Source of the DNA: Macrostomum lignano
Taxonomy: Eukaryota
Assembly (NCBI GenBank): GCA_002269645.1
Contig: NIVC01001281.1
Location: 102,101-166,100 of the forward strand
Length of the DNA: 64,000 nt
Reading direction: 5' to 3'
Shown: piece after piece, positions 1 through 64,000 of the stretch
How positions within the stretch are numbered: the first letter of the stretch is position 1
Layout: each line of letters opens with the position of its first letter
The notes under the pieces: model-generated
Databases searched by the model: none
Told to the model about the DNA's origin: nothing
The model's input: the letters and a program-made list of their open reading frames with translations, nothing else
Made by a program: the position numbers and the translations under genes

Positions 1-200
1 GAGTTTGCTTCCAGTCCAGATATCTAGAGAGGTCTCTGGTTGATTTATGATCGGTGCTGAGTCTGCTTCCAGTCCAGGTATCTAGAGAGGTCCCTGGTAG
101 ATTTATGATTGGTGCTGAGTTTGCTTTCAGTCCACGTGTCCATAGAGGTCGCTGGTTGATATGATTGGTGCTTTGTCTGCTTCCAGTCCAAGTATCTATA
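1..200. repeat. Degenerate ~60-bp tandem repeat (~3 copies), intronic
   Basis: Unit like TTGCTTCCAGTCCAGATATCTAGAGAGGTCTCTGGTTGATTTATGATCGGTGCTGAG recurs about every 60 nt from base 1. Confidence 0.7.
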
Positions 201-243
201 AAAAGCTAATTATTTGCTGATGCAATTCTGTTATAAACTCCAG

Positions 244-420
244 GACGAAGACTTTCGCAAGTCAATCCAGCAGTCTATTCACATTGAGCGAACCTATCGG
301 CACCTGTTCGACTCCGTGCTCATCTGCGACAATTTTGACAGCTGCTACGAACAGTTGGAAGCCGTGCTGGAGTCCCTGACCACCGAGCACCAATGGCTGC
401 CAGTGCATTGGCTGTACTAA
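244..420 (+). CDS. Terminal exon of a MAGUK p55-subfamily protein (C-terminal end of guanylate kinase domain)
   Basis: Acceptor AAACTCCAG ends at 243, then DEDFRKSIQQSIHIERTYRHLFDSVLICDNFDSCYEQLEAVLESLTTEHQWLPVHWLY*. This matches the MPP/CASK-type GuK C-terminus (Y.H.FD..I.N; QWVP..W.Y). Upstream exons lie outside the window. Confidence 0.8.
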   Translation, partial: DEDFRKSIQQSIHIERTYRHLFDSVLICDNFDSCYEQLEAVLESLTTEHQWLPVHWLY

Positions 421-2128
421 TCCTCCCGTAATACCACATTGTAATCCATGTTGATGCTTCATATGTCTGTTTGCGTTTCCAGCTGACCCTTCGCATCCGA
501 TGGACCTTTTATCCAATGCTTTGCCGAATATAAAGTTATTTACTTAGCTACTGTTATTAGTATATAGTTATATACGAATTGGTGTCTAGCGTTTTCAATA
601 GTCGGTTCATTGGGCGACTAAAATCAAAGCTTTAGAAGTTCATGACACTTGGTTCTCTGTAATTTATTAGTGCAGGTTGCACTTAAAGACAGTAGACTGT
701 TTTACTTCACCGTTGAAATAAGCCCAGTGGAAGCGCACTACTTTAAGCGAACTTCATTAAATCTAATTTGTACCAAATGTGAGTAATACGCGTTGTCGCT
801 CTAAACCTACTGTGAGTAGCAAAGTATCGTGTTTTTTTTTACTTTTTACACCTAAATTTAATGATATACATTCCGCAGTTGCACCATTTTTTCAGACCAC
901 TGGCTGGCTGTGCATTAGTAGCTAGGGCATGATGATATGCAAACACATTCCAAGTTATGTACTATGGTAAATTAACATTCAGACACCCAATTTATTGCCT
1001 GTATATACAAAATACTTATATCGACCTATTCGCCCACTATATTTAAAAAAATTTATAGCTTTTGAAATGATGTTTTGTTTTATTGTTGCGCGAAACTCAT
1101 TTTTTATTGTACTCGTCTACCTGCATGGGGATTTTATCCCTCGTGTATTTTGAGCGCTTCACTGTGTCTCCTGTCCGACATCCAGCTGCTCTACTCAGCT
1201 GTTCCACTTTGCTCTCGCATCCAGCTCGTACTGTCACTTGATCCGGAGTCGAGTTTATGTTTTTGAGCAGATGAGCAGAAACATAATTGAGAAATAAATG
1301 ACTAGTTGAAATTATCTCTATGTAATTCCGTCATAACAAGCCAATAACAAAGTTTACCATATTGAATATTGGCGCGCAGTATGAAAATTTTAATTTTTTT
1401 CTTAACTTTATTAAGGAAATTTCATGCCCTTGGCCCCGCGTACCAATGAAATGCAGTGCATGTAAGTATAGAGCAGTTCGTGCAACAGGAGTTGCTGCTC
1501 CCCTGAGCAATATTTGCCCACTTCCTTCCTGAACTGGCTGCCAAGGCACTGTGAGCGCATGCTCATACAGGCGGGGAGGGGGCTCATGCCGGCTAGACAC
1601 AGTTGCGGAGAAAAAAGCCTTTATAGATTGAATTGGAAGGCATGAGCAGCTTTGGTGGCGGCATCCGTGCAGCGCTGAACGCTCTGCCAGGTGGTTTTGA
1701 GTTGGGAATGATTTTGATTTGTTTGCTCCGGATAACAGACACCGCGTCGGGGTGGTGGGTGGAGGGTAAGGTAAGGGAGGCCGATATTGCAAATCTCGCG
1801 GCCTCGCTCTCAGGTCGGGGAATCGATTGGTTTTGGTCTATATCGATCGCCACTACAAAACTGCGTTGACGATCGAGTGTTGTCTGAAAGGCCTTGATAA
1901 AGCGGTACAACACGGATTTGAGTGTTTCGAAGTGAAAGGCAGTCAGTGAACTACCGGTAATTACATTCTGTGTACACTGTACTAAAAAATCTGCTTGTAC
2001 GTACAGGTGAAACCGCTTCCGTAAGGCCATTCAAATAATTAATACAGGTAATTATAGCTGTCTGTGAAGAAATCAGATAAATCTTATAATAAGCAGCTCG
2101 ACATTCGTAAACCTCCTGAGACCTGTTG

Positions 2129-2990
2129 GACAGCCATCCTGCAATCAACTTTAACCAGAAGCCCGTCAGGTATAGACAGCCATCCTGCAATCAACTTTAA
2201 CCAGAAGCCCGTCAGGTATAGACAGCCATCCTGCAATCAACTTTAACCAGAAGCCCGTCAGGTATAGACAGCCATCCTGCAATCAATTTTAACCAGAAGC
2301 CCGTCAGGTATAGACAGCCATCCTGCAATCAAATTTAACCAGAAGCCTTTCAGGTAGACAGCCATCCTGCAATCAACTTTAACCAGAAGCCCGTCAGGTA
2401 TAGACAGCCATCCTGCAATCAACTTTAACCAGAAGCCCGTCAGGTAGACAGCCATCCTGCAATCAAATTTAACCAGAAGCCCGTCAGGTATAGACAGCCA
2501 TCCTGCAATCAATTTTAACCAGAAGCCCGTCAGGTATAGACAGCCATCCTGCAATCAAATTTAACCAGAAGCCTTTCAGGTAGACAGCCATCCTGCAATC
2601 AAATTTAACCAGAAGCCCTTCAGGTAGACAGCCATCCTGCAATCAAATTTAACCAGAAGCCCTTCAGGTAGACAGCCATCCTGCAATCAAATTTAACCAG
2701 AAGCCTTTCAGGTAGACAGCCATCCTGCAATCAACTTTAACCAGAAGCCCTTCAGGTATAGACAGCCATCCTGCAATCAAATTTAACCAGAAGCCCTTCA
2801 GGTAGACAGCCATCCTGCAATCAAATTTAACCAGAAGCCCTTCAGGTAGACAGCCATCCTGCAATCAAATTTAACCAGAAACTCGTCGAGACAGCCATCC
2901 TGCAATCAACTTTAACCAGGAACTCGTCAGGTAGACAGCCATCCTGCAATCAACTTTAACCAGAAACCCGTCAAGTAGACGGCTATCCTG
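2129..2990. repeat. Minisatellite, 44/46-bp unit, ~19 copies
   Basis: GACAGCCATCCTGCAATCAACTTTAACCAGAAGCCCGTCAGGTA(TA) repeats; successive starts at 2129 and 2175. Confidence 0.95.
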
Positions 2991-3611
2991 AAATTGATTG
3001 CAATAAGAACCAGCTAGGGAAAAATTAGACCTAAACGGGCATTTAACGCCAGATAGATAGGCCTTTATATGTCAATGCGTCAATGAATGAATGGTTCGTC
3101 CAGGAAGGTGTCGAATACGTGTAGAATCAAGCAGGCAAAACCTAACACTGACGCAACCAATCAACTCACGCATCTTGGCAGTCGCAACTCAAACCACAGA
3201 TCTACGAGCAAGGGGTTTTCAAACTCCAACGGAGCGTCTTTTCAAACCCGCAATCAAGATCTGAAGCTAGATTGCTCAATCTGCCAACAATGGGCGGCAA
3301 CCAGTCGTGGCTGTCCTGCGACAAGACCTACCCGGAACCGCCTGGCAGCAACGAAGCAAAAGGTCGGGACAACTCGGAATCGGGCAACCTGCTGGTCGCG
3401 GTGATCATGTTCGTGCTGACCATCGTTCTGCTGCTACTTGCCGTGACGGTCGCCAATTGCATCGCAATCTCTCGACGTCGTCGCCGAAGACCTCCGGCAG
3501 CTCATGGACCGCCAGCCGCTTCTGGACAGGAAGCTTCAGGTGGAAGCTACGGAGACAACGCCGACAACGATGAAGACGAAGATGATGACGATGAAGACGA
3601 CTCGTCGGTGG

Positions 3612-6600
3612 CTTGGCAAGATTCTGCACCTCCACGAAGCGTGCCGTCAACACGCGGTGCCAAGCGGGCAACCGGAGCAACCCGGTTGGCAAAGCAGAAT
3701 CGGGGGGGGGGAGAGAGGCCCGTAGCCTCGGCGTAACAGCCGCGGTCTATGGGCAAACCTCCTCGCAACAGAGTGGCTTGGACCTAACCGACCCAGGCAC
3801 CTCTCGAAACAACAGTAAGGTTGAAAGCTTTGCCGAAAGTGAGAGAGAGAGTGAGGAACTGCTGCGGAAAATATCAAAAAAAAACAAAAAAAAGAAGGAG
3901 CATGAAGCGAACAAGGAAGAGAGTAATTGCACGTACCCAGAAAGCAAGGAAAGGCGAAGGGCTGAAATCAGCAGAGCGCTCGAGACCATCGAAAAGAACC
4001 CAGGACCGAGGCGTCCAGCACAAAAGACGGCACGGAAGCTCAGACGAACCACACGACGAAAAAAGGTACGAGATAGGAAAGCGAGAGAGAAGGCCAGGAG
4101 GGCAAATGAGAGGTGGCACAATAACGACATAAAGCTAGCGACGTGGAATATGCGCAGAGCGAACGTAGGAAGCGGAAGGTTCGGCGAGGTCGTTAAGTAC
4201 GCGATAGGAAAGGGATGGGACGTCACCCTCCTATCCGAACTTGACACACCTGGCGTTGGCATCAGAAGCTACCATCACAGAGAAGCAGAGATGCACCTAG
4301 TCCACTCCCAGAAGGTGGGAATGCTTCTGGGAGAAACAGCCTGGACAATGTGGAACGAAACTGGGAGGAAGATGCACCCGATGAAACGAACACTTGCGCT
4401 GGAAATAGGCGGAGTGATCCTGATAGCCGTATACCAACCGGTCAAGAAGGGTAAAGAGTACGAGGAAGAAGTGGATGAGATCCGAGAAGAAATCGAAAGG
4501 ATGCTGAACACCTTTGCAAAGAAGGCTGTACTAATCATCGGTGGAGATTTCAACGCCAGCGTTGGGAGCGGAGTGCACCGTCTCTCGAGCACAGGCCGTT
4601 ATGGAATCGGACCAACGAACCAACAGGGTGAAGACCTACTTCTTTGGCTAGAAAGCCTAGGCCTGGCATGGGCGAGCACCTTCTACAGGCAGAAGAAGCA
4701 AGGCACCTGGCGGAACCCGAGGTCACACCAATGGTACGAGATTGACGGCTTCATCACCAAGAAAGAGCAGAGACACCGGATCATCGGGAGCATCAGGACC
4801 GACCACGATCCGAATCACCATACGAGGTCCGACCACCTACCGAAGGTCATCACCATGAAGAGAAGATTCGCGGAGAGATGCGCGGAACCAACCAGGAAGT
4901 ATCCAAAAAACCAAAAAAACGAAATCGCCTGGGACCGGCTCCGCGATGTCGGCGTACGCGAACTATACAGAAATAAGACGGAGGAAGTGCTAGCTGGAAA
5001 GGGCGAGACCGACTGGGAAACGACGAAACAAACGATGCTTGAAGCCGCGAGAGAAATCTGCGGCCCAAAGACGAGACAGACGAACCCGTGGATGGTAGGG
5101 CACGAAGAAGAGCTGGCAGAACTTAACAAAGAAGTGGAGCACGCCCTGAGCGCCCGCAACCGAGTTAAGAAGTCACCCGAAGGGACCCTAACAGTAGAAG
5201 AGCGGACGGTGGCCTTGACCCGAGCCACACAAGGGCTGAAAGAGAAGCGGGGAAAGCAGAAGAAGAAACTCCAAGAGTGGATGGAACAGTGGTGGATGGA
5301 GATTGCCGAAGAGTGCAAGCGGAACTGCGACACGGGAAACGTGGCTGGGATGTACGACTGTTTGCGGAAGATGGGCAGGAACACAAAGCAAAATGAGAAC
5401 AACAGCAGAACAGTACCACTGTTCACGGCGGAAGACTTCAAGGAACACCTGTCAAAGATCCAGGAGCAACGGTTCGAGAACGACCAGGAGGAAATGCTCA
5501 ATCTAATTAGGTCAGCCCCAAAGCCAAGCGTAGACAAGGCTACGATAGAGGAAGCCAATGACCGGCTGTCCAGACCACTAACAAACAAAGAGATCGACGA
5601 CGAAATCAAAAAGATCAAAGACGGGGCCCCGGGCTTAGACGGCATCCGAATGCGCTACATCACCAGCGCGTGCGCAATGGCCCAAGCGGAGGTCCGGAAA
5701 GTAGTGCACTACATCTGGAACAACCCAGCGGACACCTGGGAGGAGGACCAGAAAGTAGGTGTAATCATGCCACTCCACAAGAAAGGCGATCGGACGAACC
5801 TCAATAATTTCAGAGGGATCTGCCTCCTACCAGTCGCAAGCAGGATACTCGCTCGGATACTGGCGACGAGGCTGAGCTCATGGACGGAGAACATGGGTCT
5901 GCTAGACGACAACCAGTTCGGTTTCCGGAGCGGCCGGTCCACTATGGATGCGACCCAGATCATACTCAGACTGAACGAGGACGCCGAGAAGATCAGAGAG
6001 AGCCCAGAATGGGCAGAGTCGATGGATACCAGCCTAGTCTTGCTAGACCTTAAGAAGGCCTACCCGCGGGTAAACAAGCCGGCTCTTTGGGAACTGCTGA
6101 AACATCAGCACATGCCGGAGCGCACGATAAAAAAGCTGGCAGACCTGCACGAGTACACCGCGTACACGGTACGGTGCGGCGCAGAGACAAGTTCCGAATT
6201 TTACCCACAACGCGGGCTGAGAGAAGGCTGCGCCACATCGCCTATCCTCTTCAACATCTATCACCAGACGGCGATACGGATAGCAAAAGAGAGGCGCATG
6301 GAAAAAGCGAAGAACACCGGGGCCGAATGCGGAATCAAGTGGGTTTGCCGACCGGGCAAATGCTTACCGCCTAAAAAGATGGGAGGTTACAACGAAGAAG
6401 CGGCGGAGATAACAATCACAGAAGTACTGTTCGCTGACGACACCACTATTGTCGGGGGATCCGAGGAAATCGAGCAAGGGACGAGAACCGTCATCGAGAC
6501 CATCGGAATCCTAGAAGAACGGACGAACGATGAGAAGGAAGAGCGAGCTAAGCTAGGAACACCTGAGAGTCAGAACATCCGGATACTGGGCACCTGGATC

Positions 6601-7788
6601 GGCAGAAAGCAGGACACCGCCCAGCGGCTGCAGAGAGCTGCCAAAGCGTGGGCGGGAGTCAAATGCATGCTACGCAAAACACGACTAAGCAAACGCACCC
6701 AAGCTAGGATCATAGAGACCTGTGTTGAGAGCACGATGCTCTTCAATGCAGGCGCCCGGCCCTTCCACAAGTCGGAAATTAAGCGGATGCAGCAGGCAAT
6801 GGACCGTCGTTATCGGTACGTGTGGAGCAGCAAGACCGAACCACCGCTAAAAGAAATGGAGAGAAAAAAAGTGAACATGTGGGACGTGCGGAACGAACTG
6901 CGGGTCCGAAGCATCGGCGCCAAAGTCGAATCGGCCCACTGGCGCAGGCTAGGCCACGTACTCAGACTCCCGGATACCAGCACCGTCAAAAGATGTGTCC
7001 TCGGCTGGAGCAAGAAGCTGACTACCATCAAGAAAGCGCGGAAGAGAAGGCAGACCATCATCTCGGTATGGAGAAAGCTACTGCGCACGGCAGAAATCGA
7101 TGAGCTGGAGGTCGAAAGGCTGGTGACCGATAGAGAGGCTTGGAGAAAGAAGTTACGCATCAGGGAAAGAGCGCTGGAGGAGAGCGAGAGGAAGAAAGGA
7201 AAGAAAGCAGAGACGACTGAGGAAGAAACAGCACAGGAAAGAGAAGCCGGAGAAGTGGAATCGGAGCTGACCGGGTACAGGTGCAATTACGAGAACTGCG
7301 GGAAGGTGTGCGCGTCGAGAGCCGGGTTAGCCGTACACCAACGGAGGATACACCATCAATTTACGAAGACACCGCTGCCGTGCCTAAAGTGCAACGCTAC
7401 CTTCTTCACGGAGGCGACAAGAAAAAACCACCAGAAGAGGTGCGGAGGAGAGGAGCGATCGGCGAAAGAAGTCCACTGCGGAGAGTGCAACAAGTGGATA
7501 AGCAAGTCCAACCACGCACGGCATAGGAAACGGTGCAAGGAGAACGGAAGGAAACCAGAGGCGGGCGCGACACCGGACGAGAGGGCAGAAGAAGCAGCAG
7601 TACCAACGGGGAGAGGCCAGCAGACGACGGGGATTACGGCGCGGATCTACAAGAGCGCCAGAGCTCCGTGCCCGGACTGCGGGAGGATGCTGGCCCGCAC
7701 GAACATGGCCAGACATCGAAAGACCTGCCAGTGAGTCGGCGGCAGAGCGTCCACGCCGCGAGGCGAGAAAAGGACTGAAGAAGAAGAA
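3612..7788 (+). mobile_element. RTE-clade-like non-LTR retrotransposon (LINE), apparently intact and recent
   Basis: Perfect 13-bp TSD GACTCGTCGGTGG at 3599-3611 and 7789-7801; (GAA)n tail at ~7777-7790; one long ORF; 3' UTR only ~50 nt. Clade assigned from motif appearance, not phylogeny. Confidence 0.92.
3613..7734 (+). CDS. LINE polyprotein: APE endonuclease, reverse transcriptase, C-terminal zinc fingers
   Basis: APE motifs TWN, LSEL, YQP, GGDFNA, EIDGF, SDHLP; RT motifs QFGFR, DLKKAY, GLREGCATSP, LFADD; RLGHVLR thumb region; terminal CxxxxC..H..H plus three CxxC..H...C motifs. No stops or frameshifts. First in-frame ATG is at 4150. Confidence 0.95.
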   Translation: MARFCTSTKRAVNTRCQAGNRSNPVGKAESGGGREARSLGVTAAVYGQTSSQQSGLDLTDPGTSRNNSKVESFAESERESEELLRKISKKNKKKKEHEANKEESNCTYPESKERRRAEISRALETIEKNPGPRRPAQKTARKLRRTTRRKKVRDRKAREKARRANERWHNNDIKLATWNMRRANVGSGRFGEVVKYAIGKGWDVTLLSELDTPGVGIRSYHHREAEMHLVHSQKVGMLLGETAWTMWNETGRKMHPMKRTLALEIGGVILIAVYQPVKKGKEYEEEVDEIREEIERMLNTFAKKAVLIIGGDFNASVGSGVHRLSSTGRYGIGPTNQQGEDLLLWLESLGLAWASTFYRQKKQGTWRNPRSHQWYEIDGFITKKEQRHRIIGSIRTDHDPNHHTRSDHLPKVITMKRRFAERCAEPTRKYPKNQKNEIAWDRLRDVGVRELYRNKTEEVLAGKGETDWETTKQTMLEAAREICGPKTRQTNPWMVGHEEELAELNKEVEHALSARNRVKKSPEGTLTVEERTVALTRATQGLKEKRGKQKKKLQEWMEQWWMEIAEECKRNCDTGNVAGMYDCLRKMGRNTKQNENNSRTVPLFTAEDFKEHLSKIQEQRFENDQEEMLNLIRSAPKPSVDKATIEEANDRLSRPLTNKEIDDEIKKIKDGAPGLDGIRMRYITSACAMAQAEVRKVVHYIWNNPADTWEEDQKVGVIMPLHKKGDRTNLNNFRGICLLPVASRILARILATRLSSWTENMGLLDDNQFGFRSGRSTMDATQIILRLNEDAEKIRESPEWAESMDTSLVLLDLKKAYPRVNKPALWELLKHQHMPERTIKKLADLHEYTAYTVRCGAETSSEFYPQRGLREGCATSPILFNIYHQTAIRIAKERRMEKAKNTGAECGIKWVCRPGKCLPPKKMGGYNEEAAEITITEVLFADDTTIVGGSEEIEQGTRTVIETIGILEERTNDEKEERAKLGTPESQNIRILGTWIGRKQDTAQRLQRAAKAWAGVKCMLRKTRLSKRTQARIIETCVESTMLFNAGARPFHKSEIKRMQQAMDRRYRYVWSSKTEPPLKEMERKKVNMWDVRNELRVRSIGAKVESAHWRRLGHVLRLPDTSTVKRCVLGWSKKLTTIKKARKRRQTIISVWRKLLRTAEIDELEVERLVTDREAWRKKLRIRERALEESERKKGKKAETTEEETAQEREAGEVESELTGYRCNYENCGKVCASRAGLAVHQRRIHHQFTKTPLPCLKCNATFFTEATRKNHQKRCGGEERSAKEVHCGECNKWISKSNHARHRKRCKENGRKPEAGATPDERAEEAAVPTGRGQQTTGITARIYKSARAPCPDCGRMLARTNMARHRKTCQ

Positions 7789-9146
7789 GACTCGTCGGTG
7801 GTGTCGCTGGATAGCGTGACGGCCAGGGCGGCGGCGCTGGCTCAGCACCGACGAATGAGCCGCATTGCCATGCAGCAGCAGCAGCAGCAGCAGCAGAAGC
7901 AGGAGGAGCCGGATATTCGTCAAGAGCAGTCGCTGCATCTCGAAGTGCCGTCGACTGGCCTAAAAGGTGTTGAAAATGCTGGATTTTTAAGGTCACCGGC
8001 TTCTTGAAGTTTTTCATGTTACATATACATTACATTCATATTAGCTCGTATATTACTCGAGATAATTAATTTTTCTTTGTCAGAGCAAGGTTTATTTGTT
8101 GTTAATTACCAGAGTCTGATACATACGAAAGAAACAAATTGCATATCGGTGCATTATTTGGCTGGGTTTATCCAAGAAAAATTTTCAACTTCGGATGTAT
8201 TGTTCTGAACGTGCATGTCATGCAGCTTGTATTGGTTCATTTAACAATTTTTCCTGTAGATATACGTAAAAGCCACGCTCTGTGTGCAATATACTGTTGA
8301 ATTACTGTTTAAAATTCACTAATATTGATCAACTTCCTTTTCTAGGAAACGAATATACCACACTGAATCATACGGGGAACAACAGTTTCCAGAGTATATA
8401 TAATTCTTTGCCTTTTGTTGCTCCTACATCTCCCAAAAAGTGCTAGCCATATTTGAACCAGCTGGATAAACTTTGTGTTCTACGCCGGTACAGCAACAAT
8501 GCCGTTAGGAAATATGCGGGAGGGCTAGCTGAGAGTAACCCACACGTCTCGCCCATGGCCACATTTAATACTTAACTCGTGCACAGCAAACTGGCCTGGG
8601 GGGCGGCTTGTCTTGCAATTCACGCTCACCCGAGTCAACCACCAAGGCACAGACGCGAAAGTCGGGGCCGCTGTGCACTCATTGGATGTGTACTTATCCG
8701 TGCGCGTGCTCAGGGATCAGCGGAATGAGGATAATTGTATGCCTCCTCGTTGGCTGTGGGTCGACTGCGGCCTTGATTTTCGGTGGGTCTGTAATTCTTG
8801 CCCGCTCCGTTAACTTTTTTCCGGTGACATTTTCACGGTGACGTTTTCACAGTGACGTTTTCCCTGTGACGATTAACCTATTCGTAGTTTCACTGATACC
8901 TGCACGAAAGTCCCTGTGCTTTTAAATAGTCGTCAGGCTAGCTCGTATTAACAGCTGTCTCTGGCTAACTGTTTTTAGTAAGCTTTGTGATGAAAACGTG
9001 CTTTTTACTATCATATGTCTACAATAACAACTACACATTGGGCTCTCACCGTACGTGTTACTATTAGTAGAATGATAGTGTTCTTAATAATTTTTTCTAT
9101 TGACTTTTTATTATTATATTCCGTTATTACATTTGCTGCCGTTATT

Positions 9147-9192
9147 CAAGGACGACTAAAGTAACGTATATATACTACTTAAGTAGTCCTTG
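9147..9192. mobile_element. 46-bp TIR-only element or excision footprint (P-like CAAGG termini), 8-bp TSD CCGTTATT
   Basis: CCGTTATT (9139-9146), CAAGGACGACTAAAGTA, ACGTATATATAC, TACTTAAGTAGTCCTTG, CCGTTATT (9193-9200). Confidence 0.8.
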
Positions 9193-9304
9193 CCGTTATT
9201 ATTAGGACGCAGTCCTAAGTATTTTCATCACCAAAGCAAATATTGTCAGGCAAACCTGACCGATAAAACGTCATCGGTACAACTTCATCGGTAGAACGTC
9301 CACC

Positions 9305-9343
9305 CAAGGACGACTAAAGTAACGTATACTTAAGTAGTCCTTG
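9305..9343. mobile_element. 39-bp TIR-only element or excision footprint (P-like CAAGG termini), 8-bp TSD CGTCCACC
   Basis: CGTCCACC (9297-9304), CAAGGACGACTAAAGTA, ACGTA, TACTTAAGTAGTCCTTG, CGTCCACC (9344-9351). Confidence 0.8.
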
Positions 9344-9545
9344 CGTCCACCAGGAAAACGTCATCGGTAAAACGTCAAAGCTAGGAAAACTTCATCGGTA
9401 AAACGTCCATCAGGGAAACGTCATCGGTAAAACGTCTCTGGGAAAAGGTCTCACGGGAAAAGGTAACCGGTAAAAGGTCACCGTGAAAAGGTCCACTAAG
9501 AAAACTTCATCGGTGCGTCCACCAGAAAAACGTCATCGGTAAAAC

Positions 9546-10019
9546 CATAGGCGTAGGAACGTTTCAAAAACTGGGGGGGGGCAGGTTCAGTGACGGATTT
9601 AGGGGGGGGGGGGGCGCACAGGGCGCACGCCCCCGTCGAGTTAGATTTTTTTATATGGAAAATGCACACTATCATGTACCGATTTTTTTCAGAATCCATC
9701 TTGTCAGCACTCATTTTAGTGCCGCAGGCCCGCATTTTAGCGCTGCAGGCACTCATTTTGGCGCTGCAGGCACTCATTTTAGCGCCACAGGCCCGCATTT
9801 TAGCGCCGCAGGCACTCATTTTGGCGCTACAGGCGCTATGTTTTGTCGCCCTGCAGCAAAATGCATTCATGCAAAGCAGCAAAAACCAAAAATAAGCAAG
9901 AAGTCTACATTTTACATTTAAAATGTGGAGGGGCCAGATACCATTACTGCCCCCCCCCCATTTTGAAAAGTGGGGGGCCATGGCCCCACTGCCCCCCCCC
10001 CCCTGTTCCTACGCCTATG
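9546..10019. mobile_element. MITE (hAT- or P-type), 474 bp
   Basis: Perfect 15-bp TIR CATAGGCGTAGGAAC / GTTCCTACGCCTATG; 8-bp TSD GGTAAAAC at 9538-9545 and 10020-10027; internal ~21-bp GCACTCATTTTGGCGCTGCAG repeats. Confidence 0.88.
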
Positions 10020-10454
10020 GGTAAAACGTCCACCAGAAAAACGTCATCGGTACAACGTCCACTAGGAAAACGTCATCGGTAAAGCGTCATCGGGAAAAGG
10101 TCCACCGGGAAAAAGTCACCGGGAAAAGATCACCGGGAAAATGACTCACCTGGAAGATGGGCAGCGCCAAAGCTTCATGCAACTGACTAACGACTAAGTA
10201 TGTGCATGTAGACGGATCACGAAAGGTTAGCTCCCACCAGCTGGAGGAGTCTAATTTACTAGCCCACCATATACTAAATTTGGTGCTTTTGGCTGAACTC
10301 AGTACTCTGGAACGAAAATATCCTTATTAATTATCATTAGTACAACGGTTTCTTCGAACAGTGTTGTATCCAGGATTTTCATTTTGGGGGTGCCAAAGTT
10401 TTACCTGGGGGTGTTTATGTATTCAGTCCTTGTATTTTATGGACTGGTGGGGGT

Positions 10455-10780
10455 GTAACCTTTTTTGGCGTGGGGGGGATGCTTGCTATCTGGGGGATGC
10501 TTGCTATCTGGGGTTGCTTGCTATCGGGTGGATGCTTGCTATCTGGGGGATGCTTGCAGTCTGGGTGATGTTTGCTATTTAGGGATCGATGCTTGAATGC
10601 TGTCTGGGGATGCTTGCTGTCTTGGGATGTTTTGTTTTTAGAGGAAATGTCTGTTGCTTTTTCATGAAGGCTTTATTTCGCTGTCTATTTGTTATTTCTC
10701 TTGGAGTCTTTATTTGTAAAGAACAAGGATTCTATCCTGACTATCCAGATGTCCCCCATCGGGGGGCGAAGATTGCTTGT
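10455..10780 (+). mobile_element. Non-autonomous Helitron 3' fragment with GGGGGATGCTTGCTATCT repeats
   Basis: Short tandem repeats related to 45240-45280, then hairpin CCCCC-ATC-GGGGG and GAAGATTG-CTTG-T, a variant of the GTAGATTG-CTAG-T end at 46012. Confidence 0.55.
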
Positions 10781-11484
10781 ATGTATGCTGTCTAATATAC
10801 TAAAAATGAAATGCTTGGTTGCTTGCTTGTAATTGATTTTCTCCCGAACGGCTCAACCGATTTTCTTCAAACTTGCACCATTCGATCAGAAATTTTCCCG
10901 GGACAGTACATGCATATTGGCTAAGAAATTGCTCAATGTTAAAGGGATTAAATATTCGAAAAACATGATTTTTTGCAAAGGTCAAGCAGCTCTTTCGACC
11001 TGAAATGCATTGTAAGAATGCTAGAGAAAAAACTGACTGACTGAATTCCGATTGTGATAAAGATTGCATCACAACAAGTTGAAAACAGTGCCGAACAAAT
11101 GCACACAAAACTTGAATGAAATTGCGTAACCATATTGCCAACTTAAATTCAGACTGATTCTGGCTGACTGAGAAATTGATTATGTCATAATTTTTTACTC
11201 CAATTGACTTGCTGTAAGAATTGAATTATAAGGGCCACAATTCATGTTCTCCAATTGAAAAGAGATAGCCAAGAAAGATGCGAACAGACTGGACTGCTAC
11301 TGTAGATGATGGAATAGCCGATGTGTAGGCACTAGGAATTGGTTATAGGCTTGGCTAGGGTTCGATTCTGCACTGCGTCAAATTTCAGCCAGTAGTGATT
11401 GAAGATTATTTAAATTTATTTTTTTCATTCACTTCGTAAATAAAATATTATCTGACTTTGAATCATTGCAAAAATAGAGCTTGA

Positions 11485-11865
11485 ATCAGACTAAACCAGA
11501 GTTTAAATCATGGCTAAACCAGAGTTTAAATCATGGCTAAACCAGAGTCTGAATCATGGCTAAAACCAATGTTTGAATCATGGCTAAACCAGAGTCTGAA
11601 TCATGGCTAAACCAGAGTCTGAATCATGGCTAAAACCAGTGTTTGAATCATGGCTAAACCATTGTTTGAATCATGGCTAAACCAGAGTTTAAGTCATGGC
11701 TAAACCATCGTTTGAATCATGACTAAACCAGAGTTTGAATCATGGCTAAACCAAAGTTTGAATCATGGCAAAACCAGAGTTTGAATCATGGCTAAACGAG
11801 AGTCTGACTCATGGCTAAACCAGAGTTTGAATCATGGCTAAACCAGAGTTTGAATCATTGCAAAA
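11485..11865. repeat. Minisatellite, 23-bp unit
   Basis: AAACCAGAGTTTGAATCATGGCT, about 16 copies. Confidence 0.92.
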
Positions 11866-12271
11866 CCAGTTTTGTTAAAAGTGATACTGATTATCACTGA
11901 TATTGATGATATCACTGATATCAGTGATACTGGTAACTCTGATAAGAATTTCACTATGTCAAAAGTACATAGCTGTATCAACCCACTGGCGAGACAGTCA
12001 TAAATAGATTACATTCACAGTTTTTTTCACTGGCTGGCGCAGACCAGTGTACATTGTGAGCCCTCTGCCCCGGAATTTGGACACACGGGCCTGGAGAGCC
12101 CACACCCCAAATCATAGGTTTTTAGATTTAGACCCCTTTCTTCTTTATCGATTTTTCAGTTTCTACCCTGCGTCTTAAGATAAGCTCCAATTCAGCCCAC
12201 TGGATGATAAATAGCCTGTAATAGTTTGGCTCAAGGGCACCTTATCTGATTCTTCAGACATCCAAATTCAG

Positions 12272-12414
12272 TTGACCTGGCTGTCGGTTGCTTCACTCAT
12301 GGTCAGCTGTACACGGCGCTGTCACGGGCGAAGAACGCCGCGAATGTTCGCGTCCGGATCTGTGGCACCAAGACCAGAAACGTGGTGTATCCAGAAGTGC
12401 TCACTGGAGATTAG
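12272..12414 (+). pseudogene. Helitron PIF1-like helicase terminal exon (fragment)
   Basis: After acceptor AAATTCAG (AG at 12270-12271): DLAVGCFTHGQLYTALSRAKNAANVRVRICGTKTRNVVYPEVLTGD*. Contains the FxHGQLYxALSR motif VI and T.N.VY.EV C-terminus typical of Helitron RepHel. Not listed in the ORF track in this frame. Confidence 0.85.
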
Positions 12415-12675
12415 GCGATTTCCAGGCGTCATTGAAGTGAGTATTACTTGTGTCATTTTGTCTGTGAGTGTCGCATTGGTATCTGTGTTTAATAGTGATC
12501 ACAAGTAGTTTATCCTGATATGTAAATGGCCCGCTGAGACATATCAGGCAAATCCTGCTTTATTCACCTAATAAATTCAAATTAGATGGGATCATAATGG
12601 AATTGAGATCAGGGATTACCTAGGCAAAATGATTAGCTAAATTGGGTTCATTGCATAACAGAACTGAGCATAACA

Positions 12676-13710
12676 GATCCCAATCCTAAATTCATAGAAT
12701 CTCTTAGATCCCAATGCTAAATTCATAGAATCTCTTAGATCCCAATCCTAAATTCACAGAATCTCTTAGATCCCAATGCTAAATTCACAGAATCTCTTAG
12801 ATTCCAATCCTAAATTCATAGAATCTCTTGAATCCCAATCCTAAATTCACAGAATCTCTTAGATCCCAATCCTAAATTCATAGAATCTCTTATATCCCAA
12901 TCCTAAATTCACAGAATCTCTTAGATCCCAATCCTAAATTCACAGAATCTCTTAGATCCCAATCCTAAATTCATAGAATCTCTTAGATCCCAATCCTAAA
13001 TTCACAGAATCTCTTAGATCCCAATCCTAAATTCATAGAATCTCTTATATCCCAATCCTAAATTCATAGAATCTCTTAGATCCCAATCCTAATCTCATAG
13101 AATCTCTTAGATCCCAATCCTAATCTCATAGAATCTCTTAGATCCCAATCCTAAATTCATTGAATCTCTTAGATCCCAATCCTAAATTCACAGAATCTCT
13201 TAGATCCCAATCCTAAATTCACAGAATCTCTTAGATCCCAATCCTAAATTCACAGAATCTCTTATATCCCAATCCTAAATTCATTGAATCTCTTAGATCC
13301 CAATCCTAATCTCATTGAATCTCTTAGATCCCAATCCTAAATTCATAGAATCTCTTAGATCCCAATCCTAAATTCACAGAGTCTCTTAGATCCCAATCCT
13401 AAATTCATGGGATCTCTTAGATCACAATCCTAAATTCACAGAATCTCTTAGATCCCAATCCTAAATTCATAGAATCTCTTAGATCCCAATGCTAAATTCT
13501 TAGAATCTCTTAGATCCCAATCCTAAATTCACAGAATTTCACAGAATCTCTTAGATCCCAATGCTAAATTCAGAGAATCTCTTAGATCCCAATCCTAAAT
13601 TCATAGAATCTCTTAGATCCCAATCCTAAATTCATAGAATCTCTTAGATCCCAATCCTAAATTCATAGAATCTCTTAGATCCCAATCCTAAATTCACAGA
13701 ATCTTATATA
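12676..13710. repeat. Minisatellite, 31-bp unit, ~33 copies
   Basis: GATCCCAATCCTAAATTCA(T/C)AGAATCTCTTA; starts at 12676 and 12707. Confidence 0.95.
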
Positions 13711-13822
13711 TCAATCCTAGATCATTGCTTAGCCTAATTGGGTTCATTGCATAACAGAACTAAGATCATTGCTTAGCGTAATTGGGATCATTTGGCATAA
13801 CTAAGTTGGGATCCTTGCATAC

Positions 13823-14681
13823 TAAATTGGGATCAAGGCAAACCAGAATAGGATCGGATACAATCGGATCCCAATTTAGTTGTGCCATGAAAGTTAATAA
13901 GTAATAGTGAAATTAATGTAGGTAAATATTAGGTGAATATATAGCAGGTTGGCTGCATATCAATGGGCCTTGAGATTGTGGTTGAAATAACGTGTTCGCT
14001 GCTTTTTCACGATTCAGAGGTTCTTCCACTCTAAAACTGAGGGTATGCAGCCATGAGAGAGAGGTTTGAAGCAGCTTCAGCAAACCTAGAGACTTGTGAT
14101 AGCTAAGCTTTTTGTGTGACGTTGAGTGCGTGAACTTAACTTGCCCCAGTGAATGCCTCTGACCAGCAGTGCAGAGTAAAGCAAGCCAACAAGCAGTAGG
14201 ATTGACACCATTATTCTTGCAGTCAAATGCAATGAACTGTGCAATGATACTGTCTTGTTGGCGGAGCAATCTGCGAATTCATCATCTCTACTGTCTTTGT
14301 AAGTAAGTATTCACAAAGCAATTATTAAACTCATCAGTTGTCATTGAATTCCCTTATTTATAATATGTTATTTTGCATACTTTCATATGGATGTTTGTTT
14401 AGTTAAAAACTTTCAATTAAGCTCCAAAACTTCATTTTAGGTTCTAAATTGATCATAGCAATGAGCTGTGTCAGTTAAGTTTCTTATTTTCATTTAGGAG
14501 TAAGAAAAAGCAACACGAAACACTTATTTATCCAGTAAACAGAATTATTTATTTTATTTATTTAGAATTCTTTAAATTCTCAAACACATAAATAAAAAAA
14601 TCAAGAAATCATATCAAGTTAATTCCACAAACAAATTGAATTTAATTATTCCGCTGCTGCTGCTGCTGTTGCTGCTGTTGC

Positions 14682-14725
<44 letters not shown>

Positions 14726-16385
14726 CTGCTGCTGCAGCCGCATGTCGGCCAGGTCCGGACACCGGGCCACAGGGTGACCTCCACCGCAGAGATAACAGGC
14801 CACTGTTAAGTTTGGAAAGTGCAATTTTACTCAACAGGTGGTTTCGAAAGACTTAATTACAGTAATGAGACTTACTAGGTTTTCTAGGGTGTCCACCACC
14901 GCGGCCTCCTCGCCGCCTGCCGCCGCCGGAAAAGAAGTTCTGGGTAAACTTCATTTGTGGAACAGTGGAGTTAAACAGTGGAACTATACAGTGGAAATTA
15001 TACGAGCGTGTCGTACGCTCACTCTGGTTTATATACGCTCACTCATGTCAAGCAAGGATTAGCGAGATTGGTTTGAAAACCTTGCTAACGAAATGAAACT
15101 CATTTCATTTTTTTAAAGCCCGTTTCAGCTTAGGCAAAAATGAATACCAGCTTAGGGCCACCCCCAACCCCAGTTAAAATCGTGTGAGGCTTCATTGGTG
15201 AGCGTCATGAGGCTTTAGCTGTTTGTGATTACTGAAAAGTCGCACTAGGTTGGGGCTTGCACTGGCAGTTTAATGAAATCACTTTAGTTGAATACAAAGT
15301 TTACTGCTATTGGCTGACTTGAAACCCTCTATTTTTAGCCACGTTAGCCACACGCCGCACTGGCTTCCCAATTACAGTGTACATTTAAGATCTTTTTTGT
15401 GTCCTATTATTGAAGTGTGTCGAAAACAGATTGCATAACAAGTCGCACCACACTCGACTCTGACACCCCACACAGTGTACATAAAGAAAGAACGTAAAAG
15501 CTAAGGCAATCACCAGCCAATCCACAACAAGTAGCCCAGTGGGTGGATTAGAACAAAACTCTCTCTGATTGGTTAGCCAGATCTAAATTGATCTTTACAT
15601 GGCACCCTCTATTGGCATGAGTCATCACAGATCACAGTTAGGGTTGTCCGAAACGAAATGCTGCAATATAAACTGGCACAATTGGCCTTGATGCTAAAAC
15701 TATCAAACCACAAACCGTAAAGACCTTATCAGTGAAATTTTTATAATCCATATTTTTGGCAACTATCAATCGAGCAATATGGAGTCAACCGAAGGAGCCA
15801 AGAAAAGCAAAGCGTGTATCTCTGCTCTGCTTCCGGGCCTGATGCACGCTGCAATCGTTGGCCTCGTAATGAGGCTGTCCAAAATCACGGACTGAAAGGA
15901 TTGAGATCCTTTCATAACTAGATTGAGATCATTGCATAACTAGATTGGGATCAAGGCAAACCAGAATAGGATCGGATACAATCGGATCCCAATTTAGTTG
16001 TGCCATGAAAGTTAATAAGTAATAGTGAAATTAATGTAGGTAAATATTAGGTGAATATATAGCAGGTTGGCTGCATATCAATGGGCCTTGAGATTGTGGT
16101 TGAAATAACGTGTTCGCTGCTTTTTCACGATTCAGAGGTTTTTCCACTCTAAAACTGAGGGTATGCAGCCATGAGAGAGAGGTTTGAAGCAGCTTCAGCA
16201 AACCTAGAGACTTGTGATAGCTAAGCTTTTTGTGTGACGTTGAGTGCGTGAACTTAACTTGCCCCAGTGAATGCCTCTGACCAGCAGTGCAGAGTAAAGC
16301 AAGCCAACAAGCAGTAGGATTGACACCATTATTCTTGCAGTCAAATGCAATGAACTGTGCAATGATACTGTCTTGTTGGCGGAGC
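13823..16385 (+). repeat. Direct duplication of ~440 bp (13823-14268 and ~15944-16385)
   Basis: Near-identical from ATTGGGATCAAGGCAAACCAG to GATACTGTCTTGTTGGCGGAGC; one substitution noticed (GTTCTTCC vs GTTTTTCC). Confidence 0.9.
14642..14824 (-). other. Gag-like CCHC zinc-knuckle fragment followed by a (CAG/CAA)n polyQ tract
   Basis: CYLCGGGHPVARC (Cx2Cx3Hx4C) then ~28 Q; no ATG start; probable retroelement gag remnant or captured exon. Confidence 0.4.
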
Positions 16386-18270
16386 CTTCTGCAAGTGCAT
16401 CATGTTTACTGTTTGTGGGTAATATTTTTAGGTGCAATGCAATTTTTTCTTTTTTCATTGAACTGAATCCCATTACTGTCCCATTACTGTCGTTTTCTGA
16501 CATTACTCAGTAGTCACAACTTGTTTCTGTCGAAAAAATAATTTAACAAACGAAAGAGGAAAATCGCTGAATTCTCTACATTTGGAGTTTGTTTTCTTAT
16601 AATGTCATAATGATATGTATTTGTATAATAATAATTTTGCCAGATGCTCACTCAATTGTTGTTGTTTTGTTGTTTTCAATGTGTTTTGCAATTGAAGAAA
16701 TACAAAAAATGTTTCAGTGGACAAAGACCAGTCCCATGATTCATGAATCTGCACACCTGGTACCTGCCTTATTCTATTTTAAAAGATAAATTGTCAGGCA
16801 TGCATTTATAATGAAGAATGATACAAAATGGATTACTAAGAAAAGAGGTCAGATGAGAAATAGGATCTGATCAGAACTGGAATCATTAAGAAAAAGAAAG
16901 GAGATTAGAAATTGATCCATTGATATTTAATTAGCCATTGATATGAGCTAACCATTTTGAACTATCAAAATGGATCTAATTTGAAATAGACTTTTATGTC
17001 ATATAGGATTTGATTCAAAATAAGATTTGACAATGTGAATGAGGCATATAAGAAAAGAGAAGTCTGCTGAGGAGTGTGACTAGAAAAGAAAGGGGGAATT
17101 TAGCATGATAATATATATCATATATCATGCATATATATAGCCAATGTTAGCTTTATTAAAAGTGTCAAACCAAAGGTCGAAGGATGTAGCTCCAGTTGCT
17201 TTTGCAAAGTCCATTCACAATGAGATAGCTGCATTGAACTGACTCTTTAAGTCATTTATTATAATAAGAGGGGCCTCATTCAAGGGCAATAGTTGCAATG
17301 CTGAGCTACTTATTGTTCGGAACATTGCAGTCGCAGTTAGTACGATGAGCAGGGCTAAGAAATTCACTTACAAATGAAGAAAGTAAAAAATTTCTCGGGA
17401 TGTGTATAAAACTGTAGTACACATGAGCAATACAAGCAACAAGAAAATCGGAATAAAGCAAGTCATTTCTCGGAAAGTCGCAATTTCTTGGAATATTATT
17501 TAATTTATTTTCAGTAACAACTAAAAAAGTGATCTCAACAGTTTTATAAACTAAATAAATAAAATAATTTTTATCAAACACGTTGACATATACAGGGCTC
17601 TAAACTAAAAAACTGTAAAAAGTTGATAGTTTTGTTTTACCTAAAATGCGTTATTAACGATCTCCAAAAATTCCTATTTTAAGCTTAAGCTTAAGAAAAA
17701 CACTTAAAGTACTCCTGCTAAAAGGTATATTATATTAGACGAATATTAATTATTTCTGCTCCCCGAAGGGGGGCAAAACTTTAGCTAGTACTGTACTAAT
17801 ATTAGTAAAAAAATTCCAGAAGTAGCTCGTAAAACTTGTTTTTGTAACGCAGTTCCTATCTTGCTTGAGCAGCGTTGAGCTGTTATCAGTTTTTTTACTA
17901 TTCAATGCTATCTTCGTACACCTGGACTGGGAGTTGGACAGAGGGGAGGGAGGGCCAATGTACACTCAGCACCACTGCGCGGAGTGTACATTGCTGCTGT
18001 CGGCTCTGAACGAACTCTAACCCCCCCCCCGCTCGCTAGTTTTTCAGTAGTCAGCAAGTTCAGTTTAATTCAGCTTGGCTAGATTTCCGTCTGTTAAAGG
18101 TTTGGGGCTTGGTTGGCTAGACAAAGTGGCCGAGACTATTTAGGACCGCCCGTGGCGCGCAATAAAAGATCAGAATTTTTTTACTAGCCTCTATTTGTAG
18201 GAGCTAACAAACCATTTATCAACCCCTAAAACAAACTAGTAATCAAGCAATCTAAAATCACGACAAAAGC

Positions 18271-21200
18271 ATGCAAGCCGTGCTGGATTCAATCAAGTGG
18301 ACGCCCGAGCTTGGCCTGGGCCTGGCCGAGGTGGTTGTCTACGTGGCCATCGCCGGTCTAGCAGCTTTCCGGCTAGTGAAAACTAACGAGCGCCTGCTGG
18401 TGTTCTGGCTAGTCTACAACGGCCTCACACACTTCCTTATGGTAAGTTTTGCTCTTACTGCCTAGCTAGTCGCTGCCCAAGGACGTCTAAACGGGGTCAA
18501 CCGCCGACAAAATGTCCGGTAGAAGGACCAAAACCAACCCCTCCCAGGCACTACTAGAAAGACCACAACCAACCCCTCCCAGGCACCGCTAAAAGGACCA
18601 CAACCAACTTCCCAGGCACCACTAGAAGGACCAGACCACAACCAACCTCTCCCAGGCACCATTAGAAGGACCACAACCAACCCCTCCCAGACACCACTAG
18701 AAGGATCACAACCAGCCCCTCCCAGGCACCAATAGAAGGACCACAACCAGCCCCTCCCAGGCACCACTAGAAGGACCACAACCAGCCCCTCCCAGGCACC
18801 ACTAGAAGGACCAGACCACAACCAACCTCTCCCAAGCACCACTAGAAGGACCAGAACCAGCCTCTCCCAGACACCACTAGGAGGACCACAACCAGCCCCT
18901 CCCAGGCACCACTAGAAGGACCAGAACCAGCCTCTCCCAGACACCACTAGAAGGACCACAACCAGCCCCTCCCAGGCACCACTAGAAGGACCAGACCACA
19001 ACCAACTCCTCCCAGGCACCACTAGAAGGACCAGAACCAGCCTCTCCCAGACACCACTAGGAGGACCACAACCAGCCCCTCCCAGGCACCACTAGAAGGA
19101 CCAGACCACAACCAACCTCTCCCAGGCACCACTAGAAGGACCACAACCAGCCCCTCCCAGGCACCACTAGAAGGACCACAACCAGCCCCTCCCAGACACC
19201 ACTAGAAGGATCACAACCAGCCCCTCCCAGGCACCACTAGAAGGACCACAACCAGCCCCTCCCAGACACCACTAGAAGGATCACAACCAGCCCCTCCCAG
19301 GCACCACTAGAAGGACCACAACCAGCCCCTCCCAGACACCACTAGAAGGACCACAACCAGCCCCTCCCAGACACCACTAGAAGGACCACAACCAGCCCCT
19401 CCCAGGCACCACTAGAAGATCAAAACCGACGAGTGCTCAGGGACCACTACATCTGTAAAAGGACCAGGACCATCTCGTGTTTATAGAACGTGAACTTGTA
19501 AACTTGTGGTTCTTAGGGGGCGCTTTCACTAGGCCGAAACTTCACTGCCGAAAAATCATTTTAGCAGCCCCTTTCACTAGGCCGAAACTTCACTTTGCCG
19601 AAACTAACATGGTAACATTAAACTGAATCTTTAATCATTAATCATTATTATCATTATATGATGATGATGATGATTATTATTATTATTATTATTATTGATT
19701 AATCATTAATCATTATTATTAATCATTAATCATTAACAGACCTTAGAGATCTAGAACTAGAACCTACTAGATCTACGGGTCCTTGCACAGACCAATAACA
19801 GACAACAGACCAGGCCTGCATAGGGCTCGTTCCCGCTAGCGGCTAGACTGAAGGGTATGAGCGAGCAATTTAGGAAAAAAATGGGGAAGAGAGGAGGGAG
19901 ATTATGGGGCATATAAAAATCATATACTATTGTACATTGTCTTTTTGATACTAAAAACATACGGGTTGAATTTCACAGAAGCCAAAGAATTAGAGACTAA
20001 GAGCCATGCATATTCTATGAATCGGAATCCAGGCAAATCTGCATGCTTTCAAAGGAGCCCATGCGAGCATACGAGCACTCTACAACTTAAAAGTCCATCC
20101 GACTGAGACAGAAAATGCAATCAAAATAATAAGCAATCAAAGTTAACCCCAAATGAAGTAAGGAATGTTAAAAATATTCCATAAAAAACTGAGTGACCAT
20201 ATCGTGCTGGCCTACTTTGGTAGCAGAGTAACACTTAGGTCAAAATAAAGAAACTGGTGCAGAGAAATCGTCACTGCTTGCGGTTCCATTTTGGACGCTT
20301 AAGTTCACATCCCCTTTTGACCATAGTAAGGACGCAGCTAAAATGATTTTTCGGCCTAGTGAAGTTTCGGCCTAGTGAAGTTTCGGCCTAGTGAAAGAGG
20401 CTGCTAAAATGATTTTTCGGCAAAGCGAAGTTTCGGCCTAGTGAAGTTTCGGCCTTTTGAAAGAGCATGCTAGTCATTTCGGCAAAGTGAAGTTTCGGCC
20501 TAGTGAAGTTTCGGCCTAGAGAAAGACTATGCTAAATGATTTTTCGGCAAAGTGAAGTTTCGGCCTAATGAAGTTTCGGCCTTGTGAAGGAAGATGCTTT
20601 CGGCAAAGTGAAATTTCGGCCTAGTGAAACCCCCCCCCCCGTTCTTAGGAAGATTTTAAACGACTAGCCCCATAAGACAGAACATCTAGTTTCGAGAAAT
20701 TTAAGTATCTCGAATGAACAATGAGGTGGCTACATGTATACATTGTGGCAGTATGTTTAGATGAATGTATTTAATAACGAGTGTTGACACTGACAGTGAC
20801 ATTTCCTTAAAACTTACTCGCCCCATATTTCTGTGTACTTTTGACAAAAATCGACTAAAATATTGTTTAGGAAATTGTTACACACTGTTGAAAGCAGTTT
20901 TTTTTAATATGGAAAGTTAAACGCTTAATTTAGTATTCAACAATCTAATTTATGCAGGAGGGTCGGTTTGTGTACTATTCTTTGACTACAACGGCGGAGA
21001 ATGCTACTGGACCTCTGGCTCACGTTTGTAAGCAATGATGAAGCGGATGATTAATCTAAGTCAATTTATTCTTTATTAAAATACGCCTTCTTAACGCCTT
21101 TTGATTTTATGCATTACACTCAGACTTAACTTCTCATAACTGAACCCATCACTCTCCCTGAACCTATATCGCTGAATCCTGAACTGATCCCCCTGAGCGC

Positions 21201-22025
21201 ATCCTCGCCGTCCCCAGGGAAGGAGTACGGTGCCGCCGATGTCCGCTGGCTGTGGGCTGAGCAAAACATCGTTGCCATGGAGATTGTCACCGTGCTACTA
21301 GACGGCAGTCTGTGTTTCGCAATCATCTGGGCCATTAAGACTCACAGTCCTAATAGGCACTTTATGCAAGTCGTACTCTGCACCTGCGAGCTCTACGGGA
21401 GTAAGTTAAAAGGAATAACTCGTCATAAATACTTGTAACAAGATTTTGTACAGAACCGAAATATCTTAGCAAAGTTGGCGGCACTACTTAGTAAGTAGCT
21501 AGTACATCGCTTTCTGATCTTTTCTTTCGCTTTTCTGATCTTTCTTTAAAAATTGCCACTATAATTCAGCCTTTTTAGCACTTCAAAATACGAATACTAT
21601 ATATATGACTCTAAAAATGCTGAAAACTTTAAAACTCTTGAAATGATATTTTTCTGCTGACAGCGGTAAATTCTGAACTATAAGGATTTGGAACTTCTCA
21701 AATTTAATAAAGTGGTTTTTCAAGAGATCACGAAAGGTTAGGTCCCCCCGGGGGGTCTAATTTGCTAGTCCACGTATACTAAATTTGACTGAGGTGTGTT
21801 GTTATTCATGTCAACTAGAACCTCTCGACTTCGTTTTCAGACTGGATGACTTTCGCACCCGAGTGGCTGTCCGGCAACAAGAACCTGACTGACGACCCCT
21901 TCAAAGTTTGGTTCCACCTGTTCTTCTTTAACTTCCTGTGGGTTGTGTTTCCTCTGCTCATGCTGATCCAGTCCTACAAGGCGCTGTCGCATCCCAAGGT
22001 CATCCAGTCGAGGAAGACCAGATAG
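18271..22025 (+). CDS. EBPL: Emopamil-binding-protein-like (EXPERA/EBP family) membrane protein, 4 exons, 202 aa
   Basis: Exons 18271-18441, 20958-21027, 21218-21400, 21841-22025, all GT-AG and phase-compatible. Motifs WLVYNGLTHFLMEG, WKEYGAADVRW, MEIVTVLLDGSL, RHFMQVVLCTCELYG, WMTFAPEWL, FFFNFLWVVFP match EBPL. Confidence 0.9.
18513..19420. repeat. Minisatellite, 35/40-bp unit, in EBPL intron 1
   Basis: AAGGACCACAACCAGCCCCTCCCAGGCACCACTAG repeats. Confidence 0.95.
19518..20640. mobile_element. Non-autonomous MULE/foldback-like TIR element in EBPL intron 1
   Basis: 9-bp TSD GTTCTTAGG at 19509-19517 and 20641-20649; inverted ends TTTCACTAGGCCGAAACTTCAC / GTGAAATTTCGGCCTAGTGAAA with repeated subterminal copies; G..C termini. 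Confidence 0.75.
21726..21785 (+). mobile_element. Helitron 3'-end/5'-end junction fragment in EBPL intron 3
   Basis: Hairpin CCCCCC-GGGGGG, TCTAATTTG, CTAG (21765-21768), directly followed by TCCACGTATACTAAATTTG; homologous copy at 10217-10281. Confidence 0.55.
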
Positions 22026-22251
22026 ATTATCTGGGCGTTGAAGGGAAAAATTGACAGTTATTAGCGATAAAACAAATCTATGTACTGTTTAAGGCTTCTG
22101 TGGTGTAGGTTTACCAGAATTGTTAACTACTAAATAAACAATTTCCCATTAGAGCTGTTGACTCGCGCTGACACTCTGGAATCGGATATGTTGCATGGAA
22201 TTACATTGATTATTGACTCTGCAGAGTCTATCTGGTCACAGTGTGGCATTC

Positions 22252-23340
22252 GTGACAGTGTAGCACTGGTGACAGTGTAGCACTGGTGACCGTGTAGCAC
22301 TGGTGACAGTGTAGCACTGGTGACAGTGTAGCACTGGTGACAGTGTAGCACTGGTGACAGTGTAGCACTGGTGACAGTGTAGCACTGGTGACAGTGTAGC
22401 ACTGGTGACAGTGTAGCACTGGTGACAGTGTAGCACTGGTGACAGTGTAGCACTGGTGACAGTGTAGCACTGGTGACCGTGTAGCACTGGTGACAGTGTA
22501 GCACTGGTGACTGTGTAGCACTGGTGACCGTGTAGCACTGGTGACCGTGTAGCACTGGTGACCGTGTAGCACTGGTGACAGTGTAGCACCGGTGACCGTG
22601 TTGCACTGGTGACAGTGTAGCACTGGTGACCGTGTAGCACTGGTGACAGTGTAGCACTGGTGACAGTGTAGCACTGGTGACCGTGTAGCACTGGTGACCG
22701 TGTAGTACTGGTGACCGTGTAGCACTGGTGACAGTGTAGCACTGGTGACAGTGTAGCACTGGTGACCGTGTAGCACTGGTGACAGTGTAGCACTGGTGAC
22801 AGTGTAGCACTGGTGACAGTGTAGCACTGATGACCGTGTAGCACTGGTGACAGTGTAGCACTGGTGACAGTGTAGCACTGGTGACAGTGTAGCACTGATG
22901 ACCGTGTAGCACTGGTGACAGTGTAGCACTGGTGACAGTGTAGCACTGGTGACCGTGTAGCACTGGTGACAGTGTAGCACTGGTGACAGTGTAGCACTGG
23001 TGACAGTGTAGCACTGGTGACAGTGTAGCACTGGTGACAGTGTAGCACTGGTGACAGTGTAGCACTGGTGACCGTGTAGCACTGGTGACAGTGTAGCACT
23101 GGTGACCGTGTAGCACTGGTGACAGTGTAGCACTGGTGACCGTGTAGCACTGGTGACCGTGTAGTACTGGTGACAGTGTAGCACTGGTGACCGTGTAGCA
23201 CTGGTGACAGTGTAGCACTGGTGACAGTGTAGCACTGGTGACAGTGTAGCACTGGTGACAGTGTAGCACTGGTGACCGTGTAGCACTGTTGACCGTGTAG
23301 CACTGGTGACAGTGTAGCACTGGTGACCGTGTAGTACTAG
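22252..23340. repeat. Minisatellite, 17-bp unit, ~64 copies
   Basis: GTGAC(A/C)GTGTAGCACTG repeats; the long ORFs here are repeat artefacts. Confidence 0.97.
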
Positions 23341-24858
23341 CAACTGACAGTTACGACTGGTATAGCCAGGTTACATTTTTTGACTAAAGCATGATAAAAA
23401 ATACTTTTTACTTTCATTATAGCTCCTAAAAATTGCAAGTACTCGACCTCGTAGAACGATAGAGCTTATTACTTGTACATCGACTGTTACATGTAGAGGC
23501 CATTCCGAGTTTGAGTAGTCCTAGCGACTAGCAGGGCTAAGGGAATCGAACTTTATGACTCCAATTGCCATTCTTAATAACCCATAAGTTAAACTAAGCA
23601 AGAAGAAGCCTCAGATTGTGCATTAGCCGACCACAATCGACCTTGTTCTGCCCCAACTGTCTGTTACTTCGCTGTGACTGAATGACTAGCTGTGACTATA
23701 ATACGAGAGTAATGCGGCAAAGTTCACCGAGACCGGTTTTACCAGTGGCAGAGGCGGGCGTCTTATCAATGAAGCTGTTGGAAAACTAAGCGAGCTGGCA
23801 CTTTGGGTAAGCCACAAAGATATGAGCTGACTCTCAAGCATGCTGTAGTGATCTGCAGCATTTGCCCTCTCGCTGTTACCCCCCTTCTCGAGTCGAAAAA
23901 GAGCAAGCAGTAAAATTTTTTCTATTGAGAGAGCGTACAGCTAATAATCAGTTGAGTCTATGGCTCAATTGAAACCCTGAGCAGATAGCAGAAGACTGGC
24001 TGCTCAGTTTTTACTGTCAATTTTTTTTAGCTAGCGATCGTAGCCTGCTAAAGAATAATACGAAAGATACCTTTAAGCAATATTTGTTATACTGCCTATT
24101 GTTTTTGTTTTAATCATTAATAATGTGATTGAAGATGAGAATCGTTCACTAAATAGCTAAATAGAATTTAAATTCGTGCCAAAACCGTAATTTCTCGACA
24201 GCTTTAGTGCTAGAAAAAACCACACGCTCGTACATGTGTAGATAAAACATTTGTTTTACTGTCGTTTTGTTTTTTTATCCTTAGGAGTACTTGGCACTAA
24301 TTTAAATTAAATTTAATCCAGCGAACGATTCAGGTACTATACGCACTGCTTGTATTCTTTCAATAAATTCCGGGGCATTAAGAGTGCATAAACGCTTAAG
24401 AGGTACAGGTAAGATTAATAAAAATAACAATTGGAGCTTCAAGCAATAAGATCCATCACCAAATGAGTACGCAATAAATGTTAATAATAGGTATAGGATA
24501 ATAAATGTATAGACAGATGACCGGGCGCATCAATGAGCTGATGAAAAAGTGCATGCAACAAAAAACAACAAAGCGACAGATTTCTAGCAAACGCGGCTAA
24601 AAACTCATGGACTTGTAAGCCAGAAATGCACGACAACATGATTTTCGGATTGGCAAATGTTTTCTAATTTGTTGTGGAGGTGAACTCTTGCAAATCGCGG
24701 ATATCGACATGATGAGAGAAAATTGAATAAGTCTGCGATCTGCGCATTAAAACAAGTACCGCTTGTGAAGTACGAGGAGTGCATGTACTCTCTCGGGCAT
24801 CGGGAAAAAATGAGAGCGTACGCAGTCTTGCTAAAGTTCTCTTGAGCAGTTCTTTATT

Positions 24859-25506
24859 TTAACAGTTCGATACGCCGCTGTCCACAGTGTTGGATTCAGT
24901 CGCTTCTTCTACTAGGAGCCTCTGCTTGCGGCCTGCAGTGGCTCCTTGCGGCTCCTCGGTGTAATAGGACGCTTCGTAATCGTCTTCCACGTCCATTGTG
25001 CCGCTGCTGACTGTGGCTTCGCTCTGCGCTGCTCCGTAAAGCGCGTACTCGTGATCGGCTTCGGTTTCCGGCTTCGATGCATGCTGCGGTTCCGCCAACT
25101 GTTGCTGAGTTGCCGCCTCTTTGGGCACGACGCAGCTGGCTAAGAGTTGAAACCAACCCGGCGATCGTTTCTGCTTGCAACGCTGCTTTGAGGTCTGCAG
25201 CACTGGCTGCTTCTGCTGCTGCTGTTGTTGTTCCTCCTGCTGTTGCTCCTGCTGGCACTGGGCGTCTGAAAACCAGCTTCGAGGAGGCAGCGGCGGAGGC
25301 TCCGCCGGGCTGGTCGCTGGCGAGGCGGTGCAAGCGGGCCAGCTGCTGTGCAGGCAGCCGCTGCCGCTCGAGTGCCGCTTCTGATCTGCCAGCCAGCTGG
25401 AGAGGATGCTGACCGCTTCATCTTTGTCTAGATCGCCTCGCCTGGTGGCCGTCTCCAGCAGGTCCAGGACGCGACTCGCCTTTCCCGTATCAAGGTTGCT
25501 GCTCAT
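24859..25506 (-). CDS. Hypothetical 215-aa low-complexity protein (polyQ), single exon
   Basis: ATG-started GC-rich ORF in AT-rich flanks; composition resembles the other genes here; no recognised domain. Confidence 0.4.
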   Translation of the reverse strand: MSSNLDTGKASRVLDLLETATRRGDLDKDEAVSILSSWLADQKRHSSGSGCLHSSWPACTASPATSPAEPPPLPPRSWFSDAQCQQEQQQEEQQQQQQKQPVLQTSKQRCKQKRSPGWFQLLASCVVPKEAATQQQLAEPQHASKPETEADHEYALYGAAQSEATVSSGTMDVEDDYEASYYTEEPQGATAGRKQRLLVEEATESNTVDSGVSNC

Positions 25507-26738
25507 GTCGACGGATTGAGATATTGGTCTTTAATAATTAACACAGGTTCTCGCCGGTAACTTTGATGTGTTTGACTTTACTTGATTTTCTTTGGACCTT
25601 TGTGTAGCTCTCTAATATACTGGCGTTATAGGCGGAGGTGGGGGAGCGCAGAGTGAATGGCGCTTTGCTAAAACAGCGAACTGGATTGCTGGTGAATCAT
25701 TGGCTATGGCTGGGCAGCGCAGAGATTGCAGTTCCAGAACTGGGGCTGTTCGAGTGTGCTCTCACAGCGGAGTACAATCACAGAGTCGCAAGTTGGAAAA
25801 CCAAACAGTGCGCGGCCTCAGCCAGTTCTCGAATTAACTCTCAGATAGGCTATCTCTGCTTCAGGTTTTTATCCGACCCAAGTAGAAAGTGAATGTACGC
25901 CTGCTTGGGCGCGGGCAGTGAAATCTTTGCTGGCCAAGAGCTGTCAGTAATTGTCAGTTTCAGTCCCTGTTAATCTGCTATGGAGCAGATTCTCGAATCA
26001 CTGATCTTCAAAATGACCAGTAATCAAACGTGTCAGATGACAATAACAATAACAAAAACAAAAGCACTGCTGAATTCGAACTCAATTTTGCAATATCTAC
26101 TTATGCTAAATATAGCCCCTCTAATACCTCTAGCCATTCGAGGTTGTTGTTAGAAGGCCCGCGTACGTCACTACAACCGACTAGAATGCCTACCAATTTT
26201 CCGGCCCACCTGCCTACCGTTCAATCTACCTTTCTTCCCACCTACTAGATACCTGCAAAACTATATCAATATACCGATCTACAAAACTTCTACCTACCTA
26301 CCTAACCTACCTATCTCCCTATCAAACTCCGACCAACTTATCAAACAAGCCACCAACCTACTAGCTTAAAAAAATAGGTTTAATAAATTTCAATTCTAAT
26401 CCTCGATTGTAAATCAAACTTGTCGAACGAAGCAACGGTGTTTGGTCCTCAGATAAGCCGCCTTCCCGCACAGGCGGCAAACTTTGCTGACTTGGTTGAC
26501 CCGAAGTCAGGCAACTGAACTTCAAACTGCCAACGGAGGCGATAAATTAAAAAATCTAGCATTATTGAGCTCCTAGAAAAACACGCGACAGCTGTGCAAA
26601 CTTTGCTATCTACTCGATAGAGCAAGCCATATAACTTGGCGAATAACTGCGACGTCAATGTAGGCTCAACTCTTCAGAAATCCTCTTCATCCACAGCGAT
26701 TTATTTTCTTTCTTTTAGAAGAAAACGTCTTTCTGGCG

Positions 26739-29512
26739 ATGCGACTGCGCCAACCAAAGCGGAGACGCGCGAGCTACTCGCTCACCCGGCCCGAGACACC
26801 ACGGTGGTCCCTGTGGACGGCGCTCTGCGCTCCGCTTTTCTCTGCAGTCGCCTCCTTTAAGACGCGAAAGCGGCGTCCGCCTCGAGCCACAGCAAAAAAG
26901 TTCGGCTTCCCGGAGGCGGCAATCTTCGGCCTGACTCCAGAGGCTCTTAACCGCTGGTGCGAGGCTGTTCAACGCGACGACGCCAGCCAACTGGCTAACC
27001 TGCTGGACGCCGACGATGGGCATCGACAGCTGACGCTAGCTTATCGAAGTCCGGCCGGCTCTGACCGCATCGCCTTCCACCGATTGACGCACCTGTGCGC
27101 GTTTAGCGCCGCCTCGGAGTGCTCGCGAGTAATGGCCGACCGATTCGGCGCCGCGTCAACCGTCTGGTGCGCCAAGGACACCAACGAGAGCAGCGTGTTC
27201 CATGCCCTGTGCTGGGGCGCTCACTACAGGCCGCATCTGGAAGCCAGCTACGTCTTGCTATACAAACAACTGACGCACAACTCTCTGTTGCCGAGAACTC
27301 GACTGTGTGATCTGCTGCTGGCCGAGGATCTCGGCGGCTTCCGTCCGGTGGAACTGGCCATCAAACTGCGCTGCTTCAGACTGGCTGTTGCCATGCTGGA
27401 GACGCCGGGAGTTTACCAGGAGACTCAGCTGGCTGGCAACCTGCAGGTCAAGCGGTACCAGCTGCACGGTTACGCTAGGCGCCCTGGCGAGGCCTGCCGA
27501 CAGCTCAGGAATCCCGTGCTGCTGCTGTCACAAATGCGGTGAGGCTTTTGCTTCTTGCCAATTAAGTATTGCTGTGACGTCTCAGTCATGTAGCACCCCC
27601 GATCCTTAGATCCTGTGAAGTCCTTATGTCCTGTAGCACCTCTGATCCTTAGGTCCTGTGAATCCTCATGTCTTGTGGCTACCCCGATCCTTAGGTCCTG
27701 TGAAATCTTTGTGTCCTGTAGATCCCCCGATCCATAGATTCTGTAACACCAGATCCTTAGATCATATGAAACCCCGATGCCGAAGTCATAACACCTCATC
27801 TCCTTCGCTACCGCAGCAAAGCGGACTTCAAGGAGCTGCGTAGCAGTGAGATACTGATGCACCCGGTGATTCAGCACATGATCGGGCAGCTTTGGCGCAG
27901 GAACATCGCCATCTGCATCATTGTGGCTCTGTTCTGGCTCTCTCTGGTTGTTATGATGCAGATTCCACTGGAGATGCAGATGCAGCAGCCGACCACATCT
28001 GCTCAGATGTGCTTCAGCCAGGAGGTTATGCGCGTGTCCTTCTACAGCGTTGTGGTGTTCGACCTGAAGGTGCTGGAAGACGTTGGTGTGCAGAAGATTC
28101 AACAGAGTAATCAGGATTGGCCGTAAGTGCTGGCACTGGTTTTGAGCCTCATGGTTGTGATCAACCTTCACTTTGCATCTCTGAAACTCCAACAGAATGA
28201 ACAGCAGTGCAAACGACAATGAAACGGAAGTTTCGGCTTTCAAATCTTGGAGACCCAGACGGGGCTCTGAGAAACTGATGCTGACTCCCATAGTTGACAA
28301 CGGCGACATCTTCACGACTATTCGCATTGCCTACATATCCGTGAGCATCTTTCTGCTGCTCTGGCACTCCGCGCGGTCCGTACAGCGTCTTGTTGCTAAG
28401 CGACGCCTGACGAGAGATGGTCGACTGTCGTATAAACGGTTCCTAGTTGCCATGGAGACCGGCTGGATGGATCAGGATTGGCTGGCCAGCGCCTGCCGCT
28501 TTGGCCTGATCCTGTTCTGCTTCATCCTGTGCTCCGTGCGAGTGTCTTACCTGCCGTGTCCGAAAAGTCCACTCTTCTCCTTCCTGTTCCATTTCAGGTC
28601 ATGGCTGACCGAGGTCTGTAGCTCGTACCCTCTCTTGAGCTTGTGCTCAGTAATGCTGTACACACTAATTTATAAGCAGTAAAAATCCATTGCAGGAACG
28701 TGTGGCTAATGTGTTTCTTTCGCTAAGGATAATATTTCACATGTGCTACCTGTTCCTGCACATACTAATCGTGTACTACCTGGAGATGATACCACATCTT
28801 GGTCCAGTTGTGCACGCCTTTCGCTGCATGTTCTCGAGATTTTTGCACTTCGCCGCTATCTACCTAATTGTGCTGTCCATCTTTTCTAGAATATTCTCTT
28901 CCGTTAGCTTCGCCTCACTCAACGTACACAGTGGAGACAGCAGCGCTGTGCAGTCCTGGTTGGTTGACTTTCACTCAAGCTGGCTCTGTCAGGTACGAGT
29001 GCGCTTAAATGAGGTGTAGTTGTGTGTTGGAATAACGATCCCGGAAACCTGGCATTTTCCTTTATGCCCTGGTCACTAAAACTCGACATACTAATTGTGA
29101 CCTGGTAATTAAGACATTAATTAAACAGTAGCTAACCAATAACCACGCCAACTCACCCAAAAAGGTGTTCTACGCCTTCAGCCTCAGCTTGAACGCCGAG
29201 CGGCCTCATGAACTCGTAAGCCGAGACGATCGAATCGGACACTCCGAGGCCAGCATCGCGCACATCATCTTCGTACTTGTATTCGTAGTTCTAGTGCTCA
29301 ACTTCATCATAGCCCTGCTAGTGAGCGCTATGAACGAGGTGAACGAGTTTCGCGACGTGTTCTACACTGTGCGCACACTGCGCATGATTCTTCAGATCGA
29401 CGCGATCTGGTTCCCAGTGCTGGCCCGGCTGTCCGATTGGACCGGACTGCGCTTCACTGGGGACGCCGCGTTCACCACAGTCACGCCTGTGCAGTTCCAG
29501 ACTGACTACTGA
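26739..29512 (+). CDS. Divergent TRPV-like cation channel (ankyrin-like N-terminus plus 6-TM region), ~722 aa
   Basis: Exons 26739-27538, 27817-28122, 28196-28613, 28696-28992, 29165-29512 (GT-AG, phase-compatible; exon 3 may hide a 60-nt in-frame intron). Ankyrin-like SVFHALC and GFRPVELAIKLRCFRLAVAMLE; ILMHPVIQHMIGQLW pre-S1; YYLEMIPHLGPVVHAFRCM S4-S5 linker; LVLNFIIALLVSAMNEV S6. Confidence 0.72.
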
Positions 29513-29599
29513 CAACAGGGGGGGGGGTTCGAAATTCACTGAAATGTGAACTTGTCATGCTCTGAAAGTTGACGTTTTATTTTAGTCTTCATTGTCCCT

Positions 29600-30440
29600 T
29601 GAAGTTGGGTCTTTACCGGTCTTCAAAGTCCCTTAAAGTTGGGTTTTTACTGGTCTTCAAAATCACTTGAAGTTGGGTTTTTACCGGTCTTCAATGTCAC
29701 TTGAAGTTGGGTTTTTACTGGTCTTCAATGTCTCTAAAAGTTGGGTTTTTACCGGTCTTCAATGTCCCCTAAATATGGGTTTTACTGGTCTTCAATGTCT
29801 CTTAAAGTTGGGTTTTCACCGGTCTTCAAAGTCCCTTAAAGTTGAGTTTTTGCTGGTCTTCAAAATCACTTGAAGTTGGGTTTTTACCGGTCTTCAATGT
29901 CACTTGAAGTTGGGTTTTTACCGGTCTTCAATGTCTCTTAAAGTTGGGTTTTTACCGGTCTTCAAAGTCCCTTAAAGTTGGGTTTTTGCTGGTCTTCAAA
30001 ATCACTTGAAGTTGGGTTTTTACCGGTCTTCAAAGTCCCTTAAAGTTGGGTTTTTGCTGGTCTTCAAAATCACTTGAAGTTGGGTTTTTACTGGTCTTCA
30101 AAGTCCCTTAAAGTTGGGTTTTTTGCTGGCTTCAAAATCACTTGAAGTTGGGTTTTTACTGGTCTTCAAAGTCCCTTAAAGTTGGGTTTTTTGCTGGCTT
30201 CAAAATCACTTGAAGTTGGGTTTTTACTGGTCTTCAAAGTCCCTTAAAGTTGGGTTTTTTGCTGGCTTCAAAATCACTTGAAGTTGGGTTTTTACTGGTC
30301 TTCAAAGTCCCTTAAAGTTGGGTTTTTTGCTGGCTTCAAAATCACTTGAAGTTGGGTTTTTACTGGTCTTCAAAGTCCCTTAAAGTTGGTTTTTTTGCTG
30401 GCTTCAAAATCACTTGAAGTTGATTTTTTACCGGTCTTCG
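29600..30440. repeat. Minisatellite, ~34-bp unit with dimeric higher-order structure
   Basis: AAGTTGGGTTTTTAC(C/T)GGTCTTCAAAGTCCCTTA alternates with a ...CAAAATCACTTG variant. Confidence 0.93.
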
Positions 30441-31153
30441 GGGTACGAGAATTATCAAACGTTTGGTTTCGTCAAGTTTTCAAGATCTTCAAAGTCAAAA
30501 AGAATTTCATTGTGTCTCAAATCACTGAAGCTGTTTTTGTTGCAAAAACAGTTGAATTAAGCAAAGAGAAAATATTGCGTGCCTGCTTAATTTCGCTTCA
30601 GCCTTCAAATAATTAAGAACAAAAATTTCCCGATGAGTTGATTGCTTTGATGCGGTTTCGTGAAGCATTGCGAGAATAAACATGTTTAAGATACTCAAAT
30701 ATTTTCGATGTGAAAACAGCGTAAAAACAATATACTCGTACGAGCGTACTGCCAGTAGTCGGGTGCAAATTTTCATTTGTTTTACATTTTAATGACGAAT
30801 GGAGATTAACAAAACAAAAACTACATGCAATAATTGATTTCAGTGCCATAAATGATAGATAAATAATGAGTTGTGTGTTGGAATGTCTCGGTAGGGTGAA
30901 TTTGTAAAGCATTTCAAAATTTTTGTTGATTCCAAATAGCCTATGACGGGGGTGCAATAAAAAAGATAATTACTGTTGGGTAGCGCATGCTGATTACGCA
31001 TTGTACTGTAAAATATTGTAGCGTTAATTTTACTTATAATAAAAACAGATCATAAATTTTAATAATAGTTAACAAAATTTCTAGTGACTTGTGCTTGAAA
31101 TTGCAACGCAAATTCCGCTTAGGTTCGATCTGTTCACTGCTGCCCAGCAAGCA

Positions 31154-39949
<8,796 letters not shown>

Positions 39950-40914
39950 GACGGCCAGCTGGGGATGCTGGGATGCTGGTGATGATGGATCTGGTGCTGA
40001 TGCTGCAGCTGAAGATTCTGAGTAGTTGATGCCGAACCGTTGCTCAGCAGCAGATGCTGGTAGCCAGCTGGCTTGACAACAGCTGCTGGGCCATAGTGGA
40101 ACGGCTGCTCAGAGTTGCACCTGAAACTGAGCAGGCAGTGACGGACAGCTCGAACCCAACTGAGAATTGTTATGCCACTTGCCCCTGTTTTTATACAACT
40201 GACAGCTGCCCAACTCCAATCTAGCTGAGTGACGAGCTTCCTGGGGAGGAGGGGAAACGCCATTCGAAAAAACTTGCCAATCAGATAAATTAAGTAAACT
40301 GCATGATAATTGCACGCCAACAATGATTCGTTCGTGTTTCGCTAAGCAGGAATCTGTCAGGCCTTCCGCTCACCTGGGCCCAGTCTGCTCCATCGCTGTG
40401 TCAGCTTTTCTTGTATTAAATTAAAGCGATGATGAGTTTGCCTTTATCAAAGCAGATTGGGTCTGCCCTGGTAACTTAATGCGTTAGATTTATACGGAGA
40501 ATCAGTCTGCCGCCAAGGTGAGCACAGAGGTGTTGGCGATGACTCTGGGGGGGGGTTGAATGGGGCAAAACTTTGGCCAACCAATCAGCGGTCGAGGCGG
40601 CGACGATAGCGGCTGAGCGGGCGGGGAGGCCGAGCTTGACTGACGAGGCGAAGACAAGAATCTGTTTGACGCAAGTTGACTTTGTCAGCCCCCATGATTT
40701 AGATGAGGCTTGAGTAGGACGCTAACTTGACTGGATGTGGCGTTCTGTCATTCTTTGTTGGAGAATTATAATATTCAGCTAAATAGAATTTATTTTTATC
40801 ATCCACATTTTAGTTGACTGAAGTAATTTTGTGCTGCTTACTTAGGAGAAGACTCGTTCTCAATGCCTTGATTCAAAATTAACCAAGTCACTTGATTTTT
40901 ACTGTCCCAATGTC

Positions 40915-41105
40915 AAATTTGGCGCCCCCTCCCCTGATGTCCGATTCGGCGCCCCAATGATGTCCAATTCGGCGCCCCGTGATGTCCCAGTTGGCGCCCC
41001 TGATGTCCGATTTGGCGCCCTCTGATGTCCAATTTGGAGCCCCCTGATGTCCAATTTGGAGCCCCCTGATGTCCAATTTGGAGCCCCCTGATGTCCAATT
41101 AGGCG
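40915..41105. repeat. Short ~22-bp tandem array, probably a subterminal array of a TIR element
   Basis: TTGGAGCCCCCTGATGTCCAAT / TTCGGCGCCCC..GATGTCC repeats. Confidence 0.7.
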
Positions 41106-42607
41106 CTTCAATGCACATTTTTCACAAGTCAATCAAAGCCTCAGGAAGTCAAGCAGCTGAGCACCGCAACACTGCAGTGAGAGAGCTGCTGCCACCTATC
41201 CACTTGTTCCAATATCAGGCGCAAAAAGTCAGCCGAGAATCGAGAAGCAATCTGTATTGAGGGGTCGGTGATCCTGTGGATATGTATTTTTTACTTAGTG
41301 AGACCGGCACTCCGTGGCGCCGCACAGTCTGAGACGGGAGGCTGCGGGTGAGCAACGGTTGCAGCCAGCCCCGACAACCAACAACTTCCTATGCGGAGGG
41401 CCATTGTGCCGGCGTCACGGCCGGGGGCGGCAAGGCGGCAGGATTAAAAAGGTGGCAGGGCAGGCCAGATCTGAAAGCAGGTGAGGCTGGTTAGGCAGGC
41501 GGTTTCCATAATAGGCCAATTTTCGGTGTTAAACTCCGCCTGTTGTGGCGTTGGAATGCCATTGCGAGTTAAAGCTGCTCCGCTGAGGCATGCTGGCTCC
41601 CTCCATTGGCGTAAAAAATTTGCGATAAAAATAATAGAGAGGATATCTCGCTTCTGTCAGTGGGAAACACTTATTCTTCTCGCTTAGTCCTAGGCCAGCG
41701 CCTCATCATTTCTGTGCTGATTTTTCTCCCAGCCTCCCGCCCCTCCGTCATCCATCAGGCTGATGAGGAAGTTGTCGCGGTTTCACCGCCGCCATCCCGA
41801 CACCAAATCCTCCGTCAGCCATTCTCATTGCTGCTGGCCTCTTCCGCTTGCCGCTTCCACACCCCTGAGCCGCCACCAAGGGGATGAGGCTGAGAGGCTG
41901 GGGCGGCAGAATCTCTCGAGTCTGCCCTCTGCGCAGCGCCGCTTTGAGAGAGCGCAGCGAACCGAGGCCCGAACCGGCCCAGATCCCACTTTCATTCTCC
42001 CCCCCAAATCCCCACACAAAAGAGAATGAGTTTCCGCATTCGACAGCTTCTCCGCTCCGGCGGGCTCCAGCAGATCCCGGATCCATCTGAGTGGCCATTG
42101 TGACCAGCTTCGCTAGCTCCATCCGCTCCTGTCCCGCAGCTCTGGCTGCTTTTTTCCCCGCCCATCCGAGCGGAAGCTGCGGGCAGCAAAGTAACGGGAA
42201 TGGGTTGGCGGCTTGGGAAGGCAGATTTCAACTTAAGTTGCTAATCCCCTTTCACTCAAATCCTCATATAATAACGTGTAATTACATCTGGGGCATCGGC
42301 TAACGAACAAAATGAATTATTGATACTGATAACCCGTGAGTTCCCTGAGTAAATTCTGAGTTCGGTGTGCTCAGGCACGCATATTCCCTCCACCCCAGAC
42401 CCCCCCCCGCTGATCCCCGCCTTATCCGCAATTTTCCGCCCTCTGGCACAACAGCCATCTAAGCATAACTCGAGCCCGTTGCGTTAATTAATTTCTAGGT
42501 GTGTAAATTTTGCAATTAATAAGAGTCGCATACAACCTGCATCATCGTAGTGGCAGGTGCGCATCAGTTCTCGGTCAAATTTGTGCGAACACTATCGGTT
42601 GGACTGT

Positions 42608-43820
42608 GCTTCTGTCACTCCTCTGTCTGCAGGTTCGTTCGCTTGTTTCACTCCTCTGTCTGCAGGTTCGTTCGCTTGTGTCACTCCTCTGTCTGCAGGT
42701 TCGTTCGCTTGTTTCACTCCTCTGTCTGCAGGTTCGTTCGCTTCTGTCACTCCTCTGTCTGCAGGTTCGTTCGCTTGTTTCACTCCTCTGTCTGCAGGTT
42801 CGTTCGCTTGTGTCACTCCTCTGTCTGCAGGTTCGTTCGCTTGTTTCACTCCTCTGTCTGCAGGTTCGTTCGCTTCTGTCATTCCTCTGTCTGCAGGTTC
42901 GTTCGCTTGTTTCACTCCTCTGTCTGCAGGTTCGTTCGCTTGTGTCATTCCTCTGTCTGCAGGTTCGTTCGCTTGTGTCACTCCTCTGTCTGCAGGTTCG
43001 TTCGCTTCTGTCATTCCTCTGTCTGCAGGTTCGTTCGCTTGTGTCATTCCTCTGTCCTACAGGTTCGTTCGCTTGTGTCACTCCTCTGTCTGCAGGTTCG
43101 TTCGCTTGTGTCACCCCTCTGTCCTACAGGTTCAAGGCTTGTGTCACTCCTCTGTCTGCAGGTTCATTCGCTTGTGTCATTCCTCTGTTCTACATGTTCA
43201 AGGGCTTCTGTCACTCCTCTGTCTGCAGGTTCGTTCGCTTCTGTCCCTCCTCTGTCCTACAGGTTCAAGGCTTCTGTCACTCCTCTGTCCTATAGGTTCA
43301 AAGCTTCTGTGACTCCTCTGTCCTATAGGTTCAAGGCTTCTGTCCCTCTTCTGTGCTACATGTTCAAGGCTTCTGTCACTCCTCTGTCCTACATGTTCAA
43401 GGCTTCTGTCACTCCTCTGTCCTACAGGTTTAAGGCTTCTGTCACTCCTCTGTACTACATGTCCAAGGCTTCTGTCACTCCTCTGTCCTACAGGTTCAAG
43501 GCTTCTGTCACTCCTCTGTACTACATGTTCAAGGCTTCTGTCACTCCTCTGTCTGCAGGTTCATTCGCTTGTGTCATTCCTCTGTTCTACATGTTCAAGG
43601 GCTTCTGTCACTCCTCTGTCTGCAGGTTCGTTCGCTTCTGTCACTCCTCTGTCCTACAGGTTCAAGGCTTCTGTCACTCCTCTGTACTACATGTTCAAGG
43701 CTTCTGTCACTCCTCTGTCCTACAGGTTCAAGGCTTCTGTCACTCCTCTGTACTACATGTTCAAGGCTTCTGTCACTCCTCTGTACTACATGTTCAAGGC
43801 TTCTCTCACTCCTCTGTCTC
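42608..43820. repeat. Minisatellite, 31-33-bp unit, two variant blocks
   Basis: GTCACTCCTCTGTCTGCAGGTTCGTTCGCTT(GT/CT) grades into GTCACTCCTCTGTCCTACAGGTTCAAGGCTTCT. Confidence 0.94.
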
Positions 43821-44364
43821 CAGCTTGTCTCCAGCCCAAGCAACCCTGCGCTCATTTTTACCTGACTCTTTCTGGGTCCAAACAAACCTTCTAAAAGAGC
43901 CAGTTGACTTTGACAGCTGACACGTGTAATTTTTTTAGACGTCATCGCTGCTCCCCTCTCCCTCCCTTCCCCTTCCCCATCGCAGTTTGCTTTGACGCCT
44001 GCAAGATGAAGGATGAGCACCTCTCAGCGCTGAGGTGGAAAAGAAGAAACGAAAAAAGAAGAAAGACGAAAGGGTAAGCCGCCTGACAAGCCAGAGTCAG
44101 ACCTGCCGCCGAACAATGGGCACGGCTGATTGTCAAATAAAAAGCCTCATCTATGGATTGAATCAAACTCTCTATAGAGAGCTGCAAACCCTTGATACCT
44201 TTTTATCAGCATTTTATGTTGTCAAATGCCAACTTTTAGATTAGTGTTTTCAATCACGAATTATTTGGCATTTTCTCCGCTGGAAAATGGTAAAAACTTT
44301 GCCCTTCTTAGGTATCCTCTCATTGACTCTCCTTAGCATTGTCTCTTTCACTTTCAATGTCACC

Positions 44365-44740
44365 CTCTCCTTCTCTACCTCTCCTTATCTCCCCTCTCCT
44401 TCTCTACCTCTCCTTATCTCCCCTCTCCTTCTCTACCTCTCCTTATCTCCCTCTCCTTCTCTACCTCTCCTTATCTCCCTCTCCTTCTCTACCTCTCCTT
44501 ATCTCCCTCTCCTTCTCTACCTCTCCTTATCTCCCTCTCCTTCTCTACCTCTCCTTATCTCCCTCTCCTTCTCTACCTCTCCTTATCTCCCTCTCCTTCT
44601 CTACCTCTCCTTATCCCCCTCTCCTTCTCTACCTCTCCTTATCTCCCTTCTCCTTATCTCCCCTCTCCTTATCTCCCTGCTCCTTATCTACCCCTCTGCT
44701 TATCTCCCTCTCCTTATCTATCCTCTCTTTATCTACCCCT
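44365..44740. repeat. Polypyrimidine minisatellite, 28-bp unit
   Basis: CTCTCCTTATCTCCCTCTCCTTCTCTAC repeats. Confidence 0.92.
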
Positions 44741-45229
44741 TCTTATCTACCTCTACTTCTTTTCCCTCTTCTTATATGCCCCTTCTTATCTCTTTCTTCT
44801 CACCCCATTTTTTTCTATTCAGTCATTAAACACTTCAAAATCTTTTCTTTGCGTGAAGTACGTACCTATCACAAGTAATTTAAAGAGATTTTTTGTTTTA
44901 AAACAATTATATTTCATAAAATACGTAGATTTAAAAGTATATTGAATTTGGTTCTTATTCTAAAGGGAGAAATTTCTATTTCGGCTACTATAAGTAGGAA
45001 GGTAAGAATCCAAAGCCATTCTATTTGTTTTTTTTTATGACTTCAACCAAGTTAGGGCGTCGGTCGTCTCGCATCCACAGAGCGTCGAGCTGCTTCTCGA
45101 GAGTCTCAGTCAGCGTCCAGGACTCGGCGTTGTACAGCACCGTTGAACACTACCGCGCATAAACAACGAGGCCAACCCTGGCGTACATGTCTGAAAGGAG
45201 TTATTGCACTAGCTGAGGGAAGTGTCGCA

Positions 45230-46012
45230 CTATCGTGCTGGGGGCGCTTGCTATCAGGGGGATACGTGCTATCGGGGGAATTTCTGAGATGTCAAAACTT
45301 ACTGGGGGGATTTCTGAGATGTCAAGACTTACTGGGGGGATTTCTGAGATGTCAAGACTTACTGGGGGGATTTCTGAGATGTCAAGACTTACTGGGGGGA
45401 TTTCTGAGATGTCAAGACTTACTGGGGGGATTTCTGAGATGTCAAGACTTACTGGGGGAATTGCTGAGATGTCAAGACTTACTGGGGGAATTGCTGAGAT
45501 GTCAAGAATTACTGGGGGAATTGCTGAGATGTCAAGACTTACTGGGGGATTTCTGAGATGTCAAGACTTACTGGGGGGATTTCTGAGATGTCAAGACTTA
45601 CTGGGGGGATTTCTGAGATGTCAAGAATTACTGGGGGAATTGCTGAGATGTCAAGACTTACTGGGGGAATTGCTGAGATGTCAAGACTTAATTTGGGGAA
45701 TTGCTGAGATGTCAAGACTTACTGGGGGAATTGCTGAGATGTCAAGACTTATTTGGGGAATTGCTGAGATGTCAAGACTTACTGGGGGAATTGCTAATAT
45801 GTCAAGGCTTACGGGGGGAATTGCTGAGATGTCAAGGCTTACGGGGGAATTGCTGAGATGTCAAGGCTTACGGGGGGAATTGCTGAGATGTCAAGGCTTA
45901 CGGGGGAATTGCTGAGATATAAAGGCAGAGGTCAGAAGCTACGTGTAGTTTATCAGTAAATTTTTTATTACATTCTTTGTTTTGCTCCCCAACGGGGGGC
46001 GTAGATTGCTAG
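45230..46012 (+). mobile_element. Non-autonomous Helitron (3' part) carrying a 30-bp VNTR
   Basis: GGGGGAATTGCTGAGATGTCAAGACTTACT, ~21 copies (45270-45915), then GCTCCCC-AAC-GGGGGGC-GTAGATTG-CTAG|T (CTAG 46009-46012). 5' end not identified. Confidence 0.75.
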
Positions 46013-46574
46013 TTGATCGTTTCTCACATTCTGGAATTTTCCAGAGATCACGTGAAAGCCTTACAAAATTTATATGCGTATTGAAAGTCCAGAAGTTCAA
46101 ATATGGTTCCCTTTCTGTTAGTGCTCAATCCGCTTACAGTCGATGCTGCTCTCTCAGTAAGCTTAGAAATGTAGCAGACACACAATGACATCATAGAAAG
46201 AGATTGAGCACACTGAGTAAACGCAGCGGTCCCCATGCATAGTCTTTTCCAATTCTTTACACATGAGTCCCTGGACTGGTGGCACTTGAGTCTCAATAGG
46301 AGCCCTTCAACTGGCTGGCTGGCTGGGTCCAGGGGCACTAGGCGAGGCCAAGGAGACCAGAGCCTGGAGTAACTGACTCTTCTTCACAACTCTCAGTTTA
46401 AGGTCCTACACCTTCGTTTATTTTTTACGAAGTAGATAGGCAAGTTTGGTGAAATTCAAATTTGTCAGCTTTGATCTCATTTTAAATCTGAATAAATTCT
46501 CCCTTAAGTCAGTTAAGCATCATCAAATTCAAAGCGCTAGTGAGTTGATGAGTTGATGAGTGAGTGAGTGAGTA

Positions 46575-47240
46575 AGTAAGTGCAGTGCGTTCATGAGTTC
46601 ATGAGGGAGTTCATGAGTGAGTTTATGAGTGAGTGAGTTCATGGGTGAGTTCATGAGTGAGTTCATGAGTTCATGAGTGAGGTCATTAGTGAGTTCATGG
46701 GTGAGTTCATGAGTGAGTTTATGAGTGAGTGAGTTCATGGGTGAGTTCATGAGTGAGTTCATGAGTTCATGAGTGAGGTCATTAGTGAGTTCATGGGTGA
46801 GTTCATGAGTGAGTTTATGAGTGAGTGAGTTCATGGGTGAGTTCATGAGTGAGTTCATGAGTTCATGAGTGAGGTCATTAGTGAGTTCATGAGTTCATGA
46901 GTGAGGTCATTAGTGAGTTCATGGGTGAGTTCATGAGTGAGTTTATGAGTGAGTGAGTTCATGGGTGAGTTCATGAATGAGTTCATGAGTTCATGAGTGA
47001 GATCATTAGTGAGTTCATGAGTGAGTTTATGAGTGAGTGAGTTCATGGGTGAGTTCATGAATGAGTTCATGAGTTCATGAGTGAGATCATTAGTGAGTTC
47101 ATGAGTTCACGAGTGAGGTCATTAGTGAGTTCATGGGTGAGTTCATGAGTGAGTTCATGAGTGAGTTCATGAGTGAGTTCATGAATGAGTTCATGAGTGA
47201 GTTCATGAGTGAATGGGTGAGTGAGTGAGGAAGTGAGTGA
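46575..47240. repeat. GAGTTCATGAGT-based 12-bp array with higher-order blocks
   Basis: Repeated GAGTTCATG(A/G)GT with larger duplicated blocks. Confidence 0.92.
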
Positions 47241-47712
47241 GTGAGCGTGAGTGTATCTGTTATAACTTGCATATATATGATATCTAGGACTTTGGCAGAG
47301 TTTCTACTCCAGATTCTAGGTCAAGGTGTCCATGAGCCATCCCTTCGCCACCTCCTATAATATAGCACTCAAAATTGAATACCCGTTTTTTGAAGTGTCT
47401 GTCGGAGATACTTAAAGACACACACACAGAGGGAGAGAGAGAGAAGAGCTGCGATTCCACCGGGAGCCGGGCCGATTGGTCGATAAATGAGGGGGGACGC
47501 GGCGGCTGTTTGAGCACACAATGAGTCGTTTATAAAAAAACCTATGCTGAAACTTAAGCAGCCCCGAGAGTTTAGAATTGAGAAAATATTGAGAAAAAGG
47601 CAAGTAAAGAAACTGTTCCCCTCCTCATTGGGGATAAATTATTGAGCAAGCGGCAGAGAGCCGGTCTAAGAAAAACTCCCCTCCAAGGGCAACTTCTTGG
47701 GCAAGGGCAAAA

Positions 47713-48363
47713 ATGGACCCAGCCGATTTCTCCTTGGAGTCTTTGGCGACTCCACAAGCGAAGAACTTCCTGCACAAGCGGCCTAAGAAGACTCGAGCGC
47801 GGCCAGGAACTTCGCCGTCAGTTCCCGCCATCCAGATGCAGCAGCAGCCGCAGCCTCTCCGCACTCGCGAATGTGCTCTACACCGCTGCAGTCTGGCACA
47901 GTTCCAAGTGCAGCAGCAACAGCAAAAGCAGCATTGCCAACAGACTGAAAATGTTCTGCAGCCGATTGAGGCCCTAAAGAGGCTTCAGAACCGAGGCCTT
48001 GACCTGCGACAGAAGGCTCGGGAGCTTCGATTTCGACACGTCGACTACAGCGGCTGGCAGCGCGAGCCGTCTCGACTATCGCCGACTCCGGCTGGCAGTT
48101 TCAACTCCGAGCTGCAGCCGCCAGAGCAACGGCAGAAGCCGCCTCAACTGCGAGTGCTCGTTCGCTGCAGAACTGCCTGCAAAACCTGCTTCGTGCCGCT
48201 GCTGAGAGAGCCAAGGCCGCAGCCGCAGGCGCCGGCGCAGCCGCAGCAGCAGCCGGAAACTGCCCGTTGCTATGACAACGAGGCCAGGGTCAGATCAATT
48301 CGACAACCTTTTCCGCTGCCAACTTGCCTGGCGTATGGCGTGGAGTCCGCCACGCGGAGATGA
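47713..48363 (+). CDS. Hypothetical 216-aa Q/P-rich protein, single exon
   Basis: ATG in good context (AAAATGG); GC-rich ORF; TATA-like elements at ~47355 and ~47530; no recognised domain. Confidence 0.42.
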   Translation: MDPADFSLESLATPQAKNFLHKRPKKTRARPGTSPSVPAIQMQQQPQPLRTRECALHRCSLAQFQVQQQQQKQHCQQTENVLQPIEALKRLQNRGLDLRQKARELRFRHVDYSGWQREPSRLSPTPAGSFNSELQPPEQRQKPPQLRVLVRCRTACKTCFVPLLREPRPQPQAPAQPQQQPETARCYDNEARVRSIRQPFPLPTCLAYGVESATRR

Positions 48364-48669
48364 CTGTTGCTATGCAAATTTGGTGCTCTTAGAACAATTT
48401 TATTCATCCAATATATATTATGTATTTTTTCACAAAATGCTACTCTAAGTAGCGCATTAGCGTATACTGAAGTAAAATTGCGTTTCTGTTAACTTTTGCT
48501 GTTAAATCTCCCTGATAACTTAACCAATTTTAAATAACTTGTTTAAAGAGATCAGTGTTTGGAGGATGCTTGATGTTGCTGAAGTGCACTGGGTTAGGTA
48601 TTGCAATTTCGCTGAAGTTAGGGCAAGCAGAGGGGATAGATGAGTAAATGGTTGGATGAACAATCAACT

Positions 48670-49055
48670 CATGAGTCAGTTGATGAGCGAGTTCATGTGG
48701 AAGTTCATGAGGGAGTTCATGAGGGAGTTCATGAGTGAGTTCATGATGAAGTTCATGAGGGAGTTCATGAGGGAGTTCATGAGGGAGTTCATGAGGGAGT
48801 TCATGAGGGAGTTCATGAGGGAGTTCATGAGTGAGTTCATGAGGGAGTTCATGAGGGAGTTCATGAGGGAGTTCATGAGGGAGTTCATGATGAAGTTCAT
48901 GAGGGAGTTCATGAGGGAGTTCATGATGAAGTTCATGAGGGAGTTCATGAGTGAGTTCATGAGGGAGTTCATGAGGGAGTTCATGAGGGAGTTCATGAGG
49001 GAGTTCATGAGTGAGTTCATGTGTAAGTTCATGAGGGAGTTCATGATGAAGTTCA
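48670..49055. repeat. GAGTTCATGAGG 12-bp array
   Basis: About 30 copies; same family as 46575-47240. Confidence 0.95.
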
Positions 49056-49504
49056 TATGTGAATCACTTAAGTGTTTGTAAGTTTCTATACTTTTTTATC
49101 CTTCAAGCGAGTTGTAATCTACATGCCTGCTGAGTCAGACAGCCAACGAATCAGGTCACGCCCTGATGCAATTCAGCAGAATGCGATGGCGATCTTTGCT
49201 TCGCCGGCTCTGCTCACGCATGCATTTATGACCGCAAAGGTGCCGTGCAGTCTTGACCAGCTTCTTAATTATTAATTGATGCCGCCAAAAATGCCGCCAC
49301 TGAAAATCCCGTTGTTAGGCACTAAAATTAGTGACTCACCCACGACACTGCGCGATGGCCTGTGGGCGCGACTGGCAGACATAGGTTCCTGGTTTGGTGA
49401 GTCGGCTGCAGCTGATGAGAGTGCTGCAGTTCGATTCGTGAGTTTTTGGGAGAATCAACATTGACTCAGATACGATGCCATGACAGTTTTAGAATTTGGG
49501 CTCG

Positions 49505-52205
49505 TGAGTTGATAATCTTGGGGATTGTTAATCTTGGGGATTGTGAATATTGGGGATTGTGAATCTTGGGGATTGAGAATACTGGGGATTGTGAATCTTG
49601 GGGATTGTGAATATAAGGGATTGTGAATCTTGGGGATTGAGAATATTGGGAATTGTGAATCTTAGGGATTGAGAATATTGGGGATTGTGAATCTTGGGGA
49701 TTGTGAATCTTGGGGATTATGAATCTTGGGGATTGTTAATCTTGGGGATTGTGAATCTTGGGGATTGAGAATATTGGGGATTGTGAATCTTGGGGATTGT
49801 TAATCTTGGGGATTGAGAATATTGGGGATTGTGAATCTTGGGGATTGTGAATCTTGGGAATTGAGAATCTTGAGGATTGTATGTCTTGGGGATTGAGAAA
49901 CTTTGGGATTTTGAATCTTGGGGATTGTGAATCTTGGGGATTGTGAATCTTGGGGATTGTGAATCTTGGGGATTGTGAATCTTGGGGATTGTGAATCTTG
50001 GGAATTGAGAATCTTGAGGATTGTATGTCTTGGGGATTGAGAAACTTTGGGATTTTGAATCTTGGGGATTGTGAATCTTGGGGATTGTGAATCTTGGGAA
50101 TTGAGAATCTTGAGGATTGTATGTCTTGGGGATTGAGAAACTTTGGGATTGTTAATCTTGGGGATTGAGAATATTGGGGATTGTGAATCTTGGGGATTGT
50201 GAATCTTGGGGATTGTGAATCTTGGGGATTGATAATATTGGGGATTGTGAATCTTGGGGATTGTGAATCTTGGGGATTGAGAATCTTGGGGATTGAGAAT
50301 ATTGGGGATTGTGAATCTTGGGGATTGAGAGTATTGGGGATTGAGAATCTTGGGGATTGTGAATATTGGGGATTGTGAATCTTGGGGATTGAGAATATTG
50401 GGGATTGTGAATCTTGGGGATTGTGAATCTTGGGGATTGTGAATCTTGGGGATTGAGAATCTTGGGGATTGTGAATCTTGGGGATTGAGAATCTTGGGGA
50501 TTGTGAATCTTGGGGATTGTGAATCTTGGGGATTGTGAATCTTTGGGATTGAGAATATAAGGGATTGTGAATCTTGGGGATTGTGAATCTTGGGGATTGT
50601 GAATCTTAGGGATTGAGAATATTGGGGATTGTGAATCTTGGGGATTGAGAATATTGGGGATTGTGAATCTTGGGGATTGTTAATCTTGGGGATTGAGAAT
50701 ATTGGGGATTGTGAATCTTGGGGATTGTGAATCTTGGGGATTATGAATCTTGGGGATTGTTAATCTTGGGGATTGTGAATCTTGGGGATTGAGAATATTG
50801 GGGATTGTGAATCTTGGGGATTGTTAATCTTGGGGATTGAGAATATTGGGGATTGTGAATCTTGGGGATTGTGAATCTTGGGAATTGAGAATCTTGAGGA
50901 TTATATGTCTTGGGGATTGAGAAACTTTGGGATTTTGAATCTTGGGGATTGTGAATCTTGGGGATTGTGAATCTTGGGGATTGTGAATCTTAGGGATTGA
51001 GAGTATTGGGGATTGAGAATCTTGGGGATTGTGAATATTGGGGATTGTGAATCTTGGGGATTGAGAATATTGGGGATTGTGAATCTTGGGGATTGTGAAT
51101 CTTGGGGATTGTGAATCTTGGGGATTGAGAATCTTGGGGATTGTGAATCTTGGGGATTGAGAATCTTGGGGATTGTGAATCTTGGGGATTGTTAATCTTG
51201 GGGATTGTGAATCTTTGGGATTGAGAATATAAGGGATTGTGAATCTTGGGGATTGTGAATATTGGGGATTGTGAATCTTGGGGATTGAGAATATTGGGGA
51301 TTGTGAATCTTGGGGATTGTGAATCTTGGGGATTGTGAATCTTGGGGATTGAGAATCTTGGGGATTGTGAATCTTGGGGATTGTGAATCTTTGGGATTGT
51401 GAATCTTGGGGATTGTATGTCTTAGGGATTGAGAATCTTGGGAATTGAGAATCTTGAGGATTGTATGTCTTGGGGATTGAGAAACTTTGGGATTTTGAAT
51501 CTTGGGGATTGAGAATATTGGGGATTGTGAATCTTGGGGATTGTGAATCTTGGGGATTGTGAATCTTTGGGATTGTGAATCTTGGGGATTGTATGTCTTA
51601 GGGATTGAGAATCTTGGGAATTGAGAATCTTGAGGATTGTATGTCTTGGGGATTGAGAAACTTTGGGATTTTGAATCTTGGGGATTGAGAATATTGGGGA
51701 TTGTGAATCTTGGGGATTGTGAATCTTGGGGATTGTGAATCTTGAGGATTGTGAATCTTGGGGATTGAGAATATTGGGGATTTTGAATCTTGGGGATTGT
51801 GAATCTTGGGGATTGTGAATCTTGGGGATTGTGAATCTTGGGGATTGTGAATCTTTGGGATTGTGAATCTTGGGGATTGTATGTCTTGGGGATTGAGAAT
51901 CTTGGGAATTGAGAATCTTGAGGATTGTATGTCTTGGGGATTGAGAAACTTTGGGATTTTGAATCTTGGGGATTGAGAATATTGGGGATTGTTAATCTTG
52001 GGGATTGTGAATCTTGAGGATTGTGAATCTTGGGGATTGTGAAGATTGGGGATTGTGGATCTTGGGGATTGTGAAGATTGGGGATTGCGAATCTTTGGGA
52101 TTGTGAATCTTGAGGATTGTGAATCTTGGGGATTGTGAAGATTGGGGATTGTGGATCTTGGGGATTGTGAAGATTGGGGATTGCGAATCTTGGGGATTGT
52201 GAATT
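49505..52205. repeat. Satellite/minisatellite, 16-bp unit, ~2.7 kb
   Basis: GGGGATTGTGAATCTT with GAGAATATT and GTATGTCTT variants arranged in higher-order blocks. Confidence 0.97.
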
Positions 52206-54099
52206 TTGAGGATTTTGAAGACTGATCTGCTGACTTGCGCTGGAAAATGTACAATCGAGGTTGCAAGTTGAATTTATAGAATAGAAGGTGAGTTATAGTG
52301 AAACTCGTTCTGGAAAGCGAAAACTTTCCGTCTATCTAATCCAGAACATTTCCACAAAAACCGTCCTTCGCCCTTCTAAATGTTAGCAGTCCATGTCAGA
52401 AAGCTCCTTGAGCTGTCCCTGTCCCTCCCCTGCCAGACTGTCCCATCTCGCAATAAAATTTCCTATAGCCACCCAATCAGCATTGCTTGGGCCATGCGGA
52501 GTCATCGCTCTGTCTATAATAGGCACAGAATTCAGCTTATGAGTATAGTGGCATTTCGGCTCTCTGCTAGTGAATAATAATTGCTATTTGGTGGCCGTGC
52601 AGCAATCGTCCTTGTTGGCGTCGTCGCAATCAGCTCCGGAACTGCTTCGGTGAGTGAGCCATTGAGTCGTTTACTTAGAAAGCAATGCCTTTGTAATAAT
52701 CCGATTGCTTAATTCCTCTGAGTGCAGATTAGCTATTTGCCCTTGCTGACAGCTCTCTGTCTGACTCTGTACTTGACTGACTGCAGTGGAGCAAACAAAA
52801 GAGGCGCTCAGGCAGACAGTCACAACAAGAGAGGCCCCTCCAGGCCTCTCTTACCCGCTGGCAGCGTTCTGAATGCAGTGCTTTTGTTCCTGCCTGGCAG
52901 CTATGCTGTACACTCGTGGCAGGGAAAATGTCTCTATTTCTGGGGATCTCAACGGCGGATCCGGCCGGGACAAAAACAATGACGAATTTGTTTATTAACA
53001 ACCATTGCTTTTCAAACACGGAAGAGACGGAAGTTCCAGCGCAGAATGATTCGTTAACAATGGGTGTTTGTACTTTTGGATAAAATAGATAAAATCACGT
53101 GATCTGTGAAGAAGATTTCAAACAAAAATTTTGGAGCAAATACAAAAATTAGGCACTTATACTTAACTATAAATAAAAAAACTAGAGATATAATTAACAA
53201 AATATGAAGCTTCACAAAGTACAATAGAAAAAATAGAAAAAAAAGACTAGAAAATTAACTTTTTTAAAACATTTTTTCTGTTAAAAACTAGAAATATAAC
53301 AATATAAAAATAAAGAATATAAATCTATCAAAATAAAATAAAAATAGGAAATATAACAAAAAATTAGAACTGTGAGAAAAAAAACGAGAAATTTAACAAC
53401 ACATCTGCCTTAAGATTTTTCTGTTTAAAAAACCTCCAGTTTATTAAGCTACTCCAGCCAGCCAGATCAATGGGTCACTTTAATTGATTTCATCGCTCTA
53501 AAAGCGCAAAGCTTCAAACTACATTACGCTATAATATTGTTTATCTTTATTCATAAAACAAGCCAGAAATTTCTACCTTGTTAAAAATCATTAAATTAGT
53601 AAAACTGGCATATTTTGGTAAAGCAAGAAGCCTATAAAGAAACCTTAATTAGTCCCCTTGCCAGGGCCCGTGACAAGGAGTTAGGTGTGAAAGTTTAATG
53701 AGGCCTGTCTTCTCTCTTGTCGTCACTTCTATTTCTCTTCCCTGCACTCGCAACACGCTTCGCAACTCCGATGAGGCTCAAGAGAGGCTGAGAAGGCGTT
53801 TGCAGGCTGCAGGCGATCCTTCAAGAGTGAGCCAGCGAGAGAAAGAAACGGCATTACGACGCGACAAGCAATTTTGTAACTCTAATTGAGAACCACTTTC
53901 TCTCCGTATAAGTCCTTTCCCTCAACTGCACTCTGGCCAGACCAGACGGGGTCTGGGGGGTGTCTTGGCGCCACTCTCTACCCAGTGAGACCAGCCTGCA
54001 GTGACTCTAAACAGCTGTACGCAGCCACAATAGCCAATAGTTTGTCTTGTCAATCACACTCGCTCGCACTACCCGCTTCACCCCCTACCGACTCTTGTG

Positions 54100-54102
<3 letters not shown>

Positions 54103-54178
<76 letters not shown>
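54103..54178. repeat. (CT)n microsatellite upstream of the RING gene
   Basis: About 37 CT units. Confidence 0.98.
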
Positions 54179-54181
<3 letters not shown>

Positions 54182-54323
54182 AAATAGTGCGCCATGTTGT
54201 ATCTCTTGTTCGCTCTGACAAGAAAGTCACGTTTCGTATCCCTCACTCGCCCACTCGATTGCTCACTCTAGAATCAGCGCTCCGCAAAAGTTATCGGACA
54301 AAAACTTTGTCGGAACAAGAATC

Positions 54324-55379
54324 ATGGACTCTACCGAATTTGAGCAGTCGCTGTTTCTCACCGATTTGGACGACAACCTGCTGTGCAGCATCTGCGCCGC
54401 CGTGCTCGACTGTCCAGTGCTGACACCCTGCGGCCACGCCTTCTGCCGGGCCTGCCTCAGCGCCTGGCTGACTGGCAGCGCCTCCTGCCCGCACTGCCGC
54501 TCTCTCGTGCTGCCCGGCGACGCCCGGCCGATCCTCTGCCTCCGCGGCCTCATCGGCGGCCTGCCGGTCCGCTGTCCGAACTTCGCCCGCGGCTGCCAGC
54601 ACACCGGCCGGCTGGACGGCCTTGAGCAGCATCGAGCCGCCTGCTCGTTCGCGGCGTCGACTGACGACGACGACGATGATGTCGACGACAATTCTGATTC
54701 GACGGATTCGGTGACTGGCGCCGAGCAGCCCCTTGCGATGGAGCGGGCCGTCCAGACGGAGGAGCCGCCACCACCGCAGGCGTCGCAGCAACCTTCGCAG
54801 CAGCCGCACCCGATGATGGCGTCAGGTGGCCGGGCCAGCCTGCGGGCGGATCTTGCCCGCCTGCAGTGGGAGCTGACCGTCGCTAGGCGGGACGCAGCAG
54901 CAGCAGAAGCTCGAGCCCGGGCCCTCGACCGGGAGCTGAAGATCAGTCGCTCGGAGCTCGAGCAGCAGCGTCGACATTCAGCCTCAGCCGCTGCCGCCGC
55001 TGTCGCTGCCGCCTCCAGCGCAGCGCCGCAGGCGGAGTTCGATCTGGACTATGAATACGGCTTTGCCCCGCAGTCCATCGCCCGCCTGTCGCAGTTCATC
55101 GCCCGCCACCTGCGCCGCCGGCCACATTACGTCAGCGCCGAGCGGGCATTCAACTCGGTGAAGCGTTGCTATGACAACTACGCCAGAGGCAATCCGAGTT
55201 CCGAGTACCTCGCCGAGGTGCATATGCTGGTTGCCACGGCCAACGCCAGCGACTGGTTCTCGGATAGCCAGCGGATCACCTTGCAGTTGTGGCTGCAGTC
55301 TCTTGGCCGGCACCACAAGAGCGCCAGCACTGGCACCGGGGCGGGCGGCAGCGGGAACTATCGCTACTATGTGTTCTGA
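54324..55379 (+). CDS. RING-HC + TRAF-type zinc-finger E3 ubiquitin ligase (RNF151/NRDP1-like N-terminus), 351 aa, intronless
   Basis: LDDNLLCSICAAVLDCPVLTPCGHAFCRACLSAWL...CPHCR (C3HC4); VRCPNFARGC...LEQHRAAC (TRAF ZnF); coiled coil LRADLARLQWEL...ELEQQRR; helical C-terminal domain. Confidence 0.9.
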   Translation: MDSTEFEQSLFLTDLDDNLLCSICAAVLDCPVLTPCGHAFCRACLSAWLTGSASCPHCRSLVLPGDARPILCLRGLIGGLPVRCPNFARGCQHTGRLDGLEQHRAACSFAASTDDDDDDVDDNSDSTDSVTGAEQPLAMERAVQTEEPPPPQASQQPSQQPHPMMASGGRASLRADLARLQWELTVARRDAAAAEARARALDRELKISRSELEQQRRHSASAAAAAVAAASSAAPQAEFDLDYEYGFAPQSIARLSQFIARHLRRRPHYVSAERAFNSVKRCYDNYARGNPSSEYLAEVHMLVATANASDWFSDSQRITLQLWLQSLGRHHKSASTGTGAGGSGNYRYYVF

Positions 55380-55901
55380 TGCACTGGGACAGCGGGAACT
55401 ATCGCTACTATGTGTTCTGATGCACTGGGACAGCGGGAACTATCGCTACTATGTGTTCTGATGCACTGGGACAGCGGGAACTATCGCTACTATGTGTTCT
55501 GATGCACTGGGACAGCGGGAACTATCGCTACTATGTGTTCTGATGCACTGGGACAGCGGGAACTATCGCTACTATGTGTTCTGATGCACTGGGACAGCGG
55601 GAACTATCGCTACTATGTGTTCTGATGCACTGGGACAGCGGGAACTATCGCTACTATGTGTTCTGATGCACTGGGACAGCGGGAACTATCGCTACTATGT
55701 GTTCTGATGCACTGGGACAGCGGGAACTATTGCTACTATGTGTTCTGATGCACTGGGACAGCGGGAACTATCGCTACTATGTGTTCTGATGCACTGGGAC
55801 AGCGGGAACTATTGCTAATATGTGTTCTGATGCACTGGGACAGCGGGAACTATCGCTAATATGTGTTCTGATGCACTGGGACAGCGGGAACTATTGCTAC
55901 T
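55349..55901 (+). repeat. 41-bp tandem repeat, 13 full copies plus a partial, beginning inside the RING CDS and containing its stop codon
   Basis: CAGCGGGAACTATCGCTACTATGTGTTCTGATGCACTGGGA; starts at 55349, 55390 ... 55882. Confidence 0.97.
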
Positions 55902-56624
55902 AAGATTCAGTCCTATAAATTAAGGAAAATTCTGGGTTTCTGATTATCAATCTTACCATTATGACAACATATTTGCTGTTAACTTATGACTTGAACAAGT
56001 TTTTTGGTTTTTAGTTTCGAGCTCCTGCAAAGTTGAAGTTTTGTTCGGAGCAACTGCTTTTATTAAAACACTATTAAAGCAATCATATTGCTACTATTTT
56101 GATTTTCACTTGTTAGTAATTTTCGAATTTCGAAATTATTGAAAGCTTAACTTTTTAATGCTCTCTGTACTTTTATACTGGTAGCAAGCCAATTAATTAA
56201 TGAAACTTTAGCATGCTTCGGAGGCAGCATTAACATAATGAAGTGTATTTGACTTGTAAGCCACTGTATAAAATTATTGCGCTTAAACAAATATGTGATT
56301 TGAATAAATATAAATTTATTGGTGCGTTAATGTTGATTTTTATAATTTTTATAATTATGAATAGCAAAATATTCACTAAACGACTGCTAAAATAATAACA
56401 GAACTCTGATAAATTAACTTGTATCAACATTTTGACCCTACTGATATTGTAAAACGTTTTTTGTAATGCTTCAAAAAATTACTGACTAAAAGTATCATCA
56501 GAGTACTATGAGTAGCCTATAAAGATTGTCGCGATTTGCCACTAGCGGAATTTTCAGAATAAATATAAAAACTTTCATAACTTTACATGTCTAAGTTCTG
56601 GTTCAAGCCAGATTTCAATACTTC

Positions 56625-56905
56625 TACCCATCTATCCTCAGCTTCCAATCCATCGGCATCAGATTCCAATCCATCTATCCTCAGCTTCCAATCCATCGGC
56701 ATCAGATTCCAATCCATCTATCCTCAGCTTCCAATCCATCGGCATCAGATTCCAATCCATCTATCCTCAGCTTCCAATCCATCACCCTCAGATTCCAATC
56801 CACCACCCTCAGATTCCAATCCATCACCCTCAGATTCCAATCCATCACCCTCAGATTCCAATCCACCACCCTCAGATTCCAATCCATCGCTATCAGATTC
56901 TAATC
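56625..56905. repeat. Minisatellite, 21-bp core
   Basis: CAGATTCCAATCCATCACCCT and related units. Confidence 0.88.
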
Positions 56906-56934
56906 CTTCATCTCCAGCTTCTTCAGCAGCTTCT

Positions 56935-57452
56935 TCAGCCGCTGAATGCCGCTGTCGCCGCCACCGCAGCCGCCGCCGTCGCCAGCAGAGTCCCGGTGAC
57001 CGCCCCCGCAGCCTTGGGCTCCACCGGGCACAGAACCGGCCGCCGCCAGCTGTCGGGCTGCAGGCCCTTCTCCAATCGAGCCGTGGCCTCGAAAGCCGGC
57101 GAGTTGATCACCACCGGCTGTCCCTGACCAGCTGAGGAGATTCGCAGGAACAGCGGAGTCAGCGGCTGGCCCAGCTGGGGGTTCAGGCTGCCTGGCTGGA
57201 GAGTCACGTGACTGGCATTGGACCCGAGCACCGGCGGTGGCAGCGGGAAGCCGCCTGGCCGCAGGATGGCGAGGAAGAAGCTGTACTGGGACTCGGTGTC
57301 CCCAGCCAGTCGCACGGGGGTCAGTTCATACAACACGGAGCCGTAGGCGGCGTTCAACAAGCCGCTGGTGGAGTTCTCCGACACAGACACGGTGCCGAAG
57401 CCGTAGTTGCCGAAGCTGTGAGCGGGGGGGGCAGGGTTGGAGCAGCCTTCAT
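56935..57452 (-). CDS. Probable terminal exon of a secreted or GPI-anchored-type protein
   Basis: Acceptor TCTAAAAG ends at 57453; GC-rich 172-codon frame ending in small/hydrophobic AAGAVTGTLLATAAAAVAATAAFSG*; upstream exons not located. Confidence 0.45.
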
Positions 57453-57955
57453 CTTTTAGAGGATCAAATGGTGTAACAAAGGGACGTTTCATAAGCTCAA
57501 ACTTTCAAAAGCTTAAAAATCTCAAAGCGACCAAAATTCTTTGCTACGTACGTACGTACTATACGTACGCAGTCATACGCACAGGCACACACTCACACAG
57601 GAGTGTACAGTGGCCCTAACTTTATTTTATCGTTTGGCATGTACACTTCACTGTGCCTTGGGGGGGGGGGGTTGGTCCTATAGCCGTTAATTGCACGAGC
57701 AGAGCCAAGCCGAGATTCCAATTTAGCCCCAAACTAGCAATCTACGCCCCCCGTTGGGGAGCCAAAGAAATGCAATACAAGTTTTTTTTAATAAGCTACA
57801 TGTATCCTTAAAATCTTAAAAAATCTCCTGTCAAACCTTGTAAGCCTTGACATGTCAGTTATCCCCCTCACAAGCTTTAACATATTAACTTCCCCCCTTG
57901 ACATCTCAGCAATGCCCCAATAAGCCTTGGAAATCTAAAAATATCTGTCAACCTT

Positions 57956-58000
57956 CTAACCCTAACCCTAGCCTAACCCTAACCCTAACCCTAACCCTAA
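57956..58000. repeat. Interstitial (CCCTAA)n telomere-type repeat, ~7 units
   Basis: CTAACCCTAACCCTAGCCTAACCCTAACCCTAACCCTAACCCTAA. Confidence 0.85.
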
Positions 58001-58057
58001 AGCATTGAAATTTCAGTAATTCTCTCTAAGAGTCATTATAGCACTACTACAGCATTA

Positions 58058-58395
58058 CAGGGGCGTAACCAGAGGGGGGGCAAGGGGGGCCGTGGCCCCC
58101 CCCCATAATCACCAACTCTGGCATTGGCGCCCCCCCCTAAAAGAAACTGGCGCCCCCCTTAAAGAAACTGGCGCCCCCCCTCCTAAAAGAAACTGGCGCC
58201 CCCTATAAGAAACTGGCGCCCGCCCTAAAATAAACTGGCGCCCCCCTAAAAGAAACTGGCGCCCCCTAAAAGAAACTGGCGCCCCCCTAAAAGAAACTGG
58301 CGCCCCCCTACAAGAAACTGGCGCCCCCCCTATAAGAAGCTGGCGCCCCCTAACTCAAGGCCCCCCCCCAAACAAAATTCCTGGCTACGCCCCTG
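58058..58395. mobile_element. hAT-type MITE, 338 bp, nested in the Helitron
   Basis: TIR CAGGGGCGTAACCAG / CTGGCTACGCCCCTG (1 mismatch in 15); 8-bp TSD CAGCATTA at 58050-58057 and 58396-58403; internal AAAGAAACTGGCGCCCCCCT repeats. Confidence 0.88.
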
Positions 58396-59239
58396 CAGCA
58401 TTATAGCGATTCCTTGCAAGCCTCAACATCGTAGGGATTCCCAAATGAATCTCTTAACTTCGACATGAAGCTTCTTTTATTTTTTACATTACGCTTTTTT
58501 ATCAGCGATCCCTCCCCTGAGGAGGCATCAAATAATGTAATAAAAAGTTTTCAATAAACTACATGTAGCTTCTGACTTTAGCCTTGATATCTCATTTATA
58601 CCCCCGTGAGCCTTGACATCTCAGCTATTCCCCCCGTAAGCCTTGACATGTCAGCAATGGCCCCCATAAACCTTGAAATCTAAAAAATCCCCTGTTAACC
58701 TTGAAACCCGATAAAATATAACCCTCAACCCACACCTGACCTAAACCTAACTTTAACCCAACCTAAAGCCTTGAAATCTCAGCAATTCTTCTCCCCTAAG
58801 CCTTGACATTTTAGTGATTCTTTCTTTAAGAATCACAGCACTATAACGATTTCCACCAAGCTTTGACATCGTAGCAATTCCCAAATGAATCTTTTAACTT
58901 CGACATGACTTTTCTTTATGTATACATAGTGCTACTTTTATTTTTTACATGACTTTTCTTCTATCAGCGCCCCCCCGTGACGAGCCAACAAAGAATGCAA
59001 TAAAAAATGGAGTAAAGTACATGAACTTTGAAGTAGCTTCTGACTTTTGCTTTGACATCTCAGAAACCCCCCCCCCCGTAATCTCAGTTATTCTCTGTGA
59101 GCCTTGACGTCTCAGTTTTTCTCCCCAGCACAGCATTATAGTTGCATTTAATTTTTACATGAACCCTTCATGTCTGACATGACGTTTCTTTTATTCTACC
59201 GTGACGCTTCTTAATTTTTTAAATGACACTTTCATTAGT

Positions 59240-59750
59240 TTTAAATGAGGCTTCTATGATTTTTTCTTGACGCTTCTATGATTTTTACATGACGCTTCTA
59301 TGATTTTTACATGACGCTTCTATGCTTGTTTACATGACGCTTCTATGATTGTTTACATGACGCTTCTATGATTGTTTACATGACGCTTCTACGATTTTTT
59401 ACATGACGCTTCTATGAGTTTTATATGACGCTTCTATGGTTGTTTACATGACGCTTCAATGATTTTTACATGACGCTTCTATGATTGTTTTCTTGACGCT
59501 TCTATGATTTTTACATGACGCTTCTATGATTGTTTACATGACGCTTCTATGATTGTTTACATGACGCTTCTATGATTGTTTACATGACGCTTCTATGATT
59601 GTTTACATGACGCTTCTATGATTGTTTACATGACGCTTCTATGATTTTTACATGACGCTTCTATGATTGTTTACATGACGCTTCTATGATTTTTACATGA
59701 CGCTTCTATGATTGTTTAAATGACGCTTCTATGATTTTTACATGACGCTT
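59240..59750. repeat. Minisatellite, 22/23-bp unit
   Basis: ATGACGCTTCTATGATT(GT/T)TTAC repeats. Confidence 0.94.
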
Positions 59751-60384
59751 CTTTTTAAAAAGTCTTTTAGTTTTCCTGACGTTGAAAAGCTTTAATTAAA
59801 AAAATTATACTCTATGAAAATTCAAACCATCGTCACTGCATTTAGCAGTTCAATTTGTTCACCTTTAGGCTAGCTCTCATCGTTTTGATAACATCAACTT
59901 TTGCACTTATATAACTCAACACTTTTAAATCCAAGCATAGAGTAAATCACACGAAGCAGTTATGACATAATCAGTTTCTCAGTCAGTCAGTATCAGTTAA
60001 CAATATGGTTACGCAATTTAAATCAAGTCTGGTGCTACGCTTCCACACTGCATTTTCAATTCAAGTCGGAGTTACAATTCAGTTATGATGCAATCTATTT
60101 CAGAGTCAGAATTCAACCAGTCATTTTTTTCTCTAGCATTCTTACAATGCATTTTTCAAGTCAAAAAGTTTGCTTGACCTTTGCAAAAAAGCATGTTTTT
60201 CGAATATTTAATGCCTTTAGCATCGAGCAATTTCTTAGCCACGATGCATGTACCGTCACGGGAAAATTTCTGATCGAACAGTGCAAGTTCGAACAAAATC
60301 GGTCCAGCCATTTTTTCTCTAATCGATCACATAGATAGATAGATAGATAGATAGACACAGACAGACCATTTTTAGTATATAGGA

Positions 60385-62320
60385 CTAGCCATTTAGCCCC
60401 CCGCTGGGGAGCCTTGAAAATGACACCAATTGGTTTTTATTTTGGCACAAGAGTAATAACCTTACTATAAGTATCCAAAATGTTGTTTTCCATAAATCAA
60501 AAATTACCTTTTCTCATTTCGGCAAAAATAAACATCCATGAATCAGAACTTTCATCAGCCAAAACAGTTTCCTTCATCAGCCCAAAACCCTTTCTAAATC
60601 AGCAAATAGTGCTTATCCTTTCAAGCACAAACTATTACTGAATATCGTCACTGGAAGGAGCTCAATATGCAAATCCTGGATGGTCTTAGACCCTCTCTCT
60701 ATATTAGCCTAAATCAAAGAATCAAAGCTTTAATGAATGCACTGGTATATCCTATTAGCAGAAATCAGCATCACTTGTGTGTACTATTTCATTATCTGAA
60801 TTACATGACACATGAGCTACTTGAGCTGTACAACGTGACTATCTGACAATCGCCTAACAAACTAACCCCCTCCCTCCAACAATTCAGCCATCGTCCATGA
60901 GCCTTGACATCTCAGCCATTCCCCAGTAAGCCTTAACTTCTCAGCAATTCCCCCGTAAGCTCTGAGATCTCAGCAATTCCCCCAGTAAGCCTTGAGCTCT
61001 CAGAAATTCCCCCAGTAAGCCTTAAAATCTCAGCAACTGCCCCAGTAAAGCCTTGAGATCTCAGCAATTAGCCCCGTAAGCTCTGAGATCTCAGCAATTC
61101 CCCAGTAAGCTTTGACATCTCAGTAATTCCCCCAGTAAGCCTTGACATCTCAGAAATTCCCTCAGTATGCTCTGAGATCTCAGCAATTCCCAGTGTAAGC
61201 TTTGACATCTCAGTAATTCCCCCAGTAAGCATTGAAATCTTAGCCATTCCCAGTAGGACTTGACATCTCAGCAATTCCCCCCAGTAAGCCTTGACACCTC
61301 AGCAATTCCCCTCGTAAGCCTCGACATATCAGCAATTCCCTCAGTAAGCCTTGATATCTCAGCAATCCCCCCAGTAAGCCTTGACATCTCAACCATTCAG
61401 CAATTCCCCCAGTAAGCCTTGAAATCTCAGAATTCCTCCAGAAAGCCTTGGTGTCTCAGCAGTTCCCTCATTAAGCCTCGACATCGCAGCAATTAAACTC
61501 AAGCCTCGACATCTACGCAAGTCTTCCAGCGCAGTATGCCTTGACATCCCAACAACCCGACTCTCCTCTCCCAAGAATTCAGCAATCCCCTTATAAGCCT
61601 TGATAATTCAGCAGTTTCTTTATGAGCCTTGTAACTCAGCGATTCCCCATGAGCTTTGATATCTTAGCAAGTCTTTAATTGATGGTTGACAGCCGTTAAT
61701 CTAAGATGGAACCAAAACTCACCTAAGCCCCTAACCCTAACGCAGAAGTAAGTCTTGGCATGTTAGCAATTTCCACCATGAGCCTTGAGTCTCAGCATTA
61801 AGGTAACCTCCTCAGTTATAAGCTTTGTAACCTGAATTTTACCGAAAGCCTTGACCTGTCAGCAACTCCTCGTAGAGCCAAAGCATTTAAGTAATTCGCC
61901 CCAAAAGCATTTAATCTTAGCAATTCCTCGATGAATCATTAATGATTGACACGACGATCGCTCTATAACTGAACCAAAACCATAACCCTTAACCTGCAGC
62001 CGGATTTCAGCAATTCCCCAATGAGCTTTGGAAATGTTAGCAATTTCCCCATGAGCCTGAAAATTGAGCGACTATCCTTTTGATATTTTGGCACTTGCAT
62101 TTTAGCAATTACCTAATGAACCTTGACATTTAGTGAATTTCAGCTATTTCCTTTAGAAGCCTTTGAAATCCCGGTCATTTCCCTGTGAATCTTAGCATCT
62201 CAGCAGAGTCACAGCCTAAAGCATTACAGGAATCCCACCGTAAGCTTTGACATCTTAGAAACTCCTATTTGAGCCATAAATTTTGGCCACATTCACATGT
62301 ATTGCGATCACAGCAATTCC
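60385..62320 (-). mobile_element. Second Helitron (3' part) abutting the head of the previous one
   Basis: Minus strand GCTCCCC-AGC-GGGGGGC-TAAATGG-CTAG (60388-60385) directly followed by TC of the next element; contains the 30-bp CCTTGACATCTCAGCAATTCCCCCAGTAAG family (60895-61700). Distal limit uncertain. Confidence 0.6.
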
Positions 62321-62324
62321 TGTT

Positions 62325-63570
62325 GAGCCTTGAGCCACAGTATAATTCAGATATCCCCCATGAGCTCCTTGAGCCACAGTATAATTCAGATATCCCCCAT
62401 GAGCTCCTTGAGCCACAGTATAATTCAGATATCCCCCATGAGCTCCTTGAGCCACAGTATAATTCAGATATCCCCCATGAGCTCCTTGAGCCACAGTATA
62501 ATTCAGATATCCCCATGAGCTCCTTGAGCCACAGTATAATTCAGATATCCCCCATGAGCTCCTTGAGCCACAGTATAATTCAGATATCCCCCATGAGCTC
62601 CTTGAGCCACAGTATAATTCAGATATCCCCCATGAGCTCCTTGAGCCACAGTATAATTCAGATATCCCCCATGAGCTCCTTGAGCCACAGTATAATTCAG
62701 ATATCCCCCATGAGCTCCTTGAGCCACAGTATAATTCAGATATCCCCCATGAGCTCCTTGAGCCACAGTATAATTCAGATATCCCCCATGAGCTCCTTGA
62801 GCCACAGTATAATTCAGATATCCCCCATGAGCTCCTTGAGCCACAGTATAATTCAGATATCCCCCATGAGCTCCTTGAGCCACAGTATAATTCAGATATC
62901 CCCATGAGCTCCTTGAGCCACAGTATAATTCAGATATCCCCCATGAGCTCCTTGAGCCACAGTATAATTCAGATATCCCCCATGAGCTCCTTGAGCCACA
63001 GTATAATTCAGATATCCCCCATGAGCTCCTTGAGCCACAGTATAATTCAGATATCCCCCATGAGCTCCTTGAGCCACAGTATAATTCAGATATCCCCCAT
63101 GAGCTCCTTGAGCCACAGTATAATTCAGATATCCCCCATGAGCTCCTTGAGCCACAGTATAATTCAGATATCCCCCATGAGCTCCTTGAGCCACAGTATA
63201 ATTCAGATATCCCCATGAGCTCCTTGAGCCACAGTATAATTCAGATATCCCCATGAGCTCCTTGAGCCACAGTATAATTCAGATATCCCCCATGAGCTCC
63301 TTGAGCCACAGTATAATTCAGATATCCCCCATGAGCTCCTTGAGCCACAGTATAATTCAGATATCCCCATGAGCTCCTTGAGCCACAGTATAATTCAGAT
63401 ATCCCCCATGAGCTCCTTGAGCCACAGTATAATTCAGATATCCCCCATGAGCTCCTTGAGCCACAGTATAATTCAGATATCCCCCATGAGCTCCTTGAGC
63501 CACAGTACAATTCAGATATCCCCCATGAGCTCCTTGAGCCACAGTATAATTCAGATATCCCCCATGAGCT
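62325..63570. repeat. Minisatellite, 39-bp unit (38-bp variants), ~32 copies
   Basis: GAGCCACAGTATAATTCAGATATCCCCCATGAGCTCCTT repeats. Confidence 0.97.
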
Positions 63571-64000
63571 ATGACATTCCTCGATGAGTCTTACGTTTGA
63601 AAGGCCAATTCATTTATGGTTTACGCCTTACTCTTACCCTAACAATGTCGGCAATTCCGAAAACAGCCACAGCATTCCAGTAGTTATCTCTACGAGCGTA
63701 TAGGCCTTGACAGCAAAGCATTTTTAATGAGCCTTGATACCCCAGAAGTTTGACAAATGAACCTTGAAATCAAAGAAATTCTCTCCAGAATGACATACAC
63801 TCGTAATTATAGCAATTCCCCTTGAGTCTTGAGATCTTATAAATTCTCCCATGAGTCTTGATATCACAGCAATTTGTCATAGCAGCATTGTGCTCGTAGC
63901 AATAGTCTTAGCGATCTTAACAGTCTTCACAATTGCCTATGAGACTTTTACATTCGACAGAGCGCTTCTTTTATGATTAACATGATGATTTTGTTCGCTT

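What the first reader, a model, noticed from the sequence alone, without database searches (positions are those of the whole stretch)
9139..9351. Two 39/46-bp elements consisting of exactly 17 bp + 17 bp of TIR with different 8-bp TSDs: P-like excision footprints or ultra-small transposons
Seen: both have left CAAGGACGACTAAAGTA and right TACTTAAGTAGTCCTTG (17-bp TIRs, 2 mismatches), spacers of 12 and 5 nt both beginning ACGTA, and each has its own perfect 8-bp TSD (CCGTTATT; CGTCCACC), about 110 bp apart. Known: P-superfamily ends are CANRG with 7-8-bp TSDs; Drosophila P transposase makes a 17-nt staggered cut so donor sites keep about 17 bp of each TIR; P elements hop locally. Inference: either these are fossil footprints showing the 17-nt cut chemistry and local hopping in a non-insect host, or, since the spacer start is shared, the ~40-bp unit is itself mobile and would be among the smallest TIR elements.
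Basis: partly seen in the sequence, partly recalled or inferred. Interest (0 to 1): 0.75.

Follow-up and report, generated by a model that had tools for sequence, protein, structure and literature searches.

The report
Two tiny transposon relics, flatworm genome
Two 46- and 39-base inverted-repeat units, each flanked by its own 8-base duplication, are real leftovers of a cut-and-paste transposon in the flatworm Macrostomum lignano, but nothing shows that they record a 17-base P-element cut or that they jump as 40-base units.

Summary
Element A (9147-9192, 46 bp) and element B (9305-9343, 39 bp) share 17-bp ends with the same two mismatches, and each has a perfect 8-bp target duplication. The ends occur nowhere else in the window (0.03 expected).

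The window is Macrostomum lignano, assembly Mlig_3_7, contig NIVC01001281.1. Two paralogous copies of the locus, about 2.4% diverged, carry both elements at the same sites, base for base. So they are old and fixed, not polymorphic.

Removing B and one duplication copy restores a normal unit of the surrounding tandem array, so B is a true insertion.

A and B share 20 left-end bases, not 17. They differ only by a 7-bp slippage-type indel: (TA)4-CTA-CTT against (TA)2-CTT. The "17+17 plus independent filler" reading is therefore not supported.

Most likely both are collapsed remnants of a short non-autonomous element with a TA-rich core, from the hAT or P superfamily. No partner element or transposase turned up in about 135 kb of M. 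lignano DNA. The genome itself could not be scanned, so P versus hAT, and relic versus mobile mini-element, stay open. Ordinary to mildly interesting.

The parts
9139..9146 (.). Left target-site duplication of element A (CCGTTATT)
   Evidence: It reads CAGTTATT in the two paralogous loci.
9147..9192 (+). Element A, 46 bp. Left end 9147-9163, core ACGTATATATAC 9164-9175, right end 9176-9192. An equally valid reading is L20 + (TA)4 + CTACTTAAGTAGTCCTTG.
   Evidence: 36/46 self-complementary; DNA hairpin -9.7 kcal/mol, z -4.1. Identical in L118 7842-7887 and L119 7807-7852.
9193..9200 (.). Right target-site duplication of element A (CCGTTATT)
9297..9304 (.). Left target-site duplication of element B (CGTCCACC)
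9305..9343 (+). Element B, 39 bp. Left end 9305-9321, core ACGTA 9322-9326, right end 9327-9343. An equally valid reading is L20 + (TA)2 + CTTAAGTAGTCCTTG. It differs from A only by a 7-bp indel.
   Evidence: hairpin -10.6 kcal/mol, z -5.8. Identical in L118 8000-8038 and L119 7965-8003.
9344..9351 (.). Right target-site duplication of element B (CGTCCACC)
   Evidence: Joining the flanks with one copy gives ...GGTAGAACGTCCACCAGGAAAACGTCATCGGTAAAAC. This matches array units at 10020-10059 (37/40, no gaps) and 9502-9545.
9265..9545 (+). Host tandem array of alternating ~14/15-bp units (AAAACGTCATCGGT / AAAACGTCCACCAGG), into which B is inserted. Unoccupied paralogous target sites CGTCCACCAG lie at 9516-9525 and 10027-10036. 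The array continues at 10020-10155. An inverted array lies at 8807-8874.
9202..9218 (.). TTAGGAC-GCA-GTCCTAA, a 17-bp palindrome built on the same AGGAC/GTCCT core as the element ends, 1 nt after A's right duplication. It may be a third, more eroded relic, or a target-site feature. Uncertain.
   Evidence: With a gap of 30 or less, AGGAC...GTCCT occurs only here and in B in the whole window (1.8 expected window-wide, so about 0.01 expected this close). This is a post hoc observation.

Best explanation
A and B are immobile relics of two separate insertions of one family of short non-autonomous cut-and-paste elements in Macrostomum lignano. The family makes 8-bp target duplications and ends in CAAGG...CCTTG, so it belongs to the hAT or the P superfamily.

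Inferred family structure: left end CAAGGACGACTAAAGTAACG, a TA-rich self-complementary core, right end (C)TACTTAAGTAGTCCTTG.

Inferred mechanism: a (TA)n tract is its own reverse complement. TA tracts just inside the two inverted ends are therefore also direct repeats of each other. Replication slippage, microhomology-mediated end joining, or abortive gap repair after an excision attempt would repeatedly delete everything between them. At independent sites this leaves the same kind of product: L20-(TA)k-R.

Observed products: A keeps (TA)4-CTA. B keeps (TA)2 and is joined at the next TA.

Shown:
- two independent integrations with 8-bp duplications;
- a common left 20 nt and right 17 nt;
- a 7-bp TA/TAC indel as the only difference;
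- fixation before a split of about 2.4% divergence between paralogous loci.

Inferred: that the inserted units were longer, and the route of collapse.
For: - The end pattern occurs four times against 0.03 expected, and each element has a perfect 8-bp duplication.
- The reconstructed empty site of B equals neighbouring array units, 37/40.
- A and B share positions 1-20 and the last 17 nt, including both arm mismatches (G/T at position 8, A/T at position 12). The only difference is TATACTA inside a TA/TAC run.
- A is 36/46 self-complementary overall, so the inverted symmetry probably continued inward in the parent.
- Both elements are base-for-base identical in three paralogous loci whose flanks differ by about 2.4% (window vs L118/L119) and about 0.45% (L118 vs L119). 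So they are old and no longer changing.
- Internal deletion by abortive gap repair and microhomology is the documented origin of miniature elements, including the 80-bp Made1 (PMC3814204, PMC1784062).
- P needs internal binding sites beyond the terminal repeats (PMC7776569). hAT ends are known to need the same (own knowledge). A 5-12-nt interior cannot hold such sites.
Against: - No longer family member has been seen. There is none in the 64-kb window, and none in the parts of L117-L119 that add new sequence.
- The parent structure with TA tracts at both ends is therefore an inference from two relics.
- Two independent collapses to nearly the same product is less parsimonious than copying one mini-element.
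- None of the three paralogous copies retains a longer version.
Confidence: 0.5

Rival explanations
1. Mobile mini-transposon. A unit of about 46 bp or less (two 17-20-bp ends and a few core bases) was itself mobilised in trans and hopped locally, about 150 bp. B is a copy of A, or the reverse, that later changed by a 7-bp slippage.
For: - A and B share the same junction sequence (L20 + TA run + R17), the same arm mismatches and the same orientation. One copy event plus one indel is the most parsimonious history.
- Each has its own perfect 8-bp duplication.
- Precedent for a miniature element that is almost only ends: Made1, 37+6+37 bp (PMC1784062).
Against: - Only two copies in 64 kb. There are none in the other M. 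lignano sequence fetched and no hit with paired ends in the public scans.
- 39-46 bp of duplex cannot bend to pair its own ends.
- P-type and hAT-type transposases need subterminal binding sites, which are absent here (PMC7776569; own knowledge for hAT).
- With a P-type 17-nt stagger, an excised B would be held together by only 5 bp.
- Both copies are fixed and identical in three paralogues, so there is no sign of recent mobility.
Confidence: 0.22
2. P-type excision footprints. Longer elements sat at both sites. A P-like transposase cut 17 nt inside each end. The donor ends, each keeping a 17-nt overhang, were end-joined with filler. A variant: B's gap was repaired using the neighbouring relic A as an ectopic template, which would explain the shared filler.
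For: - The inverted symmetry is exactly 17 nt in both elements, the TSD is 8 bp and the terminus fits CANRG.
- The 17-nt stagger, local hopping and 8-bp duplications are established for Drosophila P (PMC7776569, PMC10983969).
- A neighbouring 474-bp element (9546-10019) also has an 8-bp duplication and a CATAG terminus, which fits the P rule but not the hAT rule.
- Neither TSD fits the hAT target preference nTnnnnAn (own knowledge of that rule).
Against: - The 'filler' is not independent. ACG plus a TA run is shared, so at least 20 nt of the left end is common.
- All four overhangs would have to survive untrimmed.
- '17' is only where the symmetry stops. It would coincide with a cut site only if the parent's repeats were exactly 17 bp or longer with filler beginning right there.
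- No P-like coding remnant in about 135 kb, by single-sequence tblastn and by a 49-sequence profile (best E = 1.1).
- No M. lignano protein among 150 relatives of the P catalytic core. That search only reaches sequences sharing 5-residue words, so this is weak evidence.
- No paralogue keeps an occupied site.
Confidence: 0.12
3. Not transposon-derived: a chance palindrome, an assembly or library artefact (adapter or linker), or a local duplication.
For: - Both are short hairpin-forming palindromes.
- The assembly is long-read based and redundant (PMC5730564).
Against: - Two different perfect 8-bp duplications, and four end matches against 0.03 expected.
- Present identically in three separately assembled contigs with diverged flanks.
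- No resemblance to the SMRTbell, Nextera or 454 linker sequences as I recall them (own knowledge, not run).
- The flanks of A and B are unrelated, so this is not a segmental duplication.
Confidence: 0.02

Closest known systems
Donor-site footprints of Drosophila P-element excision (17-nt staggered cut; Beall and Rio 1997, reviewed in PMC7776569)
   Same: Both 8-bp duplication copies are retained around a short pair of inverted terminal sequences about 17 nt long. Two events lie close together, as expected from local hopping.
   Different: - Here the sequence between the ends is shared by the two sites, and the common left part is 20 nt.
- No P-type transposase or full-length element is known for this family.
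- The host is a flatworm.
- The relics are fixed in three paralogous loci rather than being recent revertant alleles.
Made1, the 80-bp human miniature element derived from Hsmar1 (37 + 6 + 37 bp; PMC1784062, PMC3814204)
   Same: An element that is almost nothing but two inverted ends around a few internal bases. It is a near-perfect palindrome, born by internal deletion at microhomology.
   Different: - Made1 is Tc1/mariner type: TA duplication, a transposase that needs only the terminal repeats, thousands of copies.
- Here the duplication is 8 bp (hAT or P type), the unit is half that size, and only two copies are known.
Miniature elements of the P and hAT superfamilies (e.g. Anopheles P-related MITEs, PMC1562414; BuT5, PMC3698922; zebrafish internally deleted Pdre elements, PMC7776569)
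   Same: Non-coding derivatives with the family's terminal repeats and 8-bp (7-9 bp) duplications, dependent on a transposase supplied in trans.
   Different: Those are hundreds of bp to about 1 kb long and keep subterminal repeats or binding sites. A and B keep only 5-12 nt between the ends.

Membership tests
P superfamily (Drosophila P, THAP9-type) | Target-site duplication of 8 bp (7-9) | tested here: met
   CCGTTATT x2 and CGTCCACC x2, perfect. The empty-site reconstruction for B matches array units.
P superfamily (Drosophila P, THAP9-type) | Termini 5'-CANRG (rule recalled from Repbase-type classifications, own knowledge) | tested here: met
   CAAGG at both ends. The same five bases also satisfy the hAT rule, so this does not discriminate.
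P superfamily (Drosophila P, THAP9-type) | Partner element encoding a THAP + RNase H-like + GTP-binding-insertion transposase between the same ends | tested here: inconclusive
   - No P-like coding remnant in window + L117-L119: tblastn and a 49-sequence profile, best E = 1.1.
- The protein search with the P catalytic core returned insects only.
- The M. lignano genome itself could not be searched.
P superfamily (Drosophila P, THAP9-type) | 17-nt staggered cleavage inside the terminal repeat | not testable with these tools
   The symmetry ends at 17 nt, but A and B share 20 nt on the left and a common TA run. The sequence alone cannot place a cut.
P superfamily (Drosophila P, THAP9-type) | Subterminal transposase-binding sites and internal inverted repeats (PMC7776569) | tested here: not met
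   Only 5 nt (B) or 12 nt (A) lie between the ends. The relics themselves cannot carry such sites. The parent is unknown.
hAT superfamily | 8-bp target-site duplication and termini 5'-YARNG (own knowledge) | tested here: met
   8-bp duplications. CAAGG fits YARNG.
hAT superfamily | Target preference nTnnnnAn within the duplication (own knowledge; statistical, not absolute) | tested here: not met
   CCGTTATT and CGTCCACC have neither T at position 2 nor A at position 7. With n = 2 this is only weak evidence against.
hAT superfamily | Partner encoding a BED-finger / DDE / hAT-dimerisation transposase | tested here: inconclusive
   tblastn with a recalled Hermes sequence found nothing in window + L117-L119. 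The Hermes sequence was not validated against a database, and the genome was not searchable.
Miniature inverted-repeat element (MITE) family | Short, non-coding, terminal inverted repeats, target duplication | tested here: met
Miniature inverted-repeat element (MITE) family | Many homogeneous copies dispersed in the genome | not testable with these tools
   Two copies in 64 kb. The same two appear in each of two paralogous loci. None in the rest of the fetched M. lignano DNA. No eukaryotic genome collection is available for pattern scans.
Excision footprint (any cut-and-paste family) | An occupied allele or paralogue at the same site, or independent junction sequences at independent sites | tested here: not met
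   All three paralogous loci carry the same mini-elements. The junctions of A and B are shared except for a 7-bp TA/TAC indel.

The most novel reading that the evidence does not exclude
The unit of 46 bp or less (two 17-20-bp ends and a handful of core bases) is itself transposition-competent. That would make it the smallest eukaryotic terminal-inverted-repeat element known, about half the size of Made1, in a superfamily with 8-bp duplications whose members are thought to need subterminal binding sites. It would imply end pairing between different copies or molecules rather than within one element.
Probability: 0.2. Interest if true: 0.7.

Novelty: new member of a known kind. Interest (0 to 1): 0.3.

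Why it matters
If a genome-wide census showed that these are P-type footprints, they would be natural, fixed evidence for the unusual 17-nt cut chemistry outside insects and vertebrates. They would also point to an undescribed P-like family in flatworms.

If the 40-bp unit proved mobile, it would reset the lower size limit for cut-and-paste elements and challenge the requirement for subterminal sites.

As the evidence stands, they are ordinary decayed ends of an unclassified DNA transposon family. They are useful mainly as a seed pattern for annotating that family in M. lignano, a transgenesis model in which an endogenous cut-and-paste system could be of practical interest.

Tried and rejected
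1. Public pattern scans for the end motif in metagenome, prokaryote-genome and viral collections. They gave 83, 29 and 3 loci, all with single hits consistent with chance. A script found no correctly oriented second end within 3 mismatches in any locus. These collections do not hold the flatworm genome.

2. Exact-protein look-ups to find the source. The RING ORF was not on record. Of ten ORFs tested, one was, and it identified M. lignano and opened the paralogous loci.

3. I tried to rebuild the spliced EBP product by enumerating splice sites. The result was ambiguous, so I used a homology search instead.

4. The LINE ORF search found no M. lignano relatives, so it could not be used to sample the genome.

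I did not pursue it by other means.

6. P transposase core against the protein collection: insects only.

7. tblastn and a profile search for P or hAT coding remnants in about 135 kb: nothing.

8. A Logan contig carrying an EBP relative turned out to be fungal and irrelevant.

9. Literature string searches for the end sequences of both the mini-elements and the 474-bp neighbour: no paper. Searches for the CANRG/YARNG rules: nothing usable, so those rules are cited as my own knowledge.

10. Artefact (adapter or linker) and segmental-duplication readings: rejected, see the rival explanations.

Full report
**1. The observation**

- Element A lies at 9147-9192: CAAGGACGACTAAAGTA ACGTATATATAC TACTTAAGTAGTCCTTG. 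It sits between two copies of CCGTTATT (9139-9146, 9193-9200).
- Element B lies at 9305-9343: CAAGGACGACTAAAGTA ACGTA TACTTAAGTAGTCCTTG. It sits between two copies of CGTCCACC (9297-9304, 9344-9351).
- The degenerate end motif occurs at exactly these four places in 64 kb, against 0.03 expected. Allowing three mismatches adds one chance-level hit.
- Both elements have the same orientation and the same two arm mismatches.
- Both fold as DNA hairpins well beyond shuffled controls.

The description is accurate.

**2. Where this is**

The window is animal DNA. It holds a non-LTR retrotransposon ORF with endonuclease and reverse transcriptase domains, a paired-type homeobox exon and a RING-finger ORF. 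No Rfam family matches.

An exact-sequence look-up of ten ORFs found one in the public collection. Its cluster partner is annotated in Macrostomum lignano. The encoding contig is NIVC01001281.1 of assembly GCA_002269645.1, Mlig_3_7. Window position 1 is record position 102101.

That assembly is known to be redundant, because the sequenced DV1 line carries duplicated chromosomes: 180 Mb lies in blocks at least 95% identical (PMC5730564).

**3. Paralogous loci**

Through the neighbouring EBP-family gene I obtained the two other copies of the locus: L118 on NIVC01001620.1 and L119 on NIVC01000364.1.

- Both align to window 7780-10791.
- Substitution divergence from the window is about 2.4%. Between L118 and L119 it is about 0.45%.
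- Both mini-elements are present at the same positions and are identical base for base in all three copies.
- The only nearby difference is that A's left duplication reads CAGTTATT in L118 and L119.

So the elements predate the split of these copies. They show no presence/absence polymorphism, and no copy preserves a longer or empty state.

Zero substitutions between A and B over their 39 shared bases puts a loose upper bound of about 8% on their divergence (inference). They are therefore not very much older than that split.

**4. True insertions**

B lies inside a tandem array of alternating units, AAAACGTCATCGGT and AAAACGTCCACCAGG.

Joining B's flanks with a single CGTCCACC gives a sequence that matches neighbouring units 37/40 without gaps. 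Intact CGTCCACCAG sites exist at 9516-9525 and 10027-10036. This is direct evidence for integration with an 8-bp duplication.

For A there is no paralogous empty site. The argument rests on the perfect 8-mer.

The array is faced by an inverted array at 8807-8874. The whole stretch 8800-10160 looks like an older non-autonomous element with subterminal repeats. A, B and a third element have inserted into it.

**5. What the two elements share**

- They are identical over the first 20 nt (CAAGGACGACTAAAGTAACG) and the last 17 nt.
- Between these, A has (TA)4-C-TA-C and B has (TA)2-C.
- The sole difference is a 7-bp indel (TATACTA) inside a TA/TAC run, with TA microhomology.
- A as a whole is 36/46 self-complementary.

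Two consequences follow.

First, '17' is only the point where inverted symmetry first fails. The data do not mark a breakpoint there, and L20 + (TA)k + R is an equally good parse.

Second, the interior is not independent filler. ACG plus the TA run is common to both sites.

**6. Search for relatives and a partner**

- There is no further copy in the window, or in the parts of L117-L119 that add new sequence.
- Scans of metagenome, prokaryote and viral collections gave only isolated chance hits.
- The end sequences appear in no searchable paper.
- My recalled Drosophila P transposase was validated against PDB 6P5A.
- That sequence and a recalled Hermes sequence found no coding remnant in window + L117-L119 by tblastn.
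- A profile built from 49 P transposases found none in the six-frame translation either (best E = 1.1).
- The P catalytic core retrieved 150 relatives from the protein collection. All the named ones were insect proteins and none was from M. lignano. That search depends on shared 5-residue words, so it has little power here.
- The M. lignano genome itself is not in any collection that can be scanned by DNA pattern.

**7. Mechanism**

Established knowledge:
- Drosophila P transposase cuts 17 nt inside each 31-bp repeat, makes 8-bp duplications and hops locally.
- It needs internal binding sites and internal inverted repeats in addition to the terminal repeats (PMC7776569, PMC10983969).
- Internally deleted and miniature elements arise by abortive gap repair and microhomology-mediated joining (PMC3814204).
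- Made1 is an 80-bp example made of 37 + 6 + 37 bp (PMC1784062).

My preferred reading (confidence 0.5) is that longer, still short, non-autonomous members of one family inserted at both sites and collapsed in place.

- (TA)n is its own reverse complement. TA tracts just inside two inverted ends are therefore also direct repeats.
- Slippage or microhomology joining between them deletes the interior and recurrently yields L20-(TA)k-R.
- This explains the near-identical products without requiring a 40-bp unit to move.
- The step from 'longer insert' to 'relic' is inferred, not shown.

The main rival is that the mini-unit itself was copied (0.22).
- It is more parsimonious on sequence.
- It is physically awkward: 39-46 bp cannot pair its own ends and carries no subterminal sites.
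- With a P-type stagger, an excised B would be held together by only 5 bp.

The strict P-footprint reading (0.12) needs four untrimmed 17-nt overhangs. It also needs either a 1/64-or-worse coincidence in the filler, or ectopic repair of B from the neighbouring A.

**8. P or hAT**

- CAAGG satisfies both terminal rules, and 8 bp fits both.
- Neither duplication fits the hAT target preference (weak evidence, n = 2).
- The neighbouring 474-bp element ends in CATAG, which fits only the P rule.
- No transposase is linked to the family.

I leave this open, roughly even between the two, and do not file the elements under either superfamily.

**9. Verdict**

The specific inferences (17-nt chemistry, ultra-small transposon) are unsupported by the evidence obtainable.

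This is a new, unclassified member of a known kind of feature. Interest is modest unless the census in 'decisive next steps' turns up one of the two unusual outcomes.

Noticed in passing
window 9546-10019 (TSD GGTAAAAC at 9538-9545 and 10020-10027): A 474-bp non-coding element splits the same tandem array. It has perfect 15-bp terminal inverted repeats (CATAGGCGTAGGAAC...), an 8-bp target duplication, long G/C homopolymer runs and an internal 21-bp tandem repeat (9707-9834). Its CATAG terminus fits the P-type rule but not the hAT rule. It is also present in both paralogous loci, where the left TSD reads GGAAAAAC.
   Followed up: partly
window 8807-8874, 9265-9545, 10020-10155: Inverted arrays of about 14-bp motifs (TTTTCACGGTGACG on the left; AAAACGTCATCGGT / GGAAAAGGTCACCG on the right). 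They look like the subterminal repeat blocks of an older non-autonomous DNA transposon of about 1.3 kb, which received three later 8-bp-TSD insertions. Its termini were not defined.
   Followed up: partly
window 9202-9218: A 17-bp palindrome, TTAGGAC-GCA-GTCCTAA, uses the same AGGAC/GTCCT core as the mini-element ends and lies 1 nt after A's right duplication. It could be a third, more eroded relic or a target feature.
   Followed up: partly
window 3612-7779: A non-LTR retrotransposon with an intact 1373-aa ORF (endonuclease + reverse transcriptase), a (GAA)n tail and a target duplication of about 16 bp (GACGACTCGTCGGTGG). It is present in this copy of the locus but absent from both paralogous loci, so it is a recent insertion.
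   Followed up: partly
window ~10793-17779: A ~7-kb insertion absent from both paralogous loci. It has no target duplication, starts TC..., ends ...CTAG, and has a CCCCGAAGGGG hairpin about 15 nt before the 3' end. It is Helitron-like but flanked by G/T rather than A/T. It carries the annotated 79-aa gene at 14642-14954(-).
   Followed up: partly
window 49370-52050: A long satellite with a 16-bp period, about 168 units. It is strongly G-over-C skewed (GC skew 0.75 in 50-52 kb).
   Followed up: no
window 18516-19000 (first intron of the EBP-family gene, 18271-22025): A 35-bp tandem repeat array in the intron. Its length differs among the three paralogous loci: the gene spans 3.8 kb here against 4.9-5.0 kb in L118 and L119.
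   Followed up: no
window 2237-2890: About 650 bp of extra tandem-repeat units (ACAGCCATCCTGCAATCAA...TTTAACCAGAA...) relative to both paralogous loci.
   Followed up: no
window 45276-45965 vs 58542-61398: Blocks of about 30-bp-period repeats occur in inverted orientation about 15 kb apart, with arms up to 217 nt at 79-89% complementarity.
   Followed up: no
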